Below are positions 1-64,000 of a stretch of 64,000 bases of DNA, piece after piece. Every line of letters begins with the position of its first letter. Position 1 is the stretch's first letter. A program made the translations under genes and the position numbers. The stretch is from NCBI GenBank assembly GCA_965368975.1, contig CBDUPA010000015.1, positions 108,778 through 172,777 of the forward strand, in the 5' to 3' direction. The notes beneath the pieces are model-generated. The model searched no databases. It had not been told where the DNA came from and saw only the letters and a list, made by a program, of their open reading frames with translations. The stretch is from an uncultured bacterium. GTDB lineage: Bacteria; Acidobacteriota; Thermoanaerobaculia; Multivoradales; JAHZIX01.

Positions 1-2053
1 CGGCTAGCGGACGAAAGGGGTGCAAGGAACCGACGTCTTCGCGGAAGCGCAGCAGTAGCTCGTCGGGAATGGCGAAGAGCGAGCCCTTGAGGGTGGCGAA
101 GACGGCGAGTTCGTCGTCTGGCCACTCGACGGCGGTGAGCGCGGCGCGCAAGGCTTCGACTTCTTCGCGCTGGTGGAAGGAGCGACCACCGATCAGCAGG
201 TGCGGGATGCCGCGCGCTTCGAACGCCTGGGTATACGGACGCGTGACGTCGCTGCCCCAGGAGAGGAAGCGGCGGAAGAGCAGGCAGATGTGGCGCGGGC
301 GGATGGGCTCTCGGGCTTCACCGTCGTCCGAACCGCCTTCTTGCGATCCCACCGTCCAGCCACTGTCGTGCAACAGCCACTCGACGAAGCCAGCGACCGC
401 TTCGGGCAGGCACTCTTCGATCGCGCGGCCGGTGACTTTGCCCCAGGGGCCGTAGGGGGCGTGCGCGGGCAGGGCGATCCAGGCGGGCTGATCTGGGCGG
501 TCGGGACGCTGGCGGTCGAGCGGCACGTAGGTGGGCTGACCGCTCTCGTCGTCGCCGGTCATCTGCGCCGCGAAGACGGCATTGACGCCCTGTTGCAGGC
601 TGCGCACCGCACGGAAGCTGCGCGACAGGTGCACAAGGCCGACGCCGGCACCTTCCGGAGGTGCCCCTGTGAGATGGCTCTGGATCTGGCGGTAGAGCAA
701 CACATCAGCGCGACGGAAGCGGTAGATGCTCTGCTTGGGGTCGCCGACCAGGAAGAGCTTGCCTGGCACGGGACGCGCGGCGCGCCAGTCGGTCTCGTCG
801 GGGTCGTCGGCGGCGAGCAGCAGCAGGATCTCGGCCTGCAGTGGGTCGGTATCCTGGAACTCGTCGACGAAGATGTGGCTGAAGCGCTGCTGTAGATGGT
901 GCCGGACCTCGGGCTGGTCGCGCACCAGGTCACGGGCGAGCAGCAGCAGGTCGAGGAAGTCAAGGTAGCCGCTGCGCCGCTTGAGCTGTTCGTAGCTCTC
1001 GAGCACGTCGCTCAGCTCGCGCCGCAGCTCGACGGCAAGGTCGGCATCAGCGGCTTGACGGAAGGCGTCGAGGGCGGCGAGCAGGGCGTCGCGGCGGGCC
1101 TGGACGTCGGCGCGTGGCAGACCGGGGGCGTACTCTTTGCCGCGGCCTTTCCAGCCTTTGGTGCGCTTGCACTGCCGCAGCAGGTCGAGTAGCTCGGCTT
1201 CGAGGCGGTCATAGTCACGACGGCCGGAGTCGTTACGGCGGTCCGTTTCCCCTGCCTCCTCGCTCAGGCCCTCGGCGCGGGCGACGGCGGCGGCGAGGGT
1301 GCACACGGGCTCGAGGGCGCGACGCAGGTAGTCGCCACGGTTGCGGCTGCGGGCGGCCTGTTCGGCGAGATCGGCGAGGTCGACGAGCAAGTCGTCGATG
1401 GCGGCCTCACGATCGAAGTCCCGCTGCTCCCATTCGGCGGGAAAGTCGCGCCAGTCGACCAGGCTCCAGCCGGCGGCACGCAGGCGGTCGAGCGGGCTGG
1501 TGCCGTCGAAGCTACGGCGACCGGCTTCGCGCGACAGGGCACGGCGCAGGCCCTCGGGCATGTGGTCGAGGCGGCGTTCGATCCAGGCGCGGAAGGCCTG
1601 CTCGTAGACGCGGCGGGCGTCGTCGTCGTCGAGCTCGCGGAAGGCGGGATCGATGCCGGCCTCGACGGGACGAGCGCGCAGGATCTCAGCGCAGAAGCTG
1701 TGGATAGTGCCTATGTGGGCTTCTTCGAGACGCGCGATGGCGTCCCCCAGCCGGCGCCGCTCAACGCGATCATCACTGGCGGCACGGGCACCGTCCAGGC
1801 GGTGGCGCAGGCGCAGCTGCAACTCGCCGGCGGCCTTGCGCGTGAAGGTGACGGCGACCAGGCGGTCGACGGTGGTCTTGCCGGCGGCGAGTACGGCGAC
1901 CAGGCGCGACACCAGCTCGGTGGTCTTGCCGGTGCCGGCGGCAGCCTCGACCAGCAAACTTTCGTCGAGGCTGCTACGGATGCGCTCGCGCGCCTCGTCA
2001 TCCCGGGCGCGCGCGGCGTCATCCTCGCTGGCGTGGGCCAGCTCGTCTCTCAC
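1..2053 (-). CDS. addA: UvrD/AddA-type ATP-dependent helicase-nuclease subunit A (runs off the left edge, 3' part missing)
   Basis: Not in the ORF track because no stop lies inside the window. Manual translation from GTG at 2053 (GTGA overlap with the addB stop) gives MRDELAHASEDD...SLLVEAAAGTGKTTELV...VAVTFTRKAAGEL, i.e. Walker A and motif Ia of the UvrD/AddA family. Downstream LVDEFQDT and VGDPKQSIYRFR motifs can be read on the minus strand near 705-875. Confidence 0.9.
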   Translation of the reverse strand, partial: MRDELAHASEDDAARARDDEARERIRSSLDESLLVEAAAGTGKTTELVSRLVAVLAAGKTTVDRLVAVTFTRKAAGELQLRLRHRLDGARAASDDRVERRRLGDAIARLEEAHIGTIHSFCAEILRARPVEAGIDPAFRELDDDDARRVYEQAFRAWIERRLDHMPEGLRRALSREAGRRSFDGTSPLDRLRAAGWSLVDWRDFPAEWEQRDFDREAAIDDLLVDLADLAEQAARSRNRGDYLRRALEPVCTLAAAVARAEGLSEEAGETDRRNDSGRRDYDRLEAELLDLLRQCKRTKGWKGRGKEYAPGLPRADVQARRDALLAALDAFRQAADADLAVELRRELSDVLESYEQLKRRSGYLDFLDLLLLARDLVRDQPEVRHHLQQRFSHIFVDEFQDTDPLQAEILLLLAADDPDETDWRAARPVPGKLFLVGDPKQSIYRFRRADVLLYRQIQSHLTGAPPEGAGVGLVHLSRSFRAVRSLQQGVNAVFAAQMTGDDESGQPTYVPLDRQRPDRPDQPAWIALPAHAPYGPWGKVTGRAIEECLPEAVAGFVEWLLHDSGWTVGSQEGGSDDGEAREPIRPRHICLLFRRFLSWGSDVTRPYTQAFEARGIPHLLIGGRSFHQREEVEALRAALTAVEWPDDELAVFATLKGSLFAIPDELLLRFREDVGSLHPFRPLA

Positions 2054-5000
2054 GGTGTCTCCCGGAGGCGGTTCAGCTCGGCCAGGCGTTGCGGCTTCTT
2101 GCGACGCAAGCGTTGCTCTTCCAGAGGACCACACACCGGCCGGAAGTCGCACCAGCGGCAGGCGTCCTCTTTGGGCGCAGCGGGTAGGAAGCCTTCGGCC
2201 AGGTGATCGTCGATGATACGCAACACGGCCCCAGCAGCGGCGCGGCGTTCTTCGTCCAGCGGTACGCTGACGACCTCGTAGCCACCACGACGCGTGCAGT
2301 AGAACAGGCGCCCCTCCTCCACCGGCTGCTCGAGCAGAGCTTCGGCGGCGAGGCCATAGAGTACCGGCTGCAGCAGCTCACCGCCGCCCACCGACACTTG
2401 CTGTCGCAGGCCACTCGGCTTCTTGCCGGTCTTGTGGTCGGTGACGCGCAAGCGCCCCCCGTCGGCGTGTTCTTCGAGCAGGTCGATAGCGCCACGCAGC
2501 CGAGCCCCGCCCGGCAGGCCGCCGAGCGCCAGGTCCGCCGCTGGTTGTGCGTCGGTGTCGTGGCCTTTCTGAGCCTCGTCCAGGCCAGGGCCGGGACGCT
2601 CTCCGAGACCGAACGAGAGTTCGAAGCGCGACGGGACCCACGGCTCACCGGCGTCGACGACGGCACGCAGCCAGCCACGCAGGTCGAGGCCGAGGTCGCG
2701 GATCTCGTCGTCCCAAACGCGCGGAATCGCCGGTGCTAGTGTCTCCCGGTACTGGCCGGCGACCTCGGCCAAGACATCGGCGGCAAGCTCGCTGGCGGCC
2801 TCGGCGCGGTCAGGCGTCAGGGGTAGCAAGTCCCTGGCTTTCAGACGCTGGAAGAGCCTGTGTTGGACTTCGTGGAAAAGACTGCCTCGGGTCAGCGGGT
2901 CGAGTTGTTCGAGCGGACCGGGACGCTCGCGCGGACGCAGGCGGTGGACGGCGTGCAACAGGAATCGATACGGGCAGGCGGCGAAGCCTTGCAGGGCGGT
3001 CGGCGAGTAGCTACGGGCCGCCAGGCGGTGGCGCTGCAGCACGGCGAGGGCGGAGGGCTGCGGGTCGACCAGGCCGTCGGCGCCGGAGAAGAAGTTGCGC
3101 CAGCGACGGCCGCGAGTGCGCAGGGAGCGCGCCAGGCAGCCGTTGGCGTCGACGCCCGGTTGCAGCAGGTAGCGGGCTTGCCCCTTGGCGGAACTCTTCA
3201 CGGAATTCTTCAGAGTCCCCACACCGAGCAGCGGTTCGAGCACCGCCAGGTCGAATTCGGCGTTGTCGATGGCGCGCTCGAAGTCGGCGGGTGCCGGCCA
3301 GCCGAGGCGGCTACCCGCGGCTTCAGCGGCCTGCGCTTCGAGCTGACGCACGTCGGGCAGCGCTCCCTGCGCGGCGCGCAGCAGGTCGAGAGCGTAGAAA
3401 GATGGTACGCGCGCTCGGCCCTGGACGGCATCGAGGTTGGGGTAACTGGCGACCAGGCGCTGGCGAGCGGCGCCAGCAGCCAGCCGCAGGCGCAGGCGCT
3501 CTTGCTGCACGCGCAGGTCCTGGCGCGGCAATGCGGCGTCAACCGACTGGCGGGCGGCATCGAGCAGCAGCGGATCTTCGGCGGCGCGGCGCGGGAAGAT
3601 GCCCTCGGCCAGGCCGGGCAGAAAGACGGTGTGGAAGTCGCGTCCGCGCACTTCATCGACGGTGCCGACGAAGACCTGGCCGTAGCGTCGCTTGGACGGC
3701 TCGGTGCGCAGGAAAGCGAGGCGATCGGCCAGCACCCGGCGTACCTCCGGCAAGCCGACCGGACCGACCTCGGCCATCGGCGCTAGTTCGCGCAGCACCT
3801 GCAGCACGCTCTCGGGGCGACGGAGAGCGACGTTGGCCAGCCGGCGCAGGTGGTCGAGCCAGGTACCCCAGGTCGCGCCCTCGGGCAGTTTGGCGAGGCG
3901 GTCGATCAACGGCAAAGCAAAGCGGCGCAGGTGGTCGAGCCGGCGCAGTTGACGCTCGATCGCCTCGGCGCGACCTTCGCCGCTCTCGGCTCCTGCCTGG
4001 CCGCCCGATGGTAGTCCAGACTGGCTGCCCGATTGGCCGTCATCGTCCTCTTCCCCACGGTGCTCCAGCCGCAGCCGCAGCTCGGCTTCGAGACCGTCGA
4101 GCCGGCGTTGCCAGCGCTCGCGACCGCCGACCACGGCGGCGTCGACCAGCAATTCTTCCCAGCGCTGCGGCGTCTTGAGCGTACCGGCGATGACCGCGCT
4201 GTCTCCATCTTGCCCAGCTGGGTCTTGCTCGGTTTCGTCCTCCGCCTCGTCGTCAGGCACCCAGCCCAGACGCTCGAAGCCCCCGGGAGCCTTGAGCACC
4301 AGCTGTTCCCCGGTCGGCTCGACCCACGGTTCCTCGCGCTCAGCCGGTGCACCGTCGTCGTCCACTGGGGGCACTTCACCGAGCGACAGGTACTCGGCGA
4401 AGCGGCTGGCGGAGAGTCGATCGGCGGCGCAGGCGAGCAGCGCCAGCAGGGCACGGCCGGCAGCGTGCGGACGCGCGGTACCGCGACTGAAGTAGGCGGG
4501 AATCTCGGCCCGGTGCAGGGCTTCTTCGAGCAGCGGCAGGTAACGCTCCCGATCGCGCAGCAACACGGCGACCTGATCGAAGGGAACGCGGTCGAACGGC
4601 ACGGGCTCCTCATAGCCCGCTGTGGCTGACGCGGCCTCCAGGATGCGGCGCGCGATCTCAACGCACTCGCGACCTTCGCCCGGTGCACCCAACAACTCGA
4701 CGCTGCGGTCGTCAGCGCGCGGCGGTGCCCCCGCGGCAAGCTCGGGACGGAAGACGCCACGGCGCAGGCGCTCCAGGCGCGGCAGGTGGTCGATGTCCCC
4801 GGCAGAGCTGGCGTCCGCGTCGGCAACGACGATCTCGGTGCCTGGACCCAGCACTTCGACCAACCGCGCCAGGCCCTCTTCGTCACCCGTGGCGACGGTG
4901 GCCAGCAGCGACGGTGCCCGTGCCGCCAGCGGTGCCAACAGGTGCTCCTCGGCCCGGCCGTCGGGCGACAGGTCGAGCCACAGCAAGGGCAGGCCGACGC

Positions 5001-5652
5001 GATAGGGCACCTTCCCGTCCCCCACTTCGCGCAGGGCGTCTCCGGCCAGGCGCAGCAAGGCCGGTGGGTCGACCAACGAGCGCGTCGACAACTCGGCCTC
5101 GTAGTCCTTCAATAGCTGGGCCAAATCGCTGCCCGCCGGGCCGGCGTCGGCAGCGGTCAGCGCCTCCGGCGTCACCTCGTAGCGTCGCAGTTCGCCGAGT
5201 GTGCGCGCCAGCTGTTTGGCGAAGCCGGGCATGTCCGCGACGCGCTCGAAGTACTCCAGCTCGCCGCGCTTGCGGCAGCGCGCCACGGCCCGTGCGGCCA
5301 GCGCTTCCAGAGCCAAACCGGCAACGCTGGTCAGCTGGCGCCGCGCCAGCATGGGTGTCGCCAGTTCGGCGGCCAGTTGCAGTACCGTCGCGCGGTGCGC
5401 GCCCAGCAGACCAGCGCGGTGCGCGCCCAGCAAACCCGTCGCAGGCTGTCTCGACAGCAGGCGACGCACGAAGTCATCGCCACCACCGCGCCCCGACGAC
5501 AGAATCAGCGTCTCGCCGCTCGCTGCCGCCCTACTCTGCACATCGAGCAGCCAGGCGGACGCGGCGGCGAGACGGCGGTCCGCGGCGCTACTGACCAGGA
5601 TCCGGCGCACAGAGCGCTTGTCTATCGCTCGCGCTGGTCCCGGTTCCGGCAC
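2050..5652 (-). CDS. addB: AddB/RexB-like subunit: inactive helicase-like region plus C-terminal PD-(D/E)XK nuclease with Fe-S cysteines
   Basis: 1200 aa. No intact Walker A. C-terminal SPTALQGFAACPYRF, RGSLFH, RGAIDLL...VTDHKTG, QPVLY and C-RWCDFRPVC (four Cys). Translationally coupled to addA. Confidence 0.85.
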   Translation of the reverse strand: MPEPGPARAIDKRSVRRILVSSAADRRLAAASAWLLDVQSRAAASGETLILSSGRGGGDDFVRRLLSRQPATGLLGAHRAGLLGAHRATVLQLAAELATPMLARRQLTSVAGLALEALAARAVARCRKRGELEYFERVADMPGFAKQLARTLGELRRYEVTPEALTAADAGPAGSDLAQLLKDYEAELSTRSLVDPPALLRLAGDALREVGDGKVPYRVGLPLLWLDLSPDGRAEEHLLAPLAARAPSLLATVATGDEEGLARLVEVLGPGTEIVVADADASSAGDIDHLPRLERLRRGVFRPELAAGAPPRADDRSVELLGAPGEGRECVEIARRILEAASATAGYEEPVPFDRVPFDQVAVLLRDRERYLPLLEEALHRAEIPAYFSRGTARPHAAGRALLALLACAADRLSASRFAEYLSLGEVPPVDDDGAPAEREEPWVEPTGEQLVLKAPGGFERLGWVPDDEAEDETEQDPAGQDGDSAVIAGTLKTPQRWEELLVDAAVVGGRERWQRRLDGLEAELRLRLEHRGEEDDDGQSGSQSGLPSGGQAGAESGEGRAEAIERQLRRLDHLRRFALPLIDRLAKLPEGATWGTWLDHLRRLANVALRRPESVLQVLRELAPMAEVGPVGLPEVRRVLADRLAFLRTEPSKRRYGQVFVGTVDEVRGRDFHTVFLPGLAEGIFPRRAAEDPLLLDAARQSVDAALPRQDLRVQQERLRLRLAAGAARQRLVASYPNLDAVQGRARVPSFYALDLLRAAQGALPDVRQLEAQAAEAAGSRLGWPAPADFERAIDNAEFDLAVLEPLLGVGTLKNSVKSSAKGQARYLLQPGVDANGCLARSLRTRGRRWRNFFSGADGLVDPQPSALAVLQRHRLAARSYSPTALQGFAACPYRFLLHAVHRLRPRERPGPLEQLDPLTRGSLFHEVQHRLFQRLKARDLLPLTPDRAEAASELAADVLAEVAGQYRETLAPAIPRVWDDEIRDLGLDLRGWLRAVVDAGEPWVPSRFELSFGLGERPGPGLDEAQKGHDTDAQPAADLALGGLPGGARLRGAIDLLEEHADGGRLRVTDHKTGKKPSGLRQQVSVGGGELLQPVLYGLAAEALLEQPVEEGRLFYCTRRGGYEVVSVPLDEERRAAAGAVLRIIDDHLAEGFLPAAPKEDACRWCDFRPVCGPLEEQRLRRKKPQRLAELNRLRETP

Positions 5653-5654
5653 GG

Positions 5655-6911
5655 CTATCCGGCTTGCTCCGGTACGGCAGTCGCTGGTGGATCGGCGTAG
5701 ATCGTCCGGTTCTTGCCCTGCTCCTTGGCCACGTACATGCGCCGGTCGGCGATACGCAGCAACTCGTTCTTCACCTTGACCGGGCTGAGATTACGGCCGC
5801 CGGCCCCCGGCAGTAGCAGGCCTTGCAGGTCACCGTGCAACGTCGCCAACCCGGCGCTGCAAGTGACGACGCCGTGAATCTCGAATGCCGGATTGTTCTC
5901 TGGATCAGCCGGGTCCGGACGCTCCAGGAAAACGTGCTTCTCGATGCTCTTGCGGACCGTCTCGGCCGCCCAATAGACCTCCTGGTGCCCCGATTCCGGC
6001 AGGATGATCACGAACTCGTCACCGCCGTAGCGGGCGCCCACCGAGTGCCCGGGCAGCACCTGGCGCAGGATGTCGCCGACCTCGGCCAGGACTCGACTGC
6101 CAGCCAAGTGGCCGAAAGTGTCGTTGACGTTCTTGAAGTGGTCGAGATCGAAGAAAATGACGCCACAGTCCTGCCCATCGGCCACCGATTCTTCGAGCAC
6201 CTGGCTCAGGCGGTAGTGCATGTAGCGATCGTTGTAGAGCCGCGTCAGGTCGTCACGCCGCGCCATCTCGCGCGCCCGCTGCGCTTCGATGGCGTTGGCC
6301 ACGGACACTGAAATCGTCTGCGCGAAGATCTCTAGCAACTCCAGCTCGCGCTGCGTGAACACCTCTCCGTCGCGCCGGTTGATCAGCTGCAGCACCCCGA
6401 CCACGTCGCGCTCGACGGTCAGCGGCAAGCAGATGACCGAGCGGGTCGTGAAACCGGTGAGGCGGTCGACGGCGGCGAAGAAACGCTCGTCCTGCGCCGG
6501 CTCGCGGCTGACGTACGCGTCACCGGTGCGGAAGACGTGCCCAGCAATACCCCGCTCGACCGGCATGCGCGTCCCCGCCAGCCGCTGCGCGTGCTCGCCG
6601 AAGCTCGCCGCCACGATCAGCATGGTCTCCTTGCCGTCTTCGCCCTGCACACCCTGGTCGCCGTCCTCCATGCCAGCCGGGCTGTCGCTGGCACTGGCAC
6701 CGTCGCTGTCTTCGGTCAAATCCTTGAGGAAGATAGAGCCCGCCTCGGACGGTACAAAGTCGTTCGCCCGGCGCAGGATGTCGCAGAACACGGCACTCAA
6801 GTCCAGCTCGTACGACGGCGTGCCGCTCGGCTCCTTGGGCTTGAGGAAGTGCACCAGTTCCAGGTTGCTGATCGAGTAGGTCTTCATCAATCTTGCTTTG
6901 GCTTGTGCCAC
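5655..6911 (-). CDS. GAF-domain sensor diguanylate cyclase
   Basis: GAF region (GIAGHVFRTG...TRSVICLPL...GVLQLIN) followed by DDLTRLYN, FFDLDHFKNVNDTFGHLAG, RYGGDEF and AKEQGKNR. The start could be ATG at 6887. Confidence 0.92.
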   Translation of the reverse strand: MAQAKARLMKTYSISNLELVHFLKPKEPSGTPSYELDLSAVFCDILRRANDFVPSEAGSIFLKDLTEDSDGASASDSPAGMEDGDQGVQGEDGKETMLIVAASFGEHAQRLAGTRMPVERGIAGHVFRTGDAYVSREPAQDERFFAAVDRLTGFTTRSVICLPLTVERDVVGVLQLINRRDGEVFTQRELELLEIFAQTISVSVANAIEAQRAREMARRDDLTRLYNDRYMHYRLSQVLEESVADGQDCGVIFFDLDHFKNVNDTFGHLAGSRVLAEVGDILRQVLPGHSVGARYGGDEFVIILPESGHQEVYWAAETVRKSIEKHVFLERPDPADPENNPAFEIHGVVTCSAGLATLHGDLQGLLLPGAGGRNLSPVKVKNELLRIADRRMYVAKEQGKNRTIYADPPATAVPEQAG

Positions 6912-6926
6912 AGGATCCCGCTGGCG

Positions 6927-7586
6927 CTACTTGGTTCCGAACATACGGTCACCAGCATCTCCGAGGCCAGGTAGGATATATCCGATCTCGTTGAGCTGGC
7001 GATCCATGGCCGCGGTAAACACCGGCACATCCGGATGCGCCTCGGCGAACGCCCGTGCCCCTTCCGGTGCTGCCACCAGGCACACGAACTTGAGTGATCG
7101 CGGCCCCTCTTGCTTCACTCGCGCCACCGCCGCAGCCGCCGAGCCGCCCGTGGCGAGCATCGGGTCGACCATGATGACGTCCCGATCACTGACCGCGCCC
7201 GGCAGCTTGAAGTAGTACTCGTCCGGCTCCAACGTCTCCTCGTTGCGCGCCATACCGACATGCCCCACGCGCGCCGACGGCAGTATCTCGAGCATGCCGT
7301 CGAGCATGCCGTATCCCGCCCGCAGCACCCCCACTAGCACCACCTTCTTGCCATCCAGCACCGGCGCCTCGATCGTCTCGAGCGGCGTCTCGATCGTCTT
7401 GGTCGACATCGGCATGTCGCGCGTGACCTCGTAGACCATGAGCATGCTGATCTCTTTCAGCAACTGGCGAAATTTCGCCGTGCCGGTCGTCTTGTCGCGC
7501 ATCAAGCTGAGCTTGTGCCGAATGAGTGGATGGTCGAGTATGGTCAATGGGGCTTCGGACATCTGGGCTTCAGCCAGTTCGGACAT
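6927..7586 (-). CDS. upp: Uracil phosphoribosyltransferase
   Basis: [27 protein letters not shown] and [18 protein letters not shown]. Start uncertain (ATG 7586 or 7562). Confidence 0.96.
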
Positions 7587-7917
7587 GTGTGGAGGCTCCT
7601 CCGCCTGCGCGTCAGTCAACAGCTCGGCCAACCGAGCACAGATCAGTGCAGATCACTCTGCTAACGACATCAGTTCCCCAAGTTTAGACCACCTGCCGTT
7701 GCAAGCGAAGCCTCGGACCTCCAAGTCGTCCAAGGCCGGCACGATTCTGGCCGGTTATCCAATTTGCGGGCGGAGAACTCGAAGAGCTGCGACGCGCCTT
7801 GACTCACTGAAGACTGGATCCTCGAAGACCAGCTCACCCCACCTCGCCGCCCCGCACCGGCCTAGCCTGGCCTGGCCTGGCCTGGCCACGGCAAAGTTGA
7901 CCTTGCGTTGTACTTCA

Positions 7918-10900
7918 TCACCCCAGCGCCTCGGGGACGGAAATCCGAGGCTTGGACGCGTCGTCATCGAAGCGGATTCCGAAGAACAGCGAGTACAGCA
8001 CCGGCACGACACCAAGCGTCAAGGCGGTGGCGAAGACGAGGCCGAACATGATCGCGACTGCCATCGGTTCCCACATCGGACCACCCCCCAGATAGAGCGG
8101 AATGAGACCGCCCAGGGTCGTGAAGGTCGTGAGCAAGATTGGACGCAGGCGCCGCTGCGCCGAGTCAATGATCGCGGTAGCTGGGTCCATACCACCGGCA
8201 ATCTCGGTGTCGACACGGTCGATCAAGACGATCGCGTTGTTGATCACGATACCGGCCAGCGAGATGACGCCGAGCAAAGTCATGAAACCGAAGCTCGACT
8301 GCATCACGAGCAGTCCCACGACGACGCCTATCAAACCCAAGGGGATGGTAATCAGGATGATCAAGGGACGGCGAAGGGAATTGAACTGGCCGACCAGCAG
8401 CAGGAGGATGATCAGGCCGGCGATCGGTAGTTTCTCAGCGATCGATGCGTTCGCCTTGGAAGAGCCTTCCGACTCGCCTCCCAGCTCCCAGCTGGTTCCG
8501 CGCGGCCAGGCGGTGCTTTGCTCCTCGAGCCAGGGCAACAACTGTGCATTGACTTCGGCGGCGGTGACACCCGGTGCCAAGCCGGCCTCGACGGTGACGG
8601 TGCGCAGGCGGTTGCGACGACGGATGTTGGCGGGCTGCCAGGCAACTTCGATCTCGGCCACCTGGCTCAGGGGCACCGAATGGCCCGTAGCCTGCGCGAA
8701 GACGTTGAGCGAGCCTAGCTTGCTCAGGTCGAGACGGTCCGCGCCGACCGAGCGCAGGGTGACGGGAATGACTTTGTCGCCTTCACGGTACTCGGTGGTT
8801 TCGATGCCGGAGAGCAGGGTCTGCAGGGAGATCGCGATGTCCTGATGGGTAACGCCGGCGGCACGCGCCCGCCGTTCGCGGATATGAACACGCAGCTTCT
8901 TCGACCGCGCGCCCCAGTTGTCGCTGACGCGTCGCGTGCCGGGGATCTCGGCCAATCGCTCCTGTACCTGCGCCACAACTTCGAAGATGACGTCCGAGTC
9001 ACGGCCGGCGATGCGCACCTCGATCGGATTGTCGGTGGGTGCGCCGTTGGACAACGTCGAGATGCGTGCCCTGAGATCCGGGAAGGTCTGGTTGCAGTAG
9101 GCCAGCAGACGCTCCTGGGCCAGGTCCACGAACTCGCGGTCATTGGCGTTGACCAGCAGGATCGCATACTCCGGGCTCGACTGCTCCGGACCGTAGGAGA
9201 GCACGAAGCGGGGTGCCCCGGCGCCGATGAAGGTAGTCCAGTCGGTCACGCCGACCTGTCCCTGCGCGGCCGCCTGCGGGTCGATCAGCAGCTCGTCTTG
9301 CAGAAAAGACTCCACCTGATCGACGACCTGCTGGGTGGCGGCCAGCGGCGTACCGGTAGGCAGGAACAGTTCCACCTTGAGCAGCGGCTTGTCGTTGGGC
9401 GGAAAGAAGATGACCGGCACAAGACGGAACAAGGCCATCGCCGCGACGAAGACGACAGCCACCCCAATCAGCGTCAATACCCGATTCCGGAGGGCGAGTT
9501 GCAGGAGCCCACGATACGTGCGGTAGAAGCGGGTATCGTAGGCCGCGTCCCCGCCGGCATCCACTGCCTGGTGCTTCTTCACCTTCAGGAAGGCGACGCA
9601 CAGTAGCGGAATCATGGTCAGCGACAGCACCCATGAGCACAAGAGGGTGATCGTGACGACCTTGAACAGCGGCGCGGTGTACTCGCCGGTGGTCGACTCC
9701 GCCAGGTAGATCGGTAGGAAGGCCGCAGCAGTCGTCAGAGACGAGGTGAGCAGCGGAATGCGCAGTTCGGCAGCCGAATCGATCGCTGCCTGACGCGCAC
9801 TCTTGCCCTCCCCCATCTGCACCAGTACCGACTCCGACATGACGATCGCGTTGTCCACCAACATGCCGAGCGCGATGATCAGCGACGCCAATGACATCTG
9901 GTCAAGGCCGATGCCAAAGAAGGACATCACCAGCAGACTCATGACGATGGCTGATGGGATCAAGCTCGCCACCACCAGCCCCGTGCGCACACCCAGACTG
10001 ATCAGCATGACGCCAATAACGATCAACACCGCCTGCAGCAAGTTGCCGACGAAGTCCTGGATCTTCTTCTCGACCGCAGCCGCTTGATACTGCGCGAAGC
10101 TCAGCTCGATACCGTGGGGATAGGCCGCCTGCAGACGCTCGACCGTCTCGGTGACGGCAAGACCGAGGTCGAGGATATTGCCCCCCTCGCGCATCGACAC
10201 GGCCAGGACCAGGCCCGGCTCGCCATTGACACGCACCCTCGTGCGCGGCGGATCGACGTAGCCTCGATAGATGTTGGCGACGTCCTCGAGAAAAATCAGC
10301 TGCGCCGGTGACGGCTGCCCTTGGGCGTTGGCACCCCCACCGAGGTTGATCACGGTGCGCCGCAGATCGTCGACCGACTCGAAGTTGCCGGTCGGCTCGA
10401 GCACGATTTTCTCGTTCGGCGTGCGGATCTCACCGCCTGGGATGATGATGTTACGCGCCTCCAACAGGCTCTGAAGTTGACCGGGCGACAAGCCCAGCTC
10501 CGCCAGACGGGCGTTGTTGTACTCGACAAAGATCCGCTCGTCCTGAGCACCGTGGATCTCGACCTTGGCGACCTGCCCCAACAACAACAGCTCGTCGCGG
10601 ACTTCGTCGGAAATGTCCTTGAGTTCGGCGTAGGTATAGCCATCGCCGGTGAGTGCGACCAAAGTGCCGAAGACATCGCCGAACTCATCGTTGACCGTCG
10701 GTCCGATGATGCCGGCCGGCAAGTCCGACGCTACCCTCTCCACCTTGCGGCGCAGCGAGTCCCAGATCGGACGCATGTCGGTGTAGCTCTCCAAGACATT
10801 GACCGACAAGATCGACACGCCGGTCTTCGACTGGCTGCCGATGAAGTCGAGCTCCGGCATCTCCTGGATCGCCTTCTCCAGCCTGTCGGTAACGAGCTGT

Positions 10901-11079
10901 TCCACGCGCTCGGGGCTGGCGCCGGGGAAATGCGTAACGACGGTAGCCGTCCGAATGATGAACCCGGGGTCCTCGGCTCGCGGCAAGCCGGTGTACGCCT
11001 GGACGCCAGCCAGCAGCATCACCACCAGCGCCACCGCGGTGATCCGATTCTTGTCGATCGCCGTTCGTGTCAAGCTCAT
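7918..11079 (-). CDS. RND efflux transporter permease (AcrB/AcrD/AcrF family)
   Basis: 1053 aa with PGASPERVE, LGMLVDNAIV, GIVINNAIVL, RRLRPILLT and a multi-TM pattern. Confidence 0.95.
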   Translation of the reverse strand: MSLTRTAIDKNRITAVALVVMLLAGVQAYTGLPRAEDPGFIIRTATVVTHFPGASPERVEQLVTDRLEKAIQEMPELDFIGSQSKTGVSILSVNVLESYTDMRPIWDSLRRKVERVASDLPAGIIGPTVNDEFGDVFGTLVALTGDGYTYAELKDISDEVRDELLLLGQVAKVEIHGAQDERIFVEYNNARLAELGLSPGQLQSLLEARNIIIPGGEIRTPNEKIVLEPTGNFESVDDLRRTVINLGGGANAQGQPSPAQLIFLEDVANIYRGYVDPPRTRVRVNGEPGLVLAVSMREGGNILDLGLAVTETVERLQAAYPHGIELSFAQYQAAAVEKKIQDFVGNLLQAVLIVIGVMLISLGVRTGLVVASLIPSAIVMSLLVMSFFGIGLDQMSLASLIIALGMLVDNAIVMSESVLVQMGEGKSARQAAIDSAAELRIPLLTSSLTTAAAFLPIYLAESTTGEYTAPLFKVVTITLLCSWVLSLTMIPLLCVAFLKVKKHQAVDAGGDAAYDTRFYRTYRGLLQLALRNRVLTLIGVAVVFVAAMALFRLVPVIFFPPNDKPLLKVELFLPTGTPLAATQQVVDQVESFLQDELLIDPQAAAQGQVGVTDWTTFIGAGAPRFVLSYGPEQSSPEYAILLVNANDREFVDLAQERLLAYCNQTFPDLRARISTLSNGAPTDNPIEVRIAGRDSDVIFEVVAQVQERLAEIPGTRRVSDNWGARSKKLRVHIRERRARAAGVTHQDIAISLQTLLSGIETTEYREGDKVIPVTLRSVGADRLDLSKLGSLNVFAQATGHSVPLSQVAEIEVAWQPANIRRRNRLRTVTVEAGLAPGVTAAEVNAQLLPWLEEQSTAWPRGTSWELGGESEGSSKANASIAEKLPIAGLIILLLLVGQFNSLRRPLIILITIPLGLIGVVVGLLVMQSSFGFMTLLGVISLAGIVINNAIVLIDRVDTEIAGGMDPATAIIDSAQRRLRPILLTTFTTLGGLIPLYLGGGPMWEPMAVAIMFGLVFATALTLGVVPVLYSLFFGIRFDDDASKPRISVPEALG

Positions 11080-11082
11080 AGG

Positions 11083-12318
11083 TCAGGCTCCGGATTCCAG
11101 GACCTTGACCTCCAGCCCATCACTCAAGCGACGCACACCGGCAGTGACCAGCAAGTCACCCACCGACAAGCCCTGTTTGATCTCCAGGCCTAGCTGACTG
11201 AGTTCACCGACAGTGACGCCTCGCCGCTCGACGGTACCTGTACCATCACTCCGTGGCTGGAGCAGGAAGACGAACCGTCCCGCTGCATCTTCTCCAACCG
11301 AGACCGGCGGCACATGGATGACACGCGAGTTCTCGAGGGTCCCTGGCGGGGCCAGCGTCAGACTGACCTCGGCGGCCATACCGGATCGAATCGCGAGCAG
11401 TGCCCCCTCCGCGGCCTCCGCGCCAGTTTGCGACTCCAACTCGACGGTGAGCGGGAAGGTGGTCGCGGAGCCAATCGCGGCGACACCGACCTCGGTAACT
11501 CGACCACGGAAACTCTGACCAGGCAGTGCGTCGAAGCTGACCTCGGCCGCCATACCTGGAGCAATATCGGCAATGGTCACCTCGGGCACCGCTGCCTCGA
11601 CTTTCAGCTCACCGCTGGCAGTGAGCAGCAGAATGCCCTGTCCAGCCTGAACGTTCTCATTGGCCTCGACAAAGACCGCTGCCACGGCACCGTCGAGCGG
11701 GGCCCGTAGTGTCGTGTAGCCGACCTGCTTGCGGGTCAACTCGAGCTGTTTCTCTGCCGCCGCGACTTGGGCGCGCGCGGACTCCGCGTTGGCTCGGCCC
11801 GCGTCCAGCTCGCTCTTGGCTGCGTTGTTGTTCTCGTACAGGCCGCGCACCCGCTCGTAGTCGGCCTCGGCACGGCGGCGGCCGGCTTCGGCCTGCGCCA
11901 ACGCGGCTTCGGACTGCTGCACTTGCAACTCGTAGTCCGTGGGGTCTACTCGGGCCAACAGCTGTCCCCGACGCACACGCTGTCCGACATCGACAGGTAG
12001 TGACTCGACAGTGCCGTTGACCCTGAAGCTGAGCTGGGTCTCGATGCCGGAACGAGCAACGCCAGCATAGGTGCGACGCACCTCGGCGCCATCGACCGTG
12101 ACCGTTTGATAGCGAACCGGGCGCAGCGGTGGCTCTTGTGCCACTGGCTCCGCACACCCGGTCGTCAGCATCAGGAGTCCGACCAAGAGCCAGGCACCGA
12201 TTCGAGTGAGACTGGCGAAATCGAGGGCGGTCACTTCGTATCCAGGCGGACCGAAGTTCTTCGAGCCGGAGTTCCCAGAGCCGGAGTAGAGCGTCGACAC
12301 CGAAGCGGGGCGGATCAT
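11083..12318 (-). CDS. RND periplasmic adaptor (membrane fusion protein), probable lipoprotein
   Basis: Lipobox-like LTTGC, LSFRVNGTV...VDVGQRVRRGQLLA, coiled-coil hairpin, LRAPLDG. The true start may be downstream of 12318. Confidence 0.93.
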   Translation of the reverse strand: MIRPASVSTLYSGSGNSGSKNFGPPGYEVTALDFASLTRIGAWLLVGLLMLTTGCAEPVAQEPPLRPVRYQTVTVDGAEVRRTYAGVARSGIETQLSFRVNGTVESLPVDVGQRVRRGQLLARVDPTDYELQVQQSEAALAQAEAGRRRAEADYERVRGLYENNNAAKSELDAGRANAESARAQVAAAEKQLELTRKQVGYTTLRAPLDGAVAAVFVEANENVQAGQGILLLTASGELKVEAAVPEVTIADIAPGMAAEVSFDALPGQSFRGRVTEVGVAAIGSATTFPLTVELESQTGAEAAEGALLAIRSGMAAEVSLTLAPPGTLENSRVIHVPPVSVGEDAAGRFVFLLQPRSDGTGTVERRGVTVGELSQLGLEIKQGLSVGDLLVTAGVRRLSDGLEVKVLESGA

Positions 12319-12353
12319 GGTGATGGGTCTCCTGCACCTTCTCCCGCGGACAG

Positions 12354-14849
12354 CTAGGGTCCGCCGGGCCTGTCGATGGAGGGTTGCGGTTCAGCTCCGG
12401 CCGCGGCATAGAACGAATCGAGACGCTGGTACCAGGCGTCGCGCTCCTGGGGACCGAGGAAGAAGTCGAAGTGATTGGAGGCGCGCTCGACTTCGATCAG
12501 ATCGATGAAGAAGTCGTAGACCGCGTTGGCGGCCTGGAGATCTGCGTTGAGCGCGGCAGCCTGGGCGTCGAGCAAATCGAGGATGGTCACGGCTCCGCTG
12601 GCGTAGGCGTCTACCACCAGTTCCAGGCTCCGGTGGGCGGCTTCGGCACCCGCGCGCGTCAGCTCGATACCAGCGTAGGAGGCGCCCATGGCATGCATGG
12701 CACTGCGCACCCGCTGCTCGATCTTCTCCGCCACCGACTCTTGCTGACGCTGCAACTGTTCCAGCTGCAGCCTGGCCTGCGCCTGCTCGGCGCGGCGGGC
12801 CCCTCCTTCGAACAGCGGCAAGGAAACGCTGATTCCCAGCGACCAGTTCGTGTCGTCCGCCGGACTCAGACCGGGCAAGCCACCTGCCACGTCCGCACCG
12901 GCCCCACCTTTCGCCAGCAGCTCGCTGAGGCTGAGCTGCGCAGCCACTGAAGGAGCCCAGAAGGCTCGCCTCGCCACCGTCACAGCGCGTTCCTGCGCGG
13001 CGATCGCCGCATCTAGCTGCCGTAACTCAGGAGCTGCGTCCATGGCCTCGCGCACCATGAAGTCGCGGAAGACCCGGAACAGCGCCGGCGTATCGCTATA
13101 ACCACCAAAGCGCATGCGGCTGCTGACCAGGAACGGATCTTCGAGATCGACTTCGACGGTGCGGAAAGCTTCTTCTTGCGGCCGATGCAGCAGGCGGTTG
13201 ACCGCCACTTCAGCTGCCTGCCGTTCGGCTTGGGCGTCGATCAGGCTCTTGCGATCAGCAGCGATCTGCGTCTGCCAGCGGTAGAGTTCGGCCGGATTGG
13301 CAACGCCCAGACGTTGCCGAAGCTCGGCCGCTTCCAGGTTCGAGCGTGTGACGCGAAGGTTGTTCTTGCGCACCCGCTCGAGGGTACGCGCGCGTAGCAA
13401 GTTGAGATACGTGGTCGCCGCCTCGCGCGCCAAGTCGAGACGCAGCTGCTCGAGTTCCATCTCGCGACTTCGCTGCGTCTCGCGCCGTATCTCGACGTTG
13501 CCGCGCGCGCCGTCCGAGTAGAGCAACTGGCTGATCGTCAAGTCACCACTGACACTACGTTCGGCCTGCGAACCGAAGGATGCCTCGGCGCGGTCCTCGT
13601 CGATCACCACGCCGCTGGCACTGGCCTCGACCTGGGGCAGAAGCTGCGCTCGCGCCACCTCGACGTCATAGGCGCCGACCTCGACACCCAAGCGACCGGC
13701 GAGCAGGTCCAAGTTGGCCTCGATCGCTTCGCGCACTGCCTGCGGCAGCGACAACTCGCGCACCCCTTCGACCGCGTCCTCATGCAGCAATTCGGCTTCC
13801 TGCAACACTTCCCATCGCGGCGACACACCGATGGCGCGCGCCGTCGCCATGTTGATCACCAACTCGGAGCGGGTGGCGAAATCGACCGGTAGCGTGCCGG
13901 CATCTTCACCCAGCAGGATACGTTGCAGGTTGAGCGCTACCCGGCGCGCCAACTGCGGGAAGAAGGTGTCGCTGCCACGGGTGGCCAGCAAGCCAAGCTC
14001 GACTTCCCGGCGGCCTAGCATCGAGAAGCTGGGGAGGCGTTTCTCTCGGAGTGCCCGTACCAGACGACCAAAATCGTCTTCGCTGAGCTGAAAGAGCGGA
14101 AAGACGATCACCGCGTCGGCGTCTGCAGGCAAGCGCGCCAGGGCGTCAGACACAGAATCCGCGACAGGCACGTACTCGACGTCGAAGCCACGCTGGCCGA
14201 TGGTCTGACGCGTCCGAAAGAGCAGCTCCGGGATCTCTTCGAGCAGCCAACGGTTGGCCAGAATCGCCAGCTTGCGGAAACGCACCACCTGGTAGAAAGT
14301 CTCGAGATCGCGCGCCAGACTGTCCGGCAGCGCCACATAATTGAGGTTTGGTATGCCGCTACCGAGGCCGCCCTCGCTGGCATCAGCGCGTGGCAGCCCC
14401 TGCAGCTCAGCGTCGATGACGATCGGTGCGATCACCGGTTTGGGAGGATGGCCGTAGCAGCACATGACGTGCGAACCAAGCGGTCCGAAGGCGAGAACGA
14501 TGTCGACTTCCGGATCGGATAGAAGCTGCTCGATCGCGGCGCTGACACCGTCGAGGCTCCAGTCCGCGATCAACTGTTTGTCGACTGGAAAGCGTACGTC
14601 GAACTCACCAGCGGTCAATGTCCGTGTCTCGTCACGCACCATCTGGTGGATGCGCTCGTTCTCGCGCCAGGGACCATCGAGGACAATGCCGACGCGTACT
14701 ACCGGTGATGGCTCGCCCATCCTATCTTCAGCGGCCCTATTGTCCGCGGCCCTGTTGTCCGCGGCCCTGTTCTCAGCAGCCAGTGCAGGCAGGCCACCGG
14801 CAACCACGACGATCAGCAGGAGTACCAGAGTCGGAAGGCCGAGTCTCAC
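12354..14849 (-). CDS. TolC-family outer membrane efflux protein with an N-terminal periplasmic substrate-binding-like domain
   Basis: Signal peptide; about 330 aa resembling an ABC substrate-binding domain (ends LVINMATARAIGV); C-terminal OEP repeats (LSLPQAVREAIEANLDL, AQLLPQV, SLPLFEGG, YASGAVTILDLLDAQ). Confidence 0.85.
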   Translation of the reverse strand: MRLGLPTLVLLLIVVVAGGLPALAAENRAADNRAADNRAAEDRMGEPSPVVRVGIVLDGPWRENERIHQMVRDETRTLTAGEFDVRFPVDKQLIADWSLDGVSAAIEQLLSDPEVDIVLAFGPLGSHVMCCYGHPPKPVIAPIVIDAELQGLPRADASEGGLGSGIPNLNYVALPDSLARDLETFYQVVRFRKLAILANRWLLEEIPELLFRTRQTIGQRGFDVEYVPVADSVSDALARLPADADAVIVFPLFQLSEDDFGRLVRALREKRLPSFSMLGRREVELGLLATRGSDTFFPQLARRVALNLQRILLGEDAGTLPVDFATRSELVINMATARAIGVSPRWEVLQEAELLHEDAVEGVRELSLPQAVREAIEANLDLLAGRLGVEVGAYDVEVARAQLLPQVEASASGVVIDEDRAEASFGSQAERSVSGDLTISQLLYSDGARGNVEIRRETQRSREMELEQLRLDLAREAATTYLNLLRARTLERVRKNNLRVTRSNLEAAELRQRLGVANPAELYRWQTQIAADRKSLIDAQAERQAAEVAVNRLLHRPQEEAFRTVEVDLEDPFLVSSRMRFGGYSDTPALFRVFRDFMVREAMDAAPELRQLDAAIAAQERAVTVARRAFWAPSVAAQLSLSELLAKGGAGADVAGGLPGLSPADDTNWSLGISVSLPLFEGGARRAEQAQARLQLEQLQRQQESVAEKIEQRVRSAMHAMGASYAGIELTRAGAEAAHRSLELVVDAYASGAVTILDLLDAQAAALNADLQAANAVYDFFIDLIEVERASNHFDFFLGPQERDAWYQRLDSFYAAAGAEPQPSIDRPGGP

Positions 14850-14859
14850 TCTGCCATTC

Positions 14860-15456
14860 CTACTCGGGCGGGAACTGCTTGAGGATGCGACGCACCGCCT
14901 TCGGTACTTTGCGGCGCATGGCCTCGTAGTCGATGGCGACGTCCGAAATCCAGCCGCTCCACACCAACTTGTTGGACTCGGCGTCGATGATGTCGATCAC
15001 CAGCGTGCCCTCCTTGTATGAACGCACCTGGGTGCCGCCGGTGTCCGACCAGGTCACCCAGCTCCCCAGCTCATACTCGCTACCCTGGATCTCGAGCTTG
15101 TCTTCGACCACCGCGTAGTAGGTGACGTAGAAATCCGGCGTCGCGCCTTCGCCGCGAACTTCGTGCAGACCTTCGCGGCCCAGGCGCTGGTTCACCGCCT
15201 CGATGATCTCCAGGTCGGCCGGTGTATCGGCGGGCGGGAAGCGCACTTCTTGCAGGCGCCAGGCGTAGGTCTGGTAGCCCGAAAAATCCGCTTCCGGATC
15301 ATGCTTCGACTCCGCCTTGGCCGCCGACAAGGGCACCGCCACCGACACGAAGAGCCCGAGGAGGACCAGGATCGAGGCGAGGAATACGGAGGAATGGGAA
15401 CGTGGCGAAATGGGCACGGTGGGGTCTCCTTGCATGTCGGAGCCTGCTTGCCGCAC
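14860..15456 (-). CDS. DUF4136-like exported protein
   Basis: Hydrophobic N-terminal segment; DFSGYQTYAW and YKEGTLVIDIIDAESNKLVWSG motifs typical of DUF4136. Start uncertain. Confidence 0.75.
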   Translation of the reverse strand: MRQAGSDMQGDPTVPISPRSHSSVFLASILVLLGLFVSVAVPLSAAKAESKHDPEADFSGYQTYAWRLQEVRFPPADTPADLEIIEAVNQRLGREGLHEVRGEGATPDFYVTYYAVVEDKLEIQGSEYELGSWVTWSDTGGTQVRSYKEGTLVIDIIDAESNKLVWSGWISDVAIDYEAMRRKVPKAVRRILKQFPPE

Positions 15457-15547
15457 AGGATCTCCTCGTATCTAGCCGGGCACTCGTCAACAGGCCGCGC
15501 AGATGGCTCTTTTCAGTATAGCGCTCAAAGCCGCCGCGCGTCTTGCT

Positions 15548-18046
15548 TCAAGACTTGTCATCGAACAGGCGTTCGGCCAAGAGTTGCAGCGGGAAGCGTT
15601 GCAGACTGCCGGTCGCCACCGCGCGCTCGCTGTAGGAGCCAACGTCGTCTGGCGGCTCCGCGCCTGCTCCGGCGGCAGGCGAACGCCAGACCAACACCGG
15701 CACAGGATCGGCAGCGTGCTGTCCGCTCTCGGACAGAGTCGCGTGATCTGCCGCGACGGCGAGCACGAACGGGCGTGCCTTCTCTTCCATTCGTTGCAAG
15801 AAGGCCGCAAGTGAACCATCCAGGCGTTCCAGGAACTCGACCTTGAGATCCGGACGGCGGTCGTGGGCGGCGATGTCGGCGCCCTTGAAGTGCAAGACGA
15901 CCAGATCGCGCTCACGTAGAGAGGAACTGGCAGCGGCGAACTTGGCGTCGAGGTCGGTATCCAGGTTGGCGGTCATGACTTTGGTACTGATCGTGTCGGC
16001 GCCCAACCACGAGGCGATGCCGAGCAGCGTGCGATCACCGCTGATGCAGGTGACACGCAGTGGCAAGCCCTCGTGTTCGAGCGGTCCAACGCGGTGAAAG
16101 CGGCCGGCGCCGCGACTGATCACCGTGTTGGCCGGCAGCTCCCCCTGGTCGAGCCGGCGCTGGTTTGCGGGATGCTCGACCAACACTTGACGAGCCTGCT
16201 GCTCGAAGACGGCGAGCAGGCGCGCGGTGCGCACCGCCGCCTCGTCGTTGGAGTCGATCGGCCGCGGGGCCAGCGGCGGTCCCGGCGCCGCACCGTCGCC
16301 GGGGTCACTGCCATAGATCGACGACGACAGCCCAGGCCCGCGCAGCACCAGCGCCAGCCGGTGCTCCGTACCAGCACGCACGTGTACGGTGACAGCATCG
16401 TCGGGATCCAGCGTCATGCCATCGAGTGCTGATGCCAGTTCCGCAGCCTGCTCACGAATGCGGCCGGCACGGCGGTCGACCAGCACGCCGTGCTCGTCGA
16501 TGGTGGCGAAGTTGGCGCGCAGCGCGATATCGCCCGGCTCCAGCTCCAGGCCAGCTCCCAAGGCTTCGACCGGGCCACGCTTGAGTGCCAGCGGCGAACG
16601 GCCGAAAAGCGCCAGCGAACCAGCGGCGGTGTCAGGCACGACGCCGGGGGCCACCGGATCGGCGAGCCCGCAGCGCCCCTCTTGTGCCAGGCGGTCGAGA
16701 GTCGGCGTCTCGGCAGCTTCGAGCGGCGTGCGGCCACCGAGTGCGCGCACCGGGTGGTCGGGCAGCCCGTCGATGATCGTCAACAGGGCCGGTACCGGCT
16801 GCTTGCCGCGCGGCTGCCAGCGGCTGACGGCTGGCACCTTGCGCTGTAGCAGATCGACCACCAGGCGGGTGCCGCGACCCACCAAGTCGCGCAGGTCCGA
16901 GGTGTCGAGCAGGGGAACGTCGTAGTTCTCGGCCTGGTGTAGTAAGTGGTCCTGGACGGCACGGATGGCACGAAAGTTCTCCAGGTAGTGATCAGCGCGC
17001 CGCGATCCGAGCAAGCCGCGATTGAGGAAGCGGTCGCGGTGCGCGTCCTCGTCCATCAGGGTCAGCGCGAAGGGAATCTGGAATGCGGCGCCCTCCAGAT
17101 CGGCGAAGGGCACCAGTGGCGGCATCAGGTGCACACCCTCGACCAGAATGTTGACGTTCTCGGCCACCGAGCGCTCCACCACCGCACGGACGCCTACGAG
17201 CACGCGCGTCGCTTGCTCGTAAAAAGCGTGCAGCACCCGCCGTTCGAAGGTGTCTTCGCCGTCCAGGCCGGTCAGCTCCGCCAGACCGGCGACCTCGCCC
17301 GCCGGGGCCTGTTCGAAGCTGGAGCGATGTAAGGCCGGCAGCATGGTGGACGAGAAGACCATGCGCATCACCTGCCGAATGGTGTCGGTCGAATTGACCC
17401 GGTAGATACGCAGCAGCGGCGCCAGCTCGAGTGCCAGTGTCGACTTGCCAGCGCCGCTGGCACCGGCAAGGTAGACCACAACCGGCCGTGGTAACCGACG
17501 CATGGTGCGCAGCACGCGGTAGCGACCGGCGGTATCTGCATCGACGTAGCGCTCCAACACTTCGCCGACGCGACTCGCCAGCTCCATGCTGTCGAGCGTG
17601 CGCACGCGTTCCTTGCGCAGGCGCTGCTGGACACGCCCGACCAGGCGGTAGGCACGATCAAGATCGACGCCAGCAGCGTAGATGCTGGTCGCCAATAGAC
17701 CGCGCGAGAACGGCTGCGGCGGTCCTCCGCGGTAGGTCACCGTCAGCTCGGGCGTACGGCGTACCGGACGCCGCAGCTGCGCCGCAGCTTCGGGCCCGAG
17801 CATAGCGGTCAACTCCTCGCGCGCCAGACCCATCAACTCGCGAACCTGGATCTGCTCGCGCTCGGCCAGCCGATCGCGCAGCGCGTGCGCCACCGCGTAG
17901 GCATCCTCGAAGCTCAGGCCGCGCTGGACCAGTCCATGCGTCATCATGCCGCGCAGATACGGCGTCTGCTTACCGGCGGCGTCGATCACGTACGTAGTGC
18001 CCTTGCGCTTCGCCTTGATGTCGCCCTTGTCGCTCCTGGTTCCCAT
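15548..18046 (-). CDS. Fusion: two ATP-cone-like domains + 2-phosphoglycerate-kinase-like P-loop kinase + archaeal-type cofactor-independent phosphoglycerate mutase (ApgM family)
   Basis: PYLRGMMTHGL and PFSRGLLATSI cone-like starts; GASGAGKST, STDTIRQVMR, LHRSSF and EGVHL (2PGK family); IIDGLPD, GRTPLEAA, RANFAT, DRRAGRI, HFKGADIAAHD and ADHAT (ApgM metalloenzyme). Confidence 0.85.
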   Translation of the reverse strand: MGTRSDKGDIKAKRKGTTYVIDAAGKQTPYLRGMMTHGLVQRGLSFEDAYAVAHALRDRLAEREQIQVRELMGLAREELTAMLGPEAAAQLRRPVRRTPELTVTYRGGPPQPFSRGLLATSIYAAGVDLDRAYRLVGRVQQRLRKERVRTLDSMELASRVGEVLERYVDADTAGRYRVLRTMRRLPRPVVVYLAGASGAGKSTLALELAPLLRIYRVNSTDTIRQVMRMVFSSTMLPALHRSSFEQAPAGEVAGLAELTGLDGEDTFERRVLHAFYEQATRVLVGVRAVVERSVAENVNILVEGVHLMPPLVPFADLEGAAFQIPFALTLMDEDAHRDRFLNRGLLGSRRADHYLENFRAIRAVQDHLLHQAENYDVPLLDTSDLRDLVGRGTRLVVDLLQRKVPAVSRWQPRGKQPVPALLTIIDGLPDHPVRALGGRTPLEAAETPTLDRLAQEGRCGLADPVAPGVVPDTAAGSLALFGRSPLALKRGPVEALGAGLELEPGDIALRANFATIDEHGVLVDRRAGRIREQAAELASALDGMTLDPDDAVTVHVRAGTEHRLALVLRGPGLSSSIYGSDPGDGAAPGPPLAPRPIDSNDEAAVRTARLLAVFEQQARQVLVEHPANQRRLDQGELPANTVISRGAGRFHRVGPLEHEGLPLRVTCISGDRTLLGIASWLGADTISTKVMTANLDTDLDAKFAAASSSLRERDLVVLHFKGADIAAHDRRPDLKVEFLERLDGSLAAFLQRMEEKARPFVLAVAADHATLSESGQHAADPVPVLVWRSPAAGAGAEPPDDVGSYSERAVATGSLQRFPLQLLAERLFDDKS

Positions 18047-18159
18047 GCTCCTTGCTTGCCTCCTCCACAGCCGCCCCCGCGCAGTCTTTCGTGCACGCGC
18101 GGGTTTCGCTGCGCCGCGCAGTCTACACCCACGACGCCTCCATCGCCGGCACTGCTTTC

Positions 18160-18213
18160 GTCACCTCGCCGTCACACCGGCGTCGCCAGCGCGTAGCGGC
18201 ACCCACTTAGATT
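18160..18213 (+). promoter_or_regulatory. Putative Pho box (11-bp periodic GTCAC-type repeats) and -10 element upstream of pstS
   Basis: GTCAC(18160), GTCAC(18171), GTCGC(18182) and GTAGC(18193) at exact 11-bp spacing, then TAGATT at 18208-18213; directly upstream of pstS. Confidence 0.7.
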
Positions 18214-18307
18214 GGGTGTCGCTGAGGGCATCACTTCCATCCCATCCGAACCAACCTCGGCTTCATCCAACATCGAGCATCGGAAACGAAAGAGGAGATG
18301 ACGCGTC

Positions 18308-19345
18308 ATGAAGAGGATTGTCCTTCTGTGTGCTGCGGCGCTGATCGTGCTGGCCGGCAGTGCCCAGGCCCAGCGTGACACCATTCGTATCGTGGGTTCG
18401 TCCACGGTCTACCCCTTCGCCACCAAGGTCGCCGAGAACTTCGGCAAGAAGACGGACTTCCGCACCCCGGTCATCGAGAGCACCGGCTCCGGTGGCGGCC
18501 TCAAGCTTTTCTGTGCTGGCGTCGGCGTCGAGCACCCGGACATCACCAACGCTTCGCGTGCAATCAAGAGTTCGGAGGTCGAGGCCTGCCATACCAATGG
18601 CGTCACCGAGATCACTGAGGTCAAGATAGGCTACGACGGCATCGTGATCGCCAACTCGAAGAAGGCCCCGACCTTCCAGCTGACCCTGCAGCAGGTCTTC
18701 CTGGCGCTGGCCCAGCAGGTGCCCGGCGAGCGCGAAGGCGAGCTGATCGACAACCCCAACAGCACCTGGCGCGACGTCGACCCGAGCCTGCCCAACGTGC
18801 GCATCGAGGTCCTCGGCCCGCCGCCGACCTCCGGTACTCGCGACGCTTTCGTCGAGCTGGCGATGGAGGGCGGTTGCAAGACCTTCCCCTGGATCAAGGG
18901 ACTCAAGGACTCGGACAAGAACCGCTACAAGGAAGTCTGCCACTCGATCCGCGAAGACGGGGCCTACGTCGAGGCCGGTGAGAACGACAACCTGATCGTG
19001 CAGAAGCTCGAAGCCAACCCGAACGCCCTGGGCATCTTCGGCTACAGCTTCCTGGACCAGAACGCCGACAGGCTGCACGGCTCCGTCATCAGTGGTGTCG
19101 AGCCCACCTTCGACAACATCGCCAACGGCTCCTACCCGGTGTCACGCCCGCTGTTCTTCTACGTCAAGAAGGCTCACGCCGGCGTCATTCCCGGCATCGC
19201 CGAGTACGTGCGCGAGTTCACCAGCGAAGCCGCCTGGGGACCGGACGGCTACCTCTCCGAGGCCGGCCTGGTGCCGATGCCCGACGCCGAGCGCCGCCAG
19301 CTCGGTGGTCAGGCTCGCGAGCTGGCCAACAACGTCGGCAACTGA
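18308..19345 (+). CDS. pstS: Phosphate ABC transporter substrate-binding protein
   Basis: Signal peptide; IVGSSTVYPF, ESTGSGGG, NASR, PPPTSGTRD and YPVSRPLFFY. RBS AGAGGAG upstream. Confidence 0.95.
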   Translation: MKRIVLLCAAALIVLAGSAQAQRDTIRIVGSSTVYPFATKVAENFGKKTDFRTPVIESTGSGGGLKLFCAGVGVEHPDITNASRAIKSSEVEACHTNGVTEITEVKIGYDGIVIANSKKAPTFQLTLQQVFLALAQQVPGEREGELIDNPNSTWRDVDPSLPNVRIEVLGPPPTSGTRDAFVELAMEGGCKTFPWIKGLKDSDKNRYKEVCHSIREDGAYVEAGENDNLIVQKLEANPNALGIFGYSFLDQNADRLHGSVISGVEPTFDNIANGSYPVSRPLFFYVKKAHAGVIPGIAEYVREFTSEAAWGPDGYLSEAGLVPMPDAERRQLGGQARELANNVGN

Positions 19346-19374
19346 CCGGCTTCGATCGGCACGCGTAAGAACCT

Positions 19375-19412
19375 CGGCGGCCCCTTGAAGCCTCAGGCAC
19401 ACGGGGCCGCCG
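19375..19412 (+). terminator. Intra-operon stem-loop after pstS (partial terminator or mRNA stabiliser)
   Basis: Perfect 10-bp inverted repeat CGGCGGCCCC / GGGGCCGCCG followed by pyrimidine-rich CTCTCTTC. Confidence 0.6.
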
Positions 19413-19448
19413 CTCTCTTCACATCACCCTTCTAGCTGGGCACCGTCG

Positions 19449-20825
19449 ATGCAAATCCTGATTCTCCTCTTCGTGCTGGCCGGCCTGGCGCTCGGCGGCT
19501 TCTACCTCGGACGCCGGCGCGCCGTGTCGCAGGTCGAGCATCCGCGGCAGCTGAACTCGCTTCCCGGGTACTACGGCTCCTACGTCCTGATGTGGTGCGC
19601 GCTGCCGGCCTTCGTCCTGCTCGCCGGCTGGGTCGCCCTGGAGCCGATGATCCTCGACCAGATGGTCCTCGCCAACCTCCCCGAGACCGTGCGCCAGCAA
19701 CAGCCCGATCGGCTGAACCTCTTCCTCAACGACGTCAAGAACACGGTCAGCGGCAATATCGTCAGCAACCGGACGCCGGAAGTAGAAGCGGCCGCCGCCC
19801 ACCTGACCCAGCTGCGCGGCATCGGCTTCGCCGCCCAGCTCACCCTGGTGCTCGGCCTGGCGCTCGCCGGCCTGTACTTCGCGTACCGCCGGGTGACACC
19901 AAAGCTGCGTGCCATGGTGCGCGTCGAGAGCGCGTTCAAGATCCTCTTGATGATCGGCTCGACAATCGCCATCTTCACCACCGTCGGCATCGTCGCTTCG
20001 CTGCTCTTCGAGGCCATCCGCTTTTTCCGCCTGGTGCCGCCCACCGAATTCCTGTTCGGCACCGAGTGGAGCCCGCAGACGGCCCTGCGCAGCGACCAGG
20101 TCGGTAGCTCCGGTGCCTTCGGTGCCATCCCGCTGTTCACGGGCACCCTGCTGGTCAGCAGCATCGCCATGGCGGTCGCCGTACCCGTGGGCCTGCTGAG
20201 CGCCATCTTCATGGCCGAGTACGCGAAACCACGGGTGCGCACCCTGGCCAAACCCCTGCTCGAGATCCTCGCCGGCATCCCGACCGTCGTCTATGGCTTC
20301 TTCGCCGCCCTCACCGTCGCACCGGCGCTGCGTGGCTTCGGCGAAACCTTGGGCTTGACTGTCGCCTCCGAGAGCGCCCTGGCCGCCGGCGGCGTCATGG
20401 GAATCATGATCATCCCCTTCGTCTCGTCGCTCTCAGACGACGTCATCACCGCCGTGCCACGGGGTCTGCGCGAAGCCTCCTACGGCCTCGGCGCGACCCA
20501 GAGCGAAACCATCCGCCACGTCATCTTCCCGGCTGCGCTGCCGGGTATCGTCGGCGGCATCCTGCTGGCGGTGTCGCGCGCCATCGGCGAGACCATGATC
20601 GTGGTGATGGCCGCCGGCCTGGCCGCCAACCTGACCGCCAACCCGCTCGAAGCCGTGACCACCGTCACCGTCCAGATCGTCACTCTGCTGGTGGGCGACC
20701 AGGAGTTCGACAGCGCCAAGACGCTGTCCGCCTTCGCCCTCGGTCTGGTGCTGTTCTTCGTCACCCTCGTCCTCAACATCATCGCGCTGCACGTGGTGCG
20801 CAAGTACCGGGAACAGTATGACTGA
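19449..20825 (+). CDS. pstC: Phosphate ABC transporter permease PstC (long N-terminal form)
   Basis: EFLFGTEWSP, KPLLEILAGIPTVVYG, REASYGLGAT and SRAIGETM. Confidence 0.95.
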   Translation: MQILILLFVLAGLALGGFYLGRRRAVSQVEHPRQLNSLPGYYGSYVLMWCALPAFVLLAGWVALEPMILDQMVLANLPETVRQQQPDRLNLFLNDVKNTVSGNIVSNRTPEVEAAAAHLTQLRGIGFAAQLTLVLGLALAGLYFAYRRVTPKLRAMVRVESAFKILLMIGSTIAIFTTVGIVASLLFEAIRFFRLVPPTEFLFGTEWSPQTALRSDQVGSSGAFGAIPLFTGTLLVSSIAMAVAVPVGLLSAIFMAEYAKPRVRTLAKPLLEILAGIPTVVYGFFAALTVAPALRGFGETLGLTVASESALAAGGVMGIMIIPFVSSLSDDVITAVPRGLREASYGLGATQSETIRHVIFPAALPGIVGGILLAVSRAIGETMIVVMAAGLAANLTANPLEAVTTVTVQIVTLLVGDQEFDSAKTLSAFALGLVLFFVTLVLNIIALHVVRKYREQYD

Positions 20826-22146
20826 GCACGCCCCCTCCTCGCTGAGCCCCCCTTCCTCCCTGAGCACGCCTTCCTCGCTGAGCACTGGCGCGGTCCAGAA
20901 ACGTCTGGGCCAGCGCTACCGTGCCGAGAAGCGCTTCCGGCTAGCCTGCGTCTCGGCCGTCGTCTTCGCCCTCTCCTTCCTGCTCCTGCTGTTCGGCAGC
21001 ATCATCTCCAAGGGTTGGACGGCGTTCCTGCAGACCCACGTGCAGGTCGAGATCTTCTTCGACCCCGACGTCATCGACCCCTACGGCGAGCGCGAACAGC
21101 AGACTCTGTCCGAAGCCAACTACGCCACGCTGGTACGCAACAGCCTCGCCGCACGCTTCGAGGTCAGCGGCCGCAGTGGACGGCGCGCCGTCTCGGCGCT
21201 GGTGAGCAGCAACTCGACCTACAAGCTGCGCGACATGGTGCTCGCCGACCCGTCGCTCCTCGGCCAAACCCGCGATATGTGGTTCCTCGCCTCGACCGAC
21301 GTCGACATGCTGACCAAGGGTCACATGGACCGCGAGCTGCCCGAAGACGAGCGCCGTCTCACCGACCAGCAGATCACGTGGGTCGACACGCTCGAGGGTG
21401 AAGGCCGGCTCGAGAAGCGCTTCAACACCGGCTTCTTCGCCCGCGCCGACTCGCGCGAACCCGAGCAGGCCGGCATCCGCGGCGCCATCGTCGGCTCCTT
21501 CTTCACCATGTTGGTGACCCTGCTGATCAGCTTCCCGCTGGCCGTCGCCACCGCCGTCTACCTGGAAGAATTCGCTCCGCGCAACCGCTGGACCGACCTG
21601 ATCGAAGTCAACATCAACAACCTGGCGGCGGTACCGTCGATCGTCTTCGGTCTTCTCGGTCTGGCGGTCTTCCTCAATGTCATGCACCTGCCGCGCTCGG
21701 CGCCGCTGGTCGGTGGCCTGGTGCTCAGCCTGATGACCCTGCCGACCATCATCATCGCCGCCCGTGCCGCGCTCAAGGCCGTGCCACCCTCGATTCGCGA
21801 AGCCGCCTACGGCCTCGGTGCCTCGCCGATGCAGGTCATGGTCCACCACGTGCTGCCCCTGGCCATGCCCGGGATCCTCACCGGCACCATCATCGGCATG
21901 GCCCAGGCCCTCGGCGAGACCGCCCCGCTGCTGATGATCGGCATGGTCGCCTTCGTCGTCGACGTCCCCGGCACGATCCTCGAAGCGTCCACCGTCCTGC
22001 CCGTGCAGGTCTACCTGTGGGCCGACCTGCCTGAGCGCGGCTTCGTCGAGCGCACCTCCGCCGCCATCATGGTGCTGCTAGGCTTCCTGATCCTGATGAA
22101 CGCGCTTGCGGTCGTCGTGAGGCGCAAGACCGAACGGCGCTGGTAA
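20818..22146 (+). CDS. pstA: Phosphate ABC transporter permease PstA (long N-terminal form)
   Basis: YLEEFA, NINNLAAVPSIVFGLLG, REAAYGLGAS and ALGETAPL; overlaps the pstC stop. Confidence 0.95.
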   Translation: MTEHAPSSLSPPSSLSTPSSLSTGAVQKRLGQRYRAEKRFRLACVSAVVFALSFLLLLFGSIISKGWTAFLQTHVQVEIFFDPDVIDPYGEREQQTLSEANYATLVRNSLAARFEVSGRSGRRAVSALVSSNSTYKLRDMVLADPSLLGQTRDMWFLASTDVDMLTKGHMDRELPEDERRLTDQQITWVDTLEGEGRLEKRFNTGFFARADSREPEQAGIRGAIVGSFFTMLVTLLISFPLAVATAVYLEEFAPRNRWTDLIEVNINNLAAVPSIVFGLLGLAVFLNVMHLPRSAPLVGGLVLSLMTLPTIIIAARAALKAVPPSIREAAYGLGASPMQVMVHHVLPLAMPGILTGTIIGMAQALGETAPLLMIGMVAFVVDVPGTILEASTVLPVQVYLWADLPERGFVERTSAAIMVLLGFLILMNALAVVVRRKTERRW

Positions 22147-22193
22147 GAACTAGCTGGCAACTCCTTCCCAAACTCCAAAGGAACCACGCTCCC

Positions 22194-22694
22194 ATGGCCG
22201 ACGAGACGCCCTTCAAGATCCTCTTCCTGTGCACCGGCAACTCCGCGCGCTCCATTCTCGGCGAGTACCTCCTGCGACGCCTGGCCCCGCGCCAGTTCGA
22301 GACCTTCAGCGCCGGCTCCAACCCCACCGGCAAGGTCAATCCCTACGCGGTGCGCGTGCTCCAAGAGCTGTACGAGATCGACGCCTCCGATGCCTCCAGC
22401 AAGTCCTGGGAGCAGTTCAAGGACGCCGGCCTGGACTTCGTCATCACCGTCTGCGACCACGCGAGCGAGACCTGCCCGATCTTCCCCGGCCAGCCGATCG
22501 TCGCCCACTGGGGCATGCCCGATCCGGCAGCTGTGACGGGCTCGGACGAAGAGATCTTCCGCGCCTTCAAACAGACCGCCAGCGAGCTCTACCGCCGGCT
22601 CGACCTCTTCTGCAACCTGCCCCTCTCGAAGCTACACCGTAAGCTCGACCGTCTGCGCCTCGAGCAGCTGACGCAAGAGATCAGCAGCAAGTAG
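22194..22694 (+). CDS. arsC: Thioredoxin-type arsenate reductase (LMW-PTP fold)
   Basis: LFLCTGNSARS, ITVCDHASETCPIFPG (three-Cys relay) and HWGMPDP. Confidence 0.88.
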   Translation: MADETPFKILFLCTGNSARSILGEYLLRRLAPRQFETFSAGSNPTGKVNPYAVRVLQELYEIDASDASSKSWEQFKDAGLDFVITVCDHASETCPIFPGQPIVAHWGMPDPAAVTGSDEEIFRAFKQTASELYRRLDLFCNLPLSKLHRKLDRLRLEQLTQEISSK

Positions 22695-22721
22695 AGGTCC
22701 CGCTCCTCCCTTTCCAGCCTC

Positions 22722-23363
22722 TCATCCCCCCGCCTCTTCGCCCCAAATCTCGCGCAGCCGCGCATCCCGCCCGCAACCCTGGCGGTAGCGCTTGTAGTGC
22801 TCCGGCTTCTTCTTGTAGAAGTCCTGGTGGTACTCCTCCGCCGGATAGAAGGTCGACGCCGGCTCGATCTCGGTCACCACGCGATCGACGATGCCGGCGT
22901 CCAAGATCGCCTGCCGGGTCGACTCGGCGAGGCGCTTCTCGTCCTCGTCGCCGTAGTAGATCGCCGTCCGATACTGGCTGCCTCGATCGCAGAACTGGCG
23001 GTTGGTGACCGTCGGGTCGATGTTGCGCCAGAAAACGTGGAGCAACCGCTCATAGCTGATCTTGGACGGATCGTAGACGATCTCGATCGCCTCCGCGTGA
23101 CTGGTGCGGCCATACGAGACTTGCTCGTACGTCGGGTCCTTTTCGCTGCCGCCGGTGTAACCCGACGTCGTCGAGAGAACACCATCGAGCTTGTCGAAAG
23201 GCGGTTCCATGCACCAGAAGCAGCCACCGGCGAAGATAGCGCGCGCGGTGCCGTCCGGAATCAAAGCCTCGTCAGCGGTCGTGACCGACGGCCGGAGGGT
23301 CAACATCAGCACCGCGAGCAGCGTCACGGACGCGAGGACGAGAACGAAACCAGCTTTGCGCAT
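22722..23363 (-). CDS. msrA: Peptide-methionine (S)-S-oxide reductase with an N-terminal signal/anchor
   Basis: FAGGCFWC, SGYTGG, QFCDRGSQYRTAIY and AEEYHQDFY; hydrophobic N-terminus from ATG 23363. Confidence 0.95.
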   Translation of the reverse strand: MRKAGFVLVLASVTLLAVLMLTLRPSVTTADEALIPDGTARAIFAGGCFWCMEPPFDKLDGVLSTTSGYTGGSEKDPTYEQVSYGRTSHAEAIEIVYDPSKISYERLLHVFWRNIDPTVTNRQFCDRGSQYRTAIYYGDEDEKRLAESTRQAILDAGIVDRVVTEIEPASTFYPAEEYHQDFYKKKPEHYKRYRQGCGRDARLREIWGEEAGG

Positions 23364-23487
23364 CGAGAGTCTCCCAACTTGGACAGGAACAGCGAGTGAC
23401 AAGGGGCGAAGCAACGCGCCCTATACTGGACGCCTACTCAGGCTTACGAATAGCAACTCCTTTTGGATGACCCGCGAGGAAACCACC

Positions 23488-24048
23488 ATGACGCGTACCT
23501 GGCCACTCCTGCTCCTTCTGCTACCCATGATCACTCCGCCCTCGCTCACCGCTCAAGAGCCCCCCGTCGAAGAGAATCCCGCCGAGCGCACCATCCACGT
23601 CCCCCGAGGCTGGGAAGGTGCCTACAAGTTCGGCTACGCACCGGTGATCCGCGTCGGCGAAACGGTGATCCTCTCCGGCGTCGCGGCCGGTGGCGAGGGT
23701 ACCTACGAAGAACGCCTACGTGGCATGTACCAACGTGCGCAGGAGTTGCTGGAGGCCGCGGGTGCCACGTTGGAAGATGTCGTTGAACTGACCAGCTTCC
23801 ATTCCGTGCCCAAGAACCCGGACGAGTTCCACGCCGAGTTCGATCGTTTCATGCCCGTCCACAAAGAGTTCTTCCCTGAGCACCCCCCCGCCTGGTCGGC
23901 CGTCGGCGTCACTACGCTGTTGTCGCGCACGGCGGTGGTCGAGGTGCGGTTCGTGGCGGTGATTGGGTCGGGGGAGAACAGCAAGGTCGAGTTCGAGGCG
24001 CCACCGGAGGACCCGGAGAGCGAAGAAGCTGAAGGCGCAGGCCAGTAG
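23488..24048 (+). CDS. Rid (YjgF/YER057c/UK114) family protein with signal peptide
   Basis: YAPVIRVGETVILSGV, LEAAGATLEDVVELTSFH and PPAWSAVGV...VEVRFVA; GAGG RBS before ATG 23488. Confidence 0.8.
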   Translation: MTRTWPLLLLLLPMITPPSLTAQEPPVEENPAERTIHVPRGWEGAYKFGYAPVIRVGETVILSGVAAGGEGTYEERLRGMYQRAQELLEAAGATLEDVVELTSFHSVPKNPDEFHAEFDRFMPVHKEFFPEHPPAWSAVGVTTLLSRTAVVEVRFVAVIGSGENSKVEFEAPPEDPESEEAEGAGQ

Positions 24049-24053
24049 CAATA

Positions 24054-24094
24054 CGCCACTTGGCATTGATCGCGATGCCATTTGGCGCTATCCT
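24054..24094 (+). promoter_or_regulatory. Promoter with overlapping palindromic operator boxes for the toxin-antitoxin operon
   Basis: TTGATC(24066)-17 nt-TATCCT(24089); boxes CGCCACTTGGCA (24054-24065) and TGCCATTTGGCG (24076-24087) are each near-palindromic and near-inverted copies of each other; AGGAGG RBS follows. Confidence 0.65.
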
Positions 24095-24112
24095 GAGGTC
24101 AGGAGGTTCGAA

Positions 24113-24541
24113 ATGGCTACGCTGCCTATCGTCCAGACTCTGGGAGGCACCCAACTCATCGGTCCGATCTCGGATGCAGTCGACATGGCTCGACGCGTCC
24201 GAAGCGGCTTGCCTTGGGCCTGTCTCGAGTTCGTCAGTTCCACGCTGCACCTCAAGCAGGTCGACTTCGCGAACCTCTTGCACATCACTCCCAGGACGCT
24301 CAGCCGGCGCAAAGTCGAAGGCAAGCTAGAGGCGACCGAATCCGACCGCCTCTTCCGAGTCGCACGCGTGCTGGCTCACGCGGAGGATGTCTTCAACTCG
24401 CCGGACAAGGCCCGTGACTGGCTCGCCTCCGAGAACCGGGCCCTGGCCGGTCAAAGACCCCTGCAGTTGCTCGATACCGATGCCGGAACGCAAGAAGTCG
24501 AGAACGTCCTCGGTCGAATCGAGCACGGCATCTTCGGCTGA
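24113..24541 (+). CDS. Xre/MbcA/ParS-type antitoxin
   Basis: VRSGLP, HTH-like ITPRTLSRRK, ESDRLFRVARV, WLASENRALAGQRPLQLLDT and GRIEHG; overlaps the toxin start (TGATG). Confidence 0.92.
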   Translation: MATLPIVQTLGGTQLIGPISDAVDMARRVRSGLPWACLEFVSSTLHLKQVDFANLLHITPRTLSRRKVEGKLEATESDRLFRVARVLAHAEDVFNSPDKARDWLASENRALAGQRPLQLLDTDAGTQEVENVLGRIEHGIFG

Positions 24542-25035
24542 TGCGTGTGTATCGGCTGTGCAAAGCGCGCTGGGCTGCAACGGCTTTCTCCGGCGAGGGC
24601 AGCATGCGCTACGACGGCCGCTGGCACTTCGCGGGTGTGCCGATGGTCTACACCGCCTCCAGCCAGGCGCTAGCCGCCTTGGAAATCTTGGTCCACATGG
24701 AGATCCGTCATGCACCCACGGACTTCGTGGTGATCCGGGCCGAGTTGCCTGCCAAGTTCGCCAAGCCGCTCAAGAGGCTTCCCAAGAATTGGGACCGTCT
24801 TCCACCAACGGAGGTCTCACAACAGGTCGGCACAGACTGGCTCAAGTCTGGTACTTCTCTCGGTCTGCGGGTACCCTCCGTTGTTATCCCAAGTGAGACG
24901 AATATCCTGCTCAACCCACTGCACCCCGACTTCCCGAGGATCAAGCTTCATGATCCACAGCCGTTCTCGTTCGATCCTCGGCTCTTGGAACGGCCCGCGC
25001 CCACAATGGACGCAGGAAAGCCTTCGCGTCGATGA
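24541..25035 (+). CDS. RES-domain toxin (NAD+-consuming family)
   Basis: VYRL, FSGEG...GRW, VYTASSQALAALE, LRVPSVV and NILLNPLH. Confidence 0.93.
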   Translation: MRVYRLCKARWAATAFSGEGSMRYDGRWHFAGVPMVYTASSQALAALEILVHMEIRHAPTDFVVIRAELPAKFAKPLKRLPKNWDRLPPTEVSQQVGTDWLKSGTSLGLRVPSVVIPSETNILLNPLHPDFPRIKLHDPQPFSFDPRLLERPAPTMDAGKPSRR

Positions 25036-25190
25036 ATTCGGCGGTCCTGACATCCTGCGCTACGAAGACGTCCCGGCTCCCACCCCCTCCACCGGCGAAG
25101 TCCTCGTCGGCGTCCACGCCGCCGGCCTCGTCGAGGCGGTGGGAGACGGCGTGCTGGGTGTGTCGACGGGCGGTCGCGTCTATCCGCCAG
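25017..25190 (+). pseudogene. Remnant of an NADPH:quinone oxidoreductase (MDR family) N-terminus
   Basis: RVDEFGGPDILRYEDVPAPTPSTGEVLVGVHAAG joined directly to LVEAVGDGV...GGRVY; no start codon, internal deletion, and no C-terminal domains. Confidence 0.7.
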
Positions 25191-25371
25191 GGGCGGCCGC
25201 ACGGAGCCGCCGGCAACCGGGGGCCGGAAACGGAACCGGATCTCCGTTGCAGGAGGAACTCCCCACCCCACCCAGGTATTGCCTCGACTGCCAAAGTGTT
25301 CTAGAACTACCTTCATACGCAATAGCCACCCCACCGCCCACCTCGACGAAGGCGGTCCGCGAGGAGACGAG

Positions 25372-26748
25372 ATGCTCGAAGACCTGACCCGCTACACCCG
25401 CGTGCTCGAAATCATCGGCGACATGATCCGGGTGCAGGCCAAGGACGTGCCGGTGAAGACGCTGGCGGTGGTGCAGAACGTAGACGGTGAGGTATCACTG
25501 GCACGCGTGATCGAACTCGACGGCGACATGGTGAGCCTGCAGGTCTTCGCGGGCGGCAAGGGGCTGTCGACGGAGGCGCGGGTGCGCTTCCTGGGCGAGC
25601 CGCTGCAGGTGACGTACTCACCCAACATCCTGGGACGCATCTTCCGCGGCTCGGGCGAGGCGATCGACGGCGGACCGGATCTCTCGGCAGACCCAAAGAT
25701 CGACGTCGCGGGACCGACCGTCAACCCGATGATGCGCGTGATGCCGGCGAAGATGATCGAGACCAAGGTACCGATGATCGACGTCTTCAACTGCCTGGTG
25801 GAGAGCCAGAAGATCCCGATCTTCTCCGTCGCCGGTGAGCCCTACAACGAGTTGCTGGCGCGCATTGGCTTCCAGGCGGATGCGGATGTCGTCGTCTTCG
25901 GTGGTCTGGGCCTGATCTTCGACGACTACCACTTCTTCCGTACCGCCTTCGAAGAGCACGGCGTGTTCCACCGCACGGTCATGTTCGTCAACCTGGCATC
26001 GGACCCAATCGTCGAGCGCTTGATGGTTCCGGACCTCGCGCTGGCGGTGGCCGAGAAGTACGCGGTGGAAGAGGGCAAGCGGGTGCTGGTGCTGCTCACC
26101 GACATGACCGCCTACGCCGATGCGATGAAAGAGATCGGTGTGTCACTCGAACACATCCCGGCAACACGCGGCTACATGGGCGACCTCTACACGCAGCTGG
26201 CGTCGCGCTACGAGAAAGCGTGTGACTTCAAGGGCGCCGGCTCGGTGACCATCCTGACCGTCACCACCATGCCGGGCAACGACGTCACCCACCCGGTGCC
26301 GGACAACACCGGCTACATCACCGAGGGGCAGTTCTACCTCCAGGATCGCATGATCAACCCCTTCGGCTCGCTGTCGCGCCTGAAGCAGCACGTGATCGGC
26401 TCCGTCACGCGCGAGGATCACTCGCAGGTGATGAACACCATGATCCGGCTCTATGCCGGCGGCGTCGAAGCCGAGAAGAAGCAGGCGATGGCCTTCGACC
26501 TCTCTGCCTTCGACGACAAGCTGCTGCGCTTCTCGGACCTGTTCCGCGAGCGCTTCATGGACATCGAGGTGTCGCTGCCGCTCAACGACGCGCTCGACCT
26601 GTGCTGGCAGACGCTGGCGGAGTGCTTCGAGCCACAGGAGTTGCTGATGAAGCAGCACCTGATCGACAAGTTCTTCCCCAACCGCGATGCATCGAACCGC
26701 GACGATGACGCCAGCGGTGAGGTCACGGCCGCAGAGGACGCCGCCTGA
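25372..26748 (+). CDS. atpB: V/A-type ATP synthase subunit B
   Basis: SQKIPIFS, LTDMTAYADA, RGYMGDLY, THPVPDNTGYITEGQ and SLSRLK; GAGGAG RBS before ATG 25372. Confidence 0.95.
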   Translation: MLEDLTRYTRVLEIIGDMIRVQAKDVPVKTLAVVQNVDGEVSLARVIELDGDMVSLQVFAGGKGLSTEARVRFLGEPLQVTYSPNILGRIFRGSGEAIDGGPDLSADPKIDVAGPTVNPMMRVMPAKMIETKVPMIDVFNCLVESQKIPIFSVAGEPYNELLARIGFQADADVVVFGGLGLIFDDYHFFRTAFEEHGVFHRTVMFVNLASDPIVERLMVPDLALAVAEKYAVEEGKRVLVLLTDMTAYADAMKEIGVSLEHIPATRGYMGDLYTQLASRYEKACDFKGAGSVTILTVTTMPGNDVTHPVPDNTGYITEGQFYLQDRMINPFGSLSRLKQHVIGSVTREDHSQVMNTMIRLYAGGVEAEKKQAMAFDLSAFDDKLLRFSDLFRERFMDIEVSLPLNDALDLCWQTLAECFEPQELLMKQHLIDKFFPNRDASNRDDDASGEVTAAEDAA

Positions 26749-27422
26749 TGGCCAAGCTGGCGCTCAACAAGAGTACGCTGCACAAGCGGCGCGAGCAGCT
26801 GAAGCTGTATCGCCGCGTGCTGCCGTCGCTCGACCTGAAGCGCCAGCAATTGACCGCCGAGTTGAACCGCATGAAGGCCGAAGAAGAAACCCTGCGCAAA
26901 GAGTTCGACGCCACCCTCTTCGACGCCGGCGAACGCCTGCCGATGCTGGCGGACACGACGATGGACCTGCAAGGACTGCTGAAGGTCGAGGCGGTGGAAT
27001 TGAGCGAGGAGAACCTGCTCGGCGTCAAGCTGCCACGGCTCGACCGGCTGCAGACGCGGGTACGGGATTACTCGCTGCTGGCCAAGCCGCATTGGGTCGA
27101 CGTGGTGGTCGACCGCATGCGCCAGGCAGCGGAGTTGCAGCTGCGGTTGGAAGTGGCGGCCGAGCGGGTGCGGCGCACGGACCACGCGGTGCGGCGACTG
27201 ACCCAGCGGGTCAACCTGTTCGACAAGGTGCTGATCCCCCAGGCCCAGGACGACATCCAGCGCATCCGCATCTTCCTCGGCGACCTCGAGCGCGCCGCGG
27301 TCGTGCGCTCCAAGCTGGCCAAGAGCAAGTACCACAAGATGACAGCCCAACGGCAGGTCCAGCGCCAAGGCCACGAGCCGGGACGCGGAGACGGCGCCGA
27401 AGCGGCGGGGGGTGCGGCATGA
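26748..27422 (+). CDS. atpD: V/A-type ATP synthase subunit D
   Basis: LALNKSTL...LPSLDLKRQQL and TQRVNLFDKVLIP. Confidence 0.93.
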   Translation: MAKLALNKSTLHKRREQLKLYRRVLPSLDLKRQQLTAELNRMKAEEETLRKEFDATLFDAGERLPMLADTTMDLQGLLKVEAVELSEENLLGVKLPRLDRLQTRVRDYSLLAKPHWVDVVVDRMRQAAELQLRLEVAAERVRRTDHAVRRLTQRVNLFDKVLIPQAQDDIQRIRIFLGDLERAAVVRSKLAKSKYHKMTAQRQVQRQGHEPGRGDGAEAAGGAA

Positions 27423-29206
27423 TCGTGCCCTTGGTGCGCGTCACCTTCTACGGCCTGCTGGGCGAGAAGGCGCAGGTGCTCGAAGAACTTCAGGCCCAGG
27501 GCTGCTTGCACCTGCTGCCGCTGCGCGCGGGTGCCGAGGGCGAAGAGGCCGAACTGGCGATCGCGCAGGAGGTGCGCGACTCGCTGCAGTTCCTGCTCGC
27601 CTCGCCACTCAAGCGCCAGCAACGGCACGACCCCGAGCAGTTCGATGCCGCTCGTGTCCAGCGCCACGCGTTGGAAACCCAGGCCAAAATGCGCGAGCTG
27701 GAGGACCGCCGCGACTTCCTGCGCCGGCGTATCCGCGACCTCGAACCCTGGGGCGATTTCACCTTCCCGCCGCGCGACCGACTGCGCCAACAGCGACTGT
27801 GGTTCTACATCGTGCCGCACTACCTGATGCCGCGTGTCGCCGAGACGGAGCTGGTGTGGCAGACCGTGCACCGCGACACGCGCCACTGCTATGTCGTGGT
27901 CCTGGCCGAGGATGTGCCGCAGGGAATGCCGGTCGAGCGCACGCGCACCGGCGACCGGCCGCTGTCCGAACTGCGTCGCCGGCTGGAGCGCGTCGAGAGC
28001 GAGCTCGAAGACCAGCAGGTCGAGCGCTGGCGTCTGACCTGCTGGCTCGACCAGCTCGCCGGCTCGATGCACCGGCTGGAGAACCGCGCCGCGCGCGACC
28101 TGGCCGCCACCCGGACGCACGACACGGACCCGCTCTTCGTGCTGCAAGCGTGGGCCCCCAAGGACCACCTCGACGATCTGCGCACCTACGCAGAAACCAA
28201 GGGCCTGGCGCTGGTGACCGAAGAACCGAACGACGAGGATGCCCCACCGACGCTGCTGCGCAACCCGACCTTGGTGCGCGGTGGCCAGGATCTGGTGTCC
28301 TTCTACTCGACGCCCAGCTACGATCTTTGGGACCCGTCGCCCGTCGTCTTCTTCTCGTTCGCCGTCTTCTTCGCCATGATTCTGTCCGACGCTGGCTACG
28401 CGCTGCTGCTCGGCCTGCCGCTGCTGTTCAAGTGGAAGGCGATGGGCACGACGCCGGTGCGCCGCGGTCTGCGCAACCTGTGGCTGACACTCACCGCCAC
28501 CTCGGCTGCCTGGGGCATCGCGGTAGGCAGCTACTTCGGCCTGGCACCGCCCGAAGGCGGCCCACTGGCCAGCGTCAACCTGCTCGATGTGCGCGACAGC
28601 ACAACCATGATGAAGCTCTCCGTCGCCGTTGGCCTGCTGCACGTCGCCTTCGCCAACGCGGTGGGTGTATGGCGGCTGCGTCGCTCGGCGGCAATGCTGG
28701 TGCCCCTGGGCTGGCTGGTGATCCTGCTCACCGCCGGCTTCTGGGGCCTCTCCCACGGTACCGTGCTGGCCGCGCAGGGAGCGCTCGTGGGCCCCTGGGG
28801 CCTGGCAGCCGGCGGTACGCTGGTCCTGTTGTTCAGCGGCTTGGGGGCCAAGCCCTTCGGGCGCCTGTTCCAGGGCCTGATCGGCGTCTACCGGGTGACC
28901 AACGCTTTCGGCGACGTGCTCAGCTACCTGCGCCTGTTCGCCCTCGGGTTGGCCAGTGCATCGCTGGCCACCGCCTTCAACGACCTGGCCCGTCAGGTCG
29001 CCGAGGACATGCCAGCCTTCGGCATGCTGCTGGCCCTGATCGTGCTGCTCTTCGGTCACGGTCTCAACTTCCTGCTCGCCGTGGTCAGCGGCTTCGTGCA
29101 TGGCCTGCGGCTCAACTTCATCGAATTCTTCAACTGGGGTGTGCCCGAAGAGGGCCGCCCGTTCCGCGCTTTCGCCAAGAAGGAGGCAGTCCAGTGGAAT
29201 CCATGA
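27419..29206 (+). CDS. atpI: V/A-type ATP synthase subunit I (a)
   Basis: ATG at 27419 (ATGA overlap); PPTLLRN, FFAMILSDAGY, DVLSYLRLFALGL and HGLRLNFIEFF. Confidence 0.93.
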   Translation: MIVPLVRVTFYGLLGEKAQVLEELQAQGCLHLLPLRAGAEGEEAELAIAQEVRDSLQFLLASPLKRQQRHDPEQFDAARVQRHALETQAKMRELEDRRDFLRRRIRDLEPWGDFTFPPRDRLRQQRLWFYIVPHYLMPRVAETELVWQTVHRDTRHCYVVVLAEDVPQGMPVERTRTGDRPLSELRRRLERVESELEDQQVERWRLTCWLDQLAGSMHRLENRAARDLAATRTHDTDPLFVLQAWAPKDHLDDLRTYAETKGLALVTEEPNDEDAPPTLLRNPTLVRGGQDLVSFYSTPSYDLWDPSPVVFFSFAVFFAMILSDAGYALLLGLPLLFKWKAMGTTPVRRGLRNLWLTLTATSAAWGIAVGSYFGLAPPEGGPLASVNLLDVRDSTTMMKLSVAVGLLHVAFANAVGVWRLRRSAAMLVPLGWLVILLTAGFWGLSHGTVLAAQGALVGPWGLAAGGTLVLLFSGLGAKPFGRLFQGLIGVYRVTNAFGDVLSYLRLFALGLASASLATAFNDLARQVAEDMPAFGMLLALIVLLFGHGLNFLLAVVSGFVHGLRLNFIEFFNWGVPEEGRPFRAFAKKEAVQWNP

Positions 29207-29652
29207 CCCTGGTCCTCGGATGGCTCGGTATCTTCGCACCGGTCGCCCTGGGGGCGGTGGGCAGCATCATCGGCTGCGCGCGCGCTGGCCAGGCGGCTTG
29301 CGGGGCGCTGCTCGAGACCGAAACCGGCCACGGCCGTTACATCGGCATCTCGGCCATGCCCTCGTCGCAGACCATCTACGGCATCGTCGTGATGCTCACC
29401 CTCAACCGTGCGGTCGACCTCGACAACGCACCCGGCCTGTTCGCCATCGGTGTACTCTCCGGTGTGGCACTGATGCTCAGCGGCATCCACCAGGGCAACT
29501 GCTGCGCCTCGGCGATCAACGTGTCGAAGAGCAAGACGTCGATCTTTGGCCTGTCGATCGCACCAGCGGCGGTGGTCGAAGGCTTCGCCGTCTTCGTCTT
29601 CGTCTTCGCCTTGGTGCTGTCAGGCGGCCTACCGGGCGCCGGAGGGTCCTGA
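29194..29652 (+). CDS. atpK: V/A-type ATP synthase subunit K (c), four-TM proteolipid
   Basis: AGGAGG RBS then GTG 29194; GSIIGCARAG, MPSSQTIYG, HQG and VVEGFAVF. Confidence 0.92.
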   Translation: MESMTLVLGWLGIFAPVALGAVGSIIGCARAGQAACGALLETETGHGRYIGISAMPSSQTIYGIVVMLTLNRAVDLDNAPGLFAIGVLSGVALMLSGIHQGNCCASAINVSKSKTSIFGLSIAPAAVVEGFAVFVFVFALVLSGGLPGAGGS

Positions 29653-29655
29653 GTC

Positions 29656-30348
29656 ATGCCCTCTCCAGCCACGCAGCACCCGGTGTCCTCGGGCGTCCAG
29701 GAGCTGATCGAGCGGCTGCGGCGCGAGGGCGTCGAAGCCGGTGAGTCCGAGGCACGCGACGCCGTCGCCCAGGCGCGCCGGCAGGCCGACGAGATCCTCA
29801 GCTCGGCACGCCGCGAGGCCGAAGAGCTGCATGCGCGCACACGTCGAGAACTCGCAGCCGAGCGCGACGCCGCGCACGAGGCTCTGCGCCTGGCCGCCCG
29901 CGACCTGCAGCTCGAACTCAAAGAGCGCCTGACCGCCCGCTTCGAGGCACAGGTCAAGCAGCTGGTGAGCGCCGATTTGTCGAGCCACGATGGCCTGCGA
30001 GCACTGATCCTCGCCGTCGCCGGCCACGTCGGTGTGGAGCTAGCGGACGCGGCCGACGCGGGCCAACAGATGCAGGTAGCCGTCAGCGGCGATCTGTCGA
30101 ACGAGCAACTCGACACGCTGACCCGCGAACTCGCCGCCGGCCTGCTGCGCGAGGGCGTCGAGCTGGTGCCAGCAGCCGAGGGCGGCCCAACCGGTAGCAC
30201 GGCCAGCGGTGCCCAAGACGGCGGTATCCGCGTCCGGCTGGCGGACCAGGACATCGAGGTCGACCTCAGCGCGAACGCTCTCGCCAGCTTGCTGCTGCGC
30301 CGCTTGACGCCGCGCTTCCGCGAACTGTTCGCCGCACTGACGGCCTGA
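29656..30348 (+). CDS. atpE: V/A-type ATP synthase subunit E
   Basis: GVQELIERLRREGV, Ala/Glu/Arg-rich coiled coil, GIRVRL...EVDLS and PRFRELF. Confidence 0.85.
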   Translation: MPSPATQHPVSSGVQELIERLRREGVEAGESEARDAVAQARRQADEILSSARREAEELHARTRRELAAERDAAHEALRLAARDLQLELKERLTARFEAQVKQLVSADLSSHDGLRALILAVAGHVGVELADAADAGQQMQVAVSGDLSNEQLDTLTRELAAGLLREGVELVPAAEGGPTGSTASGAQDGGIRVRLADQDIEVDLSANALASLLLRRLTPRFRELFAALTA

Positions 30349-30373
30349 GGCCCGAGCAGGAGAGAACTTCCCC

Positions 30374-31081
30374 GTGAGCAACCGTCACTACTACACGTTG
30401 ATGGCCAGCCTGCCGCCGCTACCGCGCTTCGACCGCGCCGACCGGCTGCCGATCAACCAGGAGCGTCTCAACGAGCGCATGTCGATGCTCGAAGACGACG
30501 ATGCCGACGTGGTGCGCGCCGCCGAGAACTACCTGCATTGGAACCGCCAGCCGGTCGATCGCACGTCGGCCGAGGTCGTCGAGTTCTACGGCCAGCTGAT
30601 CGCTCGCTCCAGCGATGAGACGCTCAACGCCATGCTCGAGTACCGCATGACCGAGCGTACGATCATCGCCGCTCTGCGCCGCCGGCTGCGCGGGCACCCA
30701 CCGCCGGCCGCCGGTGAGCCCTGGGGTGTTGGCCCGTGGGTCGGCCACATCGAGCGCAATTGGGACGCTCCCGACTTCCGTCTCAGCCCGGTCTTCCCGT
30801 GGTTGCCGGAAGCCAAGCGCCTGCTCGAAGACGGCGAAGCACGCGAGCTGCAACGCTTGCTGATGGGCCTGATCTGGGACCAGCTCGTGCGCCTGGCCGA
30901 GAACCGTCCCTTTCACTTCGACGCCCTGCTCTGCTACCTCTTCCGCTGGGACATCTTGCGCCGCTGGCTGAGCTACGAAGACACCGCCACGGCCCGTCAC
31001 CGCTTCCGTCAGCTACTCAGCCAGGTGACCGCCGACCATCACCTGGAGTTCGCGCCTCCGACGTCGATAGCCGCCTCCTGA
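30374..31081 (+). CDS. DUF2764-family protein (subunit C-like) of the V/A-ATPase operon
   Basis: YYTLMASLP N-terminus and FHFDALLCY...W C-terminus; lies between subunits E and A. Confidence 0.8.
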   Translation: MSNRHYYTLMASLPPLPRFDRADRLPINQERLNERMSMLEDDDADVVRAAENYLHWNRQPVDRTSAEVVEFYGQLIARSSDETLNAMLEYRMTERTIIAALRRRLRGHPPPAAGEPWGVGPWVGHIERNWDAPDFRLSPVFPWLPEAKRLLEDGEARELQRLLMGLIWDQLVRLAENRPFHFDALLCYLFRWDILRRWLSYEDTATARHRFRQLLSQVTADHHLEFAPPTSIAAS

Positions 31082-31100
31082 AATCCTGAGGACCGCCACC

Positions 31101-32918
31101 ATGCCCACGACCTCGCCCCCAACTCCTCACACCGGCACGAGCCACGACCTCTCTGTAGGTCACGTCGTCGCCGTGCGCGACAACCTGCTGACGGTGAACG
31201 TCACCTCCGGCCCGATGATGAAGAACGAGGTCGCCTACGTCTGCCTCGGCGACCTGCGGCTGAAGGCCGAAGTCCTGCGCATCCAGGGCACCAGCGCGGA
31301 CCTACAGGTGTTCGAAGAAACCGCAGGCGTGCAGGTGGGCGACCGCGTCGAACTGACCAGCGAGTTGCTCTCCGTCACGCTCGGCCCTGGCCTCTTGGGC
31401 CAGGTGTTCGACGGTCTGCAACAGCCGCTGAGCGAGCTCGCACGCCAGTACGGCTTCTTCCTGCCACGCGGCATCACGCTCGACCCGCTCGACCGCAGCA
31501 AGAAGTGGCCCGTCACCGCCGTCGCCGCTCCCGGTGACCGTGTTGCCCCCGGCGGTGTCCTCGCGACGGTCCCGGAAGGCCCGTTCGAGCACAAGATCCT
31601 GGTGCCGTTCAATGAACCGGAAGCCGTCGAAGTGACCTGGATCCGCTCCGGCAACCTGACGCTCGACGAACCCCTCGCCCGCCTGCGCGGCGCCGACGGC
31701 CGCGAGCGGGAGATCGGCCTGACGCAGCGTTGGCCGGTGCGCAAACCCATCCCCGCGGGCTTGCTGCAGCGTCGCCACGCCGAGCGCCTCTATCCCAACG
31801 AGCCCCTGATCACGACCATCCGCCTGGTCGACACCTTCTTCCCCATCGCCCGCGGCGGCACCGCCTGCATCCCCGGCCCCTTCGGCGCCGGCAAGACCGT
31901 CTTGCAGAGCCTCTTCTCGCGCTACTCCAGCGCCGACATCGTGATCGTCGTCGCCTGCGGTGAGCGGGCCGGTGAGGTGGTCGAGACGATCACCGAGTTC
32001 CCCGAGATGCAGGACCCGCGCACCGGCGGTTCGCTGATGGACCGCACCATCATCATCTGCAACACCTCGTCCATGCCCGTCGCCGCCCGCGAGTCGTCGA
32101 TCTACACCGGCATCACCCTGGGGGAGTACTACCGCCAGATGGGCTACAGCGTCCTGGTACTCGCCGACTCGACATCCAGGTGGGCCCAGGCGATGCGCGA
32201 GATCTCGGGCCGCATGGAAGAGATCCCGGGCGAGGAAGCCTACCCCGCCTACCTCGACTCCTCGATCCGCAACATCTACGAACGCGCCGGCGTCATCCAA
32301 TGCGCCGACGGCAGCGTCGGCAGCCTGACGCTCGTCGGCACGGTCTCCCCGGCGGGCGGCAACTTCGAAGAACCGGTCACGCAGGCTACCTTGTCGACCG
32401 TCAAGACCTTTCTCGGCCTGTCGTCCGACCGCGCCTACAAGCGATACTATCCCGCCATCGACCCCTTGCTCTCCTGGTCGCGCTACCTCGACCAGCTCGC
32501 CCACTGGTACAAGGACAACCTGGACGACACCTGGGTCGCGGACGTCAAGGAACTCTCCGAGCTCCTACGCCGAGGCGACTCGATCCACCAGATGATGCAG
32601 GTGACCGGCGAAGAAGGCATCACGCTCGACGACTATGTCGTATGGCAGAAGGCGACGCTCTTGGACCTGGTCTACCTGCAGCAAGACGCCTTCGACGACA
32701 TCGACGTCTCGAACACGCTCGACCGTCAGAAAGACAGCTTCCACCTACTGCGTGACCTGATCCGGCGGAGCTACAACTTCGCTGACAAAGACCAGGCACG
32801 CAACTACTTCACGCGCCTGACTGGCCTGTACAAGAACCTCAACTACAGCGCCGACGGTGGCCCAGAGCACCAGCGCTACAAGCAACAGATCACGGACTTG
32901 GCAGCGCAGTATTCGTAG
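31101..32918 (+). CDS. atpA: V/A-type ATP synthase subunit A (catalytic)
   Basis: PGPFGAGKTV, ACGERAGE, NTSSMPVAARE, ADSTSRWAQA and SPAGGNFEEPVTQ. Confidence 0.96.
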   Translation: MPTTSPPTPHTGTSHDLSVGHVVAVRDNLLTVNVTSGPMMKNEVAYVCLGDLRLKAEVLRIQGTSADLQVFEETAGVQVGDRVELTSELLSVTLGPGLLGQVFDGLQQPLSELARQYGFFLPRGITLDPLDRSKKWPVTAVAAPGDRVAPGGVLATVPEGPFEHKILVPFNEPEAVEVTWIRSGNLTLDEPLARLRGADGREREIGLTQRWPVRKPIPAGLLQRRHAERLYPNEPLITTIRLVDTFFPIARGGTACIPGPFGAGKTVLQSLFSRYSSADIVIVVACGERAGEVVETITEFPEMQDPRTGGSLMDRTIIICNTSSMPVAARESSIYTGITLGEYYRQMGYSVLVLADSTSRWAQAMREISGRMEEIPGEEAYPAYLDSSIRNIYERAGVIQCADGSVGSLTLVGTVSPAGGNFEEPVTQATLSTVKTFLGLSSDRAYKRYYPAIDPLLSWSRYLDQLAHWYKDNLDDTWVADVKELSELLRRGDSIHQMMQVTGEEGITLDDYVVWQKATLLDLVYLQQDAFDDIDVSNTLDRQKDSFHLLRDLIRRSYNFADKDQARNYFTRLTGLYKNLNYSADGGPEHQRYKQQITDLAAQYS

Positions 32919-32940
32919 AGAGTCGTCTCGGCACGGACGT

Positions 32941-33112
32941 ACCCCCGTGCACCTCTGCCCACCGCCTCATAGTCCCGAAGCGACAACGCGGGTCACTCTA
33001 GCCCGAACCTCGGAGCCGCATCGTCGCCCGAGAAGGGAATGCAGAACTCTGCAATGGGCCTGCGGATGTGCCCTGCGCCGGGACTCGGGTGGTGGCAGGG
33101 ATGCACGGGTGT
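32941..33112. repeat. Imperfect inverted-repeat pair (about 25-bp arms) enclosing about 120 bp; REPIN/MITE-like
   Basis: Left arm ACCCCCGTGCACCTCTGCCCACCGCC; reverse complement of the right arm ACACCCGTGCATCCCTGCCACCACC. Confidence 0.5.
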
Positions 33113-33153
33113 GCACCTCGCGACTCCAAGAGGGGCGAGCTACAATCTTCTGC

Positions 33154-33684
33154 ATGTCTCCGCCTGTTCGTCGCGCCTCCGACAACCTCTTGCCGCGCCT
33201 CTACGACGAATTGCGCGCACTCGCACGTGCTCGCCTGGCGCACGAGCAGCCAGGGCAGACGCTGCAACCGACAGCACTGGTACACGAGGCGTACTTGCGC
33301 CTCGGCGGACCCGGCTCTGCGTTGTGGGACTCGACCGGGCATTTCTACGCCGCCGCCGCGCGTGCCATGCGGCGGATCCTGATCGAGCGCGCGCGGCGAG
33401 TGGCGCGAGTCAAGCATGGCGGCGAGCTGCGGCGCGTGACGCTGGACGGCGAGGTCGCGGGCTTCGAGCAAGATCCGGCGGACTTGCTAGCGCTCGATCA
33501 AGCGCTGGAAAAGCTGACCGAACGCGACGCGGGCATGGCCCGGGTAGTGGAGCTGCGCTACTTCGCGGGCCTGTCGGTCGCCGAGACAGCGGAAGCGCTG
33601 GGAACGTCGACGCGGTCGGTGAATCGGGCCTGGACATCGGCGCGGACTTGGTTGTTCCGGGAGCTGCGGAGTGACTCGAGATAA
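33154..33684 (+). CDS. ECF RNA polymerase sigma factor, kinase-associated (TIGR02999-like)
   Basis: LYDELRALA, TLQPTALVHEAYLRL, HFYAAAARAMRRILIE and VVELRYFAGLS; TACAAT at 33141-33146, 7 nt before the ATG. Confidence 0.92.
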   Translation: MSPPVRRASDNLLPRLYDELRALARARLAHEQPGQTLQPTALVHEAYLRLGGPGSALWDSTGHFYAAAARAMRRILIERARRVARVKHGGELRRVTLDGEVAGFEQDPADLLALDQALEKLTERDAGMARVVELRYFAGLSVAETAEALGTSTRSVNRAWTSARTWLFRELRSDSR

Positions 33685-35800
33685 GCCACCGGCCGACGAC
33701 TGGCAGCGCGTCTGGGACGCCTTCCACGACGTGCTGGTGGCTGATGCGTCGCAGCGCACCACCCTGCTCGAAGGGCTGCGCCCCGCGCTGCGCCGGGAGG
33801 TCGAGAGCCTGCTCGCCGCGCACGACGACGCGGGTACCTTCCTGGAGTCGCCGCCGCAAGCCGCAATCGCCTCGTCCGAAGGACCGCTGCTCGGGTCGCG
33901 CATCGGCCCCTACCGGCTGCTGCGTCCGCTGGGAGCCGGCGGCATGGGGCTTGTTTACCTGGCCGAGCAGCAGGAGCCGTTCCACCGCCAAGTTGCCCTG
34001 AAGCTGATCCACCCCCGACTGCTCGCGTCGGCCTTGGCAACGGACCAGGAGATTGGGGTCGAAGGCTCGACATCCCCCACCCTACCGGGCGTGGCGGCCG
34101 ATGTTGCCGCCCGCTTCGACGCCGAGCGCCAGGCACTGGCACTGCTGCGGCACCCGGGTATCGCGACGCTGTACGACACCGGCTCGATGGAGGACGGTGC
34201 ACCGTGGATGGCGATGGAGTACGTCGAGGGCTTGCCGCTCGACGTCTATTGCCAGACACAGGGAGACGAGAACCATGGACTCGACCTCGACGCGCGGCTG
34301 CGCCTGCTGCACGAGGTGTGCCGAGCCGTCGGCCATGCCCACGCACGCGGCATCGTGCACCGTGATCTCAAACCTTCCAACATCCTGGTGACGCGTGTCG
34401 ATGGCGAGGCCGCGGTCAAGGTCATCGACTTCGGTATCGCCAAGGCGCTGGCGCTACCGCTCGGCGAGGTGCGCACACGCGCTGGGCAGTACCTCGGCAC
34501 CCCCGCCTATGCCAGTCCCGAGCAACGCACTGGTGGTCCGGTCGACGCACGTGCCGATGTCTACGCGCTAGGCCTGATCCTGCGTCGCCTGCTGGAACCG
34601 CTGGGCCCGCCGCCCGCCTGGCTGCGCCGCGTGCTCGAACGAGCTCTGGCCGCCGATCCGGCCCGCCGCTTTGCCGACGCCGCGATGCTGGGACGCGCTC
34701 TGGCTGAGGGCAACGCCCAGCGAAGGCACCGTCGATGGCTCGCGGCAGCGGTGCTGAGCCTGCTAGTGCTGGTGCTCGGACTCGCCTGGATGAACCGTGA
34801 TGCGCGTTCGACGGCACCCGGCGAGACGCAACAAGGTTCTGTCAACACGCCCATGACCGAAGATAGTCCTACCCTGGACGATCTCAGCGAAGAAAATTCA
34901 CATAATGCGCTACTTGACAGAATCGAACAGGCAACACACGCCCCCTCCCCTTTCTCGCACCGCGCCCTGGCCCTGACCTTCGACGACGTGCCGGACAACG
35001 GCGAGCTGCCCCGCGCCCGGCTCGAAGCGATGAATAGCGCGCTGCTGCAACACCTGCGTGCCCACGGAGCGCCTGCTACCGCCTTCGTCGACAGCGCGAC
35101 GCTGACGACGGCTCCGCGTCTCGACCTGCTTGGCGACTGGCTCGAGGCCGGACACACACTCGGCAACCACGCCGCTGGCCATCCCCACTTCCGGCGCACT
35201 CGCTTCGACGCCTACGCCGCATCGATCGAGCGCGCAGACACGGCCTTGCGCGCCGTACTGCGCCAGCACTCAGAGGCACCGCCCCTGCGTGCCTTCCGGC
35301 CACCGTATCTGGAGACCGGCAGCGATGCCGCCAGCCGCGCCCGGCTCGACAGCTTCTTGGCGAGCCACGACTACCGCCTGGTACTGGCGACGATCGAGGT
35401 CCTCGACTACCTCTATGCCGACGCCTGGGACCACCACCCAGACGAGCACGCGCGCCTGCGCACGGCCTACCTGCAGCACGTCGAGGACCGCCTCGCCTTC
35501 GCCGAGCGCAGCGCTCAGGATCTCTTCGACCGTGACATCGCACAGGTGATGTTGCTGCACGCCTACCCGCTCAACGCCGAACTGCTGGACGACTTGCTGC
35601 AGCGCCTGCAGGCGCGCGGCTACCGCTTCGTGTCGCTCGACGAGGCGATGCGCGATCCGGTGTACGCGCTGCCCGACACCAGCACCAGCGAGGACGGCCT
35701 GAGCTGGCTGCCACGCTGGGCCGAGACGTTGGGCCAGGTCTACGACTTCGCCGGTGAGCCCGAAGCCCCCGCGTGGGTGCTCGAACTCACCGGCTCGTGA
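33671..35800 (+). CDS. Membrane Ser/Thr protein kinase with a C-terminal polysaccharide deacetylase (CE4/NodB) domain
   Basis: GAGGMGLVY, VALK, HRDLKPSN, DFG and GTPAYASPEQ; one TM helix (WLAAAVLSLLVLVLGLAW); then LTFDD, GNHAAGH, FRPPY, LLH and GYRFVSL. Confidence 0.9.
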   Translation: MTRDKPPADDWQRVWDAFHDVLVADASQRTTLLEGLRPALRREVESLLAAHDDAGTFLESPPQAAIASSEGPLLGSRIGPYRLLRPLGAGGMGLVYLAEQQEPFHRQVALKLIHPRLLASALATDQEIGVEGSTSPTLPGVAADVAARFDAERQALALLRHPGIATLYDTGSMEDGAPWMAMEYVEGLPLDVYCQTQGDENHGLDLDARLRLLHEVCRAVGHAHARGIVHRDLKPSNILVTRVDGEAAVKVIDFGIAKALALPLGEVRTRAGQYLGTPAYASPEQRTGGPVDARADVYALGLILRRLLEPLGPPPAWLRRVLERALAADPARRFADAAMLGRALAEGNAQRRHRRWLAAAVLSLLVLVLGLAWMNRDARSTAPGETQQGSVNTPMTEDSPTLDDLSEENSHNALLDRIEQATHAPSPFSHRALALTFDDVPDNGELPRARLEAMNSALLQHLRAHGAPATAFVDSATLTTAPRLDLLGDWLEAGHTLGNHAAGHPHFRRTRFDAYAASIERADTALRAVLRQHSEAPPLRAFRPPYLETGSDAASRARLDSFLASHDYRLVLATIEVLDYLYADAWDHHPDEHARLRTAYLQHVEDRLAFAERSAQDLFDRDIAQVMLLHAYPLNAELLDDLLQRLQARGYRFVSLDEAMRDPVYALPDTSTSEDGLSWLPRWAETLGQVYDFAGEPEAPAWVLELTGS

Positions 35801-35821
35801 GTCACGCTCCGAGGTGCAGCG

Positions 35822-37624
35822 TCACGGCGTCAGGTTATCGATGAAGTCCATCAGCGCCTGGTACTTGGGCGCACTGGCCTTGGGCTGATCGCGGTATTCC
35901 AGCGCACCGTAGCTGCCCCACGGCTTGGGATCGTGGGTATTGACGTAGTGCAGGAACAACGTACCGCCGCCGTCGCTGACGAAGGCGCTGAGCAGGGTGT
36001 CGTACAGGTTCCCCATGCAGTCGTCGCGATTGACGTCGCGGAAGGCGTTGGTCATCGTGTTGGCCTGCTGCGGATCGTCCCACGGCTCCAGCCCCTGGCC
36101 GCCCTCATAGAAGACGAGCTCGATATGGCTGTAGCCCGAGCCCTGGAGCGCCAGCCAGTCGTGGTCCCAGCTCATGTCGGCAATGGTGTCCGGCAGGTGG
36201 TGGAGCGCCAGCTCGTCGCACAGATCCTGCTCGTCCGCCAACGCGTTCTGCGCGGTCTCCACTGCCTGCTTCCAGGTGTTGAAGGTCGTGGAATCGCCCA
36301 GCATGTAGCCGAAGTAAGCACCCGTCGCCAGCACGTCGGTGAAGGCGTAAGTATCGCTCCAGGCCAGCAGTGGGCCGTGCTTGTCACTATTGCCGCTCTG
36401 CGACGCCAGCACCCGTACCACGCGGTCGATGTTCTGCACCGGATCGTTGAACTCGAGAGCGAAGCGCTCCCAGACGAAGCGGCTGCGGTCAGCCTGATAG
36501 CGAGAACGCGCGGCCTCGCAGTCGTCGTTCCACGCCTGCCACGGATGGCCTTCGCACAAGTCGGGGTTGCTCGTATCCGCGTCGTCGGCGCAGTCGGTCA
36601 GATCCGTGTAGGCAGCGCAACCGGCGTTGGTGATGTCCCAGAACTGACCGAAGTTGGAATTCCACACCTCGTTCGAGTACTCGACGTAGACATCGAGCTG
36701 GCTGTCGAGTTCGGCGTGCAGACGGTCGGCCAGGTGGTCGATCAGTGCCGTGCTCGCCAGGTGCGGCACGTTGACCCAGAGATCGGCGCCGATGCGGTTG
36801 GCCAGCCGCGCCATGATCTCGGGCGGCGCCGGATTCCAGCGCGCACTCGACAGCGTCGTCCAGTCGGCCACACCGACCGCCGTCGACTCGATCGTCTGCA
36901 TCCAGTCCATCATGCGTAGCACCTCGTAATCCTGGACGTTGGCGAGGAAGCGCGGGTCGAAAATCTGGGTCGCGGAGTGGTCGACAAACAGCTGGCACGT
37001 ATTGCCCGTGCCGCACTCAGCGTCCGCGGTGCAGAACTGCGCGTCCGCGTTCGAGCACGCGCCGCCGGGCGGCAGCACGCGGATATTGGTGATCGGGAAC
37101 TGATCGTCGGTTTCGAGCAAGGTGATCGAGAACAAATGAGACACCGACGGATCGACGTCGACCACATCGTACCCGCCGTTCGGATCGGACGCCGCGAAGT
37201 TCTTGCTCGCTGCGCCGTCGTAGTCGAGCACGCCCTCGCCGTCGTAGAGCACGGTGTACGCGCCGGCCGGGAAACGATTTCCGGGCAGACCGGGATCGTC
37301 ACTCAGGTCAAGATAGATGAACGTGTGCGCAACCTGGCCGCCGCTGCCGACAGAGTCGTCGAGTTCTTCCACCCACCCCTCGGGTGTCAGCTCGAGCGTC
37401 CCGGCCGCCGAGCAACCGAAACAGCCGTTGCGCTGCCCTGGAATCCACGGCGACGAGGTCTTGAACAGATCGACGAACGGCAGTTCGCCGCTGGTGGGTG
37501 TCAGGAAGGCCAGGTTGGTGCCGACGCGTGGGCCGGGCTTGGGAGAAGCGGCCTCGGCCGTGGGGGGCACGAGGACGAGGAGGGTCAGAAGGCTGCAGAG
37601 GGTGAGGTGCGATAGACGTCGCAT
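35822..37624 (-). CDS. Secreted putative glycoside-hydrolase-like protein with Cys-rich inserts
   Basis: AGGAG RBS and ATG 37624; signal peptide; PFVDLFK, LRMMDW, WVNVPH, YVEYSNEVWN and FYEGG motifs suggestive of a clan GH-A barrel. Confidence 0.6.
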   Translation of the reverse strand: MRRLSHLTLCSLLTLLVLVPPTAEAASPKPGPRVGTNLAFLTPTSGELPFVDLFKTSSPWIPGQRNGCFGCSAAGTLELTPEGWVEELDDSVGSGGQVAHTFIYLDLSDDPGLPGNRFPAGAYTVLYDGEGVLDYDGAASKNFAASDPNGGYDVVDVDPSVSHLFSITLLETDDQFPITNIRVLPPGGACSNADAQFCTADAECGTGNTCQLFVDHSATQIFDPRFLANVQDYEVLRMMDWMQTIESTAVGVADWTTLSSARWNPAPPEIMARLANRIGADLWVNVPHLASTALIDHLADRLHAELDSQLDVYVEYSNEVWNSNFGQFWDITNAGCAAYTDLTDCADDADTSNPDLCEGHPWQAWNDDCEAARSRYQADRSRFVWERFALEFNDPVQNIDRVVRVLASQSGNSDKHGPLLAWSDTYAFTDVLATGAYFGYMLGDSTTFNTWKQAVETAQNALADEQDLCDELALHHLPDTIADMSWDHDWLALQGSGYSHIELVFYEGGQGLEPWDDPQQANTMTNAFRDVNRDDCMGNLYDTLLSAFVSDGGGTLFLHYVNTHDPKPWGSYGALEYRDQPKASAPKYQALMDFIDNLTP

Positions 37625-37803
37625 GAGGGTTCTCCTGTTGGGAGTTTGGCAGATGGGCCAGCCACCGTGGCCGGCCTCTGCATACCCATGCGACGTGGGT
37701 AAAGAAATGCGCCAGATTTCTCCTGAGGTCACCGGCAAGACCGAAGGGCGGCCACATGGGGCCGCCCCTACTCAGGAAAAGGAGGCTCAGGAGAAGGAGG
37801 CGG

Positions 37804-39603
37804 CTACTCCTGCTTGCGAAGCAAGCGCGGTCCGCGCGGTCCGACACGACCTTCGACCAGGACGCGCGGATCGGGCACGCGGGTGATCGGGATGTGCTGG
37901 TAGGTGTCTTCCACGATCTTGCGCAGCACGTGCTGTGCCGCGGCGATTCCACCTTCCTGCCAGCCGGGAATCACGCTCAGCTGATCGCCGCAGATGAAGA
38001 AGTCGTTGTCCCCTTCGAGCAGCGTGTTGTAATGGCGCACAGCATCGTCGACCACCGTCCAGTTGGCCCAACCACCGCGCTGATAGGGCACATTCTGCCA
38101 GGCGACGGTGAGGCCGTGCTGCAGACCTGCGGCGAACTCGCCACCGGCGAGGTTGCCGGCTTCGGCGCGAGCTCGGTCGAGACGCCACTGCGGGTCGTGA
38201 TTGCCGTACTCGGTGGCGTTGTCACCGAAATTGTAGGCACCAGTGAGCACGCCGAGTTCGGCCTGGTACTCACAAGACGGGTACCAGATCTGGGTGATTG
38301 ACTCACTGGTCCAGGAGATACCGCCGAAAATCGGTACGACGCGCTCGGGCGGCTTGTGGCTCTGCCACAGATCGCGCTTGGCCTGCCAGCCGACCTTGCA
38401 GGTGGGATCGAGAAAGCCCTCGCTGTCGAACACGGCTTGCAGCGACTCGCGGTAGCGGTCGTCGAAGAAGCTCAGGTTCAGGCCCGCCTTCTGCAGCAGC
38501 GGGATCGGCATGTTGCTGACGCAGATGTCAGCGATCTCGGTCTCGATACGACCTCCCCGCTCGTACTCGACGACGAACTTGCCGTCCTGCTTGGTGATCC
38601 GGCGTACCGGCGAGTTCAGTCGGATACTGCCGCCGCGTCGACCGACCTCGCGAGCAAACGCCTTGACGATCATGTCCATGCCGCCGACCGGCTGGAACAG
38701 CGTGGGTTGCCAGAAGAAGTCCTGCGGTTGGTAGAAGCGCGTGCCTTCCCAGAAGTCGGAATCGAGGATGTCGTCGAAGTGCAGCGGATCGACCGGAATG
38801 CCTTCTTCGACACCGGGCAGTTTCTTGTAGCCGGGGCGCGCCAGGTCGTCGTTGGCGCGACCGAAGTTTGCGTAGACGAGTTTGCCGGCTTGATCCTTCG
38901 TCACGTACCGGCCGTGATCGTCGAGCATGCCGAAGGTGACCAGCAGGCTGCGCAGCGCGTCCGTCTGCTCCGCGGCCACGCAGCTCTCGGCGCACTTGTA
39001 GAGGTACTCGGAAATGTAGCCGCGCACATCATGCGCCAGGTGACGATCGATCTGCGTCCGGCCCCCGAAGCCCCCCTCCTGGTACATCAGATTGGAGCGG
39101 GTCTCCATCACATAGACCTCGATCTCAACCGCCAGCTGCTTGCAGTAGTGCAGCAGGTGGATGTGCGCCGACGGGATGCGTCCCGGACCGGCGTTGAGAT
39201 AGGGCGGATACGACTCCCCCAGCTCGTTGTCGAAGGTGCACGTCTGCGGCGGGTACTTGTCCTCGATCACCTTGTCGCCGGGACGCACGGTATGACTGCG
39301 GCCGCCGACACGGTCGTTGGCTTCGAGCACGGTCACCCGGTAGCCGCTGCCCGGTGCCAGCAGTTCGTAGGCGGTCGTGAGACCCGAAATACCAGCGCCC
39401 AGGATGACCACCTTGCGACCTTCTCCGTAGCCTTCAGGAACCTTCAACTGCCCCGGCGCGTACGGTCGGTGCTCCTGCGCTTGCGCGGATGTCGCGCCCA
39501 GCAGCTCCAACGCCTGCGTCAGGGCCAAGCCGCCGCCGGCCATGGCAAGGCCTTCCAGGAAATGACGCCGGGATAGTCCCGGGCCGTGCTTCCGGTCACT
39601 CAT
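37804..39603 (-). CDS. Tat-exported flavin monoamine oxidase / L-amino-acid oxidase family protein
   Basis: SRRHFL twin-arginine signal; VVILGAGISGL, LEANDRVGGR, NAGPGRIP, QPVGGMD and CGDQLS...GWQEG. Confidence 0.88.
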   Translation of the reverse strand: MSDRKHGPGLSRRHFLEGLAMAGGGLALTQALELLGATSAQAQEHRPYAPGQLKVPEGYGEGRKVVILGAGISGLTTAYELLAPGSGYRVTVLEANDRVGGRSHTVRPGDKVIEDKYPPQTCTFDNELGESYPPYLNAGPGRIPSAHIHLLHYCKQLAVEIEVYVMETRSNLMYQEGGFGGRTQIDRHLAHDVRGYISEYLYKCAESCVAAEQTDALRSLLVTFGMLDDHGRYVTKDQAGKLVYANFGRANDDLARPGYKKLPGVEEGIPVDPLHFDDILDSDFWEGTRFYQPQDFFWQPTLFQPVGGMDMIVKAFAREVGRRGGSIRLNSPVRRITKQDGKFVVEYERGGRIETEIADICVSNMPIPLLQKAGLNLSFFDDRYRESLQAVFDSEGFLDPTCKVGWQAKRDLWQSHKPPERVVPIFGGISWTSESITQIWYPSCEYQAELGVLTGAYNFGDNATEYGNHDPQWRLDRARAEAGNLAGGEFAAGLQHGLTVAWQNVPYQRGGWANWTVVDDAVRHYNTLLEGDNDFFICGDQLSVIPGWQEGGIAAAQHVLRKIVEDTYQHIPITRVPDPRVLVEGRVGPRGPRLLRKQE

Positions 39604-39925
39604 GACGAGCCTCCTTCAAACTGTACCTAGTGGGTGTTGAGGAGGATTGTAGCGCAACTGCAGCTGAGCGCCTCAAAGGAACCGGACTCTCTCAACAAGG
39701 AAGACAGGTGGTGGAGAACGGATCGCCGTAAGACAGAACTCGATCGGTACAGCTGTTAGGAGCTCACCGGTCACCCCACAGGCAGCCGGCGCAGGTCTTT
39801 AGCCAGCTGACGGACCGCCGTAGTAACACGGTAGCCTAGTAGTCGGCAGTTGGTCCTTGATGCAATTGATCGCTGCGAGATCTTTGAGTCCCAGACTCTT
39901 GGCTGGCCCCAGCAACGATGATGCC

Positions 39926-40792
39926 TTACCCTCGGAACTGGTCGAAGAATGATCGCTCGACCTCGAATACCCGGACCGGCGATAGCCCAAGTTCAAGCTG
40001 TTCGAGCATAGTGATCAACTTCTCACTGTCTACAAGTTCGATCGGCGGTGCCCCCTCCCGCACTGCTTCACGCTTTGCTTCTGACGTGAACGAGCCGGTT
40101 GTCAAGATAATCCCCTTGTCGGCTCGCCCTGTCATAGCTCCACGAAAGTCACGAACCTGGGAAGGGCTGACTGATCCCGAGTAACGCTTGCACTGAAAGA
40201 GAACTCGAAAGCTCACCAAGGGATTGACCTGCAGAATGCCAATGCCATCGATTCCACCGTCTCCAGATCGACCCGTGACGGTTACCTCTTCGAATCCCGA
40301 TTCGCGAAGGAGTCGTTGACAGAATCTCTCGAAGCCCCCAGGATGCATTTCTCTCAAAACTTCGAGTACTTGTTGGCGATGGCCTAGAGCCTCAGAATCA
40401 CCATTTTCACCAGAATCATCGACATCCTTGACACTGGACTCCGAAGCAGAGCGTGAACGCGGAAACTCTGATTGAACATCTCGAAAGATTCCCAGAGCTT
40501 GTTTTCTGGAGAGCGGATGAGCAGCTCGCCCCGCATCGGCCAACGTCCAGACACCACGGCGAGAGGAATCGATCAAACCTGCCTTTGCCAGGTAGAAGCG
40601 AGCCCAGGCAACCTGGTTATCGAACCGGCTGGTGCCACTGCTCATGATCTCCGCTTGCTCCTCCTCAGAGATTCCCAGGCTAGCTACAATCTGCTCGCGG
40701 ACCTCCGCAGGGCGAGCCGACCCCCCCAGGTCTACCAACGCTGAAAGTACTGGCCCGAAGTATCGAACAAATGCGGGACCTGTCGATGCCAA
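39926..40792 (-). CDS. mrr: Mrr-family (type IV) restriction endonuclease
   Basis: N-terminal RFDNQVAWARFYLAKAGLI...RGVW; catalytic FERFC, SGDGGIDG, QCKRY and VRDFRGA; GGAGG RBS before TTG 40792; visibly more AT-rich than its neighbours. Confidence 0.92.
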   Translation of the reverse strand: MASTGPAFVRYFGPVLSALVDLGGSARPAEVREQIVASLGISEEEQAEIMSSGTSRFDNQVAWARFYLAKAGLIDSSRRGVWTLADAGRAAHPLSRKQALGIFRDVQSEFPRSRSASESSVKDVDDSGENGDSEALGHRQQVLEVLREMHPGGFERFCQRLLRESGFEEVTVTGRSGDGGIDGIGILQVNPLVSFRVLFQCKRYSGSVSPSQVRDFRGAMTGRADKGIILTTGSFTSEAKREAVREGAPPIELVDSEKLITMLEQLELGLSPVRVFEVERSFFDQFRG

Positions 40793-40868
40793 TTTCCCTA
40801 CCTCCACTTTACAGTTATGCGGGCGCCGAGCTGAGGCGAGTTCGCCTCCCAAAATCCACTTCGGCTAT

Positions 40869-41234
40869 TCACTCTCCGTCGCGGTGCACGGTGTCCGGCG
40901 AGAAGGCCGGCAGGCACACCGCGACGTACTCGGCACCACCCTCTTCCGGGCTGCTGTAGCGCACCCACTCACCCGGCTTGGCAACCACCGCCTGGCCGGC
41001 ACGCACGTCGAGGCTACCGCCCTCGTACTCGACGCGCAGCATGCCAGCCAGCACGACGGTGATCTCTTCGAACTCCGGACGCTGACCGGGCTCGACCCAG
41101 CCCTGCGGCGAGGTCATGCGAGCCACACTGACCGTCTCGTGCCCACTGTTGACACGACCGGCGAACTCTTCGATCTTCTTCGGCTTGTTGCCGGCGGCGG
41201 CGATGACAGTCGGGGCTTCGATCAGCTGCGGCAT
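40869..41234 (-). CDS. Cupin-domain protein
   Basis: GNKPKKIEEFAGRVN, GWVEPGQRPEFEE, GEWVRYS and AFSPDTVHRD; AGGAG RBS. Confidence 0.85.
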   Translation of the reverse strand: MPQLIEAPTVIAAAGNKPKKIEEFAGRVNSGHETVSVARMTSPQGWVEPGQRPEFEEITVVLAGMLRVEYEGGSLDVRAGQAVVAKPGEWVRYSSPEEGGAEYVAVCLPAFSPDTVHRDGE

Positions 41235-41348
41235 GGGGTGGTCTCCTGGATGGTCGTAGGTTGCCAGGGCTCAGGATACCAAGGACGGTGAGACTCAGGA
41301 CGACAGGACTCAAGGACAGCGATACCCAGAACAGCCAAGAAAGCAGAT

Positions 41349-41378
41349 AGCGCCGGCAGCCCGCAGACCACCGGCGCT
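41349..41378 (-). terminator. Possible hairpin terminator after the GPI-PLD-like gene
   Basis: 8-bp stem AGCGCCGG / CCGGCGCT just past the stop codon; the U-tract is weak. Confidence 0.35.
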
Positions 41379-41386
41379 GGCTAGGC

Positions 41387-43861
41387 TCAGTCGAGCTCAG
41401 GGGATACCTGGAAGCTCGGGACCTCGCCGCCGAGGGTGGCGGTCTTGGACGAACGCGGGGCCGCCACCAGTAGGCGAATCGCCGTGCCATCCCGCGCGAC
41501 GGTGGCCGTGCTGCCTAGCCGCGCCCGCTTCTCACCGGAGAACTGCCGCCAATTCGCCGTGGCCGCGCCGACGGAGCCGGTGGGAAAGGACGCTCCACCG
41601 AACCAGGCATAGACGGCACCGGCATCGATACCCGCCTCGGTCCAGCGCTGCGGCTCGGTGATCAGGAGGTCGTCGCGGCCGTCACCGTTCACGTCGGTCA
41701 GACCGAGGCGCCAGCCGAAGCGGGCGAGATCCTGATCACCGCTGATGTGGGTGACGGCGGCGATGCGGTCGAGGCGTTGGTCGCCTCGCAGGTCGCCGGT
41801 CTCGAGGAGCCAGACCGCTCCTCGCTGCGGTTCGCTGGGTTCGAAGGCCGACGGGGAGGGCGCGGCGACGGCCAGCACCGGACCGGTACCGGGATTTCCG
41901 AAGGCCAGTGCCGACCCCAGCCCACCGTAGCGGCTCTGGCCGCGCAGTGTGAACCCCAGTCGCGGTTGCCTGGGATCGCTGAGGTCGTAGCCGTAGACGG
42001 CTCCGGCGGCCTGGCGTTGACCCGGCAGCCACTTGCTGCCGGGAGCACCGACCACCAGCCGTCGCGGCTGCCCTGGGGCGTCGATCAAGGCGGTGGTGGC
42101 ACCGAACCAATCGGTCGGGTGCTCGCCGCTGAGCGTCCAGACCGGGGCCAGTTGTGCGCCGCCTTCGACCGCTGAGGACGCGAGGTAGACGGACACCTGC
42201 CCGGCCTGCCGGCCACCACGCGGGTGGTCCGCCTGCGGCGCCCCGACCACCAGGTCACGGTAGCCGTCACCGTCGACATCGAGCCCGTTGAGGTGCCAGC
42301 CGAAGTTGGCGCGATCTCGCTCGGGCGCCAAGATCAGCCCTGGATCCGGGGCCAGCCCCCTGGCGGTGCCGAAGTAGACGTACACCTTGCCACGGTATTG
42401 CAGACGACTGGCACCGGTGGTGGGTGCCCCGACGGCCAAGTCATCGCGGCCGTCGGCGTTCAGATCGACCACCGCCAGGGCCCAGCCAAAGCGAGCGTGG
42501 GGCTCGTGCCCGACCAGGTCGATCGGCCCCTCGATTGGTCCCTCGATCAGGGCGTCGACCGAACCGTCCGGGAAGACCGAGCGTACCTGGACGCCACCAA
42601 CCTGGGCTTGCTGCGGCAGCGAGTAGCCCGGTACGCCGATCGCTACCTGCGTTCGGCCACCGAAGCGGCCGGTGGCCAGAGCCGTGCCCGTGTATCGGTA
42701 GGCGGCGTCGGTACCGGCCGGCACTCTCACGCTCAGGGACTCGGCGGCAGCGGTGCCCGCCGGTACGAAGCGCACGCCGCCCGCGACGGCAACCTGTTCC
42801 AGCTGGCCGGCAGTCGCGAGGACCTGTCGCCCCACCGTGCCGTCGAAGGTGAGGTCGTGGGTCGCAACAGCAGTGGTACTCGGAGCAGTACCACGCGCAC
42901 CCGAGTCGTAGTCTTCGCCTGCTACTCTTTCGGGGCAGTACAGGGCCCCACGAGATGCTTGTTCTGCCGTGGGTTCCTGCTCGAACAAGGCGGTAAGTCG
43001 CGGCCAGAACTCCGCGATCAGGACGGCGCTGTTGTCGGTGCCGCCGGCAAAGTAGTCCTCGAAGCGCTCGACGAGGAACGGAGACCTCTTGACGAACTCA
43101 GGGTAAACGTCCCGGTAGAAAATCTCCTGCAGCGTCGAGCTGGTTTCCACCCTGCGGAACGCGATCACGGCAGCGCTCATCAGCTTGGTCGCCTGCACCA
43201 ATTGATCCCGAGTCACCCCGTAATTCCTGCCTTCTCGGCGGCCCAAGGCCTCGTAGACCTGCTCGATGTCCTGCATCGGAAAGTAGAACGCATCGGTGGC
43301 CCAGCGTGGATCGTTCTGGTAGATGTCCACGACCATGCCACCCGCGTCACCAATGTCGTGGGCCCTCCTCGGATCCGAGGGTGGATACTGCGGCTGATTG
43401 TCGTAGCTGCGCAGGCTGTAGGTCTCGCTGAAGTCCTGGTTGGACATCGCCTGCAGGAACCCGGGCAAACCGCCGCCACAATCGAGGTTGTGCCAGTAGA
43501 GGTCGCTGAGGCCGTGGGTCATCATCCCCAGAACGAACACCGCCAGCTTCTCTGTCGCTTCATCCCAAGGCTTCGGCTTTGATCGAAGCAGTCGGCTGGC
43601 TTCCTCCAGGAAGGGCGTCCAGTGGGCCGCTCCGCTGGCGTCTGGATTGACGCTCTCGGCAAAGCCCCAATCCGGGAAGATCGCCCCGGCCTGGAAGGCA
43701 TCCGGGTGCTTCAGCAGCAGCTCGCGCTGCGGGCTGTCGGCGCTCAGGGAGTAGAAGTGCAGCGCCCGGCGGGCGATCTCCACATGGTGCCCGATGCCAT
43801 TGGCCAGCGCGCACACCGGGGCGAGCAGGAGCACCAGGAGCAAGGTCGTCTTCCGGCTCAT
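41387..43861 (-). CDS. Secreted GPI-specific phospholipase D (GPLD1)-like protein: Zn-dependent phospholipase domain + FG-GAP/integrin-alpha beta-propeller
   Basis: ATG 43861 (ATGA overlap with the upstream gene); signal peptide; HVEIARRAL, FQAGAIFPD, HWTPFL, PWDEATEKL, THGLSDLYWH and AHDIGD; repeats FGWAL..VDLNADGRDDLAVGAP, DVDGDGYRDLVVGAP and DVNGDGRDDLL. Confidence 0.88.
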   Translation of the reverse strand: MSRKTTLLLVLLLAPVCALANGIGHHVEIARRALHFYSLSADSPQRELLLKHPDAFQAGAIFPDWGFAESVNPDASGAAHWTPFLEEASRLLRSKPKPWDEATEKLAVFVLGMMTHGLSDLYWHNLDCGGGLPGFLQAMSNQDFSETYSLRSYDNQPQYPPSDPRRAHDIGDAGGMVVDIYQNDPRWATDAFYFPMQDIEQVYEALGRREGRNYGVTRDQLVQATKLMSAAVIAFRRVETSSTLQEIFYRDVYPEFVKRSPFLVERFEDYFAGGTDNSAVLIAEFWPRLTALFEQEPTAEQASRGALYCPERVAGEDYDSGARGTAPSTTAVATHDLTFDGTVGRQVLATAGQLEQVAVAGGVRFVPAGTAAAESLSVRVPAGTDAAYRYTGTALATGRFGGRTQVAIGVPGYSLPQQAQVGGVQVRSVFPDGSVDALIEGPIEGPIDLVGHEPHARFGWALAVVDLNADGRDDLAVGAPTTGASRLQYRGKVYVYFGTARGLAPDPGLILAPERDRANFGWHLNGLDVDGDGYRDLVVGAPQADHPRGGRQAGQVSVYLASSAVEGGAQLAPVWTLSGEHPTDWFGATTALIDAPGQPRRLVVGAPGSKWLPGQRQAAGAVYGYDLSDPRQPRLGFTLRGQSRYGGLGSALAFGNPGTGPVLAVAAPSPSAFEPSEPQRGAVWLLETGDLRGDQRLDRIAAVTHISGDQDLARFGWRLGLTDVNGDGRDDLLITEPQRWTEAGIDAGAVYAWFGGASFPTGSVGAATANWRQFSGEKRARLGSTATVARDGTAIRLLVAAPRSSKTATLGGEVPSFQVSPELD

Positions 43862-45267
43862 GCCGCCACCGCGGCCTTGTCGGCGGTCACGTCGTCCGAG
43901 GCGGCGCCAGCGCGGCGCACGGACACCGCGACTCCGGCGACCTCGCACAGCTTCTTGCCATCCGCCGTGAAGGTATCGATCACGGTTTGGTCCAGACCGA
44001 TGCGCAGAGGAACGCCGCCGATCGTCGGCGTGATCTCGGGCAACTGAAACACCGGAATCTTCAGCAACGCGATCATGTTGACGATGAGGTTGGCGATCGG
44101 ACTCAAGAGCTCATCGACGATGCGTGACAGGAGCCGGTTGATGAATTCGGGCACCTCGTCGAACCGGAGGTCGATGTTCAAGCGCTGGGTCAGGCTGAAT
44201 TGATGGAAGCGCACCCAGCCCTCAGAGAGCAGGACCGAAGCCACGACCTGCGGCCTGGCCAGAATCGACAGACCCACGCGGACCCAATCCCACCACTTCC
44301 AGAAAGCCCTGATGCGGAAGCCTGCCCGACCTGAACCATAGGCCTCCAGGGATGCCAGGGTCTTGTTGCCGTCCTGCAGCGCGAAGCGAGGACTGCGCAG
44401 ACCGACGCTGAAGCTGGCGCGCCCTTCGATCCCCAACCCTGGCTCCCACTCTTCCTTGCCGTGGGCCTGCCCCGCCTGGCGCGTGTGCCGGAGAATGCTG
44501 GTCGCCGCGCCGTTGGCCACGGCGTCGTCGAAGTGCACGAAAACGCCCTTGCGGTTGCGCACGGTAATCCCCTCGGGCGCCTGCGTCGTCGACCCCTTGA
44601 GGGCCGCGTAGCCGGCAACCACGCCTTGGCTGACCCGCACGGCGGGCGCCGCGAACTCGACGCCCTCGAAGCGGATCGCTGGCAATTCGAAGCCCTTGCC
44701 GAGGTACTCATTGACCTTGGGCAGCAGTAAGGGAACAAGGTAGTCGTTGACCAGCCGTTCCAGCTCCGGGTCCGGCTTGCCGGTCAGCTGGACTCGGGCG
44801 GTCAGCGCCTGCGGCACCAGCCTCCAATCAGGCGTGAACTGGGCGACGGCACCGATCGAAACGGAGCCCTCGAACCGGCGCTCGGGCCGGCCGTTGATCG
44901 AAACACCCAGGATGACCTTGTTGGCCAAAACGTCGAAGCTGGCCCTGGAATCCACCATCCCGTCGATCAGCGAAGTCACGTCCGTCCCTTGCAACAACTC
45001 GGCGACGGCTGCCGCGCCAGCTTGCTCCGCCTGCGGCTGCGTCCAGCTGGCCAGCAATCCGGCCTTGTACTCGGCCACCAGCGCAGAGTTCTTGAACCGG
45101 AAGACGAAGGCCTGAGCCAGGTCGTAGGTCGCCTTGATCTTCAAAGGCTCGGTCACTTCGAGTTCGCCTTTGAGCGGAGCGTTGGGATAGATCTGAGCGT
45201 GGAGTTGCCTGGAAAGGTTGTTGAAACTCTCTTCTGTCGCGCCTGCTACCGCGTTGTACGTGGCCAT
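43858..45267 (-). CDS. Hypothetical beta-rich protein, possibly BPI/LBP (TULIP) fold
   Basis: GAGGAG RBS then ATG 45267; about 469 aa; two halves each with a strand-helix opening, long alternating strands and a closing amphipathic helix; no signal peptide. The CDS is well supported, the fold is a guess. Confidence 0.6.
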   Translation of the reverse strand: MATYNAVAGATEESFNNLSRQLHAQIYPNAPLKGELEVTEPLKIKATYDLAQAFVFRFKNSALVAEYKAGLLASWTQPQAEQAGAAAVAELLQGTDVTSLIDGMVDSRASFDVLANKVILGVSINGRPERRFEGSVSIGAVAQFTPDWRLVPQALTARVQLTGKPDPELERLVNDYLVPLLLPKVNEYLGKGFELPAIRFEGVEFAAPAVRVSQGVVAGYAALKGSTTQAPEGITVRNRKGVFVHFDDAVANGAATSILRHTRQAGQAHGKEEWEPGLGIEGRASFSVGLRSPRFALQDGNKTLASLEAYGSGRAGFRIRAFWKWWDWVRVGLSILARPQVVASVLLSEGWVRFHQFSLTQRLNIDLRFDEVPEFINRLLSRIVDELLSPIANLIVNMIALLKIPVFQLPEITPTIGGVPLRIGLDQTVIDTFTADGKKLCEVAGVAVSVRRAGAASDDVTADKAAVAA

Positions 45268-45427
45268 GCTCTTCTCCTCGTACCTGCACTCCTCGTCGAG
45301 CACGGGGAGACACAGGGAGCCTCGGGTTGTCTCTTGCAGTCATCCTCCGACGCTCGCAGGAAGCTGAAGAGTCTCGACCCAAGGCTGTCGCCAGGCGCGG
45401 CAACCTCTCACCGTCTTTGCAGGCCGC

Positions 45428-46414
45428 TCACTTCTCGTCGACCCAGGTCTGCCCTGCCTTCTCGACTTCACTGTCCCAGCCGCGCCGTGTGTCGTGGGTT
45501 TCCTCGTCGCCGCCGTTGACGCGGATCTTCCAGGTGGTGTCGCTCTTCATGTGGCCTTTGCCCGGCAGACAGGTGACTTCGATGTCGACCACATCACCCG
45601 CAGCCACCTCCACGGGTGCGTGTAGGGGCAGGCGCGGACGGCCCCAGTGGGTGTCAGGGGCTTCGGGGCCGGTGGACAGTTCGACGCCACCGCCCAGATC
45701 ACTGGTGAACCAGAGCACGAAGGCGTTGAGACGACCCGCACGCTGGACCTCGAAGCTGGCACGGCCGTGGTAGGGCTGGCGCGACTCCGTGGCCGAGAAG
45801 GTATGGCAGTCGTGGCGCCACAGCTGGCTGGCGGGGGCCAGGAGTTCGGACGCCGGACTGGGCCGGCCCGGACGCTGGACGTTCTCGCACAGGACGTCCG
45901 CCATGCGGCCGAGCTCGACGCCGTAGGGCTGACCGCGCCAGAACTCCATGTCTTCGTGGAACTGGGCATTGTCGACCGGCGCGATGTAGACCGTGCAGTC
46001 GGCCGGCATCATGGCGCCGCCGGGCTTCAGGTACTTGTCGCGCGCGTCGAGCATGGCGGGCAGCATGTTCTCGTCGACGCCGTAGGTCCCCATCCACTCG
46101 GAGACGATCAGATCGACCTTGCCCGGCAACTCGACCTCGGACGCATCCGCTTCGAGCACCTCGATGCGGTCACTCAGGCCGTTGTCGGCAATGAAGTGAC
46201 GGGCCAGCTGAGCCATGTGACTGATCTCGACGGCGTAAACTTTCTCGGCCCCAGCGCGGGCCGCGAAGATGCTCAGCAAGCCACTGCCGGCACCGACGTC
46301 GAGCACGGTCTGCCCCGGCTGGACGACCGCGTTCAGGGCCTGCTGGAACGCTTCGCAGCGGGCGCGGTCGCGCAGCATGATCAGGTGCATGACAATGGAG
46401 GCGTAGTGGTACAT
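45428..46414 (-). CDS. PRMT-type (eukaryote-like arginine) SAM-dependent methyltransferase
   Basis: MLRDRAR, VLDVGAGSGLLS, VYAVE, double-E loop SEWMGTYGVDE, YLKPGG and THW loop (PDTHW); GAGGAG RBS. Confidence 0.9.
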   Translation of the reverse strand: MYHYASIVMHLIMLRDRARCEAFQQALNAVVQPGQTVLDVGAGSGLLSIFAARAGAEKVYAVEISHMAQLARHFIADNGLSDRIEVLEADASEVELPGKVDLIVSEWMGTYGVDENMLPAMLDARDKYLKPGGAMMPADCTVYIAPVDNAQFHEDMEFWRGQPYGVELGRMADVLCENVQRPGRPSPASELLAPASQLWRHDCHTFSATESRQPYHGRASFEVQRAGRLNAFVLWFTSDLGGGVELSTGPEAPDTHWGRPRLPLHAPVEVAAGDVVDIEVTCLPGKGHMKSDTTWKIRVNGGDEETHDTRRGWDSEVEKAGQTWVDEK

Positions 46415-46444
46415 GAGATCTCCTCGGTAAAGACTCGGCAGAGT

Positions 46445-64000
<17,556 letters not shown>

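What the first reader, a model, noticed from the sequence alone, without database searches (positions are those of the whole stretch)
41387..43861. Full-length bacterial homologue of animal GPI-specific phospholipase D (GPLD1)
Seen: a signal peptide, then HVEIARRALHF...RELLLKHPDAFQAGAIFPD...HWTPFL...PWDEATEKLAVFVLG..THGLSDLYWH...GFLQAM...AHDIGDAGG, then several FG-GAP repeats. Known (from memory of the sequence): this follows the mammalian GPLD1 N-terminus almost motif for motif (HVEIGHRALEF, ELLLEHQDAYQAG..FPD, HWTPFL, PWEKDTEKL, SH..ADVSWH, AHSAGDFGG) and has the same phospholipase + integrin-like propeller layout. Equivalents of the four histidines reported as essential for GPLD1 catalysis appear present. 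Bacteria are not known to make GPI anchors. Inference: a secreted enzyme that strips GPI-anchored proteins from a eukaryotic host or prey, or acts on bacterial inositol lipids; either acquired from eukaryotes or related to the ancestor of GPLD1. GC content resembles its neighbours, so it does not look like contamination.
Basis: partly seen in the sequence, partly recalled or inferred. Interest (0 to 1): 0.9.

Follow-up and report, generated by a model that had tools for sequence, protein, structure and literature searches.

The report
Bacterial full-length GPLD1-family phospholipase
A soil- or sediment-type bacterium carries an intact, secreted, full-length relative of the animal enzyme GPLD1, which cuts GPI membrane anchors; the gene is missing from the bacterium's relatives and what it cuts is unknown.

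Summary
Window 41387..43861 (-) encodes an 824-aa protein with a Sec signal peptide, a Zn_dep_PLPC catalytic domain and a 7-bladed integrin-type FG-GAP propeller. It aligns in one collinear stretch with mammalian GPLD1 (31% identity, residues 9-819, E 3e-98). The four histidines reported as essential in GPLD1 align with H26, H116, H124 and H168.

It is a real bacterial gene. It has host-like codon usage, its start overlaps the stop of the upstream gene (ATGA), and a terminator-like hairpin follows it.

It is rare and patchy in prokaryotes. It was found in 0 of 40 relatives and in 0 of 400 other genomes of its phylum. A separate bacterial clade is near-universal in two small uncultured phyla (6 of 6 and 14 of 17 genomes). 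The window protein belongs to a distinct six-member clade.

Trees do not resolve who gave the gene to whom. One bacterial clan set against the eukaryote-like sequences is not rejected (p-AU 0.67).

The substrate is untested. The host lacks inositol-1-phosphate synthase, which favours a foreign lipid. The coupled upstream gene is a near-orphan with weak BPI/TULIP-like signals.

Verdict: a new member of a known family, of moderately high interest.

The parts
41387..43861 (-). GPLD1-family gene, 824 codons plus a TGA stop
   Evidence: ORF and translation. Pfam PF00882 plus PF01839. Full-length match to GPLD1.
43802..43861 (-). Sec-type signal peptide, residues 1-20 (MSRKTTLLLVLLLAPVCALA). Predicted cleavage after A18-L19-A20 leaves N21 as the mature N-terminus.
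   Evidence: Read from the sequence. The cleavage site is my inference from the AxA rule. No signal-peptide predictor was run.
42962..43801 (-). Catalytic N-terminal domain (residues 21-300) of Zn-dependent phospholipase C / GPLD1 type. Candidate metal ligands are H26, D64, H80, H116, D120, H124, H168 and D172.
   Evidence: Pfam PF00882. H26, D64, H80, H116, D120 and H168 are invariant, and H124 and D172 at least 90% conserved, in 70 homologues. The four essential His are mapped. The domain is helical with pLDDT mostly above 90, except loop 146-162.
42710..42961 (-). Linker, residues 301-384. Partly low confidence; holds C309.
   Evidence: pLDDT is below 50 at 320-340. C128 and C309 are invariant in the 6-member window clade. 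A disulfide between them is inference only.
41390..42709 (-). Seven-bladed FG-GAP (integrin alpha type) beta-propeller, residues 385-824
   Evidence: Pfam FG-GAP. PDB sequence hits to integrin alpha-5, alpha-V and alpha-IIb, E down to 3.6e-19. Foldseek E 1e-14. VIA-align Z 35 against Z 29.6 or less for non-integrin propellers.
42449..42466 (-). Dx[DN]xDG calcium-loop motif DLNADG (residues 466-471)
   Evidence: Regex; coordinates. The motif class in FG-GAP propellers and in GPI-PLD is described in passages of PMC3123361.
42263..42280 (-). Dx[DN]xDG motif DVDGDG (residues 528-533)
41678..41695 (-). Dx[DN]xDG motif DVNGDG (residues 723-728)
41349..41378 (-). Terminator-like hairpin 9 bases after the stop codon (13-pair stem, 9 G-C pairs, weak T tail)
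   Evidence: It was the only such site in 39500-46800, where shuffles give a mean of 3.6, so the consensus scan alone is weak evidence. The contig of the 92%-identical relative stops resembling the window at 41350.
43858..45267 (-). Upstream coupled gene of unknown family (469 aa, P0263). It has no signal peptide, and its TGA overlaps the ATG of the GPLD1-like gene (ATGA at 43858-43861).
   Evidence: Only one homologue was found (P0264, 64% identity). It was found in 0 of 40 relatives. There are weak LBP_BPI_CETP_C hits below the cut-off and an Atlas lead to TULIP/P47-like proteins.

Best explanation
The gene encodes a true bacterial member of the GPLD1 family.

How it probably works:
1. The protein is exported by the Sec pathway.
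2. Signal-peptide cleavage after Ala20 is inferred to free the N-terminal residue that lies 5 residues before the first metal-binding histidine. Related zinc phosphodiesterases have this arrangement (recalled).
3. The helical N-terminal domain keeps the full set of His/Asp residues of a multi-zinc phosphodiesterase site. These include the four histidines whose mutation abolishes GPLD1 activity.
4. An integrin-type 7-bladed calcium-binding propeller follows, as in GPLD1.

What it probably does: it most likely hydrolyses a phosphodiester at the lipid end of a glycolipid outside the cell. The best guess is a GPI-type or other inositol-phosphate-linked anchor made by other organisms, such as fungi, protists or inositol-lipid-bearing bacteria. 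The host shows no gene for making inositol.

How it got there: the gene came into this lineage by horizontal transfer, together with a translationally coupled gene of unknown family. That partner may be a BPI/TULIP-like lipid binder.

Shown: family, architecture, conserved catalytic residues, bacterial residence, patchy distribution and coupling to the upstream gene.
Inferred: secretion and cleavage site, metal chemistry, substrate, the partner's role and the route of transfer.
For: Family and architecture:
- Pfam PF00882 and PF01839, both above their cut-offs.
- One collinear 31% alignment with mammalian GPLD1, E 3e-98.
- 197 hits at E <= 0.001 among 8000 scored candidates, with the GPLD1 domain set in nearly all of the 120 listed.
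- The nearest large Atlas clusters are all eukaryotic GPLD1, score 0.96.
- A confident model, pLDDT 88.2, whose propeller is closest to integrin alpha, Z 35.

Catalytic residues:
- H26, H116, H124 and H168 align with His29, His125, His133 and His158. The essential-His claim comes from the title of Raikwar 2005 and from passages of PMC13241479.
- H26, D64, H80, H116, D120 and H168 are invariant in 70 homologues.

Bacterial and functional gene:
- Host-like GC3 and codon usage.
- ATGA overlap with the upstream gene and a hairpin after the stop.
- A single copy on a 172,777-base contig.
- A contig about 92% identical, from another study, spans both genes. It carries only an in-frame 24-base deletion in a loop.
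- 23 of 39 listed differences fall on third codon positions.

Horizontal acquisition:
- 0 of 40 relatives have the N-domain. Their hits all lie within residues 332-760.
- 0 of 400 other genomes of the phylum have it.
- P0263 is likewise found in 0 of 40 relatives.

Foreign substrate:
- No Inos-1-P_synth (PF01658) in the 99.3%-complete host genome, while 6 of 14 control genomes ring.
- Also none in 5 of 5 other holders, whose completeness is unknown.
Against: - No activity datum exists for any bacterial member, and I found no paper on one.
- The fold of the N-domain was never searched on its own. A profile of it finds no PDB sequence even at E 10.
- The mapping of residues onto zinc ligands rests on my recall of the Bacillus cereus PLC and P1 nuclease sites.
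- The window clade carries a 16-residue low-confidence insertion just before H168 and a further insertion at about residues 233-243. These could change specificity.
- Absence of inositol-1-phosphate synthase does not exclude inositol uptake or a substrate without inositol.
- No neighbour is conserved across 19 loci (L009-L024, L029-L031), so context gives no functional clue.
- The partner's TULIP assignment is below threshold (15.7 and 18.4 bits against a cut-off of 23), and its model failed (pLDDT 39).
- The gene lies at the end of an NRPS-PKS gene string, so a role tied to that product is possible.
Confidence: 0.6

Rival explanations
1. It is an active secreted zinc phosphodiesterase, but not GPI-specific. 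It would cleave ordinary phospholipids or sphingolipids (PC, PE, sphingomyelin-like lipids) or another phosphodiester-linked envelope polymer, as classical bacterial Zn-PLCs do. The propeller would serve only for surface binding.
For: - The catalytic domain belongs to PF00882, the Zn-dependent PLC family.
- The window clade has its own insertions near the active-site histidine H168.
- Identity to GPLD1 is only about 31%, and specificity can drift at that distance.
- In two small phyla the family is near-universal, which suggests a housekeeping envelope role there rather than attack on eukaryotes.
Against: - The whole two-domain layout and the active-site residues are those of GPLD1, not of the single-domain or PLAT-fused bacterial PLCs.
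- The N-domain profile finds no solved Zn-PLC by sequence, so it is far from the classical PLCs.
Confidence: 0.2
2. It is an accessory of the adjacent NRPS-PKS cluster. Together with the upstream unknown protein, it would be a periplasmic or extracellular enzyme that matures, releases or detoxifies a lipid-linked product.
For: - All lie on the same strand in a tight series: NRPS-PKS (46445 to beyond 64000), PRMT-like methyltransferase (45428-46414), P0263, then the GPLD1-like gene, with the only terminator-like site after the last gene.
- PRMT-like domains occur inside megasynthase-sized open frames in relatives and in the host itself, so that neighbour is probably a tailoring enzyme.
Against: - There is a gap of about 160 bases between the methyltransferase and P0263.
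- No NRPS or PKS neighbour was seen as a recurrent partner at the 19 other loci compared (L009-L024, L029-L031).
- P0263 and the GPLD1-like gene are absent from relatives, while PRMT-like genes are present in 10 of 40. This suggests separate histories.
Confidence: 0.08
3. It has lost or never had catalysis and acts as a secreted binding protein or adhesin through its integrin-like propeller.
For: - A catalysis-independent carrier function has been reported for mammalian GPLD1 (PMC13241479, abstract and passages).
- FG-GAP propellers are common binding modules in the host's relatives (18 of 40 relatives have FG-GAP-only hits).
Against: - All candidate metal ligands and the four essential histidines are kept.
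- The listed differences from the 92% relative are biased to third codon positions, 23 of 39. Most of those listed lie in the propeller, so this says little about the catalytic domain.
Confidence: 0.05
4. It is eukaryotic contamination or an assembly chimera, not a bacterial gene.
For: The closest named relatives are animal proteins.
Against: - The gene lies inside a 172,777-base contig among ordinary diderm bacterial genes: RND efflux, pstCA and V-type ATPase.
- It has no introns and shows the host's GC3 and codon usage.
- Its start overlaps the stop of the previous gene.
- A contig of an independent study holds the same two-gene arrangement at about 92% identity.
- Closer, unnamed homologues at 39-44% identity exist in metagenomes.
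Confidence: 0.01

Closest known systems
Vertebrate GPLD1 (phosphatidylinositol-glycan-specific phospholipase D)
   Same: - The same order of parts: signal peptide, Zn_dep_PLPC-type catalytic domain, linker, 7-bladed FG-GAP propeller with Dx[DN]xDG loops.
- A nearly equal length (824 against about 840 aa).
- One collinear alignment, 31% identity.
- The four essential histidines and further invariant His/Asp residues are conserved.
   Different: - The host is a bacterium that shows no inositol-1-phosphate synthase.
- The mature N-terminus is Asn-Gly rather than Cys-Gly.
- The motif is FPDWG where vertebrates have FPD[AC]F.
- There are clade-specific insertions at about 146-162 and 233-243 and a clade-specific Cys pair, C128/C309.
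- The gene is coupled to an unknown upstream gene.
- Its activity is unknown.
Main bacterial GPLD1-like clade (uncultured 'Deltaproteobacteria'/Myxococcota-labelled, Thermodesulfobacteriota-labelled and unclassified MAGs)
   Same: - Same architecture and the same invariant residues.
- 32-36% identity over the full length.
   Different: - A separate, well-supported clade (99* against the window clade's 100*).
- Most members carry C-terminal sorting-type tails: poly-Asp plus GCGC, a hydrophobic helix plus Arg run, or CFI-box-CTERM. The window protein lacks all of these.
- It is near-universal in two small phyla (6 of 6 and 14 of 17). The window gene is alone among 401 sampled genomes of its phylum.
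Classical bacterial zinc phospholipases C (Bacillus cereus PC-PLC, Clostridium perfringens alpha-toxin N-domain) and P1/S1 nucleases
   Same: - Same Pfam family, PF00882.
- The spacing of His/Asp residues (H..D..H..H-x3-D-x3-H..H-x3-D), and a mature N-terminus 5 residues before the first His, resemble the trinuclear zinc site of these enzymes. This is recalled from memory and was not tested.
   Different: - No detectable sequence match to any solved member, even with a profile at E 10.
- They lack the propeller.
- They cleave at the glycerol side of the phosphate (PLC) or cleave nucleic acids, whereas GPLD1 cleaves at the inositol side (PLD).
Bacterial PI-specific phospholipases C (Bacillus, Listeria, Staphylococcus)
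   Same: This is a comparison of how it may work, not of family. These are secreted bacterial enzymes that release GPI-anchored proteins from eukaryotic cells (recalled). They are a precedent for the function proposed here.
   Different: An unrelated fold and a metal-independent mechanism (recalled). No homology is implied or was found.
Integrin alpha-subunit beta-propeller and bacterial FG-GAP proteins
   Same: The propeller at 385-823 matches integrin alpha propellers best (Z 33-35). The presence of such propellers in bacteria is known (PMC3192720: title and abstract as listed).
   Different: - Here the propeller is fused to a phospholipase domain.
- The term search of PMC3192720 found 0 occurrences of 'phospholipase' or 'GPI'.

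Membership tests
GPLD1 (GPI-specific phospholipase D) family | N-terminal Zn_dep_PLPC-type catalytic domain followed by a C-terminal FG-GAP 7-bladed propeller in one secreted chain of about 800-850 aa | tested here: met
   Pfam. Model and secondary structure. Propeller matches. Signal peptide read from the sequence.
GPLD1 (GPI-specific phospholipase D) family | Collinear full-length sequence homology to experimentally studied vertebrate GPLD1 | tested here: met
   BLASTP 9-819 against 10-838, 31% identity, E 3e-98. Named vertebrate GPLD1s at 93-99% query coverage. Atlas score 0.96 to three eukaryotic GPLD1 clusters.
GPLD1 (GPI-specific phospholipase D) family | Histidines equivalent to His29, His125, His133 and His158, whose mutation abolishes activity | tested here: met
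   They align with H26, H116, H124 and H168. H26, H116 and H168 are invariant, and H124 at least 90% conserved, in 70 homologues. The source of the claim was seen only as a title and as citing passages. The paper itself is not held.
GPLD1 (GPI-specific phospholipase D) family | Calcium-binding Dx[DN]xDG loops in the propeller | tested here: met
   3 motifs in the window protein, against 3-4 in three vertebrate GPLD1s. The motif class is described in passages of PMC3123361.
GPLD1 (GPI-specific phospholipase D) family | [quoted passage not shown] | not testable with these tools
   Needs an enzyme assay.
GPLD1 (GPI-specific phospholipase D) family | Phylogenetic position inside the clade of GPLD1-architecture proteins | tested here: met
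   It falls within the GPLD1-architecture radiation as its own 6-member clade, support 100*. Its position relative to the eukaryotic clades and the main bacterial clade is unresolved.
Zinc-dependent phospholipase C / P1 nuclease superfamily (PF00882) | Significant match to the family profile | tested here: met
   43.9 bits against a cut-off of 26.8, residues 26-134 against profile positions 2-98 of 167.
Zinc-dependent phospholipase C / P1 nuclease superfamily (PF00882) | All-helical fold with a trinuclear zinc site, superposable on solved members | tested here: inconclusive
   The N-domain model is helical and confident. The sequence profile finds no PDB chain.
TULIP / BPI-LBP-CETP-like lipid-binding proteins (for the upstream gene P0263) | Match to a family profile, or a TULIP fold | tested here: inconclusive
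   PF02886 is the only Pfam hit for both P0263 and P0264, but it is below the cut-off (15.7 and 18.4 bits against 23) and covers only 31 residues. The Atlas leads score 0.85 (P47/OrfX-like) and 0.83 (LBP_BPI_CETP_C). The AlphaFold2 model is unusable (pLDDT 39).

The most novel reading that the evidence does not exclude
The two coupled genes would form a bacterial lipid-anchor attack module. A TULIP-like protein would extract or present GPI-type glycolipids, and a secreted GPLD1-type enzyme would cut them. The bacterium would use this to strip the GPI-anchored surface coat of protist grazers or fungi. In addition, the GPLD1 family would have arisen in bacteria, where it is a core gene of two small uncultured phyla, and passed once to an early eukaryote. 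Animal GPLD1 would then descend from a bacterial enzyme.
Probability: 0.1. Interest if true: 0.85.

Novelty: new member of a known kind. Interest (0 to 1): 0.58.

Why it matters
GPLD1 is studied as an animal plasma enzyme.

- **Structure.** Neither PDB sequence search returned a GPLD1 chain. A compact, intron-free bacterial homologue that keeps every catalytic residue is a practical route to a first experimental structure and mechanism. It might also give an easily made reagent for releasing GPI-anchored proteins.
- **Evolution.** The family is widespread in eukaryote-like sequences and near-universal in two small uncultured bacterial phyla. Elsewhere in bacteria it is sporadic, as in this genome. 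This makes the origin of GPLD1 an inter-domain transfer question that can now be tested with better-labelled sampling.
- **Ecology.** A secreted GPI-type lipase in a bacterium that appears unable to make inositol points to interactions with eukaryotic microbes or with inositol-lipid-bearing bacteria.

Tried and rejected
- **Longer GTG start at 43948.** Rejected. It adds an Arg-rich extension that overlaps the upstream gene, and the homologues begin at the ATG-equivalent signal peptide.
- **Conserved neighbours.** tblastn with five window neighbours against loci L009-L043 gave no hit. P0263 and P0264 against loci L001-L028 matched only the window's own locus L001; every other hit had E of 0.5 or more. 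All-against-all clustering of 118 neighbour ORFs from 19 loci (L009-L024, L029-L031) gave no neighbour family shared by more than 4 loci. The 4-locus family overlaps the gene itself on the other strand.
- **Metagenome scan for the window clade.** It returned 15 loci, none from the window clade (best 35% identity). Synteny of P0263 with the gene could therefore not be tested in P0003, P0004, P0005, P0123 or P0126.
- **Rooting.** The N-domain tree with two Planctomycetota 331-aa proteins as outgroup was unresolved. One row, L018, was miscut by me (branch length 10). I draw nothing from that tree.
- **AU test under the mixture model.** It did not finish in three calls. I then ran it under LG+G4, a model that the tool's notes say is more prone to error.
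- **Labels of unnamed tree rows.** 'Eukaryote-like' therefore rests on three things. One is amino-acid composition. Another is the low GC (0.32-0.50) of matching metagenome contigs, with a frame break in L042. The third is that pattern-bearing members are absent from the prokaryote genome scan. These labels are inference.
- **P0263 structure.** pLDDT 39, so no fold search was made with it.
- **Complex prediction.** Not used. I do not claim that the two proteins bind, and P0263 has only one homologue.
- **Host taxon.** The best named PstA relatives are Acidobacteriota MAGs at 65-69% identity, followed by Chromatiales and Gammaproteobacteria at 63-69%. This is a lead only.
- **Sequencing runs.** No RNA holder was listed, so nothing can be said about expression. 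Small shares of words in sludge and sediment metagenomes are not taken as evidence of habitat beyond the contigs laid.
- **tRNA or mobile-element signs.** 0 tRNA genes in the window.
- **Literature.** These searches found no paper on a bacterial GPLD1 homologue:
  - 'GPLD1' with 'bacterial', 'homolog' and 'horizontal gene transfer'
  - 'glycosylphosphatidylinositol-specific phospholipase D' with 'prokaryot' (4 unrelated papers)
  - 'phosphatidylinositol-glycan-specific phospholipase D' with 'bacterium' (2 unrelated)
  - 'GPI-PLD' with 'evolution', 'orthologs' and 'Dictyostelium'
  - 'GPLD1' with 'bacterial homolog' (0 papers)
  - 'glycosylphosphatidylinositol phospholipase D' with 'metagenom' (0 papers)

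  The library lacks most subscription journals, so this is not proof of absence. No supplements were consulted and none bears on the claims.

Full report
**The gene**

On the minus strand an ORF runs from the ATG at 43861 to the TGA at 41387-41389 and encodes 824 residues. A longer reading from the GTG at 43948 only adds an Arg-rich extension that overlaps the upstream gene. I rejected that start.

The protein begins with a typical Sec signal peptide, MSRKTTLLLVLLLAPVCALA. Pfam finds Zn_dep_PLPC (PF00882, residues 26-134, 43.9 bits against a cut-off of 26.8) and FG-GAP (PF01839, 107.6 bits). NCBIfam has no family for it.

**Is it GPLD1-like?**

Yes, over its whole length.

- BLASTP against a mammalian GPLD1 (P0048) gives one collinear alignment, 9-819 against 10-838, 31% identity, E 3e-98.
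- The word-indexed search of 5.8 billion proteins gave 197 hits at E <= 0.001 among 8000 scored candidates. Of the 120 listed, the closest are unnamed metagenome proteins (P0003-P0013, 42-32% identity, full length). Named vertebrate GPLD1s follow at 28-32% identity and 93-99% coverage, then Capsaspora and a dictyostelid. JGI already names some of the bacterial-looking ones 'glycosylphosphatidylinositol phospholipase D'.
- The ESM Atlas places the protein nearest to three eukaryotic GPLD1 clusters, score 0.96.
- The catalytic domain alone (residues 1-350), scored against 1.84 billion cluster representatives, has 481 relatives at E <= 0.001 and 224 at E <= 1e-10.

**Catalytic residues**

The title of Raikwar et al. 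2005 says that mutating His29, His125, His133 or His158 abolishes GPI-PLD activity. I saw that title in a reference list, and the claim is repeated in passages of PMC13241479. The paper itself is not held.

In my 70-sequence alignment, the His residues at exactly those positions of P0048 and of chicken P0031 align with H26, H116, H124 and H168 of the window protein. H26, D64, H80, H116, D120 and H168 are invariant in all 70 sequences. H124 and D172 are at least 90% conserved.

From memory, this His/Asp pattern resembles the trinuclear zinc site of Bacillus cereus PLC and P1 nuclease. So does a mature N-terminus five residues before the first His. In those enzymes the N-terminal residue itself binds zinc. 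That comparison is recalled, not tested.

**Structure**

AlphaFold2 with the 70-sequence alignment gives a confident model (mean pLDDT 88.2, pTM 0.91).

- Residues about 23-303 form a helical domain.
- A partly disordered linker follows.
- Residues 385-823 form a propeller.

Low confidence is confined to the signal peptide, loop 146-162 and linker 320-340.

The propeller's best matches are integrin alpha subunits. Foldseek gives E about 1e-14. VIA-align gives Z 33-35, rmsd about 3 A and 349-377 residues aligned, against Z 29.6 or less for other propellers. Three Dx[DN]xDG calcium-loop motifs are present, and three vertebrate GPLD1s have 3-4.

The fold of the N-domain could not be searched on its own. 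A sequence profile of it finds no PDB chain. No GPLD1 chain appeared in either PDB sequence search.

**A real bacterial gene**

- It lies in a 172,777-base contig of a 7.13-Mb genome that is 99.3% complete, and it is single-copy.
- Its neighbours are ordinary diderm bacterial genes: RND efflux with an outer-membrane factor, pstCA, V-type ATPase and a GGDEF protein.
- GC3 (0.81) and synonymous codon usage match the neighbours.
- The stop of the upstream gene overlaps its start codon (ATGA).
- A 13-pair hairpin follows the stop codon.
- Contigs of public runs add an independent view. In a sludge metagenome, one 9544-base contig covers 41350-45400 at about 92% identity (329 other letters, 25 gaps), so a relative keeps both genes side by side.
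- In that contig the gaps in the gene sum to an in-frame 24-base deletion in the low-confidence EGPIEGPI loop.
- The contig stops resembling the window just past the hairpin, at 41350.
- Of the 39 differences that were listed and fall in the gene, 23 are at third codon positions, and 19 of 34 changed codons are synonymous. This is a subset of about 324 differences.
- A 461-base contig from a sediment run is identical across the gene junction. It may be the source sample, so it is not independent.

**Distribution**

- With the whole protein, 18 of 40 relatives (same family or order) gave hits. All hits lie within residues 332-760, so they are other FG-GAP proteins. None has the catalytic domain.
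- With a profile of the catalytic domain, 0 of 400 other genomes of the host's phylum (228 genera) have it at E <= 1e-8.
- A pattern scan of one genome per 185,579 prokaryote species found 20 loci, all in MAGs. By title, 4 are 'Deltaproteobacteria bacterium', 3 Thermodesulfobacteriota, 2 Planctomycetota (331-aa proteins with the catalytic domain only) and 11 unclassified. The scan used a single peptide pattern, so 20 is a lower bound.
- Some of those holders belong to small phyla where the gene is near-universal. It is in 6 of 6 genomes of one phylum and 14 of 17 of another. It is in 3 of 201 sampled genomes of a large one.

**Phylogeny**

In a FastTree of 163 rows and an IQ-TREE PMSF tree of 67 rows, three groups are well supported:

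- The window protein forms a clade of six with P0003, P0004, P0005, P0123 and P0126 (support 100*).
- All genome-derived bacterial loci fall in a separate 'main bacterial' clade (99*).
- Named holozoans form another clade (100*).

The backbone joining these to several unnamed, eukaryote-like clades is unresolved. The eukaryote-like labels are my inference. They rest on Asn/Ser/Lys-rich composition and on matching metagenome contigs with GC of 0.32-0.50, one with a frame break.

Holding the window clade and the main bacterial clade together as one clan gives a tree 7.96 log-likelihood units better than the free quick search, with p-AU 0.67 under LG+G4. One split between bacterial and eukaryote-like sequences is therefore compatible with the data. 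Rooting with Planctomycetota proteins failed.

I conclude that the window gene reached its host by horizontal transfer, most simply from another bacterium. The direction of the older inter-domain event is open.

**The partner and the neighbourhood**

The upstream gene (43858..45267, 469 aa, P0263) has no signal peptide and no significant family hit. It has one homologue in 5.8 billion proteins (P0264, 64% identity) and none in 40 relatives.

PF02886 (LBP/BPI/CETP C-terminal) is the only weak Pfam hit for both P0263 and P0264 (E 0.011 and 0.0016, below the cut-off). The Atlas's nearest named clusters are P47/OrfX-like TULIP proteins (0.85) and LBP_BPI_CETP_C (0.83). These two weak signals agree, but the AlphaFold2 model is unusable (pLDDT 39). 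A lipid-binding partner is a lead, not a finding.

Further upstream lie a full-length PRMT-type methyltransferase (PRMT6, E 3.4e-47) and an NRPS-PKS of more than 5800 residues. PRMT-like sequences occur in 10 of 40 relatives, some inside megasynthase-sized frames. That gene therefore probably belongs to the synthase cluster rather than to a 'eukaryote-like island'.

**Function**

What can be said from sequence is that the protein is exported and keeps a complete GPLD1-type active site. The host genome has no inositol-1-phosphate synthase domain, while 6 of 14 control genomes do. Five other holders also lack it, although their completeness is unknown.

This favours a substrate made by other organisms, or one without inositol. 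I rank GPI-type or other inositol-phosphate-linked glycolipids first, by homology, and bulk phospholipids second. No computation here can decide between them.

**Tools and novelty**

Six literature searches found no paper on a bacterial GPLD1 homologue. The library lacks most subscription journals.

I file the gene as a new member of a known family. Its interest lies in three points:

- its host domain;
- the newly seen near-universality of the family in two small uncultured phyla;
- its promise for structural and mechanistic work.

Noticed in passing
Loci L019-L022, L024, L028; proteins P0008, P0011, P0012, P0054, P0055, P0057, P0058, P0139, P0164, P0175, P0187 (not in the window): Many main-clade bacterial GPLD1-like proteins end in a long poly-Asp stretch followed by GCGC at the very C-terminus. 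The DNA pattern for 'DD-x-GCGC-stop' occurs 13, 16 and 37 times in three genomes of one small uncultured phylum. It occurs 0 times in a fourth genome of that phylum and 0 times in the window's genome. The reversed-pattern control gives 0 everywhere. It looks like a lineage-wide C-terminal sorting or anchoring tag. NCBIfam returned no family matching that tail in the two GCGC-tailed proteins scanned, P0054 and P0011.
   Followed up: partly
Genomes G430-G439 and G640-G653 (reached through loci L014, L018, L022, L023): The GPLD1-type catalytic domain is present in 6 of 6 genomes of one small GTDB phylum and in 14 of 17 of another. It is in 3 of 201 sampled genomes of a large phylum and in 1 of 401 of the window's own. 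It behaves like a core gene in two uncultured lineages.
   Followed up: partly
window 45428-46414 (-): A full-length type-I protein arginine methyltransferase homologue. It matches PRMT6 over residues 4-305 at E 3.4e-47 and has the PRMT_C oligomerisation subdomain. It lies directly after the NRPS-PKS gene. Similar sequences occur in 10 of 40 relatives and inside open frames of 3693-5392 aa, so it is probably a tailoring enzyme of megasynthase clusters.
   Followed up: partly
window 46445-64000 (-): A hybrid NRPS-PKS open frame of more than 5825 aa that runs off the window. In the C-terminal 3999 residues scanned, it has adenylation, condensation, KS, AT, KR, carrier and thioesterase domains.
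   Followed up: no
window 39926-40852 (-): An Mrr-type restriction endonuclease (Mrr_N plus Mrr_cat) with atypical composition: GC 0.553 and GC3 0.54, against 0.72-0.90 in its neighbours. The contig of the 92% relative diverges from the window at 41350, on this side. It is probably a recent insertion next to the GPLD1-like gene.
   Followed up: partly
window 33671-35800 (+): A fusion of a Ser/Thr protein kinase domain with a polysaccharide deacetylase domain in one 709-aa ORF.
   Followed up: no
window 25279-32918 (+): A V/A-type ATPase gene set, with A and B subunits and c-ring repeats. The ORF listed at 27412-29652 has GC3 of 0.53 and is probably read partly in a wrong frame.
   Followed up: no
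Loci L025, L026 (Planctomycetota MAGs): Stand-alone 331-aa proteins that have the GPLD1-type catalytic domain but no propeller, 27-28% identical to the window protein. They show that the domain also exists unfused in bacteria.
   Followed up: no

Follow-up and report, generated by a model that had tools for sequence, protein, structure and literature searches.

The gene at positions 45428..46414 (minus strand) of the window, the whole 64,000-nucleotide stretch of acidobacterial DNA analysed here, raises the question of whether an arginine methyltransferase (PRMT) homologue encoded immediately behind a hybrid PKS-NRPS megasynthase serves the pathway of that megasynthase or is an ordinary cellular enzyme that lies beside it. 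The reading frame extends from an ATG at 46414 to a stop codon at 45428-45430, and would encode a free-standing, type-I, SAM-dependent methyltransferase of PRMT fold with 328 amino acids, as evident from the ORF itself, Pfam, the PDB, sequence motifs, an AlphaFold2 (AF2) model and Foldseek. The codon-position GC of the minus frame (0.69/0.45/0.857) follows the pattern displayed by the real genes of the host, and the plus-strand ORF that overlaps the gene shows the mirror image of it; a chance ORF or an antisense artefact is ruled out by this comparison. The GC3 value of 0.857 further suggests that the gene is a long-term resident of the genome. Recent foreign acquisition is unsupported, as the GC3 is similar to that of the neighbouring genes and unlike that of the nearby Mrr endonuclease gene, which has a foreign composition (GC3 0.537).

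Pfam analysis revealed the oligomerisation subdomain of arginine methyltransferases (PRMT_C) at residues 140-290, scoring 64.2 bits where the cut-off is 27. Several class-I methyltransferase families of Pfam also match the protein, and no NCBIfam model is reached by it. When the PDB was searched by sequence, 98 distinct chains matched, and all 60 of those listed carry arginine-methyltransferase names. The best match is PRMT6 (E 3.4e-47, residues 4-305, 34% identity), and PRMT1/PUA, PRMT2, PRMT3, PRMT8 and CARM1 are further full-length matches among those listed, with E values from 3e-47 to 8e-32. The AF2 model, for which an alignment of 40 bacterial homologues served as input, has a mean pLDDT of 93.8 and a pTM of 0.90, and displays two helices (150-160 and 169-176) at the site of the dimerisation arm, followed by the barrel. 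Comparison of this model with PRMT6, PRMT2 and PRMT3 in Foldseek gave TM scores of 0.80-0.86 over 312-332 aligned columns at 28-34% identity (0.80-0.84 and 34% for PRMT6). The predicted product is a full-length PRMT-fold methyltransferase, the match being beyond chance, and has the two-domain fold, a Rossmann half and a β-barrel with arm helices, in common with eukaryotic PRMT6, PRMT1, PRMT2, PRMT3, PRMT8 and CARM1.

The hallmarks of PRMTs listed for this protein in the original prediction were located by regular expressions on the translation, and all but one detail were recovered. The helix motif HLIMLRDRAR occupies residues 10-19 and contains the H..ML.D..R feature, the arginine of which serves in PRMTs to bind the carboxylate of SAM; it is followed by motif I (VLDVGAGSG, 37-45), VYAVE with the post-I glutamate E63 (59-63), the double-E loop SEWMGTYGVDE with its two guanidinium-holding glutamates, E106 and E115, at a distance of nine residues (105-115), which aligns to the loop of PRMT6, and the THW loop (255-257). 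The literal pattern Y..Y....H..ML.D..R, on the other hand, fails, since the start of the protein falls at the place of the first tyrosine of YFxxY, the eukaryotic motif that stands ahead of the H..ML.D..R helix. Y4 is the sole tyrosine ahead of the helix, and the protein begins three residues before it. The full YFxxY motif is absent, and most of the 40 bacterial homologues also have short and variable N-termini. In the alignment of these homologues, no variation is seen at D16, R19, E63, E106 and E115 or at the motif I and post-I residues; conservation is 90% or higher at H10, T255, H256 and W257. Motif I, the post-I glutamate, the double-E and THW loops and methionine residues aligning with those of PRMT6 are shared with eukaryotic type-I PRMTs, whereas the window enzyme is minimal in length, lacks an N-terminal extension and the first tyrosine of YFxxY, belongs to a bacterial host and is encoded by a gene that appears to be operon-coupled to a PKS-NRPS. 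At the level of sequence, an intact guanidinium-binding site of the double-E/THW type in a PRMT-fold enzyme is supported.

The gene was originally described as co-oriented with the megasynthase and placed 30 bp after its thioesterase, and the junction agrees with this. The thioesterase at 46541..47377 (minus strand; PF00975, 80.3 bits, residues 2542-2820 of the translation of 46445-55000) is the last domain of the megasynthase, the gene of which terminates in a TGA at 46445-46447 and lies on the minus strand, as does the PRMT gene. Exactly 30 nucleotides, as read from the sequence (46415..46444, minus strand), intervene before the ATG of the PRMT gene, and this spacer carries a ribosome-binding site, GGAG at 46420-46423, five nucleotides upstream of the ATG. 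The two ORFs are in one reading frame, with the single TGA and ten codons between them. A consensus scan of 43500-46700 detected no promoter-like or terminator-like site. An operon-like coupling of the PRMT gene to the PKS-NRPS is supported by these features, and the PRMT gene would be the final one that can be recognised on the transcript of the megasynthase, since the genes further downstream look unrelated to it.

The next gene downstream, after a gap of 124 nucleotides, is an orphan ORF of 481 amino acids (43858..45303, minus strand) that has no match in Pfam or NCBIfam and, at E≤1e-5, none among 40 relatives; it is probably coding, as suggested by its GC3 of 0.836. Beyond it lie genes for a Zn-PLC/FG-GAP protein, the Mrr endonuclease, a TAT-signal amine oxidase, a kinase/deacetylase and a V-type ATPase, together with pst transport genes.

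The hybrid PKS-NRPS gene itself is represented in the window by its 3' 5851 codons (46445..64000, minus strand, open at the window end), and Pfam analysis of its two halves gave the domain order KS-AT-ACP-aminotransferase (class III)-C-A-PCP-C-A-PCP-KS-AT-KR-ACP-TE. The gene is cut where the window, and with it contig C15, ends. The last 55 nucleotides of C15 are identical to the first 55 of contig C10 and are shared by no other contig, and the reading frame is continuous across the two with an overlap of 18 residues, which makes for a putative junction that rests on an overlap of k-mer length. The start of the megasynthase gene on C10 would contribute C-A-PCP-C-A-PCP, and it is preceded there by a gene of 3538 amino acids with the order A-PCP-C-A-PCP-KS-AT-KR-ACP. 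Upstream of the latter are two ORFs that have no Pfam match, a DedA/VTT protein and a TonB-dependent receptor. The host is an acidobacterium also by its RpoB, for which the best public matches, at 73-77% identity, come from MAGs of Thermoanaerobaculia and other Acidobacteriota. In its assembly (7.13 Mb), 15% of the DNA falls in 104 open frames that reach 1500 amino acids or more; closeness of a gene to the cluster is therefore cheap, whereas a co-oriented junction of 30 nucleotides is not.

A source of the guanidine group was looked for within the cluster. The pocket codes of six adenylation domains (DLEALGAVSK, DACSVGVVVK, DPLPAGLVTK, DAFALGVTFK, DTDGCSMVGK and DPLPQGQIDK) were read by hand from motif landmarks, and arginine assignments made from them are weak. 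None of the six displays what we take to be the arginine pattern. An acidic pocket residue is present in three of them, and the last code has an aspartate at a position that presumably pairs with basic or amide side chains. The PDB sequence search with the last adenylation domain returned generic best matches, with LgrA first, and no specificity was assignable from these. Among the neighbours of the cluster no amidinotransferase or SznF-like gene was recognised by Pfam, three of the flanking ORFs being devoid of any Pfam match.

The designation of the enzyme as eukaryote-type turned out to be misleading, as the window protein is, by sequence comparison, a member of a large family of bacterial PRMTs of about 317 amino acids. 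Among 1.84 billion representatives searched exhaustively, 14,637 matched at E≤1e-3, of which 1,494 reached E≤1e-30. A word-indexed search of 5.8 billion proteins, in which 8000 candidates were scored, gave 306 matches at E≤1e-20; the best of these are 41-47% identical to the query, and most are 302-342 amino acids long. The window PRMT is a singleton at 90% identity, and the nearest protein found among the 5.8 billion is 47% identical to it. The free-standing PRMTs of about 317 amino acids share its length, architecture and invariant residues at 38-47% identity, and are labelled variously as 'SAM-dependent methyltransferase', 'protein arginine N-methyltransferase 1', 'prmt6 [Microbacteriaceae]' or 'L11 methyltransferase [Pyrinomonadaceae]'. 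Their loci in public genomes belong to Acidobacteriota, Planctomycetota, Myxococcota/Polyangia, Actinomycetota, Verrucomicrobiota, Alphaproteobacteria (Hyphomicrobium) and others. A passage on bacterial PRMTs in a review (PMC10117894) gives their function as 'unknown'.

Closer to the host, a PRMT match was found in none of five genomes of the same family, and nine genomes of the same order have one at E≤1e-10, with 30-40% identity. When the thioesterase module was used as a query against 40 relatives, nothing exceeded 39% identity, and neither the megasynthase nor the PRMT has an orthologue that could be recognised in these genomes. Absence of the PRMT from all five same-family genomes and the low identity of the thioesterase module suggest that both the PRMT and the megasynthase are specific to this genome.

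The genomic settings of the homologues were compared by scanning their flanks with phmmer, using the KS, AT, aminotransferase, C, A and TE segments of the window itself as queries. NRPS/PKS domains were found at none of the first 15 public-genome loci, the flanks of which extended to 10 kb on contigs long enough for it, and at none of the 45 loci of a second public-genome set, in which one locus matched the generic aminotransferase only. Among the nine free-standing homologue loci of the same order, a single one (G025) has such domains in its flanks; there, a divergent gene of PRMT type, 32% identical and with the double-E and THW loops retained, stands head-to-head at about 1.3 kb from an NRPS with an open frame of 7061 amino acids. 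Of the short-flank loci L004-L014 (about 1.5 kb), only L012, an embedded domain, matched the NRPS/PKS queries. A universal partner gene of the PRMT homologues was not found, their neighbours being conserved within lineages only. Fused forms were sought among proteins of 575-2000 amino acids, and the 24 matches at E≤1e-10, mostly TPR fusions and eukaryotic proteins, include none with NRPS/PKS Pfam domains. The open-access papers searched yielded no description of a free-standing PRMT encoded next to an NRPS/PKS. Frequencies of 0/60 in public genomes and 1/9 in the same order show that the scanned homologues are almost entirely unlinked to biosynthetic clusters, which for the family as a whole comes close to what the original prediction named as its refutation. 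The window gene, directly behind a megasynthase, differs in this respect from all 60 public-genome loci.

PRMT-related sequences do occur inside nonribosomal synthetases. PRMT-derived domains were detected within interrupted adenylation domains in a frame of 5351 amino acids on contig C17 of this genome, and in frames of 5201 and 3668 amino acids in two genomes of the same order. For the domain embedded in the 3668-residue frame, the 60 PDB matches listed out of 65 are all of PRMT type, the best being CARM1 (5.9e-18). The THW histidine is lost in all three embedded domains, and the first glutamate is also lost in one, whereas the window enzyme keeps the complete guanidine-binding set. It is 29-32% identical to the embedded domains as compared to 43-47% for free-standing PRMTs, and it is not located inside an adenylation domain, being a separate ORF that follows a stop codon and has a start and a ribosome-binding site to itself. 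A similar arrangement is described for lyngbyapeptin B, where passages of the source (PMC10127204) give the O-MT domains of LynB3 and LynB5 as about 30% similar to arginine methyltransferases and presume them to be tyrosine O-methyltransferases. These are likewise PRMT-derived methyltransferases at a nonribosomal assembly line, but act as in-cis domains between motifs of the adenylation domain (PMC10127204), unlike the free-standing window enzyme. Since PRMT-like domains embedded in this manner are presumed to O-methylate tyrosine, the fold alone is no proof of a guanidine substrate.

The small-molecule precedent named in the original prediction, methylation of free arginine by SznE, is confirmed by relevant passages of a review (PMC11705231) and of the saskemycin preprint (PMC12637814). 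SznE is described in the former as an arginine-guanidino methyltransferase that makes N-omega-methyl-L-arginine in streptozotocin biosynthesis, with the UniProt accession A0A411EW25 (PMC11705231), and the latter reports that the saskemycin cluster was located via a SznE homologue (PMC12637814). SznE/StzE, as is proposed for the window enzyme, is a methyltransferase encoded in a biosynthetic cluster, and its methyl group goes onto the guanidine of arginine, as these passages describe (PMC11705231, PMC12637814). SznE acts on free L-arginine and feeds SznF, whereas no SznF-like partner was recognised near the window PRMT.

Of the readings considered, we tentatively prefer, at somewhat less than even confidence, that the PRMT is a pathway-linked guanidino-N-methyltransferase acting on an arginine-type unit, whether free, carrier-bound or in the released product. 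The PRMT fold, the intact site and the operon-like coupling speak for the proposed tailoring role; the linkage of homologues and the search for an arginine module do not. We infer the guanidine substrate and the tie to the product of the cluster. In such a scheme, the gene would share a transcript with the last PKS-NRPS gene of a cluster specific to the lineage, and its product would serve that pathway. By analogy with the PRMT family, SAM would be bound in the Rossmann half by motif I together with R19 and E63, and E106 and E115 of the double-E loop would clamp the guanidinium of the substrate beside H256 of the THW loop. One methyl group, or two by type-I logic, would then be moved onto an omega nitrogen. 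The substrate may be arginine or another guanidino unit, either free, as for SznE, or carrier-bound, or part of the released hybrid peptide-polyketide. The narrower proposal of an action in trans on the assembly line, with methyl transfer to the guanidine of an intermediate that is carrier-bound or released, lies on the unlikely side.

Against a pathway role it may be held that the protein is an ordinary bacterial methyltransferase of arginine in cellular proteins, placed downstream of the megasynthase by position only and having no role in a metabolite. This is rather unlikely, though several observations favour it: the closest relatives are the free-standing bacterial PRMTs from several phyla, their public-genome loci have no NRPS/PKS domains in the flanks scanned and neighbours that are conserved only within lineages, and long frames fill so large a part of this genome. 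The absence from the same-family genomes, however, suggests that the gene is not a conserved housekeeping gene of the lineage, and co-expression with the synthetase is favoured by the co-oriented junction of 30 nucleotides, in which no terminator-like site was seen. That coupling and the fold would also be compatible with an enzyme of self-resistance or an effector, which methylates arginine in a target of the producer or in a foreign protein and thereby blunts the product of the cluster. Resistance genes often lie at cluster edges, and the window protein keeps the peptide-type PRMT architecture, including the two helices at the arm site; nevertheless, no precedent for resistance via protein arginine methylation was found in the open-access papers searched, and this explanation appears improbable.

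The choice of nucleophile is a further point of divergence, as the enzyme may methylate a phenol, an amine or another non-guanidine group of the product, in the manner presumed for the NRPS-embedded PRMT-like domains. The tyrosine O-methylation presumed for LynB3/LynB5 in the passages cited (PMC10127204) lends weight to this, as does the occurrence of embedded domains on C17 and in two same-order genomes. The window enzyme is nonetheless closer to the free-standing PRMTs than to the embedded domains, and retains both glutamates and the THW histidine, so that methylation of such a nucleophile has only a small chance of being the correct explanation.

If the gene is unrelated to the cluster, it is an ordinary bacterial PRMT homologue. 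If the enzyme does act in trans, the PRMT family would gain its first tailoring enzyme of an assembly line, and the large and unstudied family of bacterial PRMTs of about 317 amino acids its first biochemical function. A PRMT joined to a PKS-NRPS operon offers a concrete and testable substrate hypothesis. The natural products of Acidobacteriota are almost unexplored, and a role in the pathway, if true, would make the gene a genome-mining handle for N-methyl-guanidine metabolites in this phylum.

The final 55 nt of the window (63946-64000, contig C15) recur without any change at the start of contig C10 of the same genome (positions 1-55 of the extracted locus L133), and the open frame of the thioesterase-terminated PKS-NRPS megasynthase (window 46445-64000, minus strand) runs unbroken across this overlap. 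The identity of the two contig ends, together with the uninterrupted frame, therefore indicates that the cluster reaches beyond C15 onto C10, a continuation read from the assembled sequence in which the link is an overlap of k-mer length. The portion of the megasynthase gene lying on C10 displays a C-A-PCP-C-A-PCP organization, and upstream of it lies a second gene of 3538 aa with the order A-PCP-C-A-PCP-KS-AT-KR-ACP. Within the window, a class-III aminotransferase domain (approximately 58400-60500, minus strand) follows KS-AT-ACP in the megasynthase, and the predicted role of this arrangement is to put a beta-amino group on the polyketide-extended chain; the domain order is presumably comparable to that of the iturin- or microcystin-type synthetases.

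The megasynthase and the PRMT ORF behind it (45428-46414, minus strand) share a reading frame, with one TGA and ten codons between them (window 46415-46447). The shared frame could be a coincidence, for which the odds are one in three, or it could be the remnant of a former or occasional fusion of the two genes; a search among proteins of 575-2000 aa revealed no TE-PRMT fusion.

PRMT-like methyltransferase domains are also embedded within interrupted NRPS adenylation domains, as evident from L030 11773-12990 on contig C17 of the source genome, and from L031 11196-12365 and L032 7342-8511 of the same-order genomes G021 and G010, respectively. The top PDB matches of these domains are PRMTs, e.g. 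CARM1 (5.9e-18), and they are similar to the presumed Tyr O-methyltransferase domains of LynB3/LynB5. The double-E pair is kept in two of the three, the first Glu is replaced by Asn in the remaining one, and the THW histidine is missing from all. A divergent free-standing PRMT-like gene of another genome of this order, G025 (L129 2348-3622, contig C37), 32% identical to the PRMT of the window, retains both the double-E and the THW; it lies head-to-head with an NRPS gene (open frame of 7061 aa) at a distance of about 1.3 kb.

The cluster is flanked by ORFs without a Pfam match, of 481 aa (window 43858-45303, minus strand), 658 aa (L133 17950-19926) and 477 aa (L134 2-1432), the first of which found no match among 40 related genomes. 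The Mrr-type restriction endonuclease gene (window 39926-40852, minus strand) has a GC of 0.553 and a GC3 of 0.537, as against about 0.8-0.86 in the adjoining genes; it was probably inserted recently from a foreign source. Elsewhere in the window, genes for the A, B and I-like subunits of a V/A-type ATPase adjoin pst-type phosphate transporter permeases (25279-32918, plus strand).

In the source genome, 104 open frames are 1500 aa or longer, among them frames of 14,804, 13,272 and 12,957 aa, and together they take up 15% of the 7.13-Mb assembly; it is an acidobacterial genome exceptionally rich in megasynthases.
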